64,000 nucleotides of DNA from Elusimicrobiota bacterium (GCA_016212825.1 JACRDS010000026.1:31413-95412), one strand, 5' to 3'; numbered from the stretch's first letter, positions 1 to 64,000 are shown. Notes: a model not told the origin generated them from the sequence alone. Translations and numbers: made by a program.

Positions 1-1
1 A

Positions 2-52
2 GACCTGGTGATCGCGCCCAAGGTCCTGCTGCAGTCGGAGCTCCTGCCATGA
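2..52 (+). CDS. 3' end of an upstream gene that is truncated by the window edge
   Basis: The open frame from position 2 reads ...DLVIAPKVLLQSELLP and stops at TGA 50-52. It overlaps the ATG of the next gene as ATGA. Confidence 0.3.
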   Translation, partial: DLVIAPKVLLQSELLP

Positions 53-1275
53 GACGGCTCCTGGCCCTGGCGTGGATCCTGGCCGCCCCTGCGGGCGCGG
101 TCGAGGTCGACACCCTCTTCAAGGCCCAGGTCCTGGGCGGCCAGTACTTCTTCTCGGGCCAGAAGTCCGACCTGGCCGGCAACGCCTCGGTTCTGGCGGC
201 GCCGGCCCTCAAGTTCGGCGAGGAGTTCGCGCTCCTGCCCGTGGCGCAGGCCTCCTACCAGGGCGCCAAGAGGATCGTGGACCTGGCCGGCGCCGGCACG
301 CTCTTCCAGGAGCAGATGGACTACCGCGCCGCGGCGCGGGCCGTCTGGGCCCCCCGGGATTCCCCGTGGCGCCTGAAGCCCTCCTTCACCTACAAGTACG
401 AGCTGCTCAAGGAGACCAAGGACGAAGACTGGGGCGGCGGGCTCTTCGACTATCAGAAGTGGTCTTTCGGGACCGAGGCCGAATACGTCTGGCGCGAGCC
501 CTTCTCCTGGCGCCTGGGGGTGGACTACTACGAGGTCAGCTTCCCGAACTACACCAGCCTGGAGTCCCAGGCCGCCCTGCAGTTCCAGGGCCAGAGCCTG
601 GCCCGGGAGCTGGTCGGCGACCATGTCCTCGACACCCAGAACGTGGGCGTGAGCCTGGCCCTCGACGGCCCCCTGCACGAGCGGGTGACCTGGGAAGGGT
701 CGGCGGCCGTCACCTACCGGCGCTTCCCGCGCCAGCGCGTGGTGGACTCGGTGGGGGGACTCACCGGCGACTCCCGCCAGGACGTCTATACCGCGGCCCG
801 GCTCGCGGCCCGCATGCCCGCGGAGCTCAACCGGGACCTGCGCGTGCTCGGCGCCCTGGAGCTGGGCTTCGCGTACAACGCTTCGGACCAGAACAGCTAC
901 GACGCTGCCGGCGTGCGCTACACCCCGTACTACTACAACTACGGGGAGTGGCGTCTGGAGCCGTCTCTCAAGTTCCTGGCCGGGCCGCAGGGGCCGGGGA
1001 CCCGCCCCATGGTTCTCGAGCTCACCGGCTCCTGGTGGCGCCGGCGCTATCCCTACCGGACCGCCCAGGACGCGGCCGGGGCCTACGGCAACGGCGGCCT
1101 GCACACGGCCGGCTGGTCAGTGGGGGCGAACCTGAGCTATCCCATGCTGAGGCGCTGGAGCCTCGTGCTCGACGCCCGGCTCGCCCGGACCTCGTCCAAC
1201 CAGGATTTCGAGCAGTTCTACCGCTACAACTATTCCTCGGCGAACTACCTCTTCGGGGTCAGCTACGAATACTAA
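49..1275 (+). CDS. Outer-membrane beta-barrel protein (hypothetical), encoded immediately upstream of the giant T9SS cargo gene
   Basis: N-terminal signal peptide MRRLLALAWILAAPAGA. Aromatic-rich alternating pattern. The C-terminus ends ...GVSYEY, the terminal-aromatic signature of OM barrels. 408 aa. Confidence 0.5.
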   Translation: MRRLLALAWILAAPAGAVEVDTLFKAQVLGGQYFFSGQKSDLAGNASVLAAPALKFGEEFALLPVAQASYQGAKRIVDLAGAGTLFQEQMDYRAAARAVWAPRDSPWRLKPSFTYKYELLKETKDEDWGGGLFDYQKWSFGTEAEYVWREPFSWRLGVDYYEVSFPNYTSLESQAALQFQGQSLARELVGDHVLDTQNVGVSLALDGPLHERVTWEGSAAVTYRRFPRQRVVDSVGGLTGDSRQDVYTAARLAARMPAELNRDLRVLGALELGFAYNASDQNSYDAAGVRYTPYYYNYGEWRLEPSLKFLAGPQGPGTRPMVLELTGSWWRRRYPYRTAQDAAGAYGNGGLHTAGWSVGANLSYPMLRRWSLVLDARLARTSSNQDFEQFYRYNYSSANYLFGVSYEY

Positions 1276-1276
1276 G

Positions 1277-4200
1277 ATCAAGCTGAGCGCGCTCCTGGCC
1301 GCGGCCTGCCTCTTCCTGGCGGGGGGGGCGGCGTCTGCCAGGACCTGGACCGGCGGCAACGGCGACGGGAACTGGTCCCAGCCGCCCAACTGGAACCCCA
1401 TCGGGGTCCCGATCATCGGCGACGACGTGATCATCGACATGAGCACCACCGTCTTCATCTCGGCCGGCGCCGCGATCCCGCCGCTGAATTCCCTGACCCT
1501 GGGCGACGCCGGGGGCAGCTTCGCGCCCACCCTCTGGCTCTCGACCGGGATCGCGGTCAGCGGGCCGGGCGGCGTGTCCCGCTTCTACGCCGGCGCGACC
1601 CTCCTCGCCGATACCTCCGCGCAGCTGACCTTCACGAACCTGGTGCTGGCCGCCGGCTCGAGCATCACCTACACCAGGCCCGGGGCGTCCGGCCCGCCGC
1701 CGGCCGGCTCCGGGGCCTTCATCAACCTGCGCATACTCGATACCCTGACCGTGCAGGCGGGCGCCACGATCACGGCGTACGGCCTGGGCTATCCCGCGGT
1801 GGGCGGCCCGCAGCCCGGCGCCACCGCCATCTACGGAGGCGGCGGGGGCGGACACGGCGCGGCCGGAGGCCTGGGCGGCCAGCCCGGGGCGGGCGGCGGC
1901 GTCGGCGGCCAGTCCTACGACGCCCTCATCACGCCCGGGGACTACGGCTCCGGCGGAGGCCTGGGCGCGAACATCCGCCCCGCCGCGGCGGGCGGCGGCT
2001 TCATCCTCATCGATGCCGGCAGCGCGACCATAGACGGCCTCATCACCGTCTCCGGCGCCGACGCCCCGGCGGCCGCGGACTGGGGGGGAGGGGGCGGCGC
2101 GGGCGGCGCGGTGCGCCTGCGCGCCGCCTACCTCTACGGGCAGGGCAGCATCCTGGCTGGCGGCGGGGCCGGCGGCTCCGGCGCGCTCGGCGGCGGCGGC
2201 GGCGGCGCGGGGGGCCGCATCGCCGTGGCCGTGACCGGGCCCTACGACACGCTGACCTCGACGCTGACCATCCGGCCCTGGGGCGGCGCGGGAGGCGGCG
2301 GTCCCGATCCCGGCGTGTGGGGCAGCACCGGGAGCGTGCACATGAACCCCGCGCACTGGACGGGAGGGGCCGGTCCCGCCTCCCCCAACGCCGTCTTCTT
2401 CGCCAACTGGTACGCCACCGCGCCGGCGGCGGGGGTCACGGTGGTGTTCGGCTCGTCGGGGACCACGGACTGCTTCTGGGACCTCCCCTTCACCGTGGTC
2501 ATGGGCAGCGTCGCCCTGCTCGCCGCCTATCCGAGCACGGTCACGATCGCCAATAACCTCGCCGTGTCGGGTTCCTGGACCATGGCCGGCGGGACCGTGG
2601 CCATGACCGGCGGCCTGAACCTCTTCGTCGGCGGGGACGTGGCCCAGTCCGGCGGGCGCTTCGCCATGCCCGCCGGGACCTTCGTCCTTTCCGGGAACAA
2701 CCCGCAGAACGCCTCCTTCACGCCGGACTCCTTCTTCAACAACTTCACGGCCAACGCGCCGCCCGCCGGGGTCGGGAACCTCAACCTGCTCTCCGACCTG
2801 GCCGTGCGCGGGAACATGGGGGTGGGCCTCAACAACACGCTGGTCCTGGGCGCGGGGCGGACCCTGCGCGTGGGGGGCAACTGGCCCTGGGTCGGCATGG
2901 GCCGCATCAGCGCCGACCCCGCCAGCCAGATCGTGGCCGACGGCAGCGCGGTCCAGATCTGGCAGACCCCTCCCAACGGGCTGGGGAGGCTCCGGGTCTC
3001 CAACACGGGCGGGGGCGTGAGCCTGGCCGCCGGGTCCTGGACGCTGGGCGGCCCCGGAGCGTCCAGCGAGCTGCTGGTCGACACCGCGGCGGTGCTGAGC
3101 ATCGCCGGCTCCAGCCTGAGCGTCTCCGGGGACTGGCTCAACTACGGCTCGGTGGACGTCTCCGCCAGCACCGTGGCGTTCATCTCCGCCGCCGCAGACC
3201 AGTACATCGTGGCGGGAGCCTCCTTCAACATCGTGGCGGTCAACAAGCCGGGACGGACCCTCTCCCTTTCCACGGAGGCCGTGGTGGCCAGCTCCGTGAG
3301 CGTCAACGGCGGGACCTTCGACCTGCTCTCCTCCACCATCACGGTCGGGGGGGACTGGCTCCAGACTCCGGCCGCCCTGGTGCGCGGGGGGGCGAGCACG
3401 GCGATCTTCAGGGGGACGCGCAGCCAGAGGCTGACCCTCCTGGCGGGCAGCTCGTTCTACAACCTCATCTCCTCGGCCAGCGGGTCGGCGGTCATCCTGT
3501 CGAGCCACCTGGTGGTGGCCAACCGGCTGGAGGTCGGCGGCGGCACCCTGCAGATCTCGAGCCGCACGGTCCTGGTCCTGGGGGACGTGGCGCAGGGCCT
3601 CGGCTCCACTGTGGTCAGCGGGGGCTCCACCGTCACCCTGGCGGGCGCCGCCCCCCAGAGCCTGGGCGCCTGGGCCCTGGACACCGTGGTCATAGACAAC
3701 AGCGACCCGGCCGGCGTGCGGCTGAGCACGGACCTGGTCGTGGGCTCCAGCTTCACCATCCTCTCCGGCCGCGCCTTCGACGCGGCGGACCGGCGCCTGA
3801 CCATGCGCGGCTCGGGCTGGCAGACGGCCGGCGCGGTCTACCTCTCCTCCAATCCGGCCCATGCCGTGCGCTGGGACCCCGCGGGCGGCACCCTGTGGGT
3901 GGCGGCCGGGAGCACGGTCAACGCCCGCGTGACGGTCTCCACCAACGCGACGGTGCGGCTCCTGGGGGACCTGGACCTGCGCGGCTTCGGCAACCTCCTC
4001 GACGTCCAGGCCGGCGCCAGCATCATCAACGCCGCGGGCGGCTCGTCCATCACCTTCCACGACACCGCGGACCTGGCGCCCTCGGCGGGCGTGAACTGGA
4101 CCTACGGCGGCAACGTCGGACAGTCCTGGCTCGTCTTCGAGGGGACGGGGTCGGCGCGCGGCGCCGCCATCTCCAGCAACACCCTGGGCAACCTCATGGT

Positions 4201-7200
4201 GCGGCTCTCCGGGGCGACCTCCACCTTCACCCATCCCGACCTGGCGCTCAGCAGCCACGTGGTGGTCGCCTCGGGCGTGTTCAAGCCGGCGGGGAACCGG
4301 ACGCTCACCCTCAAGGGGGACTTCCTGCAGACCGGCGGCACCATCGACTACGTCTCCGCGGGCACGGGGACGGTGCGTCTGGCCGGCTCCGGTCCGCAGG
4401 CCCAGCGGGTCTCCCTGGCCGCCGGGCACGCCCTGCAGGCCTTCACCCTGGCGGGGTCGACGCAGGTCACGGCCCTCTCGGACCTCAACATCCGGGGCGA
4501 CTTCCGCGTCCTGGGAGGCACCTTCGCGGCGGGCGCCAACATCCTGAGCGTGGGCGGCGCCTTCTACGCGCCTTCCTCCGCGGCCTTCCTGGCCCAGGGC
4601 AGCACCCTGACCCTGGACGGCGGCCGGAACATCCCCCCCGCGACCTTCCAGAGCCTGACCTACGCGGCCGGGCAGACGTTCCACGGCTTGAGCGTGGAGG
4701 TGTCGAGCGCCGCGTTCTCCGCGGGCTTCCAGGCCGACGCGTTCACGAGCCGCGTGGCGGGCAGCACCCTGGCCTTCGCCTCCGGAGCGACCTCCACCGT
4801 GGGCGACCTGCGCCTCTCCGGGAGCCCGGGCGGCGGCCGCATCATCCTGCGCCCCATCACCCCCGCCGTGCCCTGGCGCCTCGCCGTGCTGGCTTTCTCG
4901 AGCGCCTCCGCGGTGGACGTGTCGTCCTGCGACGCCTCAGTCGGCCTGACCGTGCAGGCCAACGACGGCAAGAGCCTGGATTCCGGCGGCAACAGCAACT
5001 GGAACTTCAAGCCCAGCCTCCGGGTCCTGCCGCCCGGCCCCCAGCAGGCCGGGACCCCCTTCGGCGTGGCCGTCCAGGCCGTGGATTCGTCGAGCAACCC
5101 GGTCGCGAGCGCCGCCTTCCCCGTGGCCCTGACCTGGACCGAGCTCTACGTCTCGACGCCGCCGCCCCAGAGCCTGGTCAACGGCGCCACGGTGTTCAGC
5201 AACGTGGTCCTGCGCACGGCCCAGACCACGACCATCTCCCCGCAGCCGGACGCCCAGGCCTATTCGGTCGCCGGGACCGCTGTCGCCGTCGGCCCCGGCC
5301 CGCTGGCGCGCCTGCAGCTGCTCCTGCCCGGGGAGAGCCCCCAGCCCGGCTCCTTCCCGGGCAAGGCGGGGCAGGTGGAGGTCATCGCCGCTGGTCAGCC
5401 CATCCTGGTGCGGGTGCGCGGCACCGACCCGTACTGGAACCTGGATCCCGTCGCGCCCGCCGACCTCGTGCAGGTCTCCACCACGGCCGCGCTGGCCTCC
5501 AACCTGCCCCAGAGCACGGCCCTCGCGGCGGGAGCCACGGCCTTCACGTCCGTGGTCTTCCTGTCCAGCGCCTCCGGGGTGACCCTGGCGGCCAGCGACC
5601 TGAGCAACGGCGCGGTCACGGGCGACGTCAGCACGGTCTTCTCCGTCTTCGCGGCCCAGTCCTCCTCGCCGACGCTCTCCATCTCCATCCCCGCCTACAG
5701 CCTGGTCCTGACCCTCGGCGGGGCCATCAGCGGGACGGCCGCGGACACGGTGGCCGTCTCCCGGGTGAGCGTCGCCGTGCAGCGCAAGGACAGCGGCCTG
5801 TTCTTCACCTGGATCCCGCCGGCCTTCGGCTCCGCTTCCCCGGTCTTCTCCACCGCCGCCGTCGTCCCCTACCTCGGCACTCCGGTCCAGTGGTCCCTGC
5901 CGTTCGCGGATGCCGCGCTCAGCGATCAGACCAGCTACTATGTCCTGGCCCGGGCGACCAACCCGAGCAGCAACCTGACCGTGGCGGAGAGCACCTTCAC
6001 CTTCTCCACGTCGACCCTGCAGGGCGGCTCGGCTGCAGACGGCGGGGGCGCGGCCGTGGCGCTGACCAGCGCGGCCTACGGCTGCCAGCTCCTGGTGAGC
6101 ACCGTGGTCTTCACGGCCGGGCCGCTGGGCATCTCCCCCGGCGGCGCCGTGGCGGTCCACTGGCCGGACGGCTGGACCCGGCCCCTGAGCACGGGCGCGG
6201 CCGACCCGCCGAGCGCTCCGGGCGTCCTCTTCGTGGGAGCGGCCGGATACTCCATCGATTTCAGCCCGCCGGCCGCGGGCAGCACGACGCTCGGGGACAA
6301 CTGGGTCGTCTGGCGCCCCGGGGCGGGCCTGGCGCCGGGGGCGAGCGTCGTGTTCAAGCTCCTGGGGCTTCCGCCGGCCGGCCTCTCCGGCTCCGCCGCG
6401 GGCTTCCAGGTCCTGACCCAGGGGGGGCCTCAGGGCCGGCTCAAGTCCATCGCCGCGCCTCCCGCGCTGCCCCTGCCCGCCGGACCCGCGGCGCGCGTGG
6501 TCTTCGAGCCTTCCGGGCCCCTGGCCCTGGGCCTTCTGCAGGACTCGGCCACCATGCAGGTGCGCGTGACGGATCTCTGCGGGGCGTCCACGGTCACCGT
6601 GGCCATGACCACCGTGTCTTTGGCCGCGGGGGCGCCCGGCAACCCCGACTACACCGCGCTCTTCTTCTCCACCGGCGGGACCGCCCTGGCCGGGCCGAGC
6701 CTGTACATCCCGGTCGGCCGGAGCTCCTCATCCGCGCAGTTCTACTACCGGACCTCGACCGCCGGGGTCTCCTCCGAGCTGCTCATGGCCTCTGCGGTGA
6801 GCCTGAGCACCGCGCTGGTCCCCGCGGCCCGGCCCGTGAGCCTGCTCCCGGCCGGCGCGGCCTTCACCGGGGTCTCGGTGGACACGGGCGTGGCCACCCC
6901 GGGACTCTCGACCGTCACGCTGGCCGCGGGCGCTTCGTCGGGGGCCGTGGTCGGCTTCACGCCGCCCGACCTCTCCCTGCGCTGGACCGTGACCATATCG
7001 ACGAGCCAGGCCGATCCCGTCCGCGCGGTGTTCCAGCGCTCCGGGACCGGCGACCCGGGGCGCTCCGTGGTCTGGACCGGCCTGGATGAGAGCGCCGCTC
7101 CGTCCCGCTGGGCCGCACCCGGCTCCTATGTCGTGCGCCTCTGCCTGGACGGCTGTGCCGTGGCGGACCGGTCCCTGAGGGTCGTCCTGTCCCCGGCGGC

Positions 7201-10200
7201 CTTCCTCTTCGGGACGGTGCGCTCGACCGGGGCCTACGCCGCGGTGCGGGCCTACGGCCCCGGGGCCTCCTACGGCAGCTTCGCCGCGGCCAGCGCCACG
7301 GGCTATTTCGAGCTCCGCGGCCTGCAGAACGGCGGCCTCTACACCGTCCAGGCCTCGACCACGGTCTCCTCCATGGGACAGTCCGTGCCCCTGAGCGTCT
7401 CCTCATCCGGCGTCACCGCCTCGGCCGCCGGCGTGGACATCGGGTCCATCCCCTCCCCCCCGCCGGCCCGGCTGCGCCCGGCCCTGCGCCGGCCCTGGGC
7501 CGCGCCCGGCGAGCTCTGGGGCTCGGTGCGGCTCCACGACGCCGGCTATGTGCGCACGGCTCTGGGGACCCTGCACTACTCTTCCGCGTCCATGAGCTCG
7601 GACGACGGCGCCCGGGCGTTCGGCGGGACCTCCAGCACCTGGACGGTGCTGGCCGCCCCGCCCGGAGTCTATGACGCCGAATTCAGCGTGCCCGGCGTCG
7701 GCCTCTCCACCCGGGTCGCGGGCCTCGCGCTGGCCGCGGGCACGCTCACCGACCTGCCCCTGAGCCTGGGGCGCAAGGCCGAGGTCTCCGGCTCCGTGGT
7801 CCTGCCGGCCACGACGACCTTCGGGGCCTGGGTGAGCGTGGAGGCCCGCCTGGCCGGGTCCAGCGTCCCGGCGGCCTTCGGCGGCGCCGCGGTCCCCTGC
7901 GCTTCCTGCGGGCCGGTCCCGGACCTCAAGAGCGCGGCCTACGCCCTCTACGGCCTCGACCCCGGGACCTGGACCTTCACCGCGCGCAGCCCGGGCCTCC
8001 TCGCGGCCTCGAGCACGGCCTATCTGGCGCAGGGCCAGGCCCTGGCGGGCCTGGACCTGGCGCTCTCCAGCGCGGGGGCGCTCTCCGGGTCCTTGACCGT
8101 GCGGGGCGACACCAGCGGTCTGGGCGGCAACTGCCCGGGCGGCGGCCCGGGCCTGTGCCTCCTCGCGGAGGCCTGGTCTCCGGCCACCTTCGCCGCGGCC
8201 TCGGCGCGCGTCGTCCTGAGCACGGGCCCGGCGCCCGCCGTCAGCACCTTCTCCATCGCGGGGCTCGCGGACGGGGAGTACCTGTTGACCGCGCGCCTGG
8301 GCGGCTACAACGACGCGCGCAGCAGCGCCTCCGTGGCGGGCGGGACGGGGACCGCAGCCCTGGTCCTGACGCGCGACGACGCGCATCTGGCCGTGGCCCT
8401 GCGCCTGCCCGGCGGGCCGCATCCGGTCTCCGACTTCCAGCGCGCGGCCCTGCTGCTGCGCCGCCCCGGCGCGGCGCCGCTGGTCATCCCGGACCTCACC
8501 GCGGGCACGACCGTGGACTTCCACCCGTCCAGCGCGGTCTGGCACTCACCGTCCCTGCCGCCCGGCGACTACCTCTGCGACGCCTTCTACGGCCGCACCG
8601 GGATGTGGGCCGGGGCCGGGGCGCTGCTGACCCAGGGCGCCACCGCGGTGCTGAGCCTGGACCTCTCCGCGGCCACCGCCTCCCTGCGCGGCCAGGTCTC
8701 CTGGGCCGGAGGCGTGAGCTTCGCCAGCGGCAGCTTCACGGTCAGCGTCTCTTCCCTCCCGGGCCTGGCCGCCTTCTCCCGCACCTCGCGCTACTGCCTC
8801 TTGGGCTCGACCGTGCCGGTCTCGGTCGCGGCCCTGCACCTGGAGCTGCTGCCGGTTCGGCCGCGCGCGGGAGTCCCGGCCGTTCTCTCCGGGCCGCTCT
8901 ATCCGGCCCCTTCCACGGGCTGCGCCGCGCTGGCCCTCTCGGACCCGGACGGAGGCCCCAACCCCGCGCACGGCTACGTGGCGGCCATCGCGCCGGACGG
9001 CTCCTTCCTGTTCAGCGACGTCCCCCCCGGGCAGTACCTGTTGCGCAGCAACGCGGAGCTCGACGACAATCCGGGCGACGGAGCCGAGCTGGCGGTCGCG
9101 GCGCAGAGAGTGGTCGTCAGCACGGGCAGCGCGCCCGTGGCGGTGCGCCTGGAGGCCGGCTCCGGGATATCCGGAGCGGTGGTCCTGCCGCCCCAGACCA
9201 GCGTCAGCCGCGGCTTCAGCGTGGTCCTGCGCGACGCCGCGGGGACCGCCCTGGGCGAGGCCATAGCGGACACGGGCGGCACGGGCCGCGCCCCCTACCT
9301 CTTCGACCGGGTGGCCGACGGCTCCTACCTCGTCACGGTCCAGGACCTGGGGACTCCGGCCGCTTACGCGGGCGCGGCGCGGGCCGTGCAGGTGGCGGGA
9401 CTGGCCTTGTCCGGCATCGACCTGCCCGTGTCCATGACCGGAGCCCTGCGCGGGCGCCTGGCCCTGGAGACCCAGCGTCCCGACGGCACCCGCGCCTTCG
9501 TCCTGCTCGGGCCCGGGGGCGAGGTCCTGCTGCCGGCGGATTTCCGCATCGAGGCGCACGCGGACCCCTGGTTCCCCGGCGGGTTCGGCGAAACGGCCGG
9601 GCTCGACGGCTCCGGGGCCTTCACGGTCTCGGGCCTGCTCCCCGGGATCTACGAGCTGCGCTTCCTCTCCGGCGACACGGCCGCCGGCGCGGCCTCCGGC
9701 GGGATCAGCCTGGCGCCGTCGCGCCTGCCGGGACTGGTCGTGGCGGGCGGCCGGACCACGGACGCCGGCACCGCGCGCCTGCTCTCCGGGGTGAACCTGC
9801 GCGGCCGGGTCGTCGACGCCGGGGGCGCGGGCATCGCCGGCGTGCCGGTGGCGGCCCGTCCCTCGTCCCAGCAGGGCGGCGGCGCGGCCGCGGCTTCGGC
9901 GTTGTCCGACTCCAGCGGGGCCTTCATCCTGGGAGGCCTCGACCCCCGGACCCGGTTCTACGACCTCACGGCCGCGGACCGGGGCCGCACCGCGCCCGGC
10001 GACTCCCTGGTCCCCTACCAGAGCGCCGCCCTCCTCGGGGTGGACCTGAGCTCCGCCCCCGCGCCGGTTCTGCGCCTGTCCCCCGCGCCCTATTCCATCC
10101 GGGGCCGGCTGGCGGCGCCGGCGGGAGGGCCGGCCCTGTCCTGGCCGTTCGGCTCCAGGGGCGTCTCGGCGCCGGGAGCGCTGGTCTCCCTGCAGCGCTA

Positions 10201-11902
10201 CCGCGAGATTCCGGTGGAGAACCCGGTGGCCGACGCCGAGGCGCAGACCGGGCCCGATGGGGACTTCGTCCTGCCGGCCCTGGCCACGGGCACCTACCGG
10301 TTCTTCGCCTATGCCCAGGGCTACGCGGCCCTGGCCCGCGTGGCGGTGCTGTCCGGCGACCTGGACCTGGGGACCCTGACCTTGACCCGGGCGGCCATGC
10401 TCTCCGGGAGCCTGCGCCAGGCCGACGGCTCCGCGCCGAGCGCCTCGGAGGTGTCCGCGGCCGCGGCTGTGACCGAGGACCTGGGCGAAGTCCTCTTCGC
10501 GGACCTGGCCGCGGGCCCGGTGGCGCGCGGGGTCCCGGCCTACTCGGTCAGCGGCCTGCGGCCCGGAGTCCCCTACCGTCTGCTCCTGGTCGACGAGGGC
10601 GGCGCGGTGCAGTCCCCGCCCGAGGCGCAATCCGTGGTCATGAACTCGGCTTCGGAGTCGCGCGTCCTGGACGTCGTGTACCGTCCGACGCGGCCCCTGG
10701 TCAAGGCCGAGGCGCGGCGCAGCGGCGCCGGCCTGCGCCTGGCCTTCCAGCTCAGCCGCCCCCTGCGCAGCCGCACCGCGGCCGACGACGACCTCTCCGC
10801 CCTGCTCTCCACCATGAGCGCGGGGGGCAGCCTCGGCGAGGTCGCTCTATCGGCGGACCGGCGCTGGCTGACCGCGGTCTACACTCTGCCGGTGGGCGTC
10901 TCGGAATCGAGCTTCTCCGTGCGCCTGCGAGGCTACAGCTCCGTGGCGGACCCGTCGTCCCTGGACCCGGCCAACCCGGAGTTCCTGCTGCTCTCCACCG
11001 CGGCCTTCTTCTCCGGGGTGGACGGCTTCGCGCGGGCGCAGATGTCCAATTATTCGGGCGGGAGCCTGCCGGCCGGCAGCGAAGCGGGCCGCCTGGCCCT
11101 TCCGGGCGGCGCCTTCCGCGTGGAGGCCTCCAGCTCGGTGGAGGTCACCCTGCAGGTCTCGGCCGAGCCCCTGGCCAGGCTGGGCGCGGCGGCGGGGCCC
11201 CTGGGCACGCGCTTCCAGCCCTCGGCCTACCCGGCGCCTCTCCTGCGGGCCCTGGCCGCGGCGCCTCCGGACGTGCGGCCGCAGAGCTCCTTCTACGACG
11301 TGTCACTGCCGGCGGGAGTGAACACATCCCTGGCCCGGCCCGTGAAGCTGACCCTGGCCTACCCTGCAGGCGCGGACCCCTCCCGGCTCAACCTCTACTG
11401 GTACATTGCCGCGGCCAACCTCTACATCCTCCAGCAGGACGTCACGGGCGCTCCGCCCGTGATCGACGCGGCGAACCGCACCTTCACGGTCCACGTGAAC
11501 CACTTCTCGACTTTCGTGCTCTTCGAGACCGGGGTGGCCGTGATCTCGGGCAGCGCCTTCGCGGGAGGGGACGTCGAGGTCTTCAACTTCCCCAACCCCT
11601 TCGACCTCAGGGATAAGACGGTCATGGCCATCCACCCGGCCGCCGCCCTGACGACGCGGGGGACGGTGATCCGGGCGGCCCTGCCCGCGGACGCGGGGGG
11701 GGCCGCCGCCATCCACATCTACACCGTGGCCGGGGAGCGGGTGCGCACTTTGGACCTGGGACTCCTCGACGGCGGGGCCTACTATTATCAGTCCTGGGAC
11801 GGCCGCAACGACCAGGGCCGCGACGCGGCCACGGGCGTGTACCTCGGCGTGCTCAAGGTCGGCAGGCGCACCAAGACCTTCAAGATGGCGCTCATCAAAT
11901 GA
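1277..11902 (+). CDS. Giant secreted cell-surface protein of about 3,540 aa. It has an N-terminal Gly-rich beta-helix region, many Ig-like and carboxypeptidase-regulatory-like repeats, and a T9SS-type C-terminal sorting domain (Por_Secre_tail / FlgD-Ig-like)
   Basis: The reading frame is open from 1277, directly after the upstream stop (TAA 1273-1275). The segment 1277-1345 encodes IKLSALLAAACLFLAGGAASA, a signal peptide, followed by the W-T-G-G-N-G-D-G-N-W motif typical of large beta-helix adhesins. The first canonical start is GTG 1427. The C-terminus (...AIHIYTVAGERVRTLDLGLLDGGAYYYQSWDGRNDQGRDAATGVYLGVLKVGRRTKTFKMALIK) matches the T9SS CTD pattern. Confidence 0.8.
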   Translation: MKLSALLAAACLFLAGGAASARTWTGGNGDGNWSQPPNWNPIGVPIIGDDVIIDMSTTVFISAGAAIPPLNSLTLGDAGGSFAPTLWLSTGIAVSGPGGVSRFYAGATLLADTSAQLTFTNLVLAAGSSITYTRPGASGPPPAGSGAFINLRILDTLTVQAGATITAYGLGYPAVGGPQPGATAIYGGGGGGHGAAGGLGGQPGAGGGVGGQSYDALITPGDYGSGGGLGANIRPAAAGGGFILIDAGSATIDGLITVSGADAPAAADWGGGGGAGGAVRLRAAYLYGQGSILAGGGAGGSGALGGGGGGAGGRIAVAVTGPYDTLTSTLTIRPWGGAGGGGPDPGVWGSTGSVHMNPAHWTGGAGPASPNAVFFANWYATAPAAGVTVVFGSSGTTDCFWDLPFTVVMGSVALLAAYPSTVTIANNLAVSGSWTMAGGTVAMTGGLNLFVGGDVAQSGGRFAMPAGTFVLSGNNPQNASFTPDSFFNNFTANAPPAGVGNLNLLSDLAVRGNMGVGLNNTLVLGAGRTLRVGGNWPWVGMGRISADPASQIVADGSAVQIWQTPPNGLGRLRVSNTGGGVSLAAGSWTLGGPGASSELLVDTAAVLSIAGSSLSVSGDWLNYGSVDVSASTVAFISAAADQYIVAGASFNIVAVNKPGRTLSLSTEAVVASSVSVNGGTFDLLSSTITVGGDWLQTPAALVRGGASTAIFRGTRSQRLTLLAGSSFYNLISSASGSAVILSSHLVVANRLEVGGGTLQISSRTVLVLGDVAQGLGSTVVSGGSTVTLAGAAPQSLGAWALDTVVIDNSDPAGVRLSTDLVVGSSFTILSGRAFDAADRRLTMRGSGWQTAGAVYLSSNPAHAVRWDPAGGTLWVAAGSTVNARVTVSTNATVRLLGDLDLRGFGNLLDVQAGASIINAAGGSSITFHDTADLAPSAGVNWTYGGNVGQSWLVFEGTGSARGAAISSNTLGNLMVRLSGATSTFTHPDLALSSHVVVASGVFKPAGNRTLTLKGDFLQTGGTIDYVSAGTGTVRLAGSGPQAQRVSLAAGHALQAFTLAGSTQVTALSDLNIRGDFRVLGGTFAAGANILSVGGAFYAPSSAAFLAQGSTLTLDGGRNIPPATFQSLTYAAGQTFHGLSVEVSSAAFSAGFQADAFTSRVAGSTLAFASGATSTVGDLRLSGSPGGGRIILRPITPAVPWRLAVLAFSSASAVDVSSCDASVGLTVQANDGKSLDSGGNSNWNFKPSLRVLPPGPQQAGTPFGVAVQAVDSSSNPVASAAFPVALTWTELYVSTPPPQSLVNGATVFSNVVLRTAQTTTISPQPDAQAYSVAGTAVAVGPGPLARLQLLLPGESPQPGSFPGKAGQVEVIAAGQPILVRVRGTDPYWNLDPVAPADLVQVSTTAALASNLPQSTALAAGATAFTSVVFLSSASGVTLAASDLSNGAVTGDVSTVFSVFAAQSSSPTLSISIPAYSLVLTLGGAISGTAADTVAVSRVSVAVQRKDSGLFFTWIPPAFGSASPVFSTAAVVPYLGTPVQWSLPFADAALSDQTSYYVLARATNPSSNLTVAESTFTFSTSTLQGGSAADGGGAAVALTSAAYGCQLLVSTVVFTAGPLGISPGGAVAVHWPDGWTRPLSTGAADPPSAPGVLFVGAAGYSIDFSPPAAGSTTLGDNWVVWRPGAGLAPGASVVFKLLGLPPAGLSGSAAGFQVLTQGGPQGRLKSIAAPPALPLPAGPAARVVFEPSGPLALGLLQDSATMQVRVTDLCGASTVTVAMTTVSLAAGAPGNPDYTALFFSTGGTALAGPSLYIPVGRSSSSAQFYYRTSTAGVSSELLMASAVSLSTALVPAARPVSLLPAGAAFTGVSVDTGVATPGLSTVTLAAGASSGAVVGFTPPDLSLRWTVTISTSQADPVRAVFQRSGTGDPGRSVVWTGLDESAAPSRWAAPGSYVVRLCLDGCAVADRSLRVVLSPAAFLFGTVRSTGAYAAVRAYGPGASYGSFAAASATGYFELRGLQNGGLYTVQASTTVSSMGQSVPLSVSSSGVTASAAGVDIGSIPSPPPARLRPALRRPWAAPGELWGSVRLHDAGYVRTALGTLHYSSASMSSDDGARAFGGTSSTWTVLAAPPGVYDAEFSVPGVGLSTRVAGLALAAGTLTDLPLSLGRKAEVSGSVVLPATTTFGAWVSVEARLAGSSVPAAFGGAAVPCASCGPVPDLKSAAYALYGLDPGTWTFTARSPGLLAASSTAYLAQGQALAGLDLALSSAGALSGSLTVRGDTSGLGGNCPGGGPGLCLLAEAWSPATFAAASARVVLSTGPAPAVSTFSIAGLADGEYLLTARLGGYNDARSSASVAGGTGTAALVLTRDDAHLAVALRLPGGPHPVSDFQRAALLLRRPGAAPLVIPDLTAGTTVDFHPSSAVWHSPSLPPGDYLCDAFYGRTGMWAGAGALLTQGATAVLSLDLSAATASLRGQVSWAGGVSFASGSFTVSVSSLPGLAAFSRTSRYCLLGSTVPVSVAALHLELLPVRPRAGVPAVLSGPLYPAPSTGCAALALSDPDGGPNPAHGYVAAIAPDGSFLFSDVPPGQYLLRSNAELDDNPGDGAELAVAAQRVVVSTGSAPVAVRLEAGSGISGAVVLPPQTSVSRGFSVVLRDAAGTALGEAIADTGGTGRAPYLFDRVADGSYLVTVQDLGTPAAYAGAARAVQVAGLALSGIDLPVSMTGALRGRLALETQRPDGTRAFVLLGPGGEVLLPADFRIEAHADPWFPGGFGETAGLDGSGAFTVSGLLPGIYELRFLSGDTAAGAASGGISLAPSRLPGLVVAGGRTTDAGTARLLSGVNLRGRVVDAGGAGIAGVPVAARPSSQQGGGAAAASALSDSSGAFILGGLDPRTRFYDLTAADRGRTAPGDSLVPYQSAALLGVDLSSAPAPVLRLSPAPYSIRGRLAAPAGGPALSWPFGSRGVSAPGALVSLQRYREIPVENPVADAEAQTGPDGDFVLPALATGTYRFFAYAQGYAALARVAVLSGDLDLGTLTLTRAAMLSGSLRQADGSAPSASEVSAAAAVTEDLGEVLFADLAAGPVARGVPAYSVSGLRPGVPYRLLLVDEGGAVQSPPEAQSVVMNSASESRVLDVVYRPTRPLVKAEARRSGAGLRLAFQLSRPLRSRTAADDDLSALLSTMSAGGSLGEVALSADRRWLTAVYTLPVGVSESSFSVRLRGYSSVADPSSLDPANPEFLLLSTAAFFSGVDGFARAQMSNYSGGSLPAGSEAGRLALPGGAFRVEASSSVEVTLQVSAEPLARLGAAAGPLGTRFQPSAYPAPLLRALAAAPPDVRPQSSFYDVSLPAGVNTSLARPVKLTLAYPAGADPSRLNLYWYIAAANLYILQQDVTGAPPVIDAANRTFTVHVNHFSTFVLFETGVAVISGSAFAGGDVEVFNFPNPFDLRDKTVMAIHPAAALTTRGTVIRAALPADAGGAAAIHIYTVAGERVRTLDLGLLDGGAYYYQSWDGRNDQGRDAATGVYLGVLKVGRRTKTFKMALIK

Positions 11903-12852
11903 GGAAGCTCTGTCTGATGACGGCGGCGCTTCTCCTCGCCCCTCCGGGGTCCTTCGCCAGGGGCTCCGCGGACAAGGGCACCAGCGCGGCCGCCTTCCTC
12001 AAGCTGGGCGCCGGGGCCCGGGCCTCGGCCATGGGCGGGGCCTTCGCGGGCGTGGCCGACGACGCGGCGGCCGCCTACTACAACCCGGCCGGCCTGGCCT
12101 TCCTGAAGCGGCCGGAAGCGACGGGCATGCACGAGAGCCGCTACGCGGGCCTGGCCTACGACTACGCGACCGTGGCCGTGCCCCTGCTGGCCTGGGTGGA
12201 CACGCCCCGGCAGCGCAACGCCCGCGGCGTGGCCGCGCTCTCCGTCTACAGCCTCTCCGCGGGGGGCATCGAGCGGCGCGGGACCACGGAGACGGACCAG
12301 CCTCTGGACACCTTCGGGGCGCGGGACTTCGCCTACGCCCTGAGCTACGCCTACAACCCGGCCGGCACGGGGCTGGGGCTGGGCGGCACGGCCAAGGTGG
12401 TGGATTCCTCCATCGACCGCGCCTCCGGACGGGCCCTGGCCGTGGACGCGGGCGCGCTCTACCGGGCGGACCGGCTCTCCGCCGGCCTGGGCTGGCGCCA
12501 CCTGGGCACGCGGCAGAAGATCGGCAGCGTCGCCGACCCGCTGCCCTTCGCCTGGTTCGCGGGCGGGGCCTGGCGCTTCCCTGGCGGGCTCCTGGCCTCG
12601 CTGGAGCTGGACCTGCCCCGCGACGGGAACCTGGCCGGGGCCGTGGGCGGGGAGTACCGGCACGAGTTCGGGCGGCGCCTCTCCGGGACCGCGCGCCTGG
12701 GCTTCAACAGCGGCGTCCGGGACCCGGGGGGCTTGAGCGGATTCTCCCTGGGCTTCGGCCTGCGCTACGACATGGCGGACCTGGACTTCGCCTGGCTGCC
12801 GGGCGGCGAACTGGGGGATTCCTTCCGGTATTCGCTGCTGGTGCGGTTCTGA
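11899..12852 (+). CDS. PorV/PorQ-family (FadL-like) outer-membrane beta-barrel. Putative cognate T9SS partner of the upstream cargo
   Basis: Signal peptide. N-terminal motif AAFLKLGAGARASAMGGAFAGVADDAAAAYYNPAGLA, characteristic of the PorV/PorQ/FadL family. The C-terminus ends in F. Its start overlaps the stop of the giant gene (ATGA). Confidence 0.55.
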   Translation: MRKLCLMTAALLLAPPGSFARGSADKGTSAAAFLKLGAGARASAMGGAFAGVADDAAAAYYNPAGLAFLKRPEATGMHESRYAGLAYDYATVAVPLLAWVDTPRQRNARGVAALSVYSLSAGGIERRGTTETDQPLDTFGARDFAYALSYAYNPAGTGLGLGGTAKVVDSSIDRASGRALAVDAGALYRADRLSAGLGWRHLGTRQKIGSVADPLPFAWFAGGAWRFPGGLLASLELDLPRDGNLAGAVGGEYRHEFGRRLSGTARLGFNSGVRDPGGLSGFSLGFGLRYDMADLDFAWLPGGELGDSFRYSLLVRF

Positions 12853-12860
12853 GCGGCCGC

Positions 12861-13328
12861 TCAGTCCACGGAGACCAGCTCGGAGCCGTCTTCCATGGCT
12901 TTGGCCGCGGCCTTGCGGCCTTCGCCCCAGTCCTTGCGGGACTTGGCGATGACCTTGAGCTGGGCTGTGGGCTTGACCGCGGTCTCCTGGGCTGGGGCAC
13001 CCTTGTCGTCCCGGGCCGCCAGGCCGGCTTCGGGCTTGAGGCCGGAGAGGGCGTCTTCGGACGGGTTGGAGTTGAGGGCGTCCTTGAGGTCGCCGGAGAG
13101 TTTGAGGTCCAGCTCAGGCATCTGCAGCTCGATGGACTGTCCGCTGGCGATGCGCACCGCCGCGGTGATGCCGCCGTTGCGCTGGGTGAGCTGGCGGTGC
13201 AGGATCTGGCGCATGAGAGGGTCCTGGCTGGCCAGGGCCGATTCCTTGGAGGCGGACGCGGCGGGTCCCCCGAGGACCGGGGCCGCCGGCATCGCCGCCA
13301 GGAGCGCCATCAGGATGATCTGTTTCAT
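12861..13328 (-). CDS. Hypothetical secreted protein, 155 aa
   Basis: Signal peptide MKQIILMALLAAMPAAPVLG. No recognisable domain. Confidence 0.45.
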   Translation of the reverse strand: MKQIILMALLAAMPAAPVLGGPAASASKESALASQDPLMRQILHRQLTQRNGGITAAVRIASGQSIELQMPELDLKLSGDLKDALNSNPSEDALSGLKPEAGLAARDDKGAPAQETAVKPTAQLKVIAKSRKDWGEGRKAAAKAMEDGSELVSVD

Positions 13329-13424
13329 GTTCGCCTCTGCCCATAGGATAGCCGGCGGGAGGAGTCCGCGGCAGAGTCCTTGGTCCTTGGGGGGTCTAGG
13401 ACGAAAGTCCTATGCGGGGAAGGG

Positions 13425-14531
13425 CTATTTGCAGGTGCCGAAGAGACATTCCTTCTTGCGGACCGGGTCGGTCTTCTTCACGTCGGCGGACTGGCCGTCG
13501 AAGGCCTGGCGGCCGGAGACCCCGTCGTCCGCGGCCCCGGAGAGCTGGCTGGTGATGGCCTTGAGCAGGGCCGGGTCCTGGCGCAGGGCGCGCAGGTCCG
13601 TGGCCGAGGCGTTGCTGGCCAGCAGGGCCCGGTCCCTGAGGAAGGGGGACGAGTCCACGATACCGCCGATGAGCCAGGGGTCCTGGTCCTCGCCCGAGAG
13701 CCCCGACAGGCCGCTCCGCGCGTAATCCAGGCCGGGGTTCCGGTCGCGGCCCGTCCCGGCCGGGGGTCCCAGCGCGGCGCCGGACCGGTCCCGGTCCGGC
13801 GCGCGGCCATCGTCGGACCCTGCTTCCGGGGTCTGCTTCCAGAGCGTCTGCCCGCTCATGTCCCTGCCTTCGTTCGGGGGGGCGGGCGAGGGCGAGTCGA
13901 TCCCCACCCGGTCCCCGGCATGGGGGGATGCTTTCGAACCCCCGTCGTTCATCGCCACGACCGGAGGGCCGCCGGCGTCCCCGCTGTTGAGGAACATGCT
14001 GACTTCCTTGTTCCCGCTCTCGATGCCCTTGTCCGCCGCCTTGCCGGGGTCGGCGGACTGCTTCGCTTCGGTCTGGGCCTTGGCCAGGGTGCCCTCGATG
14101 TCCTTGAGGCACGCGGGGGACTGCAGGCAGTAGTCGAGGTCGGCGCCCGAGCTCGTGGAGCCTCCCGGGCAGTCGCTGAGGCACTGCAGCCAGTTCTGGT
14201 TGTTGAGGAACTTGTAGTCGCCGCCTTTGGCGTCCTGATATCTGGAGAGGAAGTCGGCCGTCTGCGCCTTGCACTTCGCGTCGTTGTCAGCGCACTTCGC
14301 GTTGATGAAGACCCAGTTGTCGGGGAGCTTGTAGGTGACGTCCCCGATCCTCACGGTGCGCTGGGCGATGGCGCCCGAGGAGGAGGAGACCTCTTTGCCT
14401 TCGTCGCAGACCGGCTGGCGGTCCAGGGTGAGGGCTTTGGGCTCGGAGCCGTCGGGGCACTTCGGGCCCGCAGCCTGGGCCGAGGCGCCCAAGACCGCCG
14501 CCAGCGCGAGATACGCCGTCACGGGAAGCAT
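13425..14531 (-). CDS. Hypothetical secreted Cys-rich protein, about 369 aa, with a long low-complexity disordered middle region
   Basis: The internal Met at 14531 starts a signal peptide, MLPVTAYLALAAVLGASAQA. About 10 Cys sit in the first 170 aa. A G/S/D/P-rich linker follows. The C-terminus is ...KKECLFGTCK. Confidence 0.5.
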   Translation of the reverse strand: MLPVTAYLALAAVLGASAQAAGPKCPDGSEPKALTLDRQPVCDEGKEVSSSSGAIAQRTVRIGDVTYKLPDNWVFINAKCADNDAKCKAQTADFLSRYQDAKGGDYKFLNNQNWLQCLSDCPGGSTSSGADLDYCLQSPACLKDIEGTLAKAQTEAKQSADPGKAADKGIESGNKEVSMFLNSGDAGGPPVVAMNDGGSKASPHAGDRVGIDSPSPAPPNEGRDMSGQTLWKQTPEAGSDDGRAPDRDRSGAALGPPAGTGRDRNPGLDYARSGLSGLSGEDQDPWLIGGIVDSSPFLRDRALLASNASATDLRALRQDPALLKAITSQLSGAADDGVSGRQAFDGQSADVKKTDPVRKKECLFGTCK

Positions 14532-14662
14532 TTTTCCGCCTTGCCCATTAAGTATAGCGTCCTGCCGGGTCCTGTCAAGGGGTGGGGCCCTCTTTAACCA
14601 TCCTTTTCCCGAGGCCCCGCCGCCTGTCAAGGTCCAGTATAGCCCCCGAGGGCTTGATTTCC

Positions 14663-14705
14663 ATAGGCCTAAAGACCCATCGGTCAATAGGCCTAAGGGC
14701 CTAGG
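14663..14705. promoter_or_regulatory. Repeated palindromic motifs in the divergent intergenic region upstream of the phosphohexomutase-eno pair
   Basis: ATAGGCCTAA occurs at 14663-14672 and at 14687-14696 (each has a TAGGCCTA palindrome), with GGCCTAGG/CCTAGG at 14700-14705. Confidence 0.3.
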
Positions 14706-14725
14706 GACACCGGGCCTCGGCGGGC

Positions 14726-16255
14726 TTGCCGGGCATTGCCTCGGGCCTTGCCATATGCTACTATCGCCCGCACAATATCATGATCAGATTCGGCACAGGC
14801 GGTTGGCGGGCGCAGCTCTGCGACGAGTTCACGTTCTTCAATGTCCGCAAGGTGGCTCACGCCATCTCGGCTTCGGTCAAGGAGAACCCCGATTTCGGGG
14901 CGGCCTCCGCGGACTACCTGGCCTGGATCGGGGCGGGCAAGCGCAGCCCCGTGCCCGTGGTGGTGGTCGGCTACGACAGCCGCTTCCTCTCCGAGGACTT
15001 CGCCCACGAGGTGGCCGCGGTCTTCGCCCTCGACGGCATAAAGACCATCATCTCGTCTTCGGACGCGCCCACCCCGGCGGTCGCCGCCGCCGTGCTGGCG
15101 CGCCGGGCCGTGGGCGGGTTCGTGATCACCGCCTCGCAGAGCCCGGCGCAGATGAGCGGCATCAAGTGGCTGCCTTTCTGGGGCGGCGCCGCCACCCCGG
15201 CCGTGACCGAGGACATCGAGCGGCGGGTGGACCTCCTGGGGGCCCACACCGTCAAGACCATGTCCCTGGACCGTTCCCTGCGCGAGTCCTGGGTCGAGAC
15301 CGTGGACCTGCGCCCCGGCTACTTCAAGCAGCTCTGCTCGCTGCTGGACGTCAAGGCCATCAAGCGCGCCCGGCTCAAGGTCGCGGTGGACGCCATGCAC
15401 GGCACGACGCGCGGCTACATGCGCCCCCTCCTGGAGAGCCTGGGCGTGGAGGTCGCGGGCCTGCACGAGAAGCGCGACGTGCTTTTCGGCGGCCGCGCCC
15501 CGGAGCCCTCCCCCGAGTCCCTCGGCGAGCTGGCGCAGGCCATGGCCAGGAAGCGGCTGGGCCTGGGGCTGGCCTGCGACGGCGACGGGGACCGCTTCGG
15601 CATCCTGGACGCGGGCGGCCGCTGGATCCCGCCCAACGAGGTCCTGGCCCTGGCCCTGGAGCACCTGGTGGCCAACCGGGGCATGAAGGGCAAGGTGGCG
15701 CGCAGCGTCATGACCTCCCATTTTGTCGACGCCGTGGCCAAGTCCCACGGCCTCGACGCCCGCGAGACCCCGGTGGGCTTCAAGTTCATCGGCGACCTGC
15801 TGCGCACGGGCCAGTTCGTGCTGGGCGGCGAGGAGTCCGGCGGGCTGTCCATCCGGGGCCACACGCCGGACAAGGACGGCCTGCTGGCCTGCCTGCTCAT
15901 GCTCGAGCTCGCGGCCTACGAGCGCAAGCCCCTGGCCGCGGTGCGCGACCGGCTCTTCAAGCGCGTGGGCGCCTTCCACCACGCCCGCGAGGACTTCGCC
16001 ATGACCCGCCCGCGGCAGATCCAGGAGCTGGAGGAGCGCCTGCGCGTGCGCCCGCCCTTGGACCTCGCCGGCGGCTCGGTGTGGCGCATCGACCAGTCCG
16101 ACGGCTTCAAGTTCATCCTGCGCGACGGCTCCTGGCTGGGCCTGCGCTCCTCGGGCACGGAGCAGGCGTTCCGGCTCTACGCCGAGGCCCACGACCCCAA
16201 GAAGCTCTCCGCGCTCGTGGCTTCGGGCAAGAAACTGCTGCAAGGGAGACTCTGA
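14726..16255 (+). CDS. Phosphoglucomutase/phosphomannomutase (alpha-D-phosphohexomutase family)
   Basis: Motifs FGTGGWRA, the metal loop CDGDGDR and the sugar loop GGEESGG. The true start may be the ATG at 14780 (MIRFGTGGW...). Confidence 0.85.
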   Translation: MPGIASGLAICYYRPHNIMIRFGTGGWRAQLCDEFTFFNVRKVAHAISASVKENPDFGAASADYLAWIGAGKRSPVPVVVVGYDSRFLSEDFAHEVAAVFALDGIKTIISSSDAPTPAVAAAVLARRAVGGFVITASQSPAQMSGIKWLPFWGGAATPAVTEDIERRVDLLGAHTVKTMSLDRSLRESWVETVDLRPGYFKQLCSLLDVKAIKRARLKVAVDAMHGTTRGYMRPLLESLGVEVAGLHEKRDVLFGGRAPEPSPESLGELAQAMARKRLGLGLACDGDGDRFGILDAGGRWIPPNEVLALALEHLVANRGMKGKVARSVMTSHFVDAVAKSHGLDARETPVGFKFIGDLLRTGQFVLGGEESGGLSIRGHTPDKDGLLACLLMLELAAYERKPLAAVRDRLFKRVGAFHHAREDFAMTRPRQIQELEERLRVRPPLDLAGGSVWRIDQSDGFKFILRDGSWLGLRSSGTEQAFRLYAEAHDPKKLSALVASGKKLLQGRL

Positions 16256-16259
16256 GCCT

Positions 16260-17552
16260 ATGGCCAAGATAGACGCCGTCCGCGCACTGGAGATCCTCGA
16301 TTCCCGCGGCTTCCCCACGGTGGAGGCCGAGGTCCGGCTCGACGACGGCACCGTCGCCTCGGCGGCCGTTCCCAGCGGCGCCTCCACGGGCGAGCACGAG
16401 GCCGTGGAGCTGCGCGACGGCGACAAGGCCCGCTTCGGCGGCAAGGGCGTGCTCAAGGCCGTCTCGCACGTCGAGGGCCCCCTGGCCAAGCTGCTCAAGG
16501 GCAAGGATGCCAAGGACCAGGCGGCGCTGGACCAGGCCATGATCGCTGCCGACGGCACCCCCAACAAGGGCAAGTTCGGCGCCAACGCCATCCTCTCGCT
16601 CTCCATGGCCATCGCCCGGGCCTCGGCGGTCTCGGCCAAGCTGCCCCTCTACGCCTACCTGCGCAAGGCCTACGGCATCCCCGAGGGCGAGTGGCTGCTG
16701 CCCACGCCCATGCTCAACGTCATCAACGGCGGCAAGCACGCGGACTCCGGCCTGGATGTGCAGGAGTTCATGCTGGTGCCGGCTGGCGCCGCCTCGTTCC
16801 ACGACGGCCTGCGCGCCGGCGCGGAGATCTACCAGGTGCTCAAGAAGACCTTGGCCGGCATGAAGATGACCGTGGCCGTGGGCGACGAGGGGGGCTTCGC
16901 GCCCCAGCTCAAGGACCACGCCAGCGCGCTCGACGTGCTCACCGACTCCATCGCCAAGGCCGGGTACAAGGACAAGGTCCGCCTCGGGCTGGACTCCGCG
17001 GCCAGCGAGTTCTATAAGGACGGCTCCTATGTGTTCGAGAAGAAGCCGCGCACCGCGGCCGAGATGACCGAGGTCTACGGCGGCTGGCAGAAGAAGTACG
17101 GCATCATCTCCTTCGAAGACCCCCTGGCCGAGAACGACTGGGCGGGCTGGAAGGCGCTGACCGGCGAACTCGGCGCGGGCGTGCGCATCATCGGCGACGA
17201 CCTCTTCGTCACCAACCCGGAGTTCCTCCAGCGCGGCATCCAGGAAAAGGCGGCCAACGCCATCCTCATCAAGCTCAACCAGATCGGCACCGTGACCGAG
17301 ACCGTGGAGGCCATCCAGACCGCGCACAAGGCGGGCTTCACGACCGTCGTCTCGCACCGCTCCGGCGAGACCGAGGACGCCTTCATCGCGGACTTCGCCG
17401 TGGCCACCAACGCCGGCGCCATCAAGACCGGCGCGCCCTGCCGCTCCGAGCGCCTGTGCAAGTACAACCAGCTGCTGCGCATCGAGCGCGAGCTGGGCGG
17501 AAAGGCGCGCTACGCGGGCATGGCGTGCTTTAAGACTGCCGCCGCCGTTTAG
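16260..17552 (+). CDS. eno: Enolase (phosphopyruvate hydratase)
   Basis: MAKIDAVRALEILDSRGFPTVEAEV..., the SHRSGETED signature, 430 aa. Confidence 0.95.
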   Translation: MAKIDAVRALEILDSRGFPTVEAEVRLDDGTVASAAVPSGASTGEHEAVELRDGDKARFGGKGVLKAVSHVEGPLAKLLKGKDAKDQAALDQAMIAADGTPNKGKFGANAILSLSMAIARASAVSAKLPLYAYLRKAYGIPEGEWLLPTPMLNVINGGKHADSGLDVQEFMLVPAGAASFHDGLRAGAEIYQVLKKTLAGMKMTVAVGDEGGFAPQLKDHASALDVLTDSIAKAGYKDKVRLGLDSAASEFYKDGSYVFEKKPRTAAEMTEVYGGWQKKYGIISFEDPLAENDWAGWKALTGELGAGVRIIGDDLFVTNPEFLQRGIQEKAANAILIKLNQIGTVTETVEAIQTAHKAGFTTVVSHRSGETEDAFIADFAVATNAGAIKTGAPCRSERLCKYNQLLRIERELGGKARYAGMACFKTAAAV

Positions 17553-17554
17553 TA

Positions 17555-17606
17555 ATTCCGCGCGAAGCGCGGAATCCGGCGGTCCCCCTATGAGGGGGAC
17601 CGCCGG
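17555..17606 (+). terminator. Two tandem GC-rich hairpins immediately after the eno stop codon
   Basis: Hairpin 1 is ATTCCGCG-CGAAG-CGCGGAAT (17555-17575). Hairpin 2 is CCGGCGGTCCCCC-TATGA-GGGGGACCGCCGG (17576-17606), a perfect 13-bp stem. A short T-run follows (ccttttgt). Confidence 0.5.
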
Positions 17607-17623
17607 TCCGTTAGGGTGGCCTT

Positions 17624-17935
17624 TTGTACAATATCATGGTGACTCGCACTGAGATGGTCTCTTGGCTGAGGGAGAGCTGGGTCAAGGCTCTGGTGGCCGT
17701 CGGCCTGCTGGGCGTCTTCTTCGGCAACCAGGGCTTCCGCAGCCTGGTGCGCAACTGGATCGAGCTGCGCGGCCTGTCGCGCGAGATCGCGGCCCTGGAG
17801 GAAGAGAACTCCCGGACCGCGGCCCAGCTCAAGGAGTTGCGCGAGAGCGATTCGGCCCTGGAGCGTGAGGCGCGCAGGGTCGGGTTCATCAAGCCGGGGG
17901 AGACCGAGTACCGCTTCGAACCGCCCAAGAAATGA
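17624..17935 (+). CDS. ftsB: Septum formation initiator FtsB/DivIC-like protein
   Basis: A short protein with a single TM (WVKALVAVGLLGVFFG) followed by a coiled-coil region (EIAALEEENSRTAAQLKELRESDSALEREARR). It lies downstream of eno, as ftsB does in many bacteria. The start is uncertain: TTG 17624, ATG 17636 or ATG 17654. Confidence 0.6.
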   Translation: MYNIMVTRTEMVSWLRESWVKALVAVGLLGVFFGNQGFRSLVRNWIELRGLSREIAALEEENSRTAAQLKELRESDSALEREARRVGFIKPGETEYRFEPPKK

Positions 17936-18567
17936 AGCCCGCCATCTACCTGCGCCAGCTGGCCGTGGGCCCCATGCAGAACTACTCCTATCTCGTGGGG
18001 CCGGCGCGGGGACGGCACTGCGCGGTCGTTGACCCGGGCTGGGACGCGGCGGCGATCCGGGCCGCGGCCGCGGCGGACGGCCGGAGCATCCTGGCCCTGG
18101 CGCTGACGCACGGCCATTTCGACCACGCGGGGGCGGTCAAGGACCTCCTGGCGGCGGAAGAGGTCCCGGTCTTCGTGCACGAGGCCGACGCGCCGATGCT
18201 GGCCAAGGTCGCCAGGGCCGTCCGCCCCATGCCGGACGGCGGGAGCCTGGACGCGGGCGGACTGGAGTTGCGCGGCCTGCACACTCCCGGCCACACCCCG
18301 GGCTCCCAGTGCCTGCTCGGCCAGGGGCAGCTCTTCACCGGAGACACCCTGTTCATGGACTGCTGCGGCCGCACCGACCTGCCCGGCTCCGACCCGGCGG
18401 CCATGCACCGCAGCCTGCGGCGTCTAGCCGCCCTGCCTCCGGAGACCGTGGTCTGGCCGGGCCACGACTACGGGCCCCTGCCCAGCGGCCCGCTGAGCGC
18501 CGTGCTGGGGATCAACCCGTATCTCGCGGCCGCGGACCTGCGGGAGTTCCTCCGCCTGGGGGCCTGA
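17932..18567 (+). CDS. MBL-fold metallo-hydrolase (glyoxalase II-like)
   Basis: The THGHFDHAG metal-binding motif and a downstream HTPGHTPGS. Its start overlaps the ftsB stop (ATGA). Confidence 0.7.
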   Translation: MKPAIYLRQLAVGPMQNYSYLVGPARGRHCAVVDPGWDAAAIRAAAAADGRSILALALTHGHFDHAGAVKDLLAAEEVPVFVHEADAPMLAKVARAVRPMPDGGSLDAGGLELRGLHTPGHTPGSQCLLGQGQLFTGDTLFMDCCGRTDLPGSDPAAMHRSLRRLAALPPETVVWPGHDYGPLPSGPLSAVLGINPYLAAADLREFLRLGA

Positions 18568-18570
18568 GGC

Positions 18571-19362
18571 ATGCATCCCGTCTTCCTGCAGGTCGGGGAC
18601 TTCCGCGTCTTCAGCTATGGGGTGCTCATCGCCCTGGGCGGGCTGTTCTCCTGCCTCATCTGGTACGCCAAGCGCGCGCAGATGGGCCTGCGCGGCGAGG
18701 ACGACTTCTGGCTCCTGGTCAACGCCATCCTGATCGGGGGCTTCCTGGGCGGCCGCGTCCTGCACATCATCGAGTACGTCCCTTTCCGCGCCGCCGAGCT
18801 CTGGGACGCTGTCTTCTCCTTGACCCGGGGCTTCTCGGTACTGGGCGCCTTCGCGGGCGTCATCGGCGGCGTCTGGCTGACGGCCCGTTCCCGGCGCATC
18901 GCCTTCCTGAGGCTGCTCGACTACGTGAGCCTGCTCGCCCCCTTCTGGCACGTGTTCGGCAGACTGGGGTGCTTGCTGGCCGGCTGCTGCCACGGCCGGC
19001 CCGCGGACCTGCCCTGGGCCGTGCGCTTCACCGACCCCCGCGGCATGGTGGACCCGTCCTTGCTGGGAGTCCCTCTGCACCCAACCCAACTCTACGAGGC
19101 CGCGGGGGACGCCGCCATCTTCCTGGCGCTCTGGCGCTTCGTCCTGCCGCGTCTGGAATCTGGGCGGCTGGGCCCCGGGACCTTGAGCGGCCTCTATTTC
19201 GCGGCCTACGGCCTGCTGCGCTTCGTGCTGGAGTTCTACCGGGGCGACACCGTGCCGGGGTTGCTCGGCCTGACCGGAGGCCAGGGCCTCGCTCTAGCCC
19301 TGCTGGCCGCGGGGCTGGGCCTGGCCGCCTGGCGGCATAGGAAGCCATGCACCCCATCCTGA
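18571..19362 (+). CDS. lgt: Prolipoprotein diacylglyceryl transferase
   Basis: FGRLGCLLAGCCHGRP and PLHPTQLYEA signatures, 263 aa. Confidence 0.85.
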   Translation: MHPVFLQVGDFRVFSYGVLIALGGLFSCLIWYAKRAQMGLRGEDDFWLLVNAILIGGFLGGRVLHIIEYVPFRAAELWDAVFSLTRGFSVLGAFAGVIGGVWLTARSRRIAFLRLLDYVSLLAPFWHVFGRLGCLLAGCCHGRPADLPWAVRFTDPRGMVDPSLLGVPLHPTQLYEAAGDAAIFLALWRFVLPRLESGRLGPGTLSGLYFAAYGLLRFVLEFYRGDTVPGLLGLTGGQGLALALLAAGLGLAAWRHRKPCTPS

Positions 19363-20132
19363 TCTCTTTGGGGCCGCTGAGCCTCTCGACCTACGGCGCC
19401 GCCGTGGCGGCCGGCTACCTCGCGGCCATCCTCTGGCTCAAGTCCCGGATGGCCGAGATGCGCCTCGACGAGAAGAGCTTCTGGCGGCTCATCTACTGCC
19501 TCTTCTTCGGCGCCCTGGCCGGCGGCAAGCTGCTCTACTGGGCCGTGTCCTACCGGGAACTGCTCGACGGCCGGCTGAGCCTCTTGGGCGACATCCGCTA
19601 CGGCTTCGTGTTCTTCGGCGGCGTGCTGGGCGCCCTGGCCATGGGCTATGTCGCCAAGCTCTGGGTGAAGCTCGACTACATGTCCACGGCGGACTACGCG
19701 GGGGTGGCCCTGCCCCTGGGCCACGCGATCGGCCGGCTGGGCTGCCTGGCCGCGGGCTGCTGCTACGGCCGGCCCACGGAGATGCCCTGGGGCCTGGCCC
19801 TGGGCGGGCACCCGGCCTGCGTGACGCCGCGCGAGCTCTGGGGCATCCCCCTGCACCCGACCCAGCTCTACGAGGCCGCGGCCAGCGCGCTCATCTCGCT
19901 GGTCTTGCTCAAGGCGATGCTGCCCCGCGCCCGGGAACGCGAGCTGGTGCCAGGCACCGTTTTTCTTTCCTACGTCGCGCTCTACGGCGCGGCGCGCTTC
20001 TGGATAGAGTTCTACCGATTCGACGACCGGGGCGCCTCCGTGCCGCCGTTCTCCGTGTCGCAGTGGCTGGCCTTGGCCGGGATCGGGTTTGCGGCCGCGC
20101 TCATGGCGCGCCGGGGGGTGAGAACGCGATGA
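19347..20132 (+). CDS. lgt: Prolipoprotein diacylglyceryl transferase, second tandem paralog
   Basis: IGRLGCLAAGCCYGRP and PLHPTQLYEAAAS. It overlaps the first lgt by 16 nt and the downstream rluD by 4 nt. Confidence 0.85.
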   Translation: MHPILISLGPLSLSTYGAAVAAGYLAAILWLKSRMAEMRLDEKSFWRLIYCLFFGALAGGKLLYWAVSYRELLDGRLSLLGDIRYGFVFFGGVLGALAMGYVAKLWVKLDYMSTADYAGVALPLGHAIGRLGCLAAGCCYGRPTEMPWGLALGGHPACVTPRELWGIPLHPTQLYEAAASALISLVLLKAMLPRARERELVPGTVFLSYVALYGAARFWIEFYRFDDRGASVPPFSVSQWLALAGIGFAAALMARRGVRTR

Positions 20133-21064
20133 GCCGCGAGCCCGAGTCTTTCGTGGCGGACACCGCCCGCCAGCGCCTGGACATCTTCCTGACCGGCCGC
20201 CTGCGGGGCCTCAGCCGCGGCCACATCCAGAAGCTCATCGCGGCCGGTTCGGTGCGCGTGGACGGCGAGCTGGCGGAGGCGGACCGCCTCCTGCGGCCGG
20301 GGCAGACCGTGACCGTGGCGTCCCTGCGGCCGCGCTGGGAGGACGACCTGGGCGGGCTGTCGGACTGGATCCTCCATGAGGACCGCGACCTGCTGGTCCT
20401 GGAGAAGCCGGCGGGACTGCTCATGCATCCTCTGGGCACGAGCTGGCTGACCTCCCCGGAGGCGGCGCTGGCCGAGCCGCAGCCGAACCTGGCGGGCCTC
20501 CTGCTCAGGGGCAGGCCGGGCATCCGTTGCGCCGGCACCCCGCGCTGCGGCATCGTGCACCGGCTGGACCGGGCCACCAGCGGGGTCCTGCTGGTGGCCA
20601 AGACCCCGGCCGCCTCGGAGGCGCTCATCCGCTCCTTCAAGGACCGCCAGGTGTCCAAGACCTACCGCGCGGTGGTGCGCGGGGTCTGGCGGGAGAAGCG
20701 CTCCCGCGTGGAGGCGCCGGTGGGGCGCAAGCCGGGCCACCGCAAGGTGTTCGCCACGCCGTTCGGCAAGCAGGCCTCCACGGGCTTCACGGTCCTGGGA
20801 TCCTGCCCGTCCGGAGCCCTGGTAGAGGCGCGGCCCCTGACCGGCCGCATCCATCAGATCCGCGTGCACCTGGACCTGCTGGGCCACCCTGTGATGGGCG
20901 ACGTGGAGTTCGACAGGCCGGGGCCGGGAGCGCCCGTGCCGCCGCGCCTGATGCTGCACGCCTACAAGATCGAGTTCGCGCACCCGGCCACGGGCAAGCC
21001 GGCGAGCTTCTCCGCCCGGATCCCCAAGGACATGCGGGACTTCTGGGCTTCCATCCGGTCCTAA
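20129..21064 (+). CDS. rluD: RluA-family 23S rRNA pseudouridine synthase (RluD-like)
   Basis: An S4-like N-terminus (RLDIFLTGRLRGLSRGHIQKLIAAGSVRVDG). Catalytic motif HRLDRATSGVLLVAKT. Start taken as the ATG at 20129 (MSREP...). Confidence 0.85.
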   Translation: MSREPESFVADTARQRLDIFLTGRLRGLSRGHIQKLIAAGSVRVDGELAEADRLLRPGQTVTVASLRPRWEDDLGGLSDWILHEDRDLLVLEKPAGLLMHPLGTSWLTSPEAALAEPQPNLAGLLLRGRPGIRCAGTPRCGIVHRLDRATSGVLLVAKTPAASEALIRSFKDRQVSKTYRAVVRGVWREKRSRVEAPVGRKPGHRKVFATPFGKQASTGFTVLGSCPSGALVEARPLTGRIHQIRVHLDLLGHPVMGDVEFDRPGPGAPVPPRLMLHAYKIEFAHPATGKPASFSARIPKDMRDFWASIRS

Positions 21065-21111
21065 TCCGGGGACACCCACTTATCTCCCGGATTGAGTGAG
21101 TGTCCCCGGAT
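21064..21111. terminator. 12-bp perfect inverted repeat between convergent rluD and the LysR gene. Putative bidirectional terminator
   Basis: ATCCGGGGACAC (21064-21075) pairs with GTGTCCCCGGAT (21100-21111) across a 24-nt loop. The repeat spans exactly from one stop codon to the other. Confidence 0.4.
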
Positions 21112-22004
21112 CAACTAGCCCCGGCCTGGCCGGCGCTGAGGTGCTTCAGGAAGGCCTTCACGGTGCGGTCCCCGCGCCGTATCTTGCGCACCAGGCAGCC
21201 CAGGGGCCGCGAGAGCTTCTGCCCCGAGAAGCGCCGCACGCACAGGCTGCCGGCCTTGGCCTCGGCCGCCACGGTCGCCGCCGGCACGATGGCCACCCCC
21301 ATCCCGGTGGAGACCGCGTTCTTGATGGTCTCGATGTTGTCGAGCTCCATGCGCACACGGGGCCGCACGCCCGCCCGGCGCAGGACCTTGTCCAGGGCCT
21401 TGCGCGTGGGCGTGCCCCGGTCGAAGGCGATGAAGTCCTGCCCGGCCAGGTCGGCCAGGGCCATGGAGCCCCGGCCGGCCAGGGCGTGGCTCCTGGGCAG
21501 GATGAGGACCAGCTCCTCGTCGTGGATCGGGATGACCTGCAGGTCGCGGCGCTTGACCGGGTAGGCCATTAGGCAGAGGTCCGCCCGCCCGCGCAGCAGG
21601 TCGCCGCAGATGCGGCTCGCCTTCTGGTATTCCACCTCCACCTTGACGTCGGGGTGGCGCTTGAGGAAACCCTTGAGGTAGCCCTGCAGGACGTAGGTGC
21701 CCACGCTGTAGATGGCCGCGATGCGTAGGCGCCGGGCCGCCTCGGGAGATTCGGAGTGGATGCGCGCGGTGACCTCCTCATAAGAGGAGACGATGCGCTT
21801 GGCCGCGCCGTAGAAGGCCCTGCCGGCGGGCGTCAGCTTGAGTCGGCGGCCGCCCCGCTCGAGCAGGGGCCGGCCCACGGAGCGCTCCAACTGCTGGAGC
21901 TGCTGGCTCACCGCGGACTGGGTCAGGTAGTTGAGCTCGGCGGCCCGGGAGAAGGAGCCCGTCTCGATGAGGTCCCGGAAGATGCGCAGGGATTCGAGGT
22001 GCAT
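21111..22004 (-). CDS. LysR-family transcriptional regulator
   Basis: N-terminal HTH FSRAAELNYLTQSAVSQQLQQLERSVGRPLLER and a C-terminal substrate-binding domain. Confidence 0.85.
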   Translation of the reverse strand: MHLESLRIFRDLIETGSFSRAAELNYLTQSAVSQQLQQLERSVGRPLLERGGRRLKLTPAGRAFYGAAKRIVSSYEEVTARIHSESPEAARRLRIAAIYSVGTYVLQGYLKGFLKRHPDVKVEVEYQKASRICGDLLRGRADLCLMAYPVKRRDLQVIPIHDEELVLILPRSHALAGRGSMALADLAGQDFIAFDRGTPTRKALDKVLRRAGVRPRVRMELDNIETIKNAVSTGMGVAIVPAATVAAEAKAGSLCVRRFSGQKLSRPLGCLVRKIRRGDRTVKAFLKHLSAGQAGAS

Positions 22005-22018
22005 GGCCCGGGGCCGCC

Positions 22019-22951
22019 TCAGCCGCCCGGTTCCCGGCCTGCGGGCCGGGCCAGTTGCGCCTTTTCCTTGGAGAGGCTGTCGAGGAAGGAGCGTGCCGCC
22101 GGGCTGGGCGGCCCGCCCTTGCGCACCACCGCGGCCACCGGCCGCAGCAGGCGCAGGCCCGAGAAGCGCGCGGCGTGGATCTTCCCGGTCACGATCTCGT
22201 TGCGCACCGCCGCCTCCGGGACGATGGAGACCCCGGTCCCGGCCTGGATGGCGCTCTTGATGGTCTCGATGTTGTCGAGCTCGAGCTTGACCGAGACCCG
22301 CACGTTGTGCGCGCGCAGCACCTTGTCCAGGGCGGCGCGGGTGGGGGCGGCTTCGTCGAAGGCGATGAAGTCCTTGCCGTCGAGCCGGGCCAGCTCCAGG
22401 CGGGGCTCCTGGGCGAGCTCGTGCTCCGGGTGGCAGGCCAGGACCAGCTCGTCGTCGTAGAGGGGGACGATCTCCACGCCGCGGCGGCGCGCGGGGTAGG
22501 CCAGGACCCCCAGGTCGGCCCGGTTGCGTATGATGTCGTCGTAGATCCGGCCCGCCTTCTGGTAGCTGACCGAGAACTTGACGTCCGGGTTGCGGCGGAT
22601 GAACCTCTGGATGTGCCCCTGCAGGACGTAGGTCCCCAGACTGTAGATGGTGGAGATGCGCACCGTGCTCGAGAGGCCCCCGGAGACCGTCTGGAGCTGG
22701 GCCAGGGTCTCGGCATAGGTCTCCAGGATGCGCTTGGCGGTGCGGTAGAAGACCAGGCCCGCGGGCGTCAGGGTCAGGCCGCGGTTGGAGCGGCTGAGCA
22801 GGATGCGGCCCAGGCTGACCTCCAGGTTCTTGATCTGGTGGCTGACCGCCGGCTGGGTGAGGAAGTTGAGCTCCGCCGCCTTGGAGAAGCTGCCGGTGTC
22901 CACGAGGTCCCGGTAGATCTTGAGGGTTTCCAGGAGCATGTCTGTAGGCAT
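22019..22951 (-). CDS. LysR-family transcriptional regulator (tandem paralog), divergent from the hdr/nuo/mvh locus
   Basis: HTH FSKAAELNFLTQPAVSHQIKNLEVSLGRILLSR. Parallel domain layout to the downstream LysR. It may start at the internal ATG at 22939. Confidence 0.85.
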   Translation of the reverse strand: MPTDMLLETLKIYRDLVDTGSFSKAAELNFLTQPAVSHQIKNLEVSLGRILLSRSNRGLTLTPAGLVFYRTAKRILETYAETLAQLQTVSGGLSSTVRISTIYSLGTYVLQGHIQRFIRRNPDVKFSVSYQKAGRIYDDIIRNRADLGVLAYPARRRGVEIVPLYDDELVLACHPEHELAQEPRLELARLDGKDFIAFDEAAPTRAALDKVLRAHNVRVSVKLELDNIETIKSAIQAGTGVSIVPEAAVRNEIVTGKIHAARFSGLRLLRPVAAVVRKGGPPSPAARSFLDSLSKEKAQLARPAGREPGG

Positions 22952-22971
22952 TATAAATAAATTTAATGGAG

Positions 22972-22990
22972 AAATGAAATCAATTCATTT
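22972..22990. promoter_or_regulatory. Putative LysR-type (T-N11-A) operator dyad in the divergent intergenic region
   Basis: AAATGAA-atcaa-TTCATTT, a 7-bp inverted repeat. It contains T-GAAATCAATTC-A (T-N11-A) and sits in an AT-rich 100-bp gap between the LysR gene and hdrC. Confidence 0.4.
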
Positions 22991-23017
22991 GCCGGGCTGC
23001 CGGGGCCGTAGTATCAT
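22989..23017 (+). promoter_or_regulatory. Candidate sigma70-like promoter for the hdr/nuo/mvh operon
   Basis: TTGCCG (22989-22994), a 17-nt spacer, then TATCAT (23012-23017). SD GGAGGG lies 7 nt before the hdrC ATG. Confidence 0.3.
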
Positions 23018-23055
23018 GGCATATGCACATCAGCGGGGCGCCGGAGGGTTAGCGG

Positions 23056-23661
23056 ATGACGACCGAAGGGGCATCAGTGCTGCCGGGAGAAGGGCCATTG
23101 CGCGTTCTGCCAGTATCGCGGGAGAGACTCCGTTTCATCGGGGACATCCGGCAGGAGGGCGGACAGGATGTCGGCTTGTGCTATCAATGCCGGAAGTGCA
23201 CCGCGGGGTGCCCCGTCGTCGATGAGATGGACCTGACTCCCACGCAGGTCATCCATGCGGTCCGCCTGGGGCTGCGCGATCTCGTCCTGGACAGCAAGAC
23301 CATATGGATCTGCGCGTCTTGCGAAACTTGCACGACCAGATGCCCGCAGGAGGTGGACATCGCCAGGGTCATGGATGCGGCCCGCATCCTGGCGCGCCGG
23401 GAGGGCCGGCGCCCGAGAATCCCTGAGGTCGCCGCTTTCCACAGATCCGTGCTCGAGAGCCTCCGGATGTTCGGAAGGCTTTACGAGTTGGGGGCGATCG
23501 GCGCGCTCAAGCTCAGGACCATGAGGTTGACCGAGGACCTCGACCTCGGGCTCAGGATGTTCAAGAAGGGCAAATTCCGATTCATCCCGGCATTCGCGAA
23601 CGTCCTGGCGACCAACAGGATCTTCCGGAGGGTCAAGAAGGCTGAGAGGGCAAGAACATGA
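23056..23661 (+). CDS. Heterodisulfide reductase subunit C-like protein (two [4Fe-4S] ferredoxin motifs)
   Basis: CYQCRKCTAGCPV and CASCETCTTRCPQ, with HdrC-like length and layout. Confidence 0.75.
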   Translation: MTTEGASVLPGEGPLRVLPVSRERLRFIGDIRQEGGQDVGLCYQCRKCTAGCPVVDEMDLTPTQVIHAVRLGLRDLVLDSKTIWICASCETCTTRCPQEVDIARVMDAARILARREGRRPRIPEVAAFHRSVLESLRMFGRLYELGAIGALKLRTMRLTEDLDLGLRMFKKGKFRFIPAFANVLATNRIFRRVKKAERART

Positions 23662-24539
23662 GGTTCGCATATTATCCCGGTTGCTCGCTTCATTCCACGG
23701 GCCGCGAGTACGACGCGTCTTTCCGGGAGGTGTGCGCCAGACTCGGCTTGGAGCCGGACGAGGTCGAAGGCTGGACCTGCTGCGGCGCTTCCAGCGCGCA
23801 TGCGACCTCGCGCCTTCTCTCGGTGGCGCTGGCCGCGGACAACCTCGCCCGCGTCGAGACCGCGGGTCACAAGGACGTCGTCGTGCCGTGCGCCTCGTGT
23901 TTTTCAAGGTTCAAGGACGCCACGCACGAGATCGAGAGCGATCCCGGCATGAAAGCCGAGATCGGCGGGATATTGGGACGGCCCTTCTCCAATTCCGTGA
24001 AAACCATCCACCCGCTGGAACTGCTGGATAAGATGGGAGAGGAGGGGAGGCTCGGGGCGGCGCCGGTCAAGGAGATGCCGGGAGTGAGGGCCGTCTGCTA
24101 CTACGGCTGCCTCTTGACGCGCCCTCCCAAGGTCACCCAATTCGACGATTGCGAGTACCCTATGAGCATGGATAGGCTGCTCGGGAGGTTCGGCGTGCGG
24201 ACGCTGGACTGGTCGTACAAGACCGACTGCTGCGGCGCCGGTTTTGGATTGACTAGGCCCGCGATAGTCTGCAAGCTGGTCAAGAAGATCCTGGACAATG
24301 CCTCGGCGGCGGGCGCCAATGTCGTGGCGGTCGCCTGTCCATTGTGCCATGCCAACCTGGATTCCAGACAGGCTGATTTGAACCGCGCCGGCGGCAACGG
24401 CGCAGGCCCAGGCGCGTACAAGATGCCGGTGCTCTACTTCACGCAGTTGATCGGGCTGGCCCTGGGCGCGGCGCCGGAGAGTCTGGGCCTGGGGAGCCAT
24501 CTGGTCGAGACCGCTCCAGTACTGGGAATGATGAGATGA
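23658..24539 (+). CDS. Heterodisulfide reductase subunit B-like protein (two CCG cysteine-rich domains)
   Basis: Motifs WTCCGAS...VVVPCASCF and DCCGAGFG...VACPLCHANL. Confidence 0.8.
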   Translation: MRFAYYPGCSLHSTGREYDASFREVCARLGLEPDEVEGWTCCGASSAHATSRLLSVALAADNLARVETAGHKDVVVPCASCFSRFKDATHEIESDPGMKAEIGGILGRPFSNSVKTIHPLELLDKMGEEGRLGAAPVKEMPGVRAVCYYGCLLTRPPKVTQFDDCEYPMSMDRLLGRFGVRTLDWSYKTDCCGAGFGLTRPAIVCKLVKKILDNASAAGANVVAVACPLCHANLDSRQADLNRAGGNGAGPGAYKMPVLYFTQLIGLALGAAPESLGLGSHLVETAPVLGMMR

Positions 24540-25453
24540 GCGAAGCAAAAACCAACGACGGGAAAATCGGAGCCGCTCTGGTCGTCGGCGGCGGCATAGG
24601 GGGAATGCAGGCGGCCCTGGATCTGGCCGACTCCGGCATCAAGGTCTATCTGGTCGACAAGGAACCGTCCATCGGCGGAGTCATGGCCAAGCTGGACAAG
24701 ACCTTCCCCACCAACGACTGCGCCATGTGCACGATGGCGCCCAGGCTCGTGGAGGTCGGCAGGAACAAGGATATCGAGATTATCTCGCTGGCCGATGTGG
24801 AGAATCTCAGCGGCGGACCTGGCAATTTCACGCTGACCTTGCGCAAGAAGCCGCGTTTCGTGAAGGAGGACAAATGCACCGGTTGCGGCACCTGCGTGAC
24901 GAATTGTCCCGTGCGAAACGAGATCTATCTGGACGTCAAGCTGGATGAGATAAAGCTTGAGGACGCGGATATGTCCAAGACGACGGCGATACTGGAACGG
25001 TACAAGGGCAGGAAAGAAGACCTGATCGCTATTTTGCAGGACATCAACGCCGAGTACAGGTATCTGCCGGAATTCGTGCTGAAATACATGGCGCGCAAGT
25101 TGGATGTGCCTTACAGCCAAGTATACAGCATCGCCACTTTCTACACCGCTTTCAGCCTGGTGCCCAAAGGGAAATACAAGATTTCCGTGTGCCTGGGAAC
25201 GGCCTGTCATGTCAGAGGGGCTCAGCGTATCATGGAGAGCCTGGAAAGAGAGCTGGATATCAAGAACGGGGGGACGACCAAGGACATGTTGTTCAGCCTG
25301 GAATCCGTCAGGTGCATCGGGTGCTGCGGTCTGGCTCCGGTTTTCGCGATCAACGAGGAGCTTTACGGAAAGGTCTCGCAGGGGAAGGTCCCGCAAATAA
25401 TCGAAAAATACCGGAAGGCGGAAGTCAAGGACAAGGCCTATGCAAAAACTTAA
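24536..25453 (+). CDS. Fusion protein. The N-terminal about 130 aa is the first half of a HdrA FAD-binding domain. The C-terminal about 170 aa is a NuoE/HoxE-like thioredoxin-fold [2Fe-2S] subunit
   Basis: GAALVVGGGIGGMQAALDLADSGIKVYLVDKEPSIGGVMAKLDKTFPTNDCAMC and CTGCGTCVTNCPV are HdrA N-terminal hallmarks. SVCLGTACHVRGA...VRCIGCCGLAPV carries the NuoE Cys pattern. Confidence 0.7.
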   Translation: MSEAKTNDGKIGAALVVGGGIGGMQAALDLADSGIKVYLVDKEPSIGGVMAKLDKTFPTNDCAMCTMAPRLVEVGRNKDIEIISLADVENLSGGPGNFTLTLRKKPRFVKEDKCTGCGTCVTNCPVRNEIYLDVKLDEIKLEDADMSKTTAILERYKGRKEDLIAILQDINAEYRYLPEFVLKYMARKLDVPYSQVYSIATFYTAFSLVPKGKYKISVCLGTACHVRGAQRIMESLERELDIKNGGTTKDMLFSLESVRCIGCCGLAPVFAINEELYGKVSQGKVPQIIEKYRKAEVKDKAYAKT

Positions 25454-25823
25454 GCCTGAGGATCTGGGCAAGATCAGCGAAAGGATGAAGGGCGTGGTCA
25501 ATCTGCGCGACGGCGCGTATTGCGCAAAGATCACCGTTCATATGGGGACATGCGGGATAGCCGCCGGCGCCCGGAAAGTGATGACGGCCCTTCTGGCCGT
25601 TGTGGCGGAGAAGGGGAACAAGGATGTCCTGGTCACGACTTCGGGCTGCGCCGGGCTGTGCGGCCGCGAACCGATGGCCACTGTCGAACTGCGGGGTGAG
25701 GCGCCCGTGAAATACGGCAACCTGGACGAGGCCAAGATTAAAGAGATCTTCGACCAGCATGTCCTGGGCAAGAAGATCGTGACTGAATACGCGATCGGCA
25801 TAGGCAGTGAAAGGGTTTCCTAA
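25440..25823 (+). CDS. Small thioredoxin-like [2Fe-2S] ferredoxin (HndB-like)
   Basis: 127 aa. VHMGTCGIAAGARKV...TSGCAGLCGREP. This is the position a HndB/HydB-N type protein usually occupies, between NuoE-like and NuoF-like genes. Confidence 0.6.
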   Translation: MQKLKPEDLGKISERMKGVVNLRDGAYCAKITVHMGTCGIAAGARKVMTALLAVVAEKGNKDVLVTTSGCAGLCGREPMATVELRGEAPVKYGNLDEAKIKEIFDQHVLGKKIVTEYAIGIGSERVS

Positions 25824-27627
25824 GGATACCGTGGGAAATACAACCAGGACTCATTTGATGGTCTGCGCGGGTACGGGCTGCGTTTCGGCCAAGTGCTTTA
25901 AAATCAAGGAAGCCTTGGAGCGCGAGCTCAAGAAACATGATCTTTGCGAAGAGGTGCAGATCGTCATGACCGGGTGCAACGGATTCTGCGCCCAGGGCCC
26001 GATCATGGTCGTGCAGCCCGAGGGCATCTTCTACAACATGCTCAAAGAGGAAGACATCCCGCATCTGGTCGCGGAGCACTTCCTGAAAGGACGGCCGGTA
26101 AAGAAGCTGATGTTCACCCCGCCTCAGGAAAAAGCCCCTGTCCCGCTGATGAAGGATATCGGGTTCTTCAGCAAACAGTCGCTGCTGATATTGAGAAACA
26201 GGGGTCTGATAGACCCTGAGAATATCGACGAGTATATCGCCAGGAACGGTTATGCCGCCTTCTCCAAAGCCGTGACCTCGATGGCGCCGGATGAAGTCAT
26301 CGCAGAGATCAGGAATTCCGGTCTGAGAGGCAGGGGCGGCGCCGGATTCCCTACCGCCAAGAAGTGGGAGCACTGCAGGCATGCCCCAGGAGAGCCGAAA
26401 TACATCATATGCAACGCCGACGAGGGCGACCCCGGCTGTTTCCAGGACAGGAGCATACTCGAGGGCGACCCGCATTCGGTGATCGAAGGCATGCTCATAG
26501 GGGCGTATGCGATAGGTTCAAGGCACGGGTATATCTATGTGCGGAATGAATATCCTCTGGCGATCAAGAGATTCTCGACAGCATTGAGCCAGGCGCGGCA
26601 ATACGGCCTGTTGGGCGATGATGTCCTGGGGACGAAATTTTCTTTTGACATCAGCATAAGCAGGGGGGCGGGCGCGTTCGTATGCGGAGAATCAAGCGCC
26701 TTGATGGCTTCCATCGAAGGCAAGATCGGGGAGCCGAGGTATAAGCATATCCACGCCACGGAGAAGGGGTTGTGGGATAAGCCGACCGTCCTGAATAATG
26801 TCAAGACCTGGGCCAGCGTCCCTTCGATCATAAGGCACGGCGCGGAGTGGTTCGCCAAGATCGGGACGGAGACTTCCAAGGGGACGATGGTCTTCTCGCT
26901 TGTGGGCAAGATCAAGAATACCGGGCTTATCGAGGTCCCGATGGGCATCTCGCTCAGGGAGATCATCTACGATATAGGAGAGGGTCTCATAGGCGACAGG
27001 AAATTCAAAGCGGTCCAGACCGGCGGGCCGTCAGGCGGATGCCTGCCTGAATCGTGCCTTGATTTGCCGGTGGATTACGAATCATTGACGGAGGCCGGCT
27101 CCATGATGGGTTCCGGCGGGATGATCGTGCTGGATGAAGACAACTGCATGGTGGACGTGGCGAGGTATTTCCTGGACTTTTTGAAGGGAGAATCCTGCGG
27201 CAAGTGCACGGCCTGCAGGGATGGCATCGAGGCGATGTACGAGTGTTTGAACGATATCTGCGAAGGGAAAGGGAAGGAGAAAGACATCGAGATGCTCGAG
27301 GAATTGGCCGGGGCAGTCAAGGATGCCTCCCTTTGCGGACTAGGCGCCTCAGCGCCCAATCCGGTTTTGAGCACGATACGCTACTTCCGGGACGAGTATG
27401 ACGCCCATATCCGGGACAAGAAGTGCCCTGCGGGAGTCTGCAAAGCGTTGATCCAATACTCCATAGATGCCGAGAAGTGCACCGGGTGCACGCTGTGCGC
27501 CAAGAAGTGCCCCAGCGAGGCGATCACCGGAGAGCGCAAGGCCAAGCATGCCATCGACCTGGAGAAGTGCATCAAGTGCGGCGTCTGCCGTGAGGTATGC
27601 AAATTCAAGGCGGTCGTGGTCAACTGA
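25807..27627 (+). CDS. NuoF-like NAD(H)-binding FMN/[4Fe-4S] flavoprotein. It has an N-terminal thioredoxin-like 2Fe-2S domain and a C-terminal 2x[4Fe-4S] ferredoxin domain (HndC/HydB-like)
   Basis: GLRGRGGAGFPTAKKW (NADH/FMN site), ESCGKCTACRDG (N3 cluster), and C-terminal CTGCTLCAKKCP / CIKCGVCREVC. The start is uncertain: GTG 25807 or ATG 25858. Confidence 0.85.
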   Translation: MKGFPKDTVGNTTRTHLMVCAGTGCVSAKCFKIKEALERELKKHDLCEEVQIVMTGCNGFCAQGPIMVVQPEGIFYNMLKEEDIPHLVAEHFLKGRPVKKLMFTPPQEKAPVPLMKDIGFFSKQSLLILRNRGLIDPENIDEYIARNGYAAFSKAVTSMAPDEVIAEIRNSGLRGRGGAGFPTAKKWEHCRHAPGEPKYIICNADEGDPGCFQDRSILEGDPHSVIEGMLIGAYAIGSRHGYIYVRNEYPLAIKRFSTALSQARQYGLLGDDVLGTKFSFDISISRGAGAFVCGESSALMASIEGKIGEPRYKHIHATEKGLWDKPTVLNNVKTWASVPSIIRHGAEWFAKIGTETSKGTMVFSLVGKIKNTGLIEVPMGISLREIIYDIGEGLIGDRKFKAVQTGGPSGGCLPESCLDLPVDYESLTEAGSMMGSGGMIVLDEDNCMVDVARYFLDFLKGESCGKCTACRDGIEAMYECLNDICEGKGKEKDIEMLEELAGAVKDASLCGLGASAPNPVLSTIRYFRDEYDAHIRDKKCPAGVCKALIQYSIDAEKCTGCTLCAKKCPSEAITGERKAKHAIDLEKCIKCGVCREVCKFKAVVVN

Positions 27628-27644
27628 CCCCGGCAAGGACAAGG

Positions 27645-27992
27645 ATGAAGCTCAGGGAGATCTGCGAGATACTGGAAGCGGACATCGTCCATGGGGAGGA
27701 TCCGGACCGGGAGATCGACAAGGTGGGGGCCGCAGACCTGATGAGCGATGTGCTGACCCACAGCACGCGGGGTTCGCTGCTGCTCACGGGCCTGACGAAT
27801 TCCCAGGTGATCCGCACCGCTGAGATGTCGGATATCGAGGCCGTTTGTTTCGTGAGGGGGAAAAGGCCGCAGGCCGGCGTCATAAAGCTTGGAGAGGAAA
27901 TGGGCATCCCCGTGCTGGTGACGAGATTCTCGATGTACGAAGCCTGCGGGAAGCTGTACATGAAAGGGCTGCGGGGCTGTGAGCATAATTAG
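27645..27992 (+). CDS. DRTGG domain protein
   Basis: DLMSDVLTHSTRGSLLLTGLTN...GIPVLVTRFSMYEACGKLY. This is the small regulatory protein typical of NuoEF-containing hydrogenase loci. Confidence 0.6.
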   Translation: MKLREICEILEADIVHGEDPDREIDKVGAADLMSDVLTHSTRGSLLLTGLTNSQVIRTAEMSDIEAVCFVRGKRPQAGVIKLGEEMGIPVLVTRFSMYEACGKLYMKGLRGCEHN

Positions 27993-27994
27993 GC

Positions 27995-28909
27995 ATGAAA
28001 GAGGTCACCAAGATCCAGGAGCTCGTGTACGAGCTGAGGATGCGGGACGTGATGAGGAAGGATGTGATCTCCGTCAGCCCCGACATGCAGATGGGCCGGT
28101 TGAGGGAATTGTTCAAGACCAAGCGCATATCCGGGACGCCCGTGGTCGACGGCGGCGGGCTGGTCGGGATCGTGAGCATAGAGGATTTCATCAAGTGGCT
28201 CTCCGGCGGCGGCGGGGAGTGCCGGATCTCCGAGAAGATGACGCGGCGGGTGGAGACGTTCTACGACGACGAGGCGCTGGTGCATGCCTTGACCAAGATG
28301 GAGAGATCCGGTTACGGCAGGTTCCCGATCATCGACCGGCAGACCGGCGGAATGTGCGGCATCGTGACCAAAGGGAACATCATCGAGGGTCTGCTCAAGA
28401 AGATCGAGATCGACTATCACGAGGAGGAGGTCCGCAAGTACCGGGCCAGCCACATCTTCGAGGACATCCGGGCGGACAAGTCCACGCTGATCTGTCAGTA
28501 CCGGATCGCCGGGAGGAAGTTGACCGAAGCGGGCGAGACCGCCAGCGGGCTGAAAACGACGTTGAAGAGGTTGGGCTTCCATCCGGACATCGTCAGGAGG
28601 TCCGCGATCATCGCCTATGAGGCGGAGACCAACGTCATCATCTATGCCAAGGAAGGGAAGATGATCGTGAAGGTGGAGCCGGCCGAGATATACATGAAGG
28701 TCGAAGACAAGGGCCCGGGCATCCCCGACGTCGAAAAAGTGCTGGAGCCCGGGTTTTCGACCGCCCCGGACTGGGTCAGGGAGCTCGGGTTCGGCGCCGG
28801 GATGGGGCTGCCCAATATCAAGAAGTGTTCGGATCGGATGGTCTTGAATTCCACCGTCGGCAAGGGCACCTGCCTTGAGGCGACCGTGGTCATAGGGCCG
28901 ACGCGATGA
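27995..28909 (+). CDS. CBS-pair plus histidine-kinase-like ATPase (anti-sigma-factor / Ser-protein-kinase-like) protein
   Basis: Two CBS motifs (VMRKDVISVSPD..., GRFPIIDRQTGGMCGIVTKGNII) and a C-terminal HATPase_c (VEDKGPGIPDVEKVLEPGFST...GAGMGLP). Confidence 0.7.
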   Translation: MKEVTKIQELVYELRMRDVMRKDVISVSPDMQMGRLRELFKTKRISGTPVVDGGGLVGIVSIEDFIKWLSGGGGECRISEKMTRRVETFYDDEALVHALTKMERSGYGRFPIIDRQTGGMCGIVTKGNIIEGLLKKIEIDYHEEEVRKYRASHIFEDIRADKSTLICQYRIAGRKLTEAGETASGLKTTLKRLGFHPDIVRRSAIIAYEAETNVIIYAKEGKMIVKVEPAEIYMKVEDKGPGIPDVEKVLEPGFSTAPDWVRELGFGAGMGLPNIKKCSDRMVLNSTVGKGTCLEATVVIGPTR

Positions 28910-29250
28910 AGCTGCAAAAGCTGATCGAGCGCATGGATCTCGAAGTGAGAAGCGGGCGCGGCGCTCCGGATGTGGAAATCCGCCGCGGCTACGTGAGCGA
29001 TCTGTTGAGCGACGTCATCGCGCATGCTCAAGAGGCTGAGTTGTGGATCACGCTTCAGACGCACGTCAACATCGTGGCCGTGGCCAGCATGAAAGGTCTG
29101 GCCGGCATCATCTTGGTCCAAGGCCGGGAGCCGGAGCGGGCCACGGTCGAGAGGGCGGAAAAGGAAAAAGTCCCCATTCTGGTCACGAAACTTCCCGCTT
29201 ATGAAATGGCAGGGAAGCTCTATGACCTGCTGAATGCTGAAAAGGGTTAG
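28906..29250 (+). CDS. DRTGG domain protein (second copy)
   Basis: VSDLLSDVIAHAQEAELWITLQTHVN...VPILVTKLPAYEMAGKLY, parallel to the first DRTGG protein. Confidence 0.6.
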   Translation: MKLQKLIERMDLEVRSGRGAPDVEIRRGYVSDLLSDVIAHAQEAELWITLQTHVNIVAVASMKGLAGIILVQGREPERATVERAEKEKVPILVTKLPAYEMAGKLYDLLNAEKG

Positions 29251-29977
29251 AGGCGATTTGCATATCCACACTTGTTTGTCCCCATGCGCCGATGACGGGA
29301 TGACGCCCGCCGCCATCGTCAGGGAGGCGCGGAGGAAGCAGGTGGGGTTGGTCGGCATCTGCGACCATAATTCCATGGAGAATGTGGAAGCGGTGATGAG
29401 GGCGGGCGAACGGGAGAATGTCGGGGTCTTGGGCGGGATGGAGATCACAAGCAAAGAGGAAGTGCATATCCTGGCCGTCTGTGATGGCCTGGCCCCGCTG
29501 GGCAACATGCAGAAGACCTTGTATGAGCACCTGGAGGGAGAGAACGACGAAAGCAGGTTCGGCCCGCAGGACATCGTCAACGAATTCGATGAGAAGACCG
29601 GCTCGAACAGCAGGCTCTTGATCGGCGCCACGGATCTGGGCATCCAGAACGTGGTCGAGTTGATCCGCAGCGCCGGGGGGCTGGCGATCGCCTCGCACAT
29701 CGACAGGGAGGGCTTCAGCATCATGTCCCAGCTGGGTTTCATACCCGAGTCGCTGCGTCTTGACGGCTTGGAAGTGTCTCCCCTGACCACGGTCGAGGCG
29801 GCGCGGCGGAGATTCCCGGATATCGGCAAGTACCCTTTGCTGCGCTCGTCGGATGCGCATTCCCTGGGCGACATCGGGAGGCAGACCACGACGTTCCTGG
29901 TGGCGGATATGAGTTTCGCCGAGATCCGGAAGGCGCTGGCGGGAGAGGATGGCAGAAGGATCGAATATCAGGCCTGA
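29234..29977 (+). CDS. PHP-domain phosphoesterase
   Basis: The N-terminus DLHIHTCLSPCAD plus downstream His/Asp motifs (ICDHNSMEN, IASHIDREG, SSDAHS). Confidence 0.7.
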   Translation: MLKRVRGDLHIHTCLSPCADDGMTPAAIVREARRKQVGLVGICDHNSMENVEAVMRAGERENVGVLGGMEITSKEEVHILAVCDGLAPLGNMQKTLYEHLEGENDESRFGPQDIVNEFDEKTGSNSRLLIGATDLGIQNVVELIRSAGGLAIASHIDREGFSIMSQLGFIPESLRLDGLEVSPLTTVEAARRRFPDIGKYPLLRSSDAHSLGDIGRQTTTFLVADMSFAEIRKALAGEDGRRIEYQA

Positions 29978-29983
29978 GCGGAT

Positions 29984-30445
29984 TTGGAAGACCTATCTTT
30001 GCATGTTCTTGATATCGCTGAAAACTCGATCAGGGCGCTCGCGGAGAATGTCGTGATCAGGATCATCGAGGAGCCCGGGAAGGACCTGCTCACCCTGGAG
30101 ATCGAAGACGACGGACAAGGGATGGATGAGGGACTGCTCGAGAAGGCGCTGGATCCGTTCTTCACGACCAAGGCCGGCAAGAGGGTGGGGCTGGGGCTTC
30201 CGCTTTTGAGCCAGGCGGCCAGGGCCGGCGGAGGAGATATGCAGATCGAATCCGGGCCCGGAGCGGGCACCCGGATAAGGGCCACATTCAGATACAGCCA
30301 TCCTGACAGAAAGCCTTTGGGGGATATGCCGGCCACCATGCGGGCTTTGATGGCCGCAAATCCGGCCGTGAATTTCGTGTTTGTGCACAAGAAAGAGGGC
30401 GAAACGCACCGCGTAGAGAGCCGCGAAATGGGGTCCCAAGGATAA
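29984..30445 (+). CDS. Stand-alone histidine-kinase-like ATPase (HATPase_c) protein
   Basis: EIEDDGQGMDEGLLEKALDPFFTTK...GLGLPL. TTG start with an upstream SD. Confidence 0.6.
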   Translation: MEDLSLHVLDIAENSIRALAENVVIRIIEEPGKDLLTLEIEDDGQGMDEGLLEKALDPFFTTKAGKRVGLGLPLLSQAARAGGGDMQIESGPGAGTRIRATFRYSHPDRKPLGDMPATMRALMAANPAVNFVFVHKKEGETHRVESREMGSQG

Positions 30446-30448
30446 CCA

Positions 30449-33400
30449 ATGGCGAGTTCGAACATGAAGACGGATTTCATCATCAATGGGAAAGAGGCGT
30501 CGGTCGAGGGGGCGGCTACGGTGCTGGAGGCCTGCGCGAAACTGAGCCTGAAGATACCGACGCTCTGCGCGCACAAGGCGCTGCTCCCGTACGGAGCCTG
30601 CAGGCTCTGCCTGGTGGAGATCGGCAAGCCCCCCTACGGCAAGATCCAGACGGCGTGCACTTACCCCCTGAAGCCGGGGCTGGTCGTCTCCACGGACACG
30701 GAAAGGATCATGAAAGCCAGGAAGATCGTAATGGAACTCCTCCTGGCCAGGTGCCCGGATGTGAAGGCGATACAAGATCTGGCCGGAGAGCTCGGAGTCG
30801 CCGGCACGAGGTTCCACAAGAAGGACAGCGACTGCATACTGTGCGGCATGTGCATCAGGGTCTGCCGGGAACGGATGGGGGTCGAGGCATTGGGCTTCGC
30901 CAACCGGGGTTCCAAGAGAGAAGTGAGGCCTCCTTTCGACGCCCTCTCCGAGTTCTGCCAGGCCTGCGGCGCCTGTGAATTCATATGTCCGACGGGAAAG
31001 ATGAAGGTGCTGGAGGTGGGAAGAAGGGCGGCGCGGCCGATACCTTTCGAATTCAACGAGGGCTTGATCTCCAGGCCCGCGGTGCATATTCCCTACCCCC
31101 AGGCCGTCCCCAACAAGGCCGCGCTGGACGGCAGGTACTGCGTCCGCCTGCTGAAGGACAAATGCGGAATATGCCAGGTGTTCTGCGAAGCCGGCGCGAT
31201 AGACTATGAGCAGAAAGAGGAGCGCATCGAGTTGAAGGCGGGCGCCGTGATCCTGGCTCCGGGATTCGAGCTCTTCGACGCCAAGCTCAAGGGTGAGTTG
31301 GGTTACGGACGCTATCCCAACGTCATCACGAGCCTGGAGTTCGAGCGGATATTGAACGCCTCCGGGCCGTTCTCGGGCAAGGTGCTCAGGCCTTCCGACC
31401 GGCGCCATCCCAAGAAGATCGCCTTCATCCAATGCGTCGGGTCCCGGGATTGCGACAACAACTATTGCTCCTCCGTGTGCTGTATGTATGCGACCAAGGA
31501 AGCCATCATCGCGATGGAACACGAGAAGGGCCTGGAGTGCGCCATCTTCTTCATCGACCTGAGGGCATTCGGCAAGGGGTTCGACGCCTATTATGAGCGG
31601 GCCAAGAAGGCCGGCGTGAGGTATGTCCGATGCCGTCCGTCTTCCATCAAGGAGGACCCCTCAAGCCGGGATCTGGAAGTGAGGTACGAGGCCGAGGACG
31701 GGACGGTGGTGTCCGAGGGGTTCGATCTCGTGGTGCTTTCCAGCGGACTCAGACCCACGCGGGAAGCCCGGGATATGGCCAAGACCTTCGGCCTGTCCCT
31801 CAATGAGCACGGTTTCTGCAGGACTGGGACGTTCGCCCCGGTGGAGACGGGGCGCGCGGGGGTCTACGTGTGCGGGCCGTTCACGGAGCCCAAAGACATC
31901 CCGGAAACGGTCATGCAGGCCAGTGCCGCCGCGGCCAAGACTTTGTCCCTGCTGTCGTCGGCGCGGGGTTCGCTGATCGAGCCCAAGGGATTCCCCCCGG
32001 AGAAGGATGTCTCCGGGCGGCCGCCCAGGATCGGAGTCTTCGTCTGCCACTGCGGCACCAATATCGCGGGCGTGGTCAATGTGCCGGAAGTCGTCGAGTA
32101 TGTGAAGGGATTGCCGGATGTGGCCTATGCCGAGAACGATCTCTACACCTGCTCGAACGATGCTCAAGAAAGGATCAAGCAGTTGGTCCGGGAGCACGAT
32201 TTGAATCGGGTCGTGGTGGCGTCCTGCACGCCCAGGACGCACGAGCCCCTGTTCCGGAACACCATCCGGGAAGCGGGCGTGAATCCGTATCTTTTCGAAA
32301 TGGCCAATATCAGGGACCAATGCTCGTGGGTCCACATGCACGAGCCGGAGCAGGCCACGCGCAAGGCCAAGGACCTTCTGCGGATGGCCATCGCCAAGGC
32401 CCGGCTCCTGGAGCCGCTCCAGCGCCGGACCATGAAGGTCCATCCCGACGCCCTCGTGATCGGAGGGGGGGTGAGCGGCATGACCGCCGCGCTCGACATG
32501 GCGAAGCAGGGCATCACGGTGCACCTGGTGGAGCGCGAAGGCGCGCTCGGCGGCGGCCTGCGCAGGACGAGATACCTTCTGGATGGAGAGGACCCCAAGG
32601 GCGAGCTCGACCGACTGGTGGCGAACGTGCTCGGAGAGAAGCTGATCCGGGTCCATCTGAATTCCAAGATCGTCGCGATGGAGGGAAGCTGGGGCAATTT
32701 CAAGACGAAGGTCTCGGGCGTCGGCAACGGCGGCGCGGCGGAGTTCGGCCATGGCGTGGTGGTGGTGGCGACCGGCGCGCGGGAATACCAGCCTCAGGAG
32801 TATCTCTACGGGAAGGATGAGAGGGTGACGACCCAGCTCGAGCTGGAGTCCCTCATCGCGGACGGCAAGTTCAGGGCGAAATCCGTGGTGATGATCCAGT
32901 GCGTCGGTTCCCGGAACGATGAGCATCCCTATTGCAGCAGGGTCTGCTGCACCGAGGCGGTGAAAAACGCCCTGAAGATCAAGGCCACGAGCCCCGACTC
33001 CGAGGTGTACGTCCTTTATAGGGACGTCCGGACCTACGGCTTCCGCGAGCAGTACTATCGTCAGGCCCGGGAGAAGGGCGTGGTCTTCCTGCGCTACGAC
33101 GACGACAAAAAACCCGCGGTCGAGGTCAAGGAAGGCGGATTGCAGGTCTCTGCTTTCGACCCCATACTCAAGACGACCGTCTCCATCGACGCGGACCTGC
33201 TGGTCCTCTCGGCGGGGATCGTCGCCAATCCCGACAGCGCCGAGGTGGGGCAGATGCTGAAGGTGCCCTTGAACCAGGACAAGTTCTTCTTGGAAGCGCA
33301 CATGAAGCTGAGGCCCGTGGATTTCGCGAGCGATGGGATATTCCTCTGCGGCCTGGCGCATTCGCCGAAGGATCTGACCGAGTGCCTGATGCAGGCCAGC

Positions 33401-33751
33401 GGCGCCGCCGCGAGGGCCTCGGCGGTGGCGCTCAAGGGCAGCGTCGAGCTCGAGGCCAACGTTTCCCGGGTCCTCGACGAGAACTGCGACGGCTGCGCCT
33501 ATTGCGTGGACCCTTGCCCGTACAAGGCCATCACGCTCATCGAATACATGTTCAACGGCGCCATCAAGAAGACGGTGGAAGCCAACGAGAGCGTGTGCAA
33601 GGGCTGCGGGGTCTGCCAGGCCACCTGCCCCAAGAAGGGCATCGCCATAATGGGCTTCAGGCTGGAGCAGATATCCGCCATGGCCGAGGCCGCCCTGCAG
33701 GCGGGCGGAGCGCCGAGCGGAAAACCGGCCGAAGAGCTCGTGCGGCAGTAG
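30449..33751 (+). CDS. 1,100-aa multi-domain iron-sulfur flavoprotein. It has a NuoG/HydA-N-like 2Fe-2S plus [4Fe-4S] module, then the C-terminal half of a HdrA FAD domain, then a second complete HdrA-like unit with a C-terminal 2x[4Fe-4S] domain
   Basis: FIINGKEASVEGAATVLEACAKLSLKIPTLCAHKALLPYGACRLCLVEI (2Fe-2S). CILCGMCIRVC / CQACGACEFICP. IAFIQCVGSRDCDNNYCSSVCCMYATKEA (HdrA signature). DALVIGGGVSGMTAALDMAKQG (FAD-binding motif). VVMIQCVGSRNDEHPYCSRVCCTEA (second HdrA signature). CDGCAYCVDPCP / CKGCGVCQATCP. Confidence 0.8.
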   Translation: MASSNMKTDFIINGKEASVEGAATVLEACAKLSLKIPTLCAHKALLPYGACRLCLVEIGKPPYGKIQTACTYPLKPGLVVSTDTERIMKARKIVMELLLARCPDVKAIQDLAGELGVAGTRFHKKDSDCILCGMCIRVCRERMGVEALGFANRGSKREVRPPFDALSEFCQACGACEFICPTGKMKVLEVGRRAARPIPFEFNEGLISRPAVHIPYPQAVPNKAALDGRYCVRLLKDKCGICQVFCEAGAIDYEQKEERIELKAGAVILAPGFELFDAKLKGELGYGRYPNVITSLEFERILNASGPFSGKVLRPSDRRHPKKIAFIQCVGSRDCDNNYCSSVCCMYATKEAIIAMEHEKGLECAIFFIDLRAFGKGFDAYYERAKKAGVRYVRCRPSSIKEDPSSRDLEVRYEAEDGTVVSEGFDLVVLSSGLRPTREARDMAKTFGLSLNEHGFCRTGTFAPVETGRAGVYVCGPFTEPKDIPETVMQASAAAAKTLSLLSSARGSLIEPKGFPPEKDVSGRPPRIGVFVCHCGTNIAGVVNVPEVVEYVKGLPDVAYAENDLYTCSNDAQERIKQLVREHDLNRVVVASCTPRTHEPLFRNTIREAGVNPYLFEMANIRDQCSWVHMHEPEQATRKAKDLLRMAIAKARLLEPLQRRTMKVHPDALVIGGGVSGMTAALDMAKQGITVHLVEREGALGGGLRRTRYLLDGEDPKGELDRLVANVLGEKLIRVHLNSKIVAMEGSWGNFKTKVSGVGNGGAAEFGHGVVVVATGAREYQPQEYLYGKDERVTTQLELESLIADGKFRAKSVVMIQCVGSRNDEHPYCSRVCCTEAVKNALKIKATSPDSEVYVLYRDVRTYGFREQYYRQAREKGVVFLRYDDDKKPAVEVKEGGLQVSAFDPILKTTVSIDADLLVLSAGIVANPDSAEVGQMLKVPLNQDKFFLEAHMKLRPVDFASDGIFLCGLAHSPKDLTECLMQASGAAARASAVALKGSVELEANVSRVLDENCDGCAYCVDPCPYKAITLIEYMFNGAIKKTVEANESVCKGCGVCQATCPKKGIAIMGFRLEQISAMAEAALQAGGAPSGKPAEELVRQ

Positions 33752-33754
33752 GAG

Positions 33755-34213
33755 ATGATCATGGCTGAGACAGTGATGGAGCAGGAACAGCAGGCGGAGA
33801 TCCTCAATCCGGACCCGGTGGTCATCGCCTTCTGCTGCAATTGGTGCTCCTACACCGGCGCGGACCTGGCCGGGACCTCCCGGCTCCAGTATCCGCCCCA
33901 GATCCGCATCATCCGGGTCATGTGTTCGGGCATGGTGCACCCCAACCTGGTCATAGACGCCCTGACCAAGGGCGCCGACGGCGTGATGATCTGCGGCTGC
34001 CACCTGGGCGACTGCCATTACATAGACGGCAACTACAAGACCGAGAAGCGGGCCGATGCCATCAAGCTCATGTTGGAGGACTTCGGCCTGGAGCCCGAGC
34101 GCTTCCGCCTGGAGTGGGTCTCCGCGTCGGAGGGCCCGAAGTTCGCCCAAGTCATGACCGACATGGTCGCGGCCTTGAAAAGGCTGCCGCCGAGCTCCTA
34201 CAAGGTGGGGTGA
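33755..34213 (+). CDS. mvhD: MvhD-like hydrogenase/heterodisulfide reductase iron-sulfur subunit
   Basis: IAFCCNWCSYTGADLAG...IRVMCSGMV...DGVMICGCHLGDCHY. The likely start is ATG 33761. Confidence 0.8.
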   Translation: MIMAETVMEQEQQAEILNPDPVVIAFCCNWCSYTGADLAGTSRLQYPPQIRIIRVMCSGMVHPNLVIDALTKGADGVMICGCHLGDCHYIDGNYKTEKRADAIKLMLEDFGLEPERFRLEWVSASEGPKFAQVMTDMVAALKRLPPSSYKVG

Positions 34214-34218
34214 GCGTT

Positions 34219-34416
34219 ATGACCCAGAGCGCGAGATTCTTCGACGACAAGAAGTTCATGTGGGATGGGAAAGTCTACGAGGGACGCTCGGAGGCCGAGG
34301 AGTCCGAGCGGGGCTACAGGAAGGACGCCTTTGAGACGCGGGTCGTGGAGGACGGCGGGAAGTTCCTGGTCTATTCCCGCCGGGTGGCCGCCCAGCAGAC
34401 GGCCGTAGAGGGATAA
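34219..34416 (+). CDS. Small hypothetical protein (65 aa) between mvhD and the hydrogenase small subunit gene
   Basis: ATG 34219 has an upstream GGTGGGG. It reads MTQSARFFDDKKFMWDGKVYEGRSE... and has no recognisable motif. The track shows it only as the tail of a longer overlapping ORF. Confidence 0.3.
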   Translation: MTQSARFFDDKKFMWDGKVYEGRSEAEESERGYRKDAFETRVVEDGGKFLVYSRRVAAQQTAVEG

Positions 34417-34438
34417 ACTGTTAAGGAGGGAGAATAGA

Positions 34439-35413
34439 ATGCCTGTGAAAGTCGCGGAGGAATGGCTTAACATCTGCGGTGGCTGCGAGGTCAGCATACT
34501 CGACATCGGCGAGCCGCTCTTGGACCTGCTGCCGAACCTGGAGTTCGTGCACATGCCCGTGCTCATGGACCACAAGTACCACGGCCAGACCGGCGAGGGC
34601 GATCCGCACAAGATCGACATCCCGGACGCGGACGTGGGCATCATCTCCGGCGGCATCCGCAACGAGAAGGAGAAGCAGGTCGCCCTGGCGATGCGGGCCA
34701 AGTGCAAGACCGTGGTGGCCCTGGGCTCCTGCGCCTGCTACGGCGGCATCCCGGCTTTGGCCAACATGTGGTCCCTGACCGACATGTGCGACAAGGTCTA
34801 CAAGGACAGCAAGTCCACGGAGAAGGCCGACACGCCCAAGACCGACCTGCCGCCGCTCCTGGACCGCGTCTACGCCCTCGACGAGGTCATCAAGGTGGAC
34901 CTGGCCATCCCGGGCTGCCCCACCTCCTCGGACTGGATCAAGGAAGCCCTGCTCTCCTTGCTCTCGGGCAAGCCCTTCGCCATGCCGGATAAGTCCGTGT
35001 GCGACGAGTGCCCGACCAAGCGCGAGAAGAAGGCCTCCGGCGGCACTATCAAGCGGCCCCTGGAGAACATGGCCTTCAAGCAGGACGCGCCCTGGGAGGA
35101 GACCCGCTGCTTCATGGAGCAGGGCTACCTGTGCCTGGGCCCGGTGACCCGGGCCGGCTGCGCGGGCATGAGCATGGAGGCGGGCGAGGCCAAGGTGCCG
35201 CGCTGCATCAAGGGCTACATGCCCTGCCGGGGCTGCTTCGGCCCGGTCAAGAAGGGCTCCAACCCGCTCGTGGACATGATGGGCGCGCTGTCCTCCATCG
35301 GCCTCAAGGCCGACCAGGTCAGCGACCGCCGCGCCATGCTCAGCCGCTACGTGGGCGGCCACGGCATGCTCAAGCCGCTTCCGGCCAAGGCGCCGGCGCC
35401 GGTGAAGAAGTAG
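34439..35413 (+). CDS. mvhG: [NiFe] hydrogenase small subunit (group 3, MvhG-like)
   Basis: NICGGCEVS, LGSCACYGGIP, GCPTSSDW and the C-terminal Cys cluster CRGCFGP. Confidence 0.85.
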   Translation: MPVKVAEEWLNICGGCEVSILDIGEPLLDLLPNLEFVHMPVLMDHKYHGQTGEGDPHKIDIPDADVGIISGGIRNEKEKQVALAMRAKCKTVVALGSCACYGGIPALANMWSLTDMCDKVYKDSKSTEKADTPKTDLPPLLDRVYALDEVIKVDLAIPGCPTSSDWIKEALLSLLSGKPFAMPDKSVCDECPTKREKKASGGTIKRPLENMAFKQDAPWEETRCFMEQGYLCLGPVTRAGCAGMSMEAGEAKVPRCIKGYMPCRGCFGPVKKGSNPLVDMMGALSSIGLKADQVSDRRAMLSRYVGGHGMLKPLPAKAPAPVKK

Positions 35414-35435
35414 GGACTTCTCAGGAGGCACTGCA

Positions 35436-36881
35436 ATGGCTAAGACTCTCACCATCGCGCCGGTCTCGAGGCTGGAAGGCCACGCCAAGGTCACCATCAA
35501 CCTCGACGACGCGGGCGACGTCAAGGACACCTTCGTCAACATCGTGGAACTGCGCGGCTTCGAGAAGTTCTGCCAGGGCCGCCCGGTCGAGGAGCTGCCC
35601 CGCATCGTGACCAGCATCTGCGGGGTCTGCCCCTGGTCGCACCACCTGGCCTCGTCGAAGGCCTGCGACGCGGTCTTCGGCGTGACCCCGCCGCCGGCGG
35701 GGCGCAAGCTGCGCGAGCTGTGCAACTCGGTGGCCTACACCGAGGAGCACATCCTGCACTTCTTCTTCCTGGCCGGTGCGGACTACGTGCTGGGACCGGG
35801 CGCCGACTACAAGACCCGCAACGTCATCGGCATCGCGGCGGCCGCGCCCGAGATCGGCAAGAGGGTGGTGCGCAACCGCCAGCTCGGCGCGCGCATGCTC
35901 AACGTCATCTCGGGCAAGTCCATCCACCCCGTAACCTCGGTGCCGGGCGGCTTCTCCAAGCCGCTCACCGCCAAGGAGCGCGACCTGTGCCTCCCGCTGG
36001 CCGAGGAGATCCTGGAGTTCGCCAAGTGGGGCATGGCCTGGGCCAAGTCCGAGGTGTTCCCCAAGTACCTCGACGCGGTCAAGTCCGTGGGCGTCATCAA
36101 GACCGGGTACATGGGCACGGTGCGCGGCGACGGGACCATGGACCTCTACGACGGCAAGATCCGGCTCATGAAGCCGGACGGGAGCTTCGCGGACTTCGCG
36201 GACTCGGACTACCTCGATTACATCGAGGAGAAGGTCCTGCCCTGGTCCTACATGAAGTTCCCCTACGCCAAGTCCTGGAACGAGGGCTTCTCCATGGACC
36301 TGGCCGCGCCCAAGGGCATCTACCGCACCAACACCCTGGCGCGCATCAACGCCTGCGACAAGCTCGCCACCCCGCTGGCGCAGAAGGAGCTGGAGGAGTT
36401 CCGCAGGGGTTTCGGCCGCCCCTGCCACCTGACCCTGCTCTACAACTGGGCCCGGCTCATCGAGCTGCTCTACAACGCGGAGTACGCGGTGCAGCTGCTC
36501 AAGGACCCGGAGATCACGAGCAAAGAGACCCGCGTGCCGGTGACGCCTCGGGCCGGCCGGGGCGTGGGGCACGTGGAGGCGCCGCGCGGCACCCTCATCC
36601 ACGACTACGAGACCGACGCGCAGGGGCTGGTGACCAACGTCAACCTCATCGTGGGCACCACGCACAACAACGCGCCCATCAACATGGCGGTCAAGCAGTC
36701 GGCGCAGAGCCTCATCAAGGGCGGCAAGTACGACGAGGCCCTCCTCAACACCGTGGAGATGTCCATCCGCGCCTACGACCCGTGCTTCTCCTGCGCGACC
36801 CACAACCTCGACGGCCGCCTGGCCGTCAAGGTGGACGTGGTGGGAGCCGACGGGGAGGTCCGGGCCACGCTGGCCAACTGA
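35436..36881 (+). CDS. mvhA: [NiFe] hydrogenase large subunit (group 3, MvhA-like)
   Basis: N-terminal RLEGH and the L1 motif ICGVCPWSHH. C-terminal L2 motif DPCFSCATH. Confidence 0.9.
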   Translation: MAKTLTIAPVSRLEGHAKVTINLDDAGDVKDTFVNIVELRGFEKFCQGRPVEELPRIVTSICGVCPWSHHLASSKACDAVFGVTPPPAGRKLRELCNSVAYTEEHILHFFFLAGADYVLGPGADYKTRNVIGIAAAAPEIGKRVVRNRQLGARMLNVISGKSIHPVTSVPGGFSKPLTAKERDLCLPLAEEILEFAKWGMAWAKSEVFPKYLDAVKSVGVIKTGYMGTVRGDGTMDLYDGKIRLMKPDGSFADFADSDYLDYIEEKVLPWSYMKFPYAKSWNEGFSMDLAAPKGIYRTNTLARINACDKLATPLAQKELEEFRRGFGRPCHLTLLYNWARLIELLYNAEYAVQLLKDPEITSKETRVPVTPRAGRGVGHVEAPRGTLIHDYETDAQGLVTNVNLIVGTTHNNAPINMAVKQSAQSLIKGGKYDEALLNTVEMSIRAYDPCFSCATHNLDGRLAVKVDVVGADGEVRATLAN

Positions 36882-36933
36882 GGCAAGAGTACGGGGGTGC
36901 CCGCCCTGGCGGGCGGGCGCCCCGCCCCTTGAT

Positions 36934-37455
36934 ATGCAGACCACCCATCGCGACCCGGCCGAGGAGCGCACCGAGGCCATAGACGCCGCGGCGGCGGACG
37001 TGCTCATCATCGGCTGCGGCAACGTGCTCATGGGCGACGACGGCTTCGGCCCGGCCTTCATCAAGCACCTGGAGCAGACGGGCGGGCTGCCCGAGGGCGT
37101 AGGCCTGCTCGACGCGGGCACGGGCGTGCGTTCCTTCCTCTTCGGCCTGGTGCTCGCGGACCAGAAGCCCCGGCGCATCCTCATCGTCGACGCCGTGGAC
37201 ATGGGCCGCAAGCCCGGCGAGGTCTTCCACATAGACCTGGAGGCCGTGCCCGCGCTGAAAGCCGACGATTTCTCTTTGCACCAGCTGCCCACCTCCAACA
37301 TGCTGCGCGAGCTGCGCGACAGCTGCGGCGTGGAGGTGGGCGTGCTGGCCGTACAGGTCGAGTCCATCCCGGACCGGGTGGACTGGGGCCTCTCACCCCC
37401 CATGATCCAGGCCCTGGAGCCGGCGCGCGCCGCGGTCCTGGCCTGGCTGGGCTGA
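36934..37455 (+). CDS. Hydrogenase maturation endopeptidase (HycI/HyaD/FrhD family)
   Basis: VLIIGCGNVLMGDDGFGPAFIKHL, the canonical GxGNxxxxDDGxG motif. Confidence 0.8.
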   Translation: MQTTHRDPAEERTEAIDAAAADVLIIGCGNVLMGDDGFGPAFIKHLEQTGGLPEGVGLLDAGTGVRSFLFGLVLADQKPRRILIVDAVDMGRKPGEVFHIDLEAVPALKADDFSLHQLPTSNMLRELRDSCGVEVGVLAVQVESIPDRVDWGLSPPMIQALEPARAAVLAWLG

Positions 37456-37456
37456 C

Positions 37457-38878
37457 TCATCGCCCGGGGGCCAGGCCGCCCGCGGCCAGGCCCAGCCGGT
37501 ACGCCACCAGGAAGTCGAGCGGGGAGAAGCGCTGCGGCGGTTCGCGGCGGTAGCCGAGCCAGTCGTCCAGGCTGTGCGCGGACCTCTGCCAGATGAAATC
37601 CGCGGGCGGCCGCTGCCAGAGGGGCAGGGGCTGGCTCAGGACGCGCAGGCCGGAGAACGGCCAGGGCCGGGTGTTGAGGTCGGACCGCTGGGAGTTGACG
37701 GTCTCCCGCAAGACCTTGCAGGCGGGATAGTCCCATTCCAGCATGGCCACCTGCGCGGCCCTGAAATGCGCGGTCCGGTCGGCCAGGAACTCCGCCACCA
37801 CGCCGTCTCGGGCAGGGGCAGTCATGCCTGAGCGCGCCAGGACCCAGTGGCCGAGGTACAGCCAGAAGGAGTTTCCCATGTTCTGGGTCACGTGCTCCAG
37901 CCGCACCAGGCCGCGGGCGTAGACGGCCTTGCGCTCGGGGGAATCCTCCGTCAGGAGCGCCGCGGCCAGGGCCAGGAACGCGATGTTGTGGTTCGTGGTC
38001 TTGTTGTTCCAGAGCAGGGGCCCCGAGCCGTAGGCGCCCCACCGGTCCTGGCCTTTGGCCACGAGATCCTGGTGGTCCGCGGCCCACGGGCCCGCGGGAT
38101 TGGCCCGGGCGGCGGCCTTGAGCGCCGCCAAGGTGACGAGGACGCCGGGCGGGGAGTTGAACACCGCCCCGCCCATCCGGCAGTAGCGGGTGGGGGAACC
38201 GTCCGAGTTGCGCAGCAGGTAGCCCGCCCCTCTGAGCCTGCGGCTGAAGCGCAGGAGGCCGGCGTCCGCCTTGGGACGCAGCGGCGGGACCAGCTCGCGC
38301 AGCATGGCCGCTCCGAAGATCCAGCCGGAGGCGGAATCGATGCTGGCGTCCTCCTTCCATTGCCAGCGGCCGTCCCGGGAATACCAGGGCCCGGGAGACT
38401 CGGCGGCGAGCCCCGCCGGATAGACGGAGCGGGCGATGGGCCAGCCGTGGGTCATGAGGAGCTCCAGTCCTTCCAGGGCGCGCCGCGCGCGCCGGAGGTT
38501 GCGGGGAGTGGGCGCCTGGGACCAGCGCAGGGCCGCCTCCGCCGCGTACACCCCCTGCCACAGGCAGACATCCCCCAGTTGGACGGGCGGGGTGGAGATG
38601 AGGAAGAGACGGCCGTCCTCCACGGTGAAGAGCCGGTCGAGATCCGCCTCCATGACCCGGGCTTGGGCGGCGAGCGGGCGCAGGTCCTTGCGCTGGGAGG
38701 CGCGGGAGAGTTGCAGGTGGGGCTCCAGCCCCAGGTGCACCGCATCCCAGCGCAGCAGGACCGCCAGCAGGCCGTCGAAGAAAAGGCCGCGCCAGCCGGG
38801 CAGCGCGTAGAAGGTCCCGGCGGACAGGAGACAGAGGAGCAGGCCGCCCAAGGCCGCCGCCCTGAAGGGCCGTCTCAT
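37457..38878 (-). CDS. Hypothetical membrane-anchored protein (about 473 aa). It may have an (alpha/alpha)6-toroid-like fold
   Basis: The internal Met at 38878 starts MRRPFRAAALGGLLLCLLSAGTFYAL, a signal/TM segment. The part of the track ORF upstream of it is Arg-rich noise. No confident motif. Confidence 0.4.
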   Translation of the reverse strand: MRRPFRAAALGGLLLCLLSAGTFYALPGWRGLFFDGLLAVLLRWDAVHLGLEPHLQLSRASQRKDLRPLAAQARVMEADLDRLFTVEDGRLFLISTPPVQLGDVCLWQGVYAAEAALRWSQAPTPRNLRRARRALEGLELLMTHGWPIARSVYPAGLAAESPGPWYSRDGRWQWKEDASIDSASGWIFGAAMLRELVPPLRPKADAGLLRFSRRLRGAGYLLRNSDGSPTRYCRMGGAVFNSPPGVLVTLAALKAAARANPAGPWAADHQDLVAKGQDRWGAYGSGPLLWNNKTTNHNIAFLALAAALLTEDSPERKAVYARGLVRLEHVTQNMGNSFWLYLGHWVLARSGMTAPARDGVVAEFLADRTAHFRAAQVAMLEWDYPACKVLRETVNSQRSDLNTRPWPFSGLRVLSQPLPLWQRPPADFIWQRSAHSLDDWLGYRREPPQRFSPLDFLVAYRLGLAAGGLAPGR

Positions 38879-38974
38879 CCGCCGTCCCACACGGATAGTG
38901 TGGGTCCTGCCGGCGGTTCCGTCAAGGCCGGCGATCCCTGGTGGGGCAGGTCGCCATTTGAGTATCCTTGTCTC

Positions 38975-39916
38975 ATGCCCGGCATCATCAGCCCCATCCT
39001 GCTCCTGGCGTTCCTGGCGGCGGGCCGGGCGGCTCCGGTCCCGGCACGGGAAGAGGAAGCGTTCGCAGCCCGCGTGCGCGTCGAAGAGGAGACGCCGCGC
39101 CATACGCTCTACGAGGTGCGCTTCCCGAGCGCCCTGCGCAGCCCTTTCCCGGTCAACGATACGGTGTGGGGCCACCTCTACGTGCCGAAGCCTGCGCGGC
39201 CGGCCGGCGCCAAGCCTGCGTGCATCCTCGTGCTCCCGGTGATGGCGGCCCCCAACGTCTGGATCGAGCTGCGCTTCGTGCACGCCTTCCTCAGACGCGG
39301 CTTCGCGGTCCTATGGCTGGAGATGCCGTACCAGTTCCATCGCCGGCCCCACCCTTCGGTGCCCAGCGGCCAGGTCTTCCTGGCGCGTTCGGCCCGGCGG
39401 CTCGGGGCGAATTTCCGCCAGTCCATCGCGGACGCCCGGCGGGCCTTGACCTGGCTCGGACGCAGCGGCCTGGTGGATCAGGAGCGCATCGGTCTCTTCG
39501 GGATCAGCCTGGGAGGGATGGTGGCCGCGGCGGTCTACAGCGTCGACGACAGGCCCAAGGGCGCCGTCCTGCTGCTGGCCGGGGCGGGTTTCCCCGACTT
39601 GGCGGTCAACGGTTCCCTGACCGCGGATTTCGTCCGGCGCGCGGGCATCGGGACGGAGGAGCTCCGCCGCGCCTGGCAGGGCCTCGACCCCGCGGCCTAC
39701 CGGGAGCGCAACCGCGGCAAGCCCGTCTGCCTCGTCAACGCGCGCTCGGACACCGTCGTCCCGAGGGACAACGCCCTCAAGCTCAAGGAGTCCTTCCCGG
39801 ACGCCAGGCAGTTGTGGGTCCCATTCGGGCATTACTCGTCCGCCGTCCATCTGCTCTGGGTGAGGTCCTACGCGGCCGGAGAGTTCTCCCGGCTCTTGTT
39901 CCCTCCCGGGCCATGA
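38975..39916 (+). CDS. Secreted alpha/beta-hydrolase (dienelactone hydrolase / prolyl-oligopeptidase-like)
   Basis: Signal peptide MPGIISPILLLAFLAAGRAAP and the nucleophile elbow GISLGG. It is the in-frame tail of the track ORF 37847..39916. Confidence 0.6.
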   Translation: MPGIISPILLLAFLAAGRAAPVPAREEEAFAARVRVEEETPRHTLYEVRFPSALRSPFPVNDTVWGHLYVPKPARPAGAKPACILVLPVMAAPNVWIELRFVHAFLRRGFAVLWLEMPYQFHRRPHPSVPSGQVFLARSARRLGANFRQSIADARRALTWLGRSGLVDQERIGLFGISLGGMVAAAVYSVDDRPKGAVLLLAGAGFPDLAVNGSLTADFVRRAGIGTEELRRAWQGLDPAAYRERNRGKPVCLVNARSDTVVPRDNALKLKESFPDARQLWVPFGHYSSAVHLLWVRSYAAGEFSRLLFPPGP

Positions 39917-39935
39917 ATTAGTATAATTAATAATC

Positions 39936-41186
39936 ATGAATATCCTAGTCCTGAACTGCGGCTCCTCCACGGTGAAATTCCAGGTCATCGCGACCGACGC
40001 GGACCTCATCAAGTCGGACGGCGACCGCCGGCTGGCCCACGGCCTGGTCGAGCGCATCGGCAGCCAGTGCCTCATCACCCTCCAGGCGGACGGCCAGAGG
40101 CCGATCAAGAGGGCGGCGCCGGTCCGGGACCATAAGTCCGCCATCGACATGATCGTGAAGTGGGCCATCTCGCCGGAGGCCAGGATCGACGGCATCCAGA
40201 AGCTCTCGGACCTCCAGGCCGTCGGGCACCGCGTGGTCCACGGCGGGGAGCGCTTCCGGACCTCCGCCTTGCTCGACGACGAGGTCATGCGGCAGATCGA
40301 GGACTGCATCGAGCTGGCCCCCCTGCACAACCCCGCCAATCTCAAGGGCATCTTGGCCGCGCGCGAGCTCCTGGGCGCGGGCATCCCCCAGGTGGCGGTC
40401 TTCGACACCGCCTTCCACTCCTCCATGCCCGAGACCTCGTACATCTACGGCATCCCCTACCAGCTCTACCGCCGGCACAAGATCCGCCGCTACGGCTTCC
40501 ACGGCACCTCCCACCGCTACGTGGCCTACAAGTACCGGCGCATCGCCAAGTTGGAGCGCGACCAGGTCAACGCCATCACCCTGCACCTGGGCAGCGGCTG
40601 CTCCGCCTGCGCCATCAAGGACGGCCTCTCCTTCGACACCTCCATGGGCTTCACGCCCCTGGAGGGGCTGATGATGGGCACGCGCTGCGGCGACATCGAC
40701 CCTTCCATCATCGACTTCCTGGTGCACAAGGAAGGCATGAGCATCGACCAGGTGGACGCTTTGCTCAACAAGCAGTCGGGCCTGCTGGGCGTCTCCGGCC
40801 TGACCAACGACATGCGCGAGCTCCTCGATGAGGAGGCGGAGCACCAGGACCGCCGGGCCCGCCTAGCCATCGACATCTTCTGCCAGAGGGTCCGTCGCTA
40901 CATCGGCGGCTACCTCGCCGAGATGGGCGGGGCCGACGCGGTGATCTTCACGGGCGGCATCGGGGAGCGCTCGCCGCTGATTCGCGGCCGGATCTGCGCG
41001 GGGCTGGACTGCCTGGGTCTGACCCTGGACAAGGGCCGCAACGAGCGCTGCCAGGGCGACGAGGCGGGGCTCATCACGGAGGAGGGCGCGGAGCTCAAGG
41101 CCTACGTCATCCCCACCAACGAGGAACTGCTCATCGCGCGGGACGCCTTCCGGGTGGTCTCCGGACAGACAGCGGTGGCGGCCTAG
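39936..41186 (+). CDS. ackA: Acetate kinase
   Basis: MNILVLNCGSSTVKFQV... and later FHGTSHRYV. A TATAAT sits at 39921-39926 just upstream. Confidence 0.9.
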   Translation: MNILVLNCGSSTVKFQVIATDADLIKSDGDRRLAHGLVERIGSQCLITLQADGQRPIKRAAPVRDHKSAIDMIVKWAISPEARIDGIQKLSDLQAVGHRVVHGGERFRTSALLDDEVMRQIEDCIELAPLHNPANLKGILAARELLGAGIPQVAVFDTAFHSSMPETSYIYGIPYQLYRRHKIRRYGFHGTSHRYVAYKYRRIAKLERDQVNAITLHLGSGCSACAIKDGLSFDTSMGFTPLEGLMMGTRCGDIDPSIIDFLVHKEGMSIDQVDALLNKQSGLLGVSGLTNDMRELLDEEAEHQDRRARLAIDIFCQRVRRYIGGYLAEMGGADAVIFTGGIGERSPLIRGRICAGLDCLGLTLDKGRNERCQGDEAGLITEEGAELKAYVIPTNEELLIARDAFRVVSGQTAVAA

Positions 41187-41266
41187 CCGGGCGCCGCGGG
41201 CCGGATGATTTTGCTATCATCTGGGGCGCCCGCGTAGGGGCGCACCGTCTTGGAGGGACCCGCGTC

Positions 41267-42484
41267 ATGAGCATCAGCACTCTCGCCCGATCCATCGCCG
41301 AATCCCCGACCTTGAGCCTCAACGAGGCCGCCCGCGTGCTGCGGGAGAAGGGGGAGGCCGTCATCCATCTGGGCGGCGGCGAGCCCAAGAACAAGACCCC
41401 CATCAACGCCATACTGACCTCGGCCGCCAAGCTGCGCGACGGCGACGTCAAGTACACGCCCACTGACGGCATCCCCTCGCTCAAGAAGGCCATCGTGCGC
41501 TACACCGAGGAGAACTACGACCGCATGGTCGGGCCGGAGAACATCATCGTCTCGGCCGGGGCCAAGCAAGCGCTCTACAATTTATTGTTCACCCTCCTGA
41601 ACCCGCAGGACGAGGTCATCGTGCTGGCCCCCTACTGGGTCAGCTACCCGGAGATGATCAAGATGGTCTACGGGGTGCCGGTGATCGTCACGCCGGAGGA
41701 CGGCCGCTTCGTGCCCCGCATGAAGGACATCGCGGCCGCGGTGAGTTCCTACACCAAGGCCATCATCGTCAACTCGCCCAACAATCCTTCGGGCGTCATG
41801 TATCCGCCGGAGTTCGTCGAGGAGCTGGTGCGCTTCTGCGAAGCTAAGGGCATCTACTACATCTCCGACGACATCTACCACAAGCTGGTCTTCGACGGCA
41901 AGCAGCCCGTCTCCCCGTATAAGTTCACGGACAAGGACCCGGAGAACACCAAGATCGTCTCCATCAACGGCATCTCCAAGCTCTACGGCATGACGGGCTT
42001 CCGCATCGGCTGGGTGGTGGCGCCCAAGGCCATGGTAGCTGTGCTGACCAACGTGCAGGCCCAGACCGTGTCCTGCACCTCCGTCATCCTGCAGGCCGCG
42101 GCCGAGGGCGCCCTGACCGGCCTGCAGAGCCCCATCGAATCCCTGCGCATGACCTTGGAGAACAACCGCAACGTCATGCTGCAGGAGCTGCGCGCCTTCG
42201 ACGGGGTCAAGGTCGCCAAGCCGGACGGCACCTACTACTGCCTGCCCGACTTCCGCGCCTACGGCAAGAGCTCGGTGGAACTCTCGCAGATGCTGCTCAA
42301 GCGGGCTTTGGTGGTGACCGTGCCGGGCAAGGAGTTCGGCATGGAAGGCCACCTGCGCCTGAGCTACTGCACCACGGTCAAGGACATCACCGAGGGCGTG
42401 GCCCGCATCAAGTGGGCCCTGGACCCCAACGCGCCCAAGGAAATCTACATCGGCGAGCGCAAGCTCGTGAGGGACTGGAAATGA
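41267..42484 (+). CDS. Class I/II PLP-dependent aminotransferase (aspartate aminotransferase-like)
   Basis: NSPNNPSGV and SKLYGMTGFRIGW, with the PLP lysine region. Confidence 0.85.
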   Translation: MSISTLARSIAESPTLSLNEAARVLREKGEAVIHLGGGEPKNKTPINAILTSAAKLRDGDVKYTPTDGIPSLKKAIVRYTEENYDRMVGPENIIVSAGAKQALYNLLFTLLNPQDEVIVLAPYWVSYPEMIKMVYGVPVIVTPEDGRFVPRMKDIAAAVSSYTKAIIVNSPNNPSGVMYPPEFVEELVRFCEAKGIYYISDDIYHKLVFDGKQPVSPYKFTDKDPENTKIVSINGISKLYGMTGFRIGWVVAPKAMVAVLTNVQAQTVSCTSVILQAAAEGALTGLQSPIESLRMTLENNRNVMLQELRAFDGVKVAKPDGTYYCLPDFRAYGKSSVELSQMLLKRALVVTVPGKEFGMEGHLRLSYCTTVKDITEGVARIKWALDPNAPKEIYIGERKLVRDWK

Positions 42485-44121
42485 ACAACCTCCTCGACAT
42501 CAAGACCCCGGCGGAAGCCACGGCGCAGTCGCTCAAGAGCGACTACGGCCTCAACAACCACGGCTTCTCCAACCTGCGCAAGGTCTACTGGAACCTCCCG
42601 ACCTCCGCCCTCTACGAGGAGGCCATCTTCCGGGGCGAGGCGCGCCTCTCGGACATGGGCGCCGTGCTCGTCGACACCGGCAAGCACACGGGCCGCTCCG
42701 CCAACGACAAGTTCGTCGTCAAGGAGGAGACCACCTCGGAGAAGGTCTGGTGGGGGGAGTACAACCGGCCCTTCAGCCCGGAGAAGTTCAACGACCTCTA
42801 CCAGCGCCTGCTGGGCTTCCTGCAGGGACGCGACCTCTTCGTGCAGGACTGCTACGGGGGGGCGGACCCGGACTACCGCCTGCCCGTGCGCATCATCACC
42901 GAGAAGGCCTGGCACAGCCACTTCGCGCGCAACATGCTGCTCAAGCCGGCCACCAACGAGGAGTACCGGCGCTTCGTGCCGGACTTCACGGTCATCTCCG
43001 TGCCCTCCTTCCAGGCCATGCCCCAGGTGGACGTGACCGCCTCCAACACCTTCATCCTGCTCAACTTCGCCCAGCGCCTGTGCATCATAGGCGGCACGGG
43101 CTACGGCGGGGAGATCAAGAAGTCGGTCTTCTCCATCCTCAACTACCTGCTGCCCCTGGAAGGCGTCTTCCCCATGCACTGCTCCGCCAACATCGGCGAG
43201 GCCGGCGACGCGGCCCTGTTCTTCGGGCTCTCGGGCACGGGCAAGACCACGCTCTCAGCCGACCCCTCGCGCCGGCTCATCGGCGACGACGAGCACGGCT
43301 GGAGCGACGCGGGCGTGTTCAACTTCGAGGACGGCTGCTACGCCAAGGTGATCCACCTCTCCTCCAGCGCGGAGCCGCAGATCTTCGGGGCCATCCGGCG
43401 CTTCGGCGCCATCCTGGAGAACGTGCCCTACGACCCGGTCACGCGCCTCATCGACCTCGACGACGAGTCGCGCACCGAGAACACCCGGGCCTCCTACCCG
43501 CTGGACTACATAGACAACGCGGTGCCGGAGAAGAAGGGCGGACATCCCAAGAACATCATCTTCCTGACCTGCGACGCCTCCGGCGTGATGCCGCCCATCG
43601 CCAAGCTCACCCCGGACCAGGCCCTCTACCAGTTCATCTCCGGCTACACCTCCAAGGTGGCGGGCACCGAGGCCGGGCTGGGCAAGGAGCCGGAGATGAC
43701 CTTCTCCACCTGCTTCGGCGCGCCTTTCATGGTGCACCACCCGGCGGTCTACGCGGACCTGCTCAAGCGCAAGGTGCTCAAGCACGGGGTCGACTGCTGG
43801 CTGGTCAACACGGGCTGGGTGGGCGGCCCTTACGGCGTGGGCAAGCGCATCAGCATCCGGCACACCCGCGGCCTGCTCAACGCGGTCCTGAGCGGCAAGC
43901 TTCTGAAGGTGGAGTTCGTCATAGACCCGGTGTTCGGCTTCCAGGTGCCCAAGTCCTGCGACGGGGTGCCGGCCGGGGTGCTCAACCCCTCGGAGTCCTG
44001 GTCCGACAAGGGCCACTACAGCCAGCGCTACCGCGAACTGGCCACCCGGTTCATCGAGAACTTCAAGAAGTTCGAGACCGGCTGTCCCGCCGAGGTCCGC
44101 GCCGCCGGGCCCAGGCGCTAG
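42481..44121 (+). CDS. pckA: Phosphoenolpyruvate carboxykinase (ATP)
   Basis: MNNLLDIKTPAE..., FFGLSGTGKTTLS (kinase-1a), CSANIGEAGDAALFFGLSG. The ATG at 42481 overlaps the aminotransferase stop. Confidence 0.9.
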   Translation: MNNLLDIKTPAEATAQSLKSDYGLNNHGFSNLRKVYWNLPTSALYEEAIFRGEARLSDMGAVLVDTGKHTGRSANDKFVVKEETTSEKVWWGEYNRPFSPEKFNDLYQRLLGFLQGRDLFVQDCYGGADPDYRLPVRIITEKAWHSHFARNMLLKPATNEEYRRFVPDFTVISVPSFQAMPQVDVTASNTFILLNFAQRLCIIGGTGYGGEIKKSVFSILNYLLPLEGVFPMHCSANIGEAGDAALFFGLSGTGKTTLSADPSRRLIGDDEHGWSDAGVFNFEDGCYAKVIHLSSSAEPQIFGAIRRFGAILENVPYDPVTRLIDLDDESRTENTRASYPLDYIDNAVPEKKGGHPKNIIFLTCDASGVMPPIAKLTPDQALYQFISGYTSKVAGTEAGLGKEPEMTFSTCFGAPFMVHHPAVYADLLKRKVLKHGVDCWLVNTGWVGGPYGVGKRISIRHTRGLLNAVLSGKLLKVEFVIDPVFGFQVPKSCDGVPAGVLNPSESWSDKGHYSQRYRELATRFIENFKKFETGCPAEVRAAGPRR

Positions 44122-44179
44122 CAGTCTTTTTCATGCACGCCGGCCCCCGGCCGAGCGGCCTCCCGCGCGGCCCGTCTGC

Positions 44180-44210
44180 GACCCATTAGATTTATTCATG
44201 GGTCCATGAA
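44180..44210. promoter_or_regulatory. Two overlapping inverted repeats in the AT-rich leader upstream of citrate synthase
   Basis: GACCCAT-N11-ATGGGTC (44180-44204) and TTCATGG-GT-CCATGAA (44195-44210). Confidence 0.35.
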
Positions 44211-44295
44211 AATTATTAATTTGGTTTGAGCCGCGGCCGCTTGCTATCATTCGAAGCATAACGGAGTCCAAATCCCAGAGCAGCAGGAGAAGTCC

Positions 44296-45618
44296 ATGTC
44301 CAATCTGAAAGAGAAGCTCTTCGACAAGATCAAGGCTTGGCGGCCCCGGACCACCAAGCTCCTCAAGGAATACGGCAACGTCAAGCTCGACGAGGTGACC
44401 ATCGAGCAGTGCATCGGCGGCATGCGCGACATCAAGAGCCTCGTCACCGACATCTCCTACCTGGATCCGCAGGAAGGCATCCGCTTCCGCGGCTTCACCA
44501 TCCCGGAGGTCCTGGCCAAGCTGCCCAAGGTCAAGGGCCGCGAGATGCCTTCCGTGGAGGGGTTCTTCTACCTCCTGCTCACCGGCGACGTGCCGACCGT
44601 GGCGGACGAGGCGGCCGTGACCGAGGAGTTCCGCAAGCGTGCCGCGGTGCCCAAGTACGTCTTCGACGTGCTGCGCGCCATGCCCGCGGACAGCCACCCC
44701 ATGACCATGTTCTCCGCCGCCATCCTGACCATGCAGCGCGAATCGCTCTTCGTCAAGCGCTACAACGAGGGCATGAGCAAGATGGACTACTGGGACCCCA
44801 TGTACGAGGACGCCCTCAACGTCCTGGCCAAGCTGCCCGAGATCGGCGCCTTCATCTACCGCCACAAGTACAAGGGCGGCAAGATCATCGCCTCCGACCC
44901 GTCCTTGGACTTCGGCGGCAACTTCGCGCGCATGATGGGCATCGAGAAGCCCTACGACGACGTGGCGCGCATGTACTTCATCCTGCACAGCGACCATGAG
45001 AGCGGCAACGTCAGCGCGCACACCGGCCACCTGGTGGCCAGCGCGCTCTCGGACATCTACTACTCGCTCTCCGCCATGCTCGACGGCCTGGCTGGCCCCC
45101 TGCACGGGCTGGCCAACCAGGAGGTCCTGCGCTGGATGATGGGCGTGATGGACAAGATGGGCGGCAAGACCCCGACCGAGGAGGAGATGCGCAAGTTCGT
45201 CTGGGACACGCTCAAGGGCGGCCAGGTGGTGCCGGGCTTCGGCCACGCGGTGCTGCGCAAGACCGACCCGCGCTACATGGCCCAGCGCGAGTTCTGCCTC
45301 AAGCACCTGCCCGACGACCCCATCTTCAAATATGTCGACGTCCTCTTCAAGGTGGTGCCGCCGGTGCTCAAGGAGCAGGGCAAGGCCAAGAACCCGTGGC
45401 CCAACGTGGACGCGCAGTCCGGCGTCATCCAGTGGCACTACGGCCTCAAGGAGTACGACTTCTACACCGTGCTCTTCGGCATCGGCCGCGCCCTGGGCGT
45501 GTCGGCCAACATCGTCTGGGACCGCGGCCTGGGTTACGCCCTGGAGCGGCCCAAGTCCGTGACCACCGCCATGCTCGAAGAGGTGGCGGCCAAGGCTCCG
45601 GCCAAGACTGCGGCCTGA
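44296..45618 (+). CDS. gltA: Citrate synthase
   Basis: The CIGGMRDIKSLVTDISYLDPQEGIRFRG and GFGHAVLRKTDPR motifs. SD AGGAGA upstream. Confidence 0.85.
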   Translation: MSNLKEKLFDKIKAWRPRTTKLLKEYGNVKLDEVTIEQCIGGMRDIKSLVTDISYLDPQEGIRFRGFTIPEVLAKLPKVKGREMPSVEGFFYLLLTGDVPTVADEAAVTEEFRKRAAVPKYVFDVLRAMPADSHPMTMFSAAILTMQRESLFVKRYNEGMSKMDYWDPMYEDALNVLAKLPEIGAFIYRHKYKGGKIIASDPSLDFGGNFARMMGIEKPYDDVARMYFILHSDHESGNVSAHTGHLVASALSDIYYSLSAMLDGLAGPLHGLANQEVLRWMMGVMDKMGGKTPTEEEMRKFVWDTLKGGQVVPGFGHAVLRKTDPRYMAQREFCLKHLPDDPIFKYVDVLFKVVPPVLKEQGKAKNPWPNVDAQSGVIQWHYGLKEYDFYTVLFGIGRALGVSANIVWDRGLGYALERPKSVTTAMLEEVAAKAPAKTAA

Positions 45619-45640
45619 GGCTGGTCAGAGAGGTCATCTC

Positions 45641-45686
45641 GCCCCGCTTCGCGGGGCGGGCGCGCCCGGCGCTTCGCGCCGGGCGC
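45641..45686 (+). terminator. Two tandem GC hairpins after citrate synthase
   Basis: GCCCCGC-TTC-GCGGGGC (45641-45657) and GCGCCCGGCGC-TTC-GCGCCGGGCGC (45662-45686). A perfect TATAAT -10 box follows at 45697-45702, upstream of maeB. Confidence 0.5.
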
Positions 45687-45734
45687 CCGCTTAAAGTATA
45701 ATCGGCAGGAACCCGCACCGGAGGTCCATCCGCC

Positions 45735-48020
45735 ATGGCCGTGAGAAAAGAAGAGGCGCTCGAGTACCACTCCCACCCCGTCCCGGGCAAGATCGAGGTC
45801 GTCTCCACCAAGCCCTGCTACACCCAGCGCGACCTGAGCATGGCCTACACCCCGGGCGTGGCCGACCCCTGCCTGGAGATCAAGGCCCATCCGGCCGACG
45901 TCTACAAATACACCTCGAAGGGCAACCTCGTGGCCGTGGTCTCCAACGGCACCGCGGTGCTGGGCCTGGGCAACATCGGCGCGGCGGCCGGCAAGCCCGT
46001 GATGGAGGGCAAGGGCGTGCTCTTCAAGCGCTTCGCGGACATCGACGTCTTCGACATCGAGGTGGCCTCCGAGGACCCGCAGGAGGTCATCCGCCTCTGC
46101 CAGCTGCTGGAGCCCACCTTCGGCGGCATCAACCTGGAGGACATCAAGGCGCCCGAGTGCTTCCTCATCGAGGAGACGCTCAAGAAGACCATGAAGATCC
46201 CGGTGATGCACGACGACCAGCACGGCACGGCCATCATCTCCGGCGCGGCCCTGCTCAACGCCCTGGAGATCGCGGGCAAGGATATCCGTTCCGCCAAGGT
46301 GGTCTTCAACGGGGCCGGGGCCGCGGGCTTCGCCTGCGCGGACCACTACCTGCGCCTGGGCGTCAAGCGCGAGAACGTCATCCTCTGCGACACCGCGGGC
46401 GTGGTCTACAAGGGCCGCGGCAAGGGCATGAACCCGTACAAGGAGAAGTTCGCCAGCGACACGGAGGCCCGCACCCTGGCCGAGGCCATGCGCGGCGCCG
46501 ACGTGTTCGTAGGCCTGTCCGTGGCCGACGCGGTCGCGCCCGAGATGCTGCGCGGCATGGCCAAGAACCCCGTCGTCTTCGCCATGGCCAATCCCAACCC
46601 GGAGATCCGCTACGACGCGGCCGTGGCCGCGCGCCGCGACATCATCATGGCCACGGGCCGCTCCGACTTCCCCAACCAGGTCAACAACGTGCTGGGCTTC
46701 CCTTTCATCTTCCGCGGGGCGCTCGACGTGCGCGCCTCCTGCATCAACGACGAGATGAAGCTGGCCGCCACCTACGCCCTGGCCAAGCTGGCCAAGGAGG
46801 ACGTGCCGGACTCGGTGCGCAAGGCTTACGGGGGCGAGCGCCTGCAGTTCGGCCGCGAGTACATCATCCCCAAGCCTTTCGACCGCCGCGTCCTGCTCTG
46901 GGAGGCCTCGGCCGTGGCCGAGGCCGCCATGAAGAGCGGCGTGGCGCAGAAGCCGGTCAAGCTCGACGAGTACCGCCTCCAGCTGGAGAAGCGCCTGGGC
47001 CGCGACCGCGAGGTGATGCGCGCCGTCATCGACAAGGCCCAGCGCGAGCCCAAGCGCATCGTGTTCCCGGAGGGCGAGGAGGAGAAGATCCTGCGCGCCA
47101 GCCAGGTCCTGCTCGACGAGGGCATCGCCAAGCCGGTGCTGCTGGGCCGCGAGGGGCGCATCAAGGCCGTGGCCAAGGAGCACGGCCTGGACCTGGAGGG
47201 GGCCGTGATGGTGGACCCGGAGGCCAGCGCCCGGCGCGAGGACTACATCCAGGAGTACTTCCGCCTGCGCCAGCGCAAGGGCTGCACTCTGGCCGGGGCG
47301 CGCGAGGACATGGCGGACAAGAACGCCTTCGGCGCCATGATGGTGCACACGGGCGACGCGGACGCCCTCATCGCCGGCCTGACCCAGCACTACCCCAACA
47401 CCATCCGGCCGGCTTTGCGCGTCATCAAGGTGCGCGAGGGCCACTCCCGGGTGGCCGGGCTCTACATGCTGGTCTTCAAGAAGGACGTGTACTTCCTGGC
47501 CGACGCCACGGTCAACATCGACCCGCCGGCCGAGGTGCTCGCCGAGATCGCCCAACTGGCCGCGGAGACGGCGCGGCGCTTCAACGTGGAGCCACGCGTG
47601 GCCATGCTCTCCTTCTCCAACTTCGGCAGCACCGCGCATCCCGCGGCCGAGAAGGTGGCGCGGGCCGCGGCACTGGTGCAGAAGGCGGAGCCGGGGCTGA
47701 TGGTGGACGGCGAGATGCAGGCCGACACGGCCGTGGTGCCGGAGCTCATGGAGCACACCTATCCCTTCAGCCGGCTCAAGGGCGGGGCCAACGTGCTCAT
47801 CTTCCCGAGCCTGGAGGCGGGCAACATCGCCTACAAGCTGCTCTCCCGCATCGGCGGGGCCACGGCCATCGGGCCCATCCTGATGGGCATGAGCAAGCCG
47901 GTGCACGTGCTCCAGCGCGACGACGACGTCGACGACATCGTCAACATGGCGGCCATCGCGGTGGTGGACGCCCAGGACACCCAGCGCCGCCAGGCGCCGC
48001 GCCGGACCGCCAGGAAGTAG
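45735..48020 (+). CDS. maeB: NADP-dependent malic enzyme with a C-terminal phosphotransacetylase-like domain
   Basis: N-terminal malic-enzyme motifs ([21 protein letters not shown]) and a 761-aa length with a PTA-like C-terminal half. Confidence 0.9.
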
Positions 48021-48078
48021 GCGTCGGCGGCGCGTCCATTAAGTAATCTTATAACTCGCGCGCATGATGATTATTCAT

Positions 48079-48108
48079 TTGATAGCCCATTCCACCCAAT
48101 GTTATGAT
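48079..48108 (+). promoter_or_regulatory. Candidate sigma70 promoter for mdh
   Basis: TTGATA, an 18-nt spacer, then TATGAT. AT-rich surroundings. SD GGAGG before ATG 48152. Confidence 0.35.
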
Positions 48109-48151
48109 AGGGGGCACCGTCGTTGATACGCGATTTCTGGGAGGTCATACC

Positions 48152-49093
48152 ATGAGAAAGAAGATAGCGCTCGTCGGCGCCGGACAGATCGGACAGAACC
48201 TGGCCATGCTCGCGGCCATGAAGGGGCTCGGAGACGTGGTCATCCTCGATGTGCCCGCCTACGTCAACGTGGCCAAGGGCAAGGCCCTGGACCTCATGGA
48301 GATGGCGCCCAACGGCGACTACGACGCCAACGTCACCGCCACCTCCGACTACAAGGACATCAAAGGCGCCGACGTGGTCATCGTCACCGCCGGCAAGCCC
48401 CGCGAGGCGGGCATGACGCGCGAGGACCTGCTGGCCATCAACATCAAGATCATCGGCGCCGTGGCCGCGGGCGTCAAGGAGAACGCGCCCAACGCCTTCT
48501 GCATCATCGTGACCAACCCTCTCGACGCCATGGTCTACGCCTTCCACAAGATGACCGGCTTCCCCAAGAACCGGGTCGCGGGCATGGCCGGCACCCTCGA
48601 CACCGCGCGCTGGCGCGCCTTCATCGCCATGGAACTGGGCGTCTCCGTGCAGGACGTGGCCGGCACCGTGCTGGGCGGACACGGGCCGGACATGGTGCCC
48701 CTGCCGCGCCTGACCACGGTGGGCGGCGTGCCTTTGACCGACGTGGCGAGCAAGGAGCAGATCGAGAAGCTGGCCGCGCGCACCCGCGAGGCGGGCACCG
48801 AGATCGTCAAGCTCTTCGGCAAGGGCTCGGCCTTCTTCTCCCCGGCCTGGAGCGCCATCATCATGGCCGAGGCCTACCTCAAGGACCAGCGGCGCGTGCT
48901 GCCCTGCGCGGCCCTGTGCGAGGGCGAGTACGGCGTCAAGGGCCTGTTCATCGGCGTGCCCTGCCTCATCGGCGCCAAGGGCGTGGAGAAGATCTACGAG
49001 ATCAAGCTCACCGACGAGGAGAAGGCTTTGCTCGCCAAGACCGCGGCTTCCGTGAAGAAGACCGTGGAAGAGACCGCGGCGGTCAAGGCCTAG
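48152..49093 (+). CDS. mdh: Malate dehydrogenase (LDH-like, NAD-dependent)
   Basis: MRKKIALVGAGQIGQNLAM... and IVTNPLDAMV. Confidence 0.9.
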   Translation: MRKKIALVGAGQIGQNLAMLAAMKGLGDVVILDVPAYVNVAKGKALDLMEMAPNGDYDANVTATSDYKDIKGADVVIVTAGKPREAGMTREDLLAINIKIIGAVAAGVKENAPNAFCIIVTNPLDAMVYAFHKMTGFPKNRVAGMAGTLDTARWRAFIAMELGVSVQDVAGTVLGGHGPDMVPLPRLTTVGGVPLTDVASKEQIEKLAARTREAGTEIVKLFGKGSAFFSPAWSAIIMAEAYLKDQRRVLPCAALCEGEYGVKGLFIGVPCLIGAKGVEKIYEIKLTDEEKALLAKTAASVKKTVEETAAVKA

Positions 49094-49112
49094 CCCGAAG
49101 GAGCCGGCGCCC

Positions 49113-51057
49113 ATGAAAGGCACGCTGAGCGAGAAGATCCTCAAAGCCCACCTGGCGGAGGGCCGCCTGGAGCCGGGAGCCGAGATCGGCATCCGCATAG
49201 ACCAGACCTTGACCCAGGACGCCACCGGCACCATGGCATTCCTTCAATTCGAGGCCATGGGCATACCCAAGGTCCGCGCCGAACTCTCCGTGAGCTACGT
49301 GGACCACAACAGCCTGCAGATGGGCTTCGAGAACGCGGACGACCACCGCTACCTGCAGGGCGCGGCGGCCAAGTACGGGGCGTACTACTCCCGGGCGGGC
49401 AACGGCATCTGCCACCAGGTCCACCTGGAGCGCTTCGGCGCTCCAGGCAGGACCTTGCTGGGCTCGGACTCCCACACGCCCACGGGCGGCGGCCTGGGCA
49501 TGTTCGCCATGGGCGCCGGCGGCATAGACGTCGCTGTGGCGATGGGCGGCGGGCCGTACTTCCTCACCGTGCCCAAGGTGGTGCGCGTCATCCTCAAGGG
49601 CTCCCTGCCCCAGTGGGTGACTGCCAAGGACGTGATCCTGCACCTGCTCTCCATCCTGACCACGAAGGGGAACGTCGGGACGGTCATCGAGTACTCAGGA
49701 GATGGCCTTTCTCAATTGACCGTCCCGCAGCGCGCCACCATGACCAACATGGGAGCCGAGCTGGGGGTGACCACGTCGCTGTTCCCCAGCGACGAGCAGA
49801 CCAAGAAGTTCCTGACCGCGCAGAAGCGGGCCAAGGACTTCAAGCCTTTGACGGCTGACGCGAACGCCGAGTATTCCCGCACCATAGAGATAGACCTGGC
49901 CAAGCTCGAGCCCATGGCCGCCTGCCCGCACAGCCCGGACAACGTCAAGCCCGTCTCGGCGCTCAAGGGCATGGCCGTGGACCAGGTCTGCATCGGCTCA
50001 TGCACCAACTCGTCGTATCTGGACCTCATGCGCGTGGCTGCCATGCTCAAGGGCAAGCGCGTGCCGCAGTCCGTGAGCCTCGTGCTGGTGCCTGGCTCGC
50101 GCCAGGTGGAGCTCATGCTGGCTGAGAACGGCGCCTTGAAGACCTTCGTCGAGGCCGGCGCCCGCCTGGTGGAGCCGACCTGCTCCTTCTGCATCGGCAT
50201 GGGCCAGTCGCCGGTGAGCGGCGGGGTGAGCCTGCGCACCGGCAACCGCAACTTCGAGGGCCGCAGCGGCACCACGGACGCCCAGGTCTATCTGGTGAGC
50301 CCTGAGACCGCTGCTGCCAGCGCCTTGACCGGGACCTTCACTGACCCGCGCAGCCTGGGCAAGAAGGTCAAGCTGCCTGCGGAGCTGCCCAAGGCCTTCC
50401 TCATCGACGACAGCATGATCATATCTCCCAAGGATGCGCCCAGAAACGCCGTGATCAAGCGCGGCCCGAACATCGGCGAGCCGCCTAAGAACACGCCCCT
50501 GCCTGACGCGCTCAAGGGCACAGTAGTCATCAAGGTGGGAGACAAGATCACCACGGACCACATCATGCCGGCCGGCGAGCGCCTGAAGTACCGCTCCAAC
50601 ATCGGCAAATACTCTCAATTCGTGTTCGAGCGCTTGGACCCCGACTTCCACAAGAAGTGCCAGGCCGAGGCTTCGGCCGGCAAGGCCGTGTTCGTCGTGG
50701 CCGGCGAGTCCTACGGCCAGGGCTCCTCGCGCGAGCACGCGGCCATGTGCCCCATGTTCCTGGGCGTCAAGGCCGTGCTGGCCCGGTCCATCGAGCGCAT
50801 CCACGCGGCCAACCTCATCAACTTCGGCATCCTGCCCCTGGCCTTCAAGGACCCCAAGGACTACGAGGCTCTTGAGGCGGGCGCGGAGTTGGAGCTGCCC
50901 GATCTGCTCCAGGCTCTGGAGAAGGGCGAGGTCAAGGTCCGCGACCTGAGCAGGAACCGCGAGTTCACCGTGAAGGCCGTTTTCTCCAAGAGGCAGGCCG
51001 CCATCCTGCGGGCCGGAGGCTTGCTCAACCATACCGTCGCCGCCAAGGAGACCGCCA

Positions 51058-51068
<11 letters not shown>
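49113..51068 (+). CDS. Aconitate hydratase (short, about 650-aa aconitase family)
   Basis: Aconitase-family Cys ligands and motifs ([19 protein letters not shown], the GNRNFEGR tail). Confidence 0.8.
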
Positions 51069-52290
<1,222 letters not shown>

Positions 52291-52292
52291 AA

Positions 52293-52547
52293 TTGAGCGA
52301 CAAACCCGCAACGGCGAAGGTGAAGGGGACGGTGAGCGTCAAGCCCGAGGTGTGCAAGGGCTGCGCCTATTGCATCGAGTTCTGCCCGACCAAGTCCTTG
52401 GAGTTCTCCCAGTCGTTCAACCGGAAGGGCTACCACTATCCGGTGCTGGCCAGGCCCGAGACCTGCACGGGCTGCGACCTCTGCGGCGTGCACTGCCCGG
52501 ACTTCGCCATCTTCGGCCGGCGCCTCAAGCCGGGAGAGAAAGCATGA
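52293..52547 (+). CDS. korD: 2-oxoglutarate:ferredoxin oxidoreductase delta (ferredoxin) subunit
   Basis: CKGCAYCIEFCP and CTGCDLCGVHCP. Start TTG 52293 or GTG 52320. It is in-frame with the tail of track ORF 51228..52547. Confidence 0.6.
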   Translation: MSDKPATAKVKGTVSVKPEVCKGCAYCIEFCPTKSLEFSQSFNRKGYHYPVLARPETCTGCDLCGVHCPDFAIFGRRLKPGEKA

Positions 52548-53701
52548 AGGCCGATCCCAAAGGCGTGCTGACGGGCGCGCACTTCATGGACGGCGACCAC
52601 GCGGCCTGCGAGGGCGCCCTGGCCGCGGGCTGCCGGTTCGTGGCCGGCTATCCCATCACCCCTTCTACCGAGGTGGTGGAGCGCTTCGCGGCGCGCATCC
52701 CGCTGGTGGGGGGGATGTTCATCCAGATGGAGGATGAGATCGCCTCCTCCATCGCGATCCAGGGCGCGGTCTGGGGCGGGGCGAAGGTGATGACCGTGAC
52801 TTCGGGCCCCGGGCTCTCGCTGATGATGGAGCACATCGGCCTGGCCGCCATCACCGAGTGCCCCTGCGTCTTCGTGGACGTCCAGCGCGGCGGGCCGTCC
52901 ACCGGCCTGCCCACTTTGCCGGCGCAGGCGGACATGATGCAGGTGAAGTGGGGCTCGCACGGCGACTATGAGATCATCGCGCTGGCGCCGAACTCCCCGC
53001 AGGAGTGCTTCGACCTGATGATCAAGGCTTTCAACCTGGCGGAGCGCTACCGGGTGCCGGTCTTCTTCATGATGGACGAGGTGGTGGGGCACATGACCGA
53101 GCGGGTGGTCATCCCCGAGGCCGCGGCCATAGAGGTGGAGGAGCGGCGCTGGACCAAGAAGAAACCGGGCGAATACAAGCTCTACGAGACGGGCCCTGAC
53201 TTGGTGCCGGAGATGGTCATGGCCGGCCAGGGGCACCGCATCCACGTCACGGGCCTGACCCACGACGAGCGGGGCTATCCGGCCATGAACCCGGCGGCCC
53301 AGGAACAGCTCGTCGAGCGCCTCCTGAACAAGATCCGCGAGCATAACGGCGACCTGGTCGACGTGCGCGAGGACGGGGTCGAGGGCGCCGACGTTGTGGT
53401 GGTGTCTTTCGGCATCACCTCGCGCGTGGCGGGCCATGCCGTGGAAGCGGCGCGCCAGCAGGGCTTGAAGGTGGGGCATCTGCGCCTGGTGATCTGCTGG
53501 CCCTTCCCGGCCCAGCTCATCCGGGAGCTGTCCGCGAAGACGAAGGCTTTCGTGGTCCCGGAGCTGAACATGGGCCAGATGGTGCTGGAGGTGGAGCGGG
53601 CCGCGGCGGGCAAGGCGAAGGTGGTGTCCGTCCCCCACGCGGGGGGCACGGTGCACGAGCCTGAGGCGATCTTGGCCGCGATACGGGAGGCGGGAAGATG
53701 A
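52544..53701 (+). CDS. korA: 2-oxoglutarate:ferredoxin oxidoreductase alpha subunit
   Basis: MKADPKGVLTGAHFMDGDHAACEGALAAGCRFVAGYPITPSTE, the canonical KorA/PorA N-terminus. Confidence 0.85.
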   Translation: MKADPKGVLTGAHFMDGDHAACEGALAAGCRFVAGYPITPSTEVVERFAARIPLVGGMFIQMEDEIASSIAIQGAVWGGAKVMTVTSGPGLSLMMEHIGLAAITECPCVFVDVQRGGPSTGLPTLPAQADMMQVKWGSHGDYEIIALAPNSPQECFDLMIKAFNLAERYRVPVFFMMDEVVGHMTERVVIPEAAAIEVEERRWTKKKPGEYKLYETGPDLVPEMVMAGQGHRIHVTGLTHDERGYPAMNPAAQEQLVERLLNKIREHNGDLVDVREDGVEGADVVVVSFGITSRVAGHAVEAARQQGLKVGHLRLVICWPFPAQLIRELSAKTKAFVVPELNMGQMVLEVERAAAGKAKVVSVPHAGGTVHEPEAILAAIREAGR

Positions 53702-54579
53702 GCCAGGAAGCCTTGGAAGGGGCGGGCTGCGCGGTGGAGTCGGACAACCCGGTCCTGCCTTTTTTGCGCCAGGACCGCCTGCCGCACATCTGGTGCCCGG
53801 GCTGCGGCATCGGCACCACGGTGAACTGCTTCGCCCGGGCTCTGCAGGACTCGGGCATGAAACTGGACGATGTGGCGATCGTGTCTGGCATCGGGTGCAC
53901 GGGCCGGGTGGCGGGCTACATGAACCTGGACTCGTTCCACACCACGCACGGCCGGGCCATCCCTTTCGCCACGGGGCTGAAATTGGCCAACCCGAAGCTG
54001 AAGGTGGTGGTCTACTCGGGCGACGGGGACCTCTCCGCCATCGGCGGCAACCACTTCATCCACGCGGCGCGCCGGAACATGGATCTGATGGTGGTCTGCG
54101 TGACGAACCATACCTACGGGATGACTGGGGGCCAGACGGCTCCGACGACCCCGCAGGGCGCCACACAGACGACCATGCCTTACGGCAATTTCGAGAACCC
54201 TTTCAACCTGCCGTTCCTGGCCGACGCCTGCGGCGCGGTGTATGTGGCGCGCTGGACCGTGTATCATGTGCGGCACCTGGCGCGCGCCATGAAGGAGGGG
54301 CTGGCCAAAAAGGGGTTTTCCTTCATCGAGGCGCTGGCGCCTTGTCCGACCTTGTACTCGCGGCGCAACAAGCTGGGCGATGGTGTGGAACAGCTGAAGT
54401 ACTACAAGGCCAAGAGCACGATCAAGAACGGGGCTGACACGAAGGACGTGGGCCTGACCTTCCAGGGCGATATCATCGTGGGCAAGTTCGTGGACCGCGA
54501 GCGGCCGACGTGGCTGGACTCGATGAACGGGCATCTGACCAAGGTTTTCCCGGGCAAGTTCACGCCCTATGGGAGCTGA
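53698..54579 (+). CDS. korB: 2-oxoglutarate:ferredoxin oxidoreductase beta (TPP-binding) subunit
   Basis: WCPGCGIGT and the GDGD TPP motif. Confidence 0.85.
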   Translation: MSQEALEGAGCAVESDNPVLPFLRQDRLPHIWCPGCGIGTTVNCFARALQDSGMKLDDVAIVSGIGCTGRVAGYMNLDSFHTTHGRAIPFATGLKLANPKLKVVVYSGDGDLSAIGGNHFIHAARRNMDLMVVCVTNHTYGMTGGQTAPTTPQGATQTTMPYGNFENPFNLPFLADACGAVYVARWTVYHVRHLARAMKEGLAKKGFSFIEALAPCPTLYSRRNKLGDGVEQLKYYKAKSTIKNGADTKDVGLTFQGDIIVGKFVDRERPTWLDSMNGHLTKVFPGKFTPYGS

Positions 54580-54580
54580 C

Positions 54581-55138
54581 ATGGCTAAGACGGAGATCCG
54601 GGTGGGGGGCTTGGGCGGGCAGGGGGTGATCCTCTGCGGCTCGATCATCGGCAAGGCCGCGGCCTTGCACGACGGCAAGCACGCGACCTTGATCCAGGCT
54701 TTCGGGCCGGAGGCTCGGGGCAGCGCGTGCTCGGCTCAGGTGACGGTGTCCGATGCTGTGATCGGCTACCCTTACGTGAAGCAGGCCGACATCTTGATCT
54801 TGATGTCGCCGGATGCGTACCAGCAGTTCATCCCTTCCTTGAAGCCGAACGGGCTGCTGCTCTACGAAAGTGACCTGATCAAGATCGGCCATGACCTGCC
54901 GGCCGGGGCCAGGGCTTTGGGCATCCCGGCCACTCGCTTCGCGGAGGAACTGGGCCGGCGCCTGGTGCTGAACATCGTGATGACCGGGTTCTTCGCGGGC
55001 ACGACCGATATCGTGAAGGCCGAGGCGGTCGAGAAGTCTGTGCTTGAATCCGTTCCGAAGGGGACCGAGGAGCTGAACCTGAAGGCTTTCCGCAAGGGCT
55101 TGGAGTACGGGCGCAGCCTGGCCGCCAAGGCGGCCTGA
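54581..55138 (+). CDS. korC: 2-oxoglutarate:ferredoxin oxidoreductase gamma subunit
   Basis: MAKTEIRVGGLGGQGVILCGSIIGKAA... Confidence 0.8.
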   Translation: MAKTEIRVGGLGGQGVILCGSIIGKAAALHDGKHATLIQAFGPEARGSACSAQVTVSDAVIGYPYVKQADILILMSPDAYQQFIPSLKPNGLLLYESDLIKIGHDLPAGARALGIPATRFAEELGRRLVLNIVMTGFFAGTTDIVKAEAVEKSVLESVPKGTEELNLKAFRKGLEYGRSLAAKAA

Positions 55139-55509
55139 TGCACGAGCACGCGACCATAGACGGGATCGTCAAGGCGATCCTTAAAGACCCGTCTTTGAAG
55201 GGTGCGTCCAAGGTCAGCGAGGTGTTCCTGCGCATCGGGGCTTTGGAGTTCCACTCGGAAGCGGCTTTCCGGCAGGGCTTCGAGGTGGCGGTGCAGGGGA
55301 CGGTGCTGGCGGGGGCGGCTTTGAGGCTGGATGTGGTCTTGCCGGAGCTGAAGTGCGAGGCGTGCGGGCATAAGGATGTGTGCCGGGAGGGGGAAGTCGA
55401 CCCGCATGAGAAGCTGCCGGTGCGGGAGTGCCCGAAGTGCCAGTCGCTGGCGCGGATCAGCGGCGGGCGCGGGGTCGATAAGATCGAGCTGTCGGTCGAA
55501 GGGCGCTAG
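55138..55509 (+). CDS. hypA: Hydrogenase nickel-insertion metallochaperone HypA
   Basis: N-terminal MHE. Zn motif CEACGH ... CPKCQS. 123 aa. The ATG overlaps the korC TGA. Confidence 0.75.
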   Translation: MHEHATIDGIVKAILKDPSLKGASKVSEVFLRIGALEFHSEAAFRQGFEVAVQGTVLAGAALRLDVVLPELKCEACGHKDVCREGEVDPHEKLPVRECPKCQSLARISGGRGVDKIELSVEGR

Positions 55510-55625
55510 GCCGTTCCCTCCTCGCCCGGGGCCTTGATGAGATTCCTGAAGATCGCCGCGGTCGTGCTTTCCATCCTTTTCCTCATCGTGGCCGCGGTCT
55601 GCATCTTCGCGGCCTATCGGATGCC

Positions 55626-55667
55626 TTGACAATGAAGATTGGAGTGTTATACTGTTAATATAACAGT
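55626..55667 (+). promoter_or_regulatory. Near-consensus sigma70 promoter, with a perfect 17-bp palindromic operator overlapping and following its -10 box, upstream of the XRE gene
   Basis: TTGACA (55626-55631), a 16-nt spacer, then TATACT (55648-55653). ACTGTTAATATAACAGT (55651-55667) is a perfect palindrome. Confidence 0.45.
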
Positions 55668-55697
55668 CAAGCTCTCTATCCTGGGGGGAGTCAAACC

Positions 55698-56090
55698 ATG
55701 AAGACCAAGAGGAGGTTCGGGGAGATCCTGCGTGCTCTGCGCATGCGGCGGGGTCTCGGCCTGCGCACCTTCGCAAAGCTCATCGAGATGCAGCCGTCCA
55801 ACCTCAGCTTCATCGAGAACGGACGCGTCCAGCCGCCCGTAGACGACGCCATCCTGTTCCGCATCGCAGCGGCGCTCGGCATCAAGAAAGGCTCTCCCGA
55901 ATGGGGGGAGTTCTTCGACGCCGCCGTCGCCGGACGCAGCGAGCGCCTGCCCGCCGACATCGCCCACGACCGCCGGATGCAGGACTTCCTGCCCATCATG
56001 CTCAGGACGGTCGCGAATCAGAAGCTCGACGCCTCGGAGCTAAAAGAGCTCATCGAGCGCATCAAGTCCTTCCGCCCGGACAGCAAGTAA
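55698..56090 (+). CDS. XRE-family helix-turn-helix transcriptional regulator
   Basis: ILRALRMRRGLGLRTFAKLIEMQPSNLSFIENGRVQPP, a Cro/C1-type HTH. Confidence 0.8.
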   Translation: MKTKRRFGEILRALRMRRGLGLRTFAKLIEMQPSNLSFIENGRVQPPVDDAILFRIAAALGIKKGSPEWGEFFDAAVAGRSERLPADIAHDRRMQDFLPIMLRTVANQKLDASELKELIERIKSFRPDSK

Positions 56091-56710
56091 TGCCCTTCAA
56101 GTCTTTCGAGAAGAGCCTGACGCAGCTGCAGCGCATCGGGCAAGGCATCCCTCGCGTCTGCCGGAGCGGCCGGCAGTATGAGGTCGATATCGAACTCATG
56201 CTGGAGCAGGCCGGCATCGAGATAGACGCCGTTCCCCTCGCGGACAAAGGGATCGTCGCTTGGATATCGCTGAGCGGCCGAAAGCTCTACGTCGATATCG
56301 GCTTGGCCGACAAAGACTGGCTGGAGAAGCGGTACAGGTTTACCCTCGCCGAAGAATACTCTCATACGATCCTGCATAAGGACCTCTTCGTCGGCATCGC
56401 CACCCCGGAGCAATGGGTGAAGAAGTGGCAGGGATTGCCGGAGGAGATCTACCGGCGGCTGGACCAACAAGCCAAGGAGCTTGCAGGCATCCTGCTCATG
56501 CCGGAAGACACCTTCCGTCCGCGGATGATCGCGCTGCGGGATGACTTCGCGAACATCGAAGGTGCCTCGGGCAATATGAGCCTCGAGCAGAAGGCCCGCA
56601 TCGCGATCAATGTCAGAAAGACCCTCATAGATGACTATAATGTGAGCGAGCATGCCTGTTCTATCCGGATACAGCGGCTGGCATATCCCAAGGACCTGTT
56701 TTCTGTCTAA
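56090..56710 (+). CDS. ImmA/IrrE-like (DUF955-like) partner protein of the XRE regulator (putative)
   Basis: Its start overlaps the XRE stop (TAATG). It has a His-containing EEYSHTILH segment. Gene order and size fit XRE+ImmA-type pairs. No perfect HExxH. Confidence 0.4.
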   Translation: MPFKSFEKSLTQLQRIGQGIPRVCRSGRQYEVDIELMLEQAGIEIDAVPLADKGIVAWISLSGRKLYVDIGLADKDWLEKRYRFTLAEEYSHTILHKDLFVGIATPEQWVKKWQGLPEEIYRRLDQQAKELAGILLMPEDTFRPRMIALRDDFANIEGASGNMSLEQKARIAINVRKTLIDDYNVSEHACSIRIQRLAYPKDLFSV

Positions 56711-56751
56711 ACCACCCGCTTCATCCCCCAACTTTACCCAGGAGAACTGAC

Positions 56752-57687
56752 ACGAAATTCAACACCTTCGACGAACTCATCCGCCTCACCAAGGGCCTCT
56801 CCAACCGCATCGTCTCCCCCGGCGCCGACACCCCCGAGCTCATCGAGGCCATCAAGATCGCCGACGACTTCGGCCTGGTCTCCGGCGGGGTGCTCATCGG
56901 CGACACCGCCCGCATGAAGGCTCTGGCCGCCCAGGCCGGGCTCGGGCTCGGCAAGTTCGAGCTCCTCGACTGCCCCGACCACGCCCAGATGTGCGGCGCC
57001 GCCTGCGCGCTCATCAAGGAAGGTAAAGGCGACATCCTGGTCAAAGGCCACGTCGACTCGGCCCTCTACGTCAAAGCCATCATGAGCAAGGAGACCCGGC
57101 TCATGCTCCCCGGCACCACCCTCTCCCACTTCGCCCTCTTCGAGACCGCCCGCTACCACAAGCTTTTCGGCATCGCCGACTCCGCCGTGCTCGTGGCGCC
57201 CAACCTCGAGCGCAAGCGCAAGATCATCCAGAACTCCGTGGACATCATGCGCCTGCTCGGCGTCGAGCTCCCCAAGGTCGCGGTCGTCTGCCCCGTGGAG
57301 AAGGTCAACCCCGCCATGCCCAGCACCGTGGACGCCGCCGAGCTCGCCAAGATGAGCCAGGACGGCCGCATCCAGAACGCCGTGGTGGAAGGGCCCTACG
57401 ACCTCTATATCGCGCTCTCGCGCCGGGCCGCCGAGCAGAAAGGCGTGCAGGGCGGCCAGGTGCCCGGCGAGGCCGACATCCTGCTCCTGCCCAACCTCGA
57501 GGCCTGCAACCCCCTCTACAAGGCGCTCAACTTCTTCGCCGAAGGCGTCAAACAAGGCGGCTTCGTGGCCGGCGCCGCCGTGCCCGTGCTGCTGCCTTCG
57601 CGCACCGACCCGCCCATCGTCAAGGCGCTCTCTATAGCTTTGGCCTCGTTCCTCAAGAGCCAGAAGCAGGCCGCGGCGCAGGCATAG
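56752..57687 (+). CDS. Phosphate butyryltransferase/phosphate acetyltransferase (PTA_PTB family). The start codon position is occupied by ACG
   Basis: PTB-like homology runs from TKFNTFDELIRLTKGLSNRIVSPGADTPELIEAIKIADDFGLVSGGVLIGD... in-frame from 56752. SD GGAGA lies 6 nt upstream of ACG 56752. The first canonical start (GTG 56890) would delete the conserved N-terminus. Confidence 0.7.
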   Translation, partial: TKFNTFDELIRLTKGLSNRIVSPGADTPELIEAIKIADDFGLVSGGVLIGDTARMKALAAQAGLGLGKFELLDCPDHAQMCGAACALIKEGKGDILVKGHVDSALYVKAIMSKETRLMLPGTTLSHFALFETARYHKLFGIADSAVLVAPNLERKRKIIQNSVDIMRLLGVELPKVAVVCPVEKVNPAMPSTVDAAELAKMSQDGRIQNAVVEGPYDLYIALSRRAAEQKGVQGGQVPGEADILLLPNLEACNPLYKALNFFAEGVKQGGFVAGAAVPVLLPSRTDPPIVKALSIALASFLKSQKQAAAQA

Positions 57688-57695
57688 GAGCCGCC

Positions 57696-59624
57696 TTGAG
57701 GATCGCGCCTCTCGGCGTGGCGGCCATGATGTTCATCGCCGGCGCCGCCATCGCCGCGGACAGACAGAGCGACCTGCAGACCTGGCGGAGCTTCCGCGAG
57801 GCGCTGCGTTCCGGGAAGATGGCCGACCCCGCCCGCTACCGCCCCCTGCTCCCCATGCTCCGCGAGCCCTTGATAGGGTTCATGTCGGACATGCGCAAGA
57901 ACGTGGACTGGGAAGACCCGGGCCCTGACCCCGAGGTCTTCCGCGTCGGCGACCGCGTCCACTACATCGTCACTTTGGCCTCCGGGCAAGGGGAGTCCAA
58001 GTCCACCGGCACGTTCTGCTTCACCTTGGTCCTGGAGCAAGGACAGTGGTACTTCCAGCACGTGGAGAGCATATTCCTCCGCCTGGACAAGATCGGCGAG
58101 CCTCCGGTGTCCAGCTTCCCCGACCTGGCGGAGGGACAGAAGCTGTGGATCCGCGACGAGATCCAGGCCACCAAGGACGTGCGGCTCTTCGCCCAGCTCA
58201 GCCGCGACAAGGGCAAGGCCTCGGCGCTGGACTGGTTCAAGGACGGCGCCGGCTACGCTCTTCAGGCGCGGACCTGGGTCCCCTTCGTGTCCCCGGCCCG
58301 GGCCTTCATCCTGTATCTGTGCTGGGACCTGGCCAACCTCAGAGGCGAGGCGGCGGTCTTGGAGAGCTTGAGCGACCAGGAAGCGCGCGTCCGCTTCTCT
58401 CCCCGCGCCTTCGCGCTCTATGAGCGCACGGGCCACCTCAAGAAGCAGATCAGCGGGGAGGACTTCCGCAGCCTCTTCGAGACCGTGTGGCTCGACCGCG
58501 CGCAAAGCGCGGGCTGGGACTTGAGCATCTCCTATGAAGGGGAGAAGTGCGTGTTCCGCTTCGTCAGGCAGGCCCGGAAGCAGGAGCCGAGCCAGCCCAT
58601 GCAGCCGCTGGAAGCCTTCCTGAGCTCCCAAGGCCGGCCCCCGGGCGACTACGTCCTCTCCAGATTCCGCGACCATCGCATCGTCCTGCTGGGCGAGCAC
58701 CACTGGATCCGCCATGACGCGTCCATGGTCCGGGACCTCGTGCCGCGCCTGCCGGAGGCGGGAGTCCGGATCCTGGCTCTCGAGCAGCTCCCCGCGGCCG
58801 AACAGGCGCGTATCGACCGCATCCTCTCCGCCGAGACTTGGGACCGGCGGGAGGCCATCGCGGTGCTGCGGCGCGCGCAATGGCCCTACCGCGAATACCT
58901 GGAGATTCTACAGGCCGCCTGGAAGCTCAACCATGGCCCCTCCGCCAAGGCCCGTCCCCTCTCAGTCCTCGCGCTGGCTCCCGGAGCGGATTGGCGCCAG
59001 GAGCTCTTGCCCAAGGGCCAGACCTACGACTCTTTCATGGCCAAGCGGCTCCTCGACCGAATCGGCGGGACCAAGGACAAGGTCCTGGTCTATTGCGGCA
59101 TCCACCATGCCTTCACCCGCTACAGCCAGCCCGAGTTCCCTCGCGAGGGCCGGGTCGAGCGCTACATGGATCGGATGGGCAACATCCTGTGGCGGGAGCT
59201 GGGGGAGGACGTGTTCCTCATCGCGCTCCACAGGCCCTGGACCTGCGTGAAGGGCGGCAAGGAAGCGCCCTGCTACCCGGCTCGCGGCGCGATCGACTGC
59301 GCGGCGGCCAAGGTCGGCAAGCCCGTGGGGTTCGATGTCGTGGGCTCGCCCTTCGCCGAGCTGGGCGCGGAGCCGGGCGCCTACTATTCCATGGGGCACC
59401 CGGGCTTCCAACTCCAGGGCTTCACGGACGGCTACATCTGGCAGAGGCCCCTGCGCGGCTATGAAGGCGTCGAGCTCATCCCTCTCGAGGAGTTCGCGCC
59501 GGACCTGCCGGCGGCCAGGATGAAGGAGTTCTGGGTGAAGGAGTCCGCCAAGCTGCGCGATTTTCCGGCCGCGCACGGCTGGGAGGGGATGCTGGCCAGT
59601 CCCCCGTGTCATGAGTCCCATTAG
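57696..59624 (+). CDS. Hypothetical secreted protein (642 aa). Its C-terminal half has a GEHH motif reminiscent of the ChaN/Tiki/erythromycin-esterase superfamily
   Basis: TTG start 5 nt after SD AGGAG. Signal peptide RIAPLGVAAMMFIAGAAIAA. Motif RIVLLGEHHWIRHD. Confidence 0.45.
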   Translation: MRIAPLGVAAMMFIAGAAIAADRQSDLQTWRSFREALRSGKMADPARYRPLLPMLREPLIGFMSDMRKNVDWEDPGPDPEVFRVGDRVHYIVTLASGQGESKSTGTFCFTLVLEQGQWYFQHVESIFLRLDKIGEPPVSSFPDLAEGQKLWIRDEIQATKDVRLFAQLSRDKGKASALDWFKDGAGYALQARTWVPFVSPARAFILYLCWDLANLRGEAAVLESLSDQEARVRFSPRAFALYERTGHLKKQISGEDFRSLFETVWLDRAQSAGWDLSISYEGEKCVFRFVRQARKQEPSQPMQPLEAFLSSQGRPPGDYVLSRFRDHRIVLLGEHHWIRHDASMVRDLVPRLPEAGVRILALEQLPAAEQARIDRILSAETWDRREAIAVLRRAQWPYREYLEILQAAWKLNHGPSAKARPLSVLALAPGADWRQELLPKGQTYDSFMAKRLLDRIGGTKDKVLVYCGIHHAFTRYSQPEFPREGRVERYMDRMGNILWRELGEDVFLIALHRPWTCVKGGKEAPCYPARGAIDCAAAKVGKPVGFDVVGSPFAELGAEPGAYYSMGHPGFQLQGFTDGYIWQRPLRGYEGVELIPLEEFAPDLPAARMKEFWVKESAKLRDFPAAHGWEGMLASPPCHESH

Positions 59625-59654
59625 GCCGGCCTGGGCGGCCTCCTCTGCCTCTTA

Positions 59655-59969
59655 TTGCTGGTCGCTGGGGGCATATTTTTCTTCGGCATGGTCAGAGAGC
59701 CCAAGCCTATCCCCTTCGACCAGCAGGTCTGGAACGACCCCAATAGAGGAGAGCAGTCCCGCTACGCCATGCACGAGGACCTCATAGCCGAGCACCGGCT
59801 CATCGGCATGACCAAAGCCGAGATAGAGGCCCTATTGGGCAAACCCGACTGGGAAGGCCGCGACTGGTACAAGCTCAGCCCCCAGCTGGGCTTCGGCATC
59901 GACCACATCTGGCTCGAGTTCACGTACCAGGACGGCAAGGTCGCGGCGCACAAGCTCGCCTACGACTAG
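59655..59969 (+). CDS. Hypothetical small protein (104 aa) with an N-terminal TM segment
   Basis: MLVAGGIFFFGMV.... No motif recognised. Confidence 0.4.
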   Translation: MLVAGGIFFFGMVREPKPIPFDQQVWNDPNRGEQSRYAMHEDLIAEHRLIGMTKAEIEALLGKPDWEGRDWYKLSPQLGFGIDHIWLEFTYQDGKVAAHKLAYD

Positions 59970-60121
59970 CGGCCGCAAGGCGCGGCAGCGCGACAAAACC
60001 CCGGGGGGATCTCGAAAAAACTCTCCGGGGATATATCAGGCAGGCCCGGAACAGGCTTCCGCGGGAGGGGTCCCCGTCCCCCGCTGGCGTCAGCCCCCCA
60101 ACAAAGGTATCCTCACCAGTG

Positions 60122-60778
60122 ATGGCCAAGAGCAAGTCCCGCCGGTCCAACGTCTTCGAGGCGTTCGTCCTCGTGTTCGCCGGAGCCGTGCTCCTGCCCC
60201 TCGGCTGCCGCGACGCCGAGAAGCAGGCGGAGCGGCTGGCCACCTACATCCAGACCAACGCCAGCATCCTCTCCGGCGCGGTCCGGGAGGTCCAGGACGA
60301 CGACGGCACCGAGTACTGCCCCCGCCTGCTCTACCGCTACGTGGCCGAAGACCGCTGGCTCGAGTCCGGCGAGGTCACGCCCCTGGGCGACCTGCCCTGC
60401 TCTTCGACCCGGGCCAAGGCCGAGGCCGTGCTCAAGAGCTACCCGCCCGGCATGCAGCTCAAGGCCTACGTGGACCCCGCCCAGCCCGGGCGGCAGGTCT
60501 TCCTCCTGCCCCGCCGCTCCAGCGCGCCCTACTTCATGATGCTCGGCGGCCTGGTCCTGCTGACGATCGGGCTCTGGCTCTGGGACGTCCGGCCCCGCAC
60601 TGGCCGCGCCTTCGCTTGGGTCTGGTCCCTCTATGCCCTGGCCGGGGTCCTGATAATGGCCCACGAGCGGTTCAGCGGACCGGGCTGGTCCCTTCCCGTC
60701 GCCTTGGCCCTGTGGGCCGCGCACTGCGGCGTGCCCTTCATCCTGCGGGCCGAGCCCTGGGACCTTTCGGATGATTGA
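60122..60778 (+). CDS. DUF3592-like membrane protein
   Basis: An N-terminal TM, a Tyr-rich soluble segment (YCPRLLYRYVAEDRW...KAYVDPAQP) and then two C-terminal TM helices. Confidence 0.45.
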   Translation: MAKSKSRRSNVFEAFVLVFAGAVLLPLGCRDAEKQAERLATYIQTNASILSGAVREVQDDDGTEYCPRLLYRYVAEDRWLESGEVTPLGDLPCSSTRAKAEAVLKSYPPGMQLKAYVDPAQPGRQVFLLPRRSSAPYFMMLGGLVLLTIGLWLWDVRPRTGRAFAWVWSLYALAGVLIMAHERFSGPGWSLPVALALWAAHCGVPFILRAEPWDLSDD

Positions 60779-60800
60779 GTACGCAGGAAAGGAGGCGGTC

Positions 60801-61406
60801 ATGAGGACAATCGCCGGGAGATTAGCCGCGCATGTGCACGCCCTGCGCGCCTGCCGGCGCTGCAGCCACATGCATCCGCCCGTGGTCAGCGGCGGCCCCG
60901 TCATCAGCAAGGTCATCCTCGTGGGCCAGGCCCCGGGCGACAAGGAGCCCAAGCTGGGGCGGCCCTTCGCCTGGACCGCGGGCAAGACCCTTTTCAAGTG
61001 GTTCTCCGAGGCCGCCGGCCTGACCGAAGAGCGCTTCCGCTCCACCATCTACATGGCCGCGGTGTGCCGCTGCTTCCCGGGCAAGAAGCCGGGCGGCGGG
61101 GACCGGGTCCCCTCGCCCGAGGAGGTCGAGAACTGCGCGGCTTGGCTGGAGCGCGAGGTCGAGATCCTCGAGCCGGCGCTCGTCATCCCGGTGGGCAAGC
61201 TGGCTATCGGGCGCTTCCTGCCCGCGGGCAAGCTCGACGAGCTCATCGGCCGCCGATTCCGGGTCCAGGGCCTCGACGTCATCCCTCTGCCGCACCCCTC
61301 CGGCGCCTCGCCCTGGCACCGCATGGAGCCGGGCAAGACCTTGCTGCGCAAGGCCCTGGGCCTCATCGCCGCGCATCCGGCCCTGCGGCGGTCCCGGGGC
61401 GACTGA
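60801..61406 (+). CDS. Uracil-DNA glycosylase superfamily protein (family 4/5-like)
   Basis: ILVGQAPGDKE (the GxAPG motif), IPLPHPSG (the HPS motif) and Cys residues for an Fe-S cluster. A strong SD, AAGGAGG, lies before ATG 60801. Confidence 0.7.
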   Translation: MRTIAGRLAAHVHALRACRRCSHMHPPVVSGGPVISKVILVGQAPGDKEPKLGRPFAWTAGKTLFKWFSEAAGLTEERFRSTIYMAAVCRCFPGKKPGGGDRVPSPEEVENCAAWLEREVEILEPALVIPVGKLAIGRFLPAGKLDELIGRRFRVQGLDVIPLPHPSGASPWHRMEPGKTLLRKALGLIAAHPALRRSRGD

Positions 61407-61480
61407 GCGGCCCGCCTGAATTGACGCTTTTTTGACGGCTCTGCGCTAGAGTATTCTCAAGACTTACAGGCGGAGGCCGT

Positions 61481-62437
61481 ATGCGGAGCGGGGCCGTGCG
61501 CTGGAGCAGTCGCCTAGGCACGGCACTCGCCTGCCTTTTGGCTTGCCCTGCGGCCTGGGGCTCGGCCTACGAAGGCCTGGCGCGCGATCTGTCCCGTGCC
61601 GCGCGTCGTGCCGGCATCCGAACCGTGGCCGTGGCCCCCTTCCAGTCCGCCGATGGGGCCGAGTCGCGCGAAGGCTGGTTCATCGCCGAGGAGCTCAGCA
61701 CCGATCTGGTCCGCGCCGGCCGGTTGCGCGTGGTGGAGCGCAACCTCCTGGGGGCCCTCTTCGACGAGGAGCGCCTGGCGCGCACCGGGGCTCTCGGCCA
61801 GCGGCCTCCGCGCCTCTCCGGCGGCCTGGTCGCTGCCGACGGCATCGTCACCGGCAGCTACGCCTCGGTCGGCGGAAAGCTGCGCGTGGAAGCCCGGCTC
61901 GTAGACGCGGCCAGCGGCCTGGTCGTGGCCGCGGCCCGCGAGCGCGCCGCCCGGCTCCTGCTCGGCGCCCCCGCGGCCGCCGGCCTGGCCCCGGCCCGGC
62001 CCCGGAAGAGCGGCTGGTCCTTCCTGATTCCGGAGTTCGATTCGTCCCCGCCCACCGAGTTCCTCGAGGAGCCCCTGGCCGATTTCCTGTTCCAGCCGGC
62101 CCGCGCCGAGCGCGTCGCGGCGTCCGATCCCGCCATGCGGGACGCCGTGGCGGACAACTGCGCCGACGCCCGGCGCTCGGTCGACGAGATGGAGTCGCGC
62201 GTCCTGGAGCTCAAGGCCCGCTACTGGGCCCTGCGCCTGCGCCGCGGCCCCAAGGGAGCCTGGCCCTCGGACCCCGGCGCGTCGCTCTCCGACCCGGAGC
62301 TCAAGCGCCGCTTCTACGCCGAGCTGGGCTCCTGGAGCGCGCGGCCGGACGTGCGGGAACTCGACGTCGGCGAACTGCTGACCTTGCTCATGATCGACCA
62401 CAAGGCCGGCGCCTTGCGCGAGAAGTGCAGACTTTGA
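61481..62437 (+). CDS. CsgG/LpoB-fold-like lipoprotein (hypothetical)
   Basis: Lipoprotein-like signal (LACLLACPAAWG). TVAVAPFQSADGAESREGWFIAEELSTDLVRAGRLRVVERNLLGALFDEERL...GIVTGSY...RLVDAASGLVV resembles the CsgG/LpoB N-domain pattern. Confidence 0.45.
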   Translation: MRSGAVRWSSRLGTALACLLACPAAWGSAYEGLARDLSRAARRAGIRTVAVAPFQSADGAESREGWFIAEELSTDLVRAGRLRVVERNLLGALFDEERLARTGALGQRPPRLSGGLVAADGIVTGSYASVGGKLRVEARLVDAASGLVVAAARERAARLLLGAPAAAGLAPARPRKSGWSFLIPEFDSSPPTEFLEEPLADFLFQPARAERVAASDPAMRDAVADNCADARRSVDEMESRVLELKARYWALRLRRGPKGAWPSDPGASLSDPELKRRFYAELGSWSARPDVRELDVGELLTLLMIDHKAGALREKCRL

Positions 62438-62451
62438 CGGAAGGAGGGGAT

Positions 62452-62892
62452 ATGAGAAATCTGGCATTGGCGGCCCTGGCCCTGGCCGCGGTCATGGCCG
62501 GCTGTCACGGCGTGACCTCGCGGGTCAAGCAGGGACACGTCACGCAGACCATCGACCAGCGCCCCGAGCGGGGCAGCTACTTCGAGGCCATCGGCATCGG
62601 GGCCTCGGACCCGACCATGCCCACGGAGACCCAGCGCAAGGCCCTGGCGCGCGACGCGGCCATCGTCAAGGCGCAGTACGAGATGCTCTCCATGCTCAAG
62701 GGCGTGCGCCTGGAGGGCGGCGTGACCGTGGACCGGGCCTTGGAGGTGGACTCCAAGCTCGAGGCCCGGGTGATGGAGACCATCAAGGGCGCGGAGATCT
62801 ATAAGTCCGAGTTCACCGCGGACAACGGCTGCGTGGTGACCCTGCGCCTGCCCAAGTCCAAGCTCGGGCAGCTCTTCGGCTCGGAGCTGTGA
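62452..62892 (+). CDS. Small lipoprotein (LPP20-like, hypothetical)
   Basis: ATG 62452 after SD GGAGGGG. Lipobox LAAVMAGC. 146 aa. It is the tail of track ORF 61543..62892. Confidence 0.45.
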   Translation: MRNLALAALALAAVMAGCHGVTSRVKQGHVTQTIDQRPERGSYFEAIGIGASDPTMPTETQRKALARDAAIVKAQYEMLSMLKGVRLEGGVTVDRALEVDSKLEARVMETIKGAEIYKSEFTADNGCVVTLRLPKSKLGQLFGSEL

Positions 62893-63692
62893 TGAGCCGG
62901 ACGGCCCGCGCCTGGCCGCTCCTGGCGGCGGCCGCGCTCTGCGCGGCTTGCGCCGGGCCCCCGCGCCGCGCCGGCCCGCCGGGGCCGGCCGTGCGCAGCG
63001 TGGAGGCGGAAGGCTGGGCTCCCTACGACGCGCGGGACCCCGAGGGCTCGCGGCGCCGCGCCGTGGCCGACGCGCAGTGGCGGGCCGCCGAGGCGGTCAA
63101 CGGAGTCTCGGTGTCGGCCTCCACCTTGGTCGCGGAGACGGTCGGGGTGCGCAGCCGCGTCCTCTCCGAGGCCGGCGGCGGCATCACGGACTACTCCGTG
63201 CTGGGCGAGTCCCGGGAGGGGGGGTTCGCGAAGGTCAGCATCCGCGCCGCGGTTCTGGTGCGGCCCGCGGGAGTGCCGGCCGAGGCCCCGCCCTTGGGCG
63301 TGCGCGTCAGCGTGGCGGTGTCGGCCGGCGGGCCTCTGTCCGGGGACTGGCGCGGGGCCGCGGGCGACGCCCTGCGCTGGCAGCTGCTGGCGCGGGGGTT
63401 CTCGGTCGTGGAAGGGAACCGGGAACGGCCGGATCTGGCCTTGGAGGCGCGGGCGCGGGCCGAGCCGGTGGAAGACCCCCGCCTGGGAGGCTTCCGCTCC
63501 TACGTGGCGACCTTGAGCGTGCGCGCGGTGCGGCCGGAGACCGGAGAGGTGCTGTGGGAGGGGGTGCGGGAGGCCTCGGGCCTGGACACGGACGCGGAGG
63601 CGGCCTTGTCGCAGGCCGTGGCTCAGGCCGGACTCATCGCGGGGCGGGACGCGGCCGCGGCCCTGTCCCGCCTGATGTGGCGCCGGTTCTAG
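62889..63692 (+). CDS. Lipoprotein (hypothetical)
   Basis: Signal/lipobox LLAAAALCAACAG. Its start overlaps the previous stop (ATGA). Confidence 0.45.
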   Translation: MMSRTARAWPLLAAAALCAACAGPPRRAGPPGPAVRSVEAEGWAPYDARDPEGSRRRAVADAQWRAAEAVNGVSVSASTLVAETVGVRSRVLSEAGGGITDYSVLGESREGGFAKVSIRAAVLVRPAGVPAEAPPLGVRVSVAVSAGGPLSGDWRGAAGDALRWQLLARGFSVVEGNRERPDLALEARARAEPVEDPRLGGFRSYVATLSVRAVRPETGEVLWEGVREASGLDTDAEAALSQAVAQAGLIAGRDAAAALSRLMWRRF

Positions 63693-63698
63693 TCGGGG

Positions 63699-64000
63699 CT
63701 ACTGGAGCGAGCCCTGGTGGTTCCAGAGCCAGTCCTTCTCGTACTTCTTGAACTGTTCCCAGGCGGCCTTGGCCGCCTCGATCCTGCCGGAGGCCGGCAT
63801 GTCCAAGAGGGACTTCTGGCCCCGGCGCTTGAGGACGGAGACCCCGCCGGTCGGGTCGTTCTCGACCCAGAGGCGGATGCTGGCGGAGACCGCGGCGTCC
63901 TTGTGCCCGTCTATGTCGTCCATGCCCAGGCGGGTGCCGCCCAGCTCGAAGTAGGTCTCGGCCATGCGGCTGGCCTGGATGTAGGACTTCTCCGCGGAGT
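63699..64000 (-). CDS. 3' portion of a minus-strand gene that continues beyond the window edge
   Basis: The frame stays open upstream of the Met at 63965 (…SAEKSYIQASRMAETYFELGG...) all the way to position 64000. Confidence 0.3.
   Translation of the reverse strand, partial: SAEKSYIQASRMAETYFELGGTRLGMDDIDGHKDAAVSASIRLWVENDPTGGVSVLKRRGQKSLLDMPASGRIEAAKAAWEQFKKYEKDWLWNHQGSLQ

Follow-up and report, generated by a model that had tools for sequence, protein, structure and literature searches.

A widespread cassette of DRTGG, ATPase and PHP genes that accompanies NADH-flavoprotein modules and carries interchangeable sensors

Gene organization of the locus

Positions 27645-30445 of the window (the whole stretch of 64,000 nucleotides that was analyzed) hold five genes, encoding a DRTGG protein, a CBS-CBS::SpoIIAB-like GHKL kinase, a second DRTGG protein, a PHP protein and a stand-alone histidine-kinase-type ATPase. 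These domains (DRTGG, CBS/HATPase, DRTGG, PHP, HATPase_c) had been assigned in a first-pass annotation, and all five score above the Pfam gathering thresholds; in NCBIfam, none of the five is covered by a curated family at a score exceeding that family's cut-off. Pfam searches of the flanks also confirmed the placement of the cassette in a [NiFe] locus, with a NuoF-like gene upstream and a NuoG-N::HdrA gene downstream. The genes are listed below.

23056..24539, plus strand: HdrC-like and HdrB (CCG) genes, start of the operon (Pfam)
24536..25453, plus strand: HdrA N-terminal FAD piece and Fer4 fused to NuoE (2Fe-2S) (Pfam 2Fe-2S_thioredx, E=8e-51)
25440..25823, plus strand: HydD/HndB-like thioredoxin-like 2Fe-2S protein, 127 aa (PDB match)
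25807..27627, plus strand: HydB-type NuoF with FMN/NADH site, N-terminal 2Fe-2S and C-terminal 2x[4Fe-4S] (Pfam, NCBIfam)
27645..27992, plus strand: DRTGG1, 115 aa, paralogue of DRTGG2 (Pfam DRTGG, E=5e-8, 33.1 bits against a cut-off of 25.2)
27995..28909, plus strand: CBS pair, long linker helix and SpoIIAB-like GHKL kinase domain, 304 aa (Pfam, PDB, Foldseek)
28906..29250, plus strand: DRTGG2, 114 aa (Pfam DRTGG, E=4e-6, 27.2 bits against a cut-off of 25.2)
29234..29977, plus strand: PHP phosphoesterase, 247 aa, metal ligands intact (Pfam PHP, 29.1 bits against a cut-off of 26.4)
29984..30445, plus strand: stand-alone histidine-kinase-type ATP-binding domain, 153 aa, TTG start, "HydE"-type (Pfam HATPase_c, E=1e-15, 58.2 bits)
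30449..37455, plus strand: NuoG-N::HdrA, MvhD, [NiFe] small and large subunits and HycI protease (Pfam)

The cassette and the [NiFe] Mvh-type hydrogenase genes lie in one predicted operon. Gene junctions of the cassette range from -17 to +17 nt, and the ATG at 27645 is the correct start of DRTGG1, the longer reading frame from 27597 overlapping the NuoF stop at 27627. Inside the locus, no promoter-like or terminator-like site stands out above chance; the promoter-like site at 22989-23017, ahead of the HdrC-like and HdrB genes, is of a kind found as often as expected by chance. Two LysR genes are situated near the cassette in the window, and Rex is present in four related loci.

NuoE/NuoF (HydC/HydB) modules form the NADH entry or exit of flavin-based bifurcating hydrogenases, formate dehydrogenases and Hdr-type complexes. 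In this locus the NADH-flavoprotein module feeds an HdrABC-MvhADG-type [NiFe] complex. The gene at 24536..25453, which belongs to a conserved 8-gene neighbourhood, has partial NCBIfam matches to both HdrA2 and HoxE/NuoE. The HydD-like protein has no hit in Pfam and matches the N-terminal domain of HoxF/NfnB-type subunits in the PDB (E=3e-13). The NuoF-like protein contains Complex1_51K, NADH_4Fe-4S and two Fer4 domains besides an N-terminal thioredoxin-like 2Fe-2S domain (NCBIfam nuoF_fam, E=9e-142), and the NuoG-N::HdrA gene spans 30449-33751 (NCBIfam HdrA2, E=1e-252).

The SpoIIAB-like kinase and its exchangeable sensor

In the kinase gene, the two CBS domains score 84.6 bits in Pfam, HATPase_c 36.4 and HATPase_c_2 32.7. 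The kinase half matches SpoIIAB in the PDB (E=2e-7), and the AF2 model of the CBS::kinase protein (pLDDT 83.9) aligns in Foldseek with SpoIIAB (1TIL_E) at a TM-score, normalized to the target, of 0.84 and an rmsd of 2.2 Å, so that the earlier label of an anti-sigma-like ATPase is apt in structural terms. It possesses the N, G1 and G2 boxes of a GHKL serine kinase/anti-sigma domain, with the invariant ATP-binding motifs E209..N213 (N-box), D238xGPG (G1) and GFGAGMGL (G2). CBS pairs bind adenosine ligands. Among CBS-pyrophosphatases, a response to Ap4A is seen in those with a DRTGG domain and is missing from those lacking one (PMC7705103).

The kinase domain of CBS-less orthologues is 44% identical to that of the CBS type. 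A HydS-like (group-D [FeFe]) gene lies directly downstream of the kinase gene in 13 of the 15 CBS-less orthologues and in none of the 88 CBS-type ones, which shows that the sensor is interchangeable. HydS-like proteins comprise two [4Fe-4S] clusters, an H-domain and a C-terminal 4-Cys domain; they keep the four H-cluster cysteines, have lost the proton-relay cysteine (C299), and carry Ser or Thr (Gln in one) in place of Met353. Exchange of Met353 for a hydroxyl donor is the M2e signature according to Land et al. (PMC8163306). The HydS-type cassette has no CBS pair and retains PHP and both DRTGG proteins; in the 64,000-nt window, conversely, a HydS gene is absent and the fused CBS pair takes its place. 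The cassette thus exists with either of two sensors, a fused CBS pair, as in this locus, or a sensory [FeFe] hydrogenase of group D (M2e, TamHydS-like). According to the same paper, TamHydS (putatively sensory; group D, M2e) is encoded upstream of bifurcating HydABC and adjoins a "histidine kinase-like ATPase" (Land et al., 2020, PMC8163306), by position the CBS-less orthologue of the cassette kinase; the M2e-signature HydS-like genes come directly after the CBS-less kinase in 13 loci. Keyword look-ups in the TamHydS paper (PMC8163306) gave no match for the two DRTGG proteins or PHP.

The DRTGG, PHP and stand-alone ATPase proteins

Both small proteins belong to the DRTGG family (PF07085) by scoring above its Pfam gathering threshold, and AF_1212 (2IOJ) is matched weakly. 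The canonical GGDR loop of the family is replaced by TGLTN or TLQTH in the cassette proteins. DRTGG1 conserves D31, S34, T48, Q54 and T58 in 60-63 of 63 homologues, and all 71 homologues of DRTGG2 share D32, S35, T49, H53 and N55. The usual ligand site of alpha/beta folds is at the ends of the beta-strands, and, judging from the alignments, the conserved DRTGG residues would lie at such ends. In one locus (L131), DRTGG1 is fused to the kinase.

The PHP protein has the ligand pattern of its superfamily (HxH ... H ... E ... H ... H ... DxH): of 61 homologues, 60-61 retain H10, H12, D44, H45, E70, H155, D207 and H209, and 58 retain H78. Its closest fold among the 50 Foldseek matches listed for the AF2 model (pLDDT 92.5) is EndoQ, with TM-scores of 0.78 normalized to the query and 0.49 to the target; among the matches that follow in the list are RNase AM, uncharacterized PHP phosphoesterases and Cv1693, an entry whose structure contains AMP and phosphate. 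The complete PHP metal-binding set is common to the cassette protein and the EndoQ and TrpH (RNase AM, Cv1693) types. Endonuclease Q itself was rejected as its identity, since only the PHP domain aligns (247 aa against about 400 aa, 22% identity): the cassette protein, unlike EndoQ, lacks the Zn ribbon and the C-terminal DNA-binding domain, and neither its gene context nor its fusion partner, a GHKL ATPase, has to do with DNA repair. PHP::ATPase fusions of this kind fall in four distinct 50%-identity clusters (P0379, P0381, P0430, P0465). The CpsB/YwqE protein-tyrosine phosphatases appear neither in the PDB sequence search (E<=1) nor among the 50 Foldseek matches listed.

The best PDB matches of the stand-alone ATPase are the catalytic domains of histidine kinases. 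It conserves N14, D42xGxG46, G69LG71 and G95T96, together with a C-terminal motif, H106xD108..P111xG113, and consists of the catalytic domain only, lacking a DHp or other His-bearing partner domain. A two-component system was rejected because the cassette encodes neither HisKA/DHp nor a receiver domain and, of the 143 neighbouring ORFs, just 4 contain Response_reg. The protein is of the HydE type, a histidine-kinase-like ATP-binding protein encoded with NuoE-like, HydD-like and NuoF-like genes. HydE of Acetobacterium woodii, compared by description only, has the same domain and gene position; it is absent from the purified hydrogenase, and a role in "assembly or signalling" has been suggested (PMC3315566). 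The published A. woodii operon, hydC-hydE-hydD-hydB-hydA1, has five genes, none of them for DRTGG, the kinase or PHP (PMC3315566). Here, by contrast, the ATPase gene is placed after PHP, not between those for NuoE and the HydD-like protein, and the partner enzyme is of the [NiFe]/Hdr type; the order NuoE-ATPase-HydD-NuoF is found in many related loci, [FeFe] ones included, and in A. woodii-type loci the ATPase alone accompanies NuoE/HydD/NuoF. The stand-alone ATPase is the part of the cassette most tightly tied to NuoE/NuoF.

Distribution and linkage

Orthologous cassettes were compared in 160 fetched loci (80+80), the best-scoring matches of pattern-based scans, so that the frequencies describe biased samples; the metagenome scan used a four-sequence alignment as query. 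Genes in these loci were called as six-frame ORFs and annotated by phmmer searches with the proteins of the cassette locus, a procedure that may miss divergent members. The cassette is widespread, and because dozens of loci, belonging to more than 12 phyla, repeat the same genes in the same order, the five-gene arrangement is not due to chance. No description of the five-gene cassette was found in the literature.

The first-pass annotation had proposed that the cassette travels with NuoEF and not with the hydrogenase catalytic subunit, naming comparative genomics of its occurrence and flanks as the check. Of 39 genome loci whose flanks reach at least 6 kb upstream and at least 8 kb downstream, 34 have NuoE, the HydD-like 2Fe-2S protein and NuoF adjoining the cassette, and the HydD-like gene lies between NuoE and NuoF in 55/80 loci. 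Partner enzymes vary, from Hdr/Mvh and NuoG-type [NiFe] to [FeFe], molybdopterin/FDH-like, Rnf and complex I. The association with [FeFe] hydrogenase and formate dehydrogenase named in that annotation is seen in [FeFe] loci (L036, L066, L071, L077, L131, L137-L139) and in molybdopterin/FDH-like loci (L049, L055); Rnf is found in L001, L021, L053 and L077, and a complex I locus (L033) reads nuoA-B-D-[cassette]-nuoE-x-nuoF-G-H. The cassette thus belongs with the NuoE/HydD-like/NuoF module, not with a particular catalytic partner. This link is strong but not obligatory, and on this point the proposal calls for qualification: orphan cassettes unlinked to NuoEF exist in Thermotogota (Thermotoga sp. 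KOL6, Kosmotoga, Pseudothermotoga) and in Sphaerochaeta-like genomes (Spirochaetota), Thermosipho has a lone kinase, and one form of the cassette adjoins group-3b-like [NiFe] genes without NuoEF. The orphans and the lone kinase make a more general target of the cassette possible.

The cassette consists of two sub-modules, DRTGG1 with the kinase and its sensor, and DRTGG2 with the stand-alone ATPase and PHP. The latter occurs without DRTGG1 and the kinase in seven loci. Residual co-variation in a mirror-tree analysis, weak evidence to be read at the level of ranking, is highest for DRTGG1-kinase (0.58) and DRTGG2-ATPase (0.52); the cassette genes form one co-varying block and NuoE/HydD/NuoF another, and since the background control draws on both, every pair within a block comes out positive.

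Possible modes of action

The preferred reading, which we give an even chance of being right, is that the cassette is a co-transcribed signalling device of two sub-modules, tied to the NADH-flavoprotein module and exerting post-translational, partner-switch-like control. The CBS pair would serve as a sensor of adenine nucleotides, that is, of energy state. Depending on the state of the sensor (nucleotide occupancy for the CBS pair of this locus, H2 where HydS is the sensor), the SpoIIAB-like domain would adjust its ATP-dependent activity or its choice of partner with respect to DRTGG1. The second ATPase would work with DRTGG2, and PHP might remove a phosphoryl or phosphodiester mark. As output, the NADH-flavoprotein module would be controlled after translation, in its activity or its assembly. 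Counted against this mechanism were the PHP domain of the EndoQ nuclease as closest fold of PHP with no CpsB/YwqE-type protein phosphatase among the 50 matches listed, the ATPase without DHp, the orphan cassettes and the separate co-variation blocks.

Among known systems, SpoIIAB/SpoIIAA/SpoIIE and RsbW/RsbV/RsbU are alike in combining a small GHKL domain with small alpha/beta partners, a phosphoesterase and an attached sensor. In the cassette, however, the partners are DRTGG and not STAS proteins, the hydrolase is PHP and not PP2C, sigma-factor families are missing from the 25 commonest ones encoded nearby, an additional ATPase of histidine-kinase type is present, and the linkage is to a redox enzyme module. 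A classical STAS/PP2C partner switch was therefore rejected, the cassette having neither protein and STAS lying outside the 25 commonest neighbour families. The CBS-DRTGG-CBS insert of family II pyrophosphatases and CBS adaptors such as AcuB offer a precedent for CBS and DRTGG domains sensing adenine nucleotides, including Ap4A, although here DRTGG forms a protein of its own without the canonical GGDR motif, and it is a kinase domain, instead of a DHH hydrolase or an ACT domain, that carries the CBS pair. The regulatory [NiFe] H2 sensor HoxBC-HoxJ-HoxA shares the idea of a dedicated sensor and kinase controlling hydrogen metabolism; it has no architectural homology, as the cassette lacks a PAS/HisKA kinase and a response regulator, and its output is transcriptional. 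It is conceivable, if rather doubtful, that the cassette represents a partner-switch-like system of an undescribed kind, with DRTGG in place of STAS, PHP in place of PP2C, an extra ATPase and plug-in sensors (CBS for adenylate or Ap4A, HydS for H2), acting directly and post-translationally on the HydB/HydC-type module.

The best match of the kinase half in both sequence and fold is the anti-sigma F factor SpoIIAB, which could instead indicate a transcriptional switch, with the SpoIIAB-like domain as anti-sigma factor, the DRTGG proteins as anti-anti-sigma factors and, as the sequestered target, a sigma factor or another regulator encoded in trans, through which expression of the operon, and not the activity of the enzyme, would be controlled; the orphan cassettes of Thermotogota and Spirochaetota would suit such a target. 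This is unlikely: DNA-binding, STAS and sigma-factor families are not among the 25 commonest in 143 neighbouring ORFs, the cassette is embedded between structural genes of the very operons to be regulated, and separate transcription factors (the LysR pair here, Rex in its four loci) are at hand. A circuit built on a nucleotide messenger seems improbable to a like degree. PHP, as a phosphodiesterase or nuclease, would hydrolyze a small nucleotide (pAp, Ap4A, or a dinucleotide, cyclic or linear) for which the CBS pair, together with DRTGG in trans, would be the receptor, and the ATPases would be effectors, not protein kinases. The PHP fold matches listed (EndoQ, RNase AM, Cv1693) act on or bind nucleic acids or nucleotides where characterized, structural neighbours of the CBS pair bind AMP, SAM, c-di-AMP and Ap4A, the Ap4A response of CBS-pyrophosphatases needs DRTGG (PMC7705103), and the conserved DRTGG residues would occupy the usual ligand sites. 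Against this, the HydS-type cassette dispenses with the CBS pair, yet PHP and the two DRTGG proteins remain in it, the cassette has no gene for a nucleotide cyclase or synthase, and fusion of PHP to a kinase-type ATPase fits an opposing kinase/phosphatase pair equally well.

That the cassette proteins are not regulators and serve to insert FMN or Fe-S clusters into NuoE/HydD/NuoF, or to dock these subunits, appears very unlikely. In A. woodii the HydE-type protein does not occur in the enzyme as purified and was suggested to serve in "assembly or signalling" (PMC3315566), the stand-alone ATPase gene is often found between NuoE and the HydD-like gene, and chaperones occur among GHKL ATPases; but exchange of a CBS sensor for a sensory hydrogenase is a hallmark of signalling and not of maturation, orphan cassettes lie far from any NuoEF gene, and A. 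woodii-type loci work with the ATPase only. An unrelated passenger, such as an anti-phage or stress module, is scarcely credible. PHP does have weak partial matches to the PHP domains of the defence-type proteins Ppl and TrlF, of which PADLOC returns a single weak one, to the Ppl PHP domain (E=8.5e-5, 18.8 bits), whereas more than 12 phyla conserve the synteny with NuoE/HydD/NuoF, and the genes form a compact operon.

Implications

Enzymes built around NuoE/NuoF have a central place in the energy conservation of anaerobes, and H2 and biofuel engineering takes aim at them. What emerges here is a conserved group of candidate regulators, with interchangeable sensors, for NADH-flavoprotein enzymes. 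If the more doubtful reading, of a partner-switch-like system of an undescribed kind, is true, the cassette would gate electron-bifurcating hydrogenases, Hdr complexes, FDH, Rnf-linked modules and some complex I variants by energy charge or H2. The cassette is also tied to a question raised in the literature (Land et al., 2020, PMC8163306), namely the signal route of group-D sensory [FeFe] hydrogenases that lack PAS domains; on the same condition, it would be the missing signal-transduction route for these enzymes.

Organization of the operon in the window

A single closely spaced row of genes on the plus strand (23056-37455) contains the five-gene cassette.

Genes of the operon, in order
23056 onward, +: HdrC-like protein, then HdrB with two CCG domains
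24536-25453, +: N-terminal FAD piece of HdrA fused to NuoE, after HdrB
25440-25823, +: 127-aa protein, predicted HydD/HndB type, between the NuoE fusion and NuoF
stop at 27627, +: HydB-type NuoF, directly before the cassette
27645-30445, +: the five cassette genes, between NuoF and NuoG-N::HdrA
27995-28909, + (cassette): kinase with CBS pair, long helix (residues 126-161) and C-terminal domain (predicted model, pLDDT 83.9)
29234-29977, + (cassette): PHP protein, all metal ligands kept (model pLDDT 92.5)
29984-30445, + (cassette): stand-alone ATPase, histidine-kinase-type catalytic domain
30449-33751, +: NuoG-N::HdrA, 1100 aa, after the cassette
33755-37455, +: MvhD, [NiFe] small and large subunits and HycI protease, in this order

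The five domain assignments of the first-pass annotation are correct: DRTGG (DRTGG1), two CBS domains with HATPase_c/HATPase_c_2 (the kinase), DRTGG (DRTGG2), PHP and HATPase_c (the stand-alone ATPase) all exceed the Pfam gathering scores. No NCBIfam model above cut-off covers any cassette protein. The first cassette ATG (27645) follows the NuoF stop at 27627, and the remaining junctions are, in order, +2, -4, -17, +6 and +3 nt. Promoter- and terminator-like sites within 21-39 kb show no excess over shuffled sequence. Because of these short junctions and the lack of excess sites, the cassette is almost certainly co-transcribed with the redox genes.

Two tandem LysR-family genes on the minus strand (21111-22004 and 22019-22951) diverge from the Hdr/NuoEF/cassette/Mvh operon and are candidate transcriptional regulators of the locus. 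GC3 is 0.72-0.89 from HdrC through NuoG-N::HdrA (23056-33751), cassette included; MvhD, the [NiFe] subunits, HycI and the flanking genes have values of 0.91-0.97. Overall GC also falls, to 0.57-0.63. These differences suggest that the Hdr/NuoEF/cassette block was horizontally acquired and joined to more ameliorated Mvh genes. HdrA itself is split and rearranged: its FAD-binding N-terminal piece, with a Fer4 motif, is fused to NuoE, and the rest is fused to a NuoG-like N-terminus. Both fusions recur in related loci obtained by our scans (L002, L004, L006, L007, L009, L019 and L024-L026). The window also contains an ORF of 3491 aa (1427-11902, GC3 0.95).

Properties of the cassette proteins

DRTGG1 and DRTGG2 are paralogues (25-31% identical), and a D-L-x-S motif and a Thr are invariant in both; neither retains the canonical GGDR loop of the DRTGG family. 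An invariant T-x-Q-x-H-x-N motif is found only in DRTGG2, with His53 present in 71 of 71 homologues.

In the predicted model of the kinase, the C-terminal domain superposes on SpoIIAB, an anti-sigma factor and serine kinase, over its whole length (1TIL_E; rmsd 2.2 A, TM-score normalised to target 0.84, 24% identity). The N-terminal half resembles CBS pairs whose structures contain AMP, SAM, c-di-AMP or Ap4A. Both similarities are also seen in sequence comparisons. The N box (E209..N213), G1 (D238xGPG) and G2 (GFGAGMGL) are invariant among 57 homologues (34-83% identity), as are the CBS ribose/phosphate positions S61, D64, T125 and K126.

Among solved folds, the PHP catalytic domain of Endonuclease Q comes closest to the model of the PHP protein (TM-score normalised to query 0.78, E=3e-15), followed at about 0.55-0.59 by PHP phosphoesterase folds including TM0559, BAD_1165, RNase AM and Cv1693; no CpsB/YwqE-type protein phosphatase is among the 50 fold matches listed. 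Cys18, in an HxHTCLSPC motif beside the metal-binding histidines, is invariant (61/61 homologues) and may serve as an additional metal ligand or as a redox-sensitive site. Cys14 and Cys43 are kept only in closer relatives.

The best PDB and NCBIfam matches of the stand-alone ATPase are sensor-kinase catalytic domains of the AtoS/ZraS type. Its N box, G1 and G2 are intact, its F-box reads 'DPFFTTK', and a family-specific motif (H106xD108..P111xG113) is located at the C-terminus; a DHp domain is absent.

The 127-aa protein preceding NuoF has a thioredoxin-like 2Fe-2S domain resembling the N-terminus of HoxF/NfnB/HydB, and by sequence it is assigned to the HydD/HndB type (HydD-like hereafter). 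Of its four cysteines, Cys38, Cys70 and Cys74 are kept in 47 of 56 homologues and Cys28 is not conserved, which makes cluster binding in this family uncertain.

Genomic neighbourhood of the cassette

A kinase-anchored pattern scan of one genome per GTDB species yielded at least 589 stretches encoding relatives, and the best 80 were fetched. Loci were annotated from six-frame ORFs by phmmer with the window proteins as queries and Pfam spot checks. Being the best-scoring matches of pattern-based scans with mechanically called ORFs, they are not an unbiased census, and divergent DRTGG1 or PHP copies may have been missed, for example in Verrucomicrobiota and Thermosipho. Among these best 80, the order DRTGG1-kinase-DRTGG2-PHP(-ATPase) is found in Planctomycetota, Chloroflexota, Cloacimonadota, Bipolaricaulota, Fidelibacterota, Gemmatimonadota, Nitrospirota, Acidobacteriota, Bacteroidota, Atribacterota, Thermotogota, Verrucomicrobiota, Spirochaetota and others.

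NuoE, the HydD-like protein and NuoF are all encoded in 34 of the 39 loci whose flanks extend to 6 kb or more upstream and 8 kb or more downstream. In many loci the stand-alone ATPase gene separates NuoE from the HydD-like gene; in L053 the entire cassette does so. The conserved neighbourhood therefore comprises eight genes. The attached enzyme is variable: the window-type HdrCB...NuoG-N::HdrA-MvhD-[NiFe]; a NuoG-like protein with small [NiFe] subunits, presumably resembling the HydABCSL enzyme of Acetomicrobium mobile; [FeFe] HydA (L036, L066, L071, L077); or molybdopterin/FDH-like subunits (L049, L055). NuoF::GltD fusions also occur among the cassette-linked modules, and Rnf operons are joined to the module in L001, L021, L053 and L077. 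In L033, from a Nitrospirota MAG (6853-18774), the cassette is part of a bona fide nuo operon, nuoA-nuoB-nuoD-[five cassette genes]-nuoE-HydD-like-nuoF-nuoG-nuoH. The first-pass proposal that the cassette goes with the NuoEF-type module, and not with the hydrogenase catalytic subunit, is thus supported by the 34 of 39 loci and the variable enzyme.

Several further arrangements were observed. NuoD-containing loci similar to L033 are L030, L043, L047 and L061. The genes for RnfC, RnfD and RnfE/A directly adjoin NuoE-HydD-like-NuoF and the cassette in L001 (2211-13006), L021 (95-8704; with an RnfB::GltD-like fusion) and L053, a combination of which we know no description. In L012 (Fidelibacterota, 16992-19076), a NuoG-like 2Fe-2S N-terminus fused to an amidohydrolase domain is encoded downstream of NuoE-HydD-like-NuoF and the cassette. 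Two tandem NuoE-NuoF pairs precede one hydrogenase in L038, L041, L048-L052, L054, L056, L066 and L077; the cassette-side pair carries the ATPase and HydD-like genes and a full-length HydB-type NuoF, and the second NuoF is without the C-terminal ferredoxin domain. An extra cysteine-rich ORF of 118 aa lies between kinase and DRTGG2 in L016 (Cloacimonadota, 10899-11255), and a similar gap of about 270-330 bp is present in L008 and L013 of the same phylum. Among L001-L080, four loci have Rex-type redox-sensing repressor genes (Put_DNA-bind_N with CoA_binding) within 3.5 kb of the cassette, and response regulators are encoded within that distance in four.

Reduced, fused and autonomous forms

An exhaustive HMMER search with the stand-alone ATPase gave about 1860 representative clusters at E<=1e-10, most of them proteins of 150-200 aa. 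Four distinct 50%-identity clusters (P0379, P0381, P0430, P0465) are PHP::ATPase fusions with PHP, PHP_C and HATPase_c domains; their PHP part is 37% identical to the window PHP and the junction reads '...GRRI..MEDLSLHILDI'. Scanning metagenomes from a distant branch of the ATPase family as the seed provided 80 more loci. In the 27 ATPase-anchored loci with at least 5 kb upstream, PHP is present in 25, a CBS-type kinase in 12 and a CBS-less kinase in seven; seven encode DRTGG2-ATPase-PHP alone, and one (L160) only NuoE-ATPase-HydD-NuoF-HydA, an arrangement shared by several shorter contigs. The latter corresponds to hydC-hydE-hydD-hydB-hydA1 of Acetobacterium woodii, where hydE is the ATPase gene, as published (PMC3315566).

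DRTGG1 and the kinase are fused in L131 (269 aa, both Pfam domains present). In 41 loci where the eight-gene set is complete, distance matrices are mutually correlated among the cassette proteins (r=0.63-0.79) and among NuoE, HydD and NuoF (0.50-0.70), with lower values from one block to the other (0.17-0.65). Once the common signal is removed, DRTGG1-kinase (0.58) and DRTGG2-ATPase (0.52) are the top pairs, as ranking-level evidence only. Together, co-variation, fusions and reduced forms suggest two sub-modules, DRTGG1 with the sensor-kinase and DRTGG2 with the ATPase and PHP.

Cassettes also exist without NuoEF. Sphaerochaeta/Pleomorphochaeta/Treponema-type loci have kinase-DRTGG2-PHP only, amid housekeeping genes; in Thermotoga sp. 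KOL6 the gene order is RseC-DRTGG-kinase-DRTGG-PHP-gltX; a five-gene operon flanked by thyX and bamA is found in Kosmotoga olearia and Pseudothermotoga thermarum; and Thermosipho melanesiensis has a lone kinase. Thermotoga generally encodes a HydABC enzyme elsewhere in the genome. In the Anaerolineales loci L014 and L015, DRTGG1-kinase(-DRTGG2) adjoins genes for a [NiFe] hydrogenase whose gene order and N-terminal sequences suggest a group-3b-like enzyme, again without NuoEF. Thus the cassette forms a self-contained unit that accompanies NuoEF in most cases but not in all.

Exchange of the sensory input

The kinase of [FeFe]-type loci is short (about 148 aa) and has HATPase_c_2 only; it is 44% identical to the window kinase domain, including the GFGAGMGLPN motif. 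Directly after it is a gene for a HydS-like protein of 416-478 aa with two Fer4 motifs, Fe_hyd_lg_C and a C-terminal 'FeS' domain, followed by DRTGG2 (36% identical), PHP (34%) and the ATPase. The HydS-like proteins keep the four H-cluster cysteines, and TSCCP is changed to x(S/A/Y/V)CP, MPC to (S/T)PC in 10 of 11 (QC in L151) and ExMxC to ExxAC (xSC in one). According to Land et al. 2020 (PMC8163306), a lost proton-relay cysteine combined with a hydroxyl residue at Met353 marks M2e/group-D putative sensory hydrogenases such as TamHydS; they also raise the question of the TamHydS signal transduction route. For group-C hydrogenase, a preprint on Elusimicrobia states that it 'seems to be fused' to a HATPase domain (10.1101/765248).

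Across all 160 loci, a HydS-like neighbour gene accompanies none of the 88 CBS-type kinases with downstream room, versus 13 of the 15 CBS-less kinases. Therefore, the same kinase takes its input either from the CBS pair or from the sensory hydrogenase, and this interchangeability makes the strongest case for the cassette as a signalling device.

Possible mechanism and significance

We give about even chances to the cassette being a signalling module with a functional link to the NADH flavoprotein module, and have much less confidence in any single step of the following scheme. The CBS pair would report the adenine-nucleotide state, possibly aided by a separate DRTGG protein; the analogy is with CBS-pyrophosphatases, in which a DRTGG domain accompanies the Ap4A response (PMC7705103). 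Depending on this state, the SpoIIAB-like domain would phosphorylate or bind DRTGG1 in an ATP-dependent manner. The histidine-kinase-type ATPase may act on or with DRTGG2, in which the invariant Ser35 or His53 might be an acceptor or bind a ligand, and PHP would undo the modification. The output may be at the protein level, on the NuoE/HydD/NuoF module.

A transcriptional anti-sigma switch with its target encoded in trans would also fit the resemblance to SpoIIAB but is considered improbable; DNA-binding, STAS, sigma-factor and, mostly, receiver families are absent from the 25 commonest families of neighbouring ORFs. Similarly doubtful is a nucleotide-messenger circuit, partly compatible with the signalling scheme, in which the EndoQ-like PHP protein acts as a phosphodiesterase. 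A set of assembly or maturation factors is less probable still. An unrelated passenger or defence system is very improbable, the sole PADLOC match being a weak one to the Ppl PHP domain.

Full-text literature searches found no description of the DRTGG/kinase/PHP part. Passing mention is made only of a HydE-type gene (2012, PMC3315566) and of a 'histidine kinase-like ATPase' beside TamHydS (Land et al., 2020; PMC8163306). Because its parts are all known domain families and its logic resembles partner switching, the cassette is not categorically new. The distribution supports an association with NuoEF that extends well beyond hydrogenases, and the cassette in this [NiFe]/Hdr locus is one case of a general rule, not an oddity.
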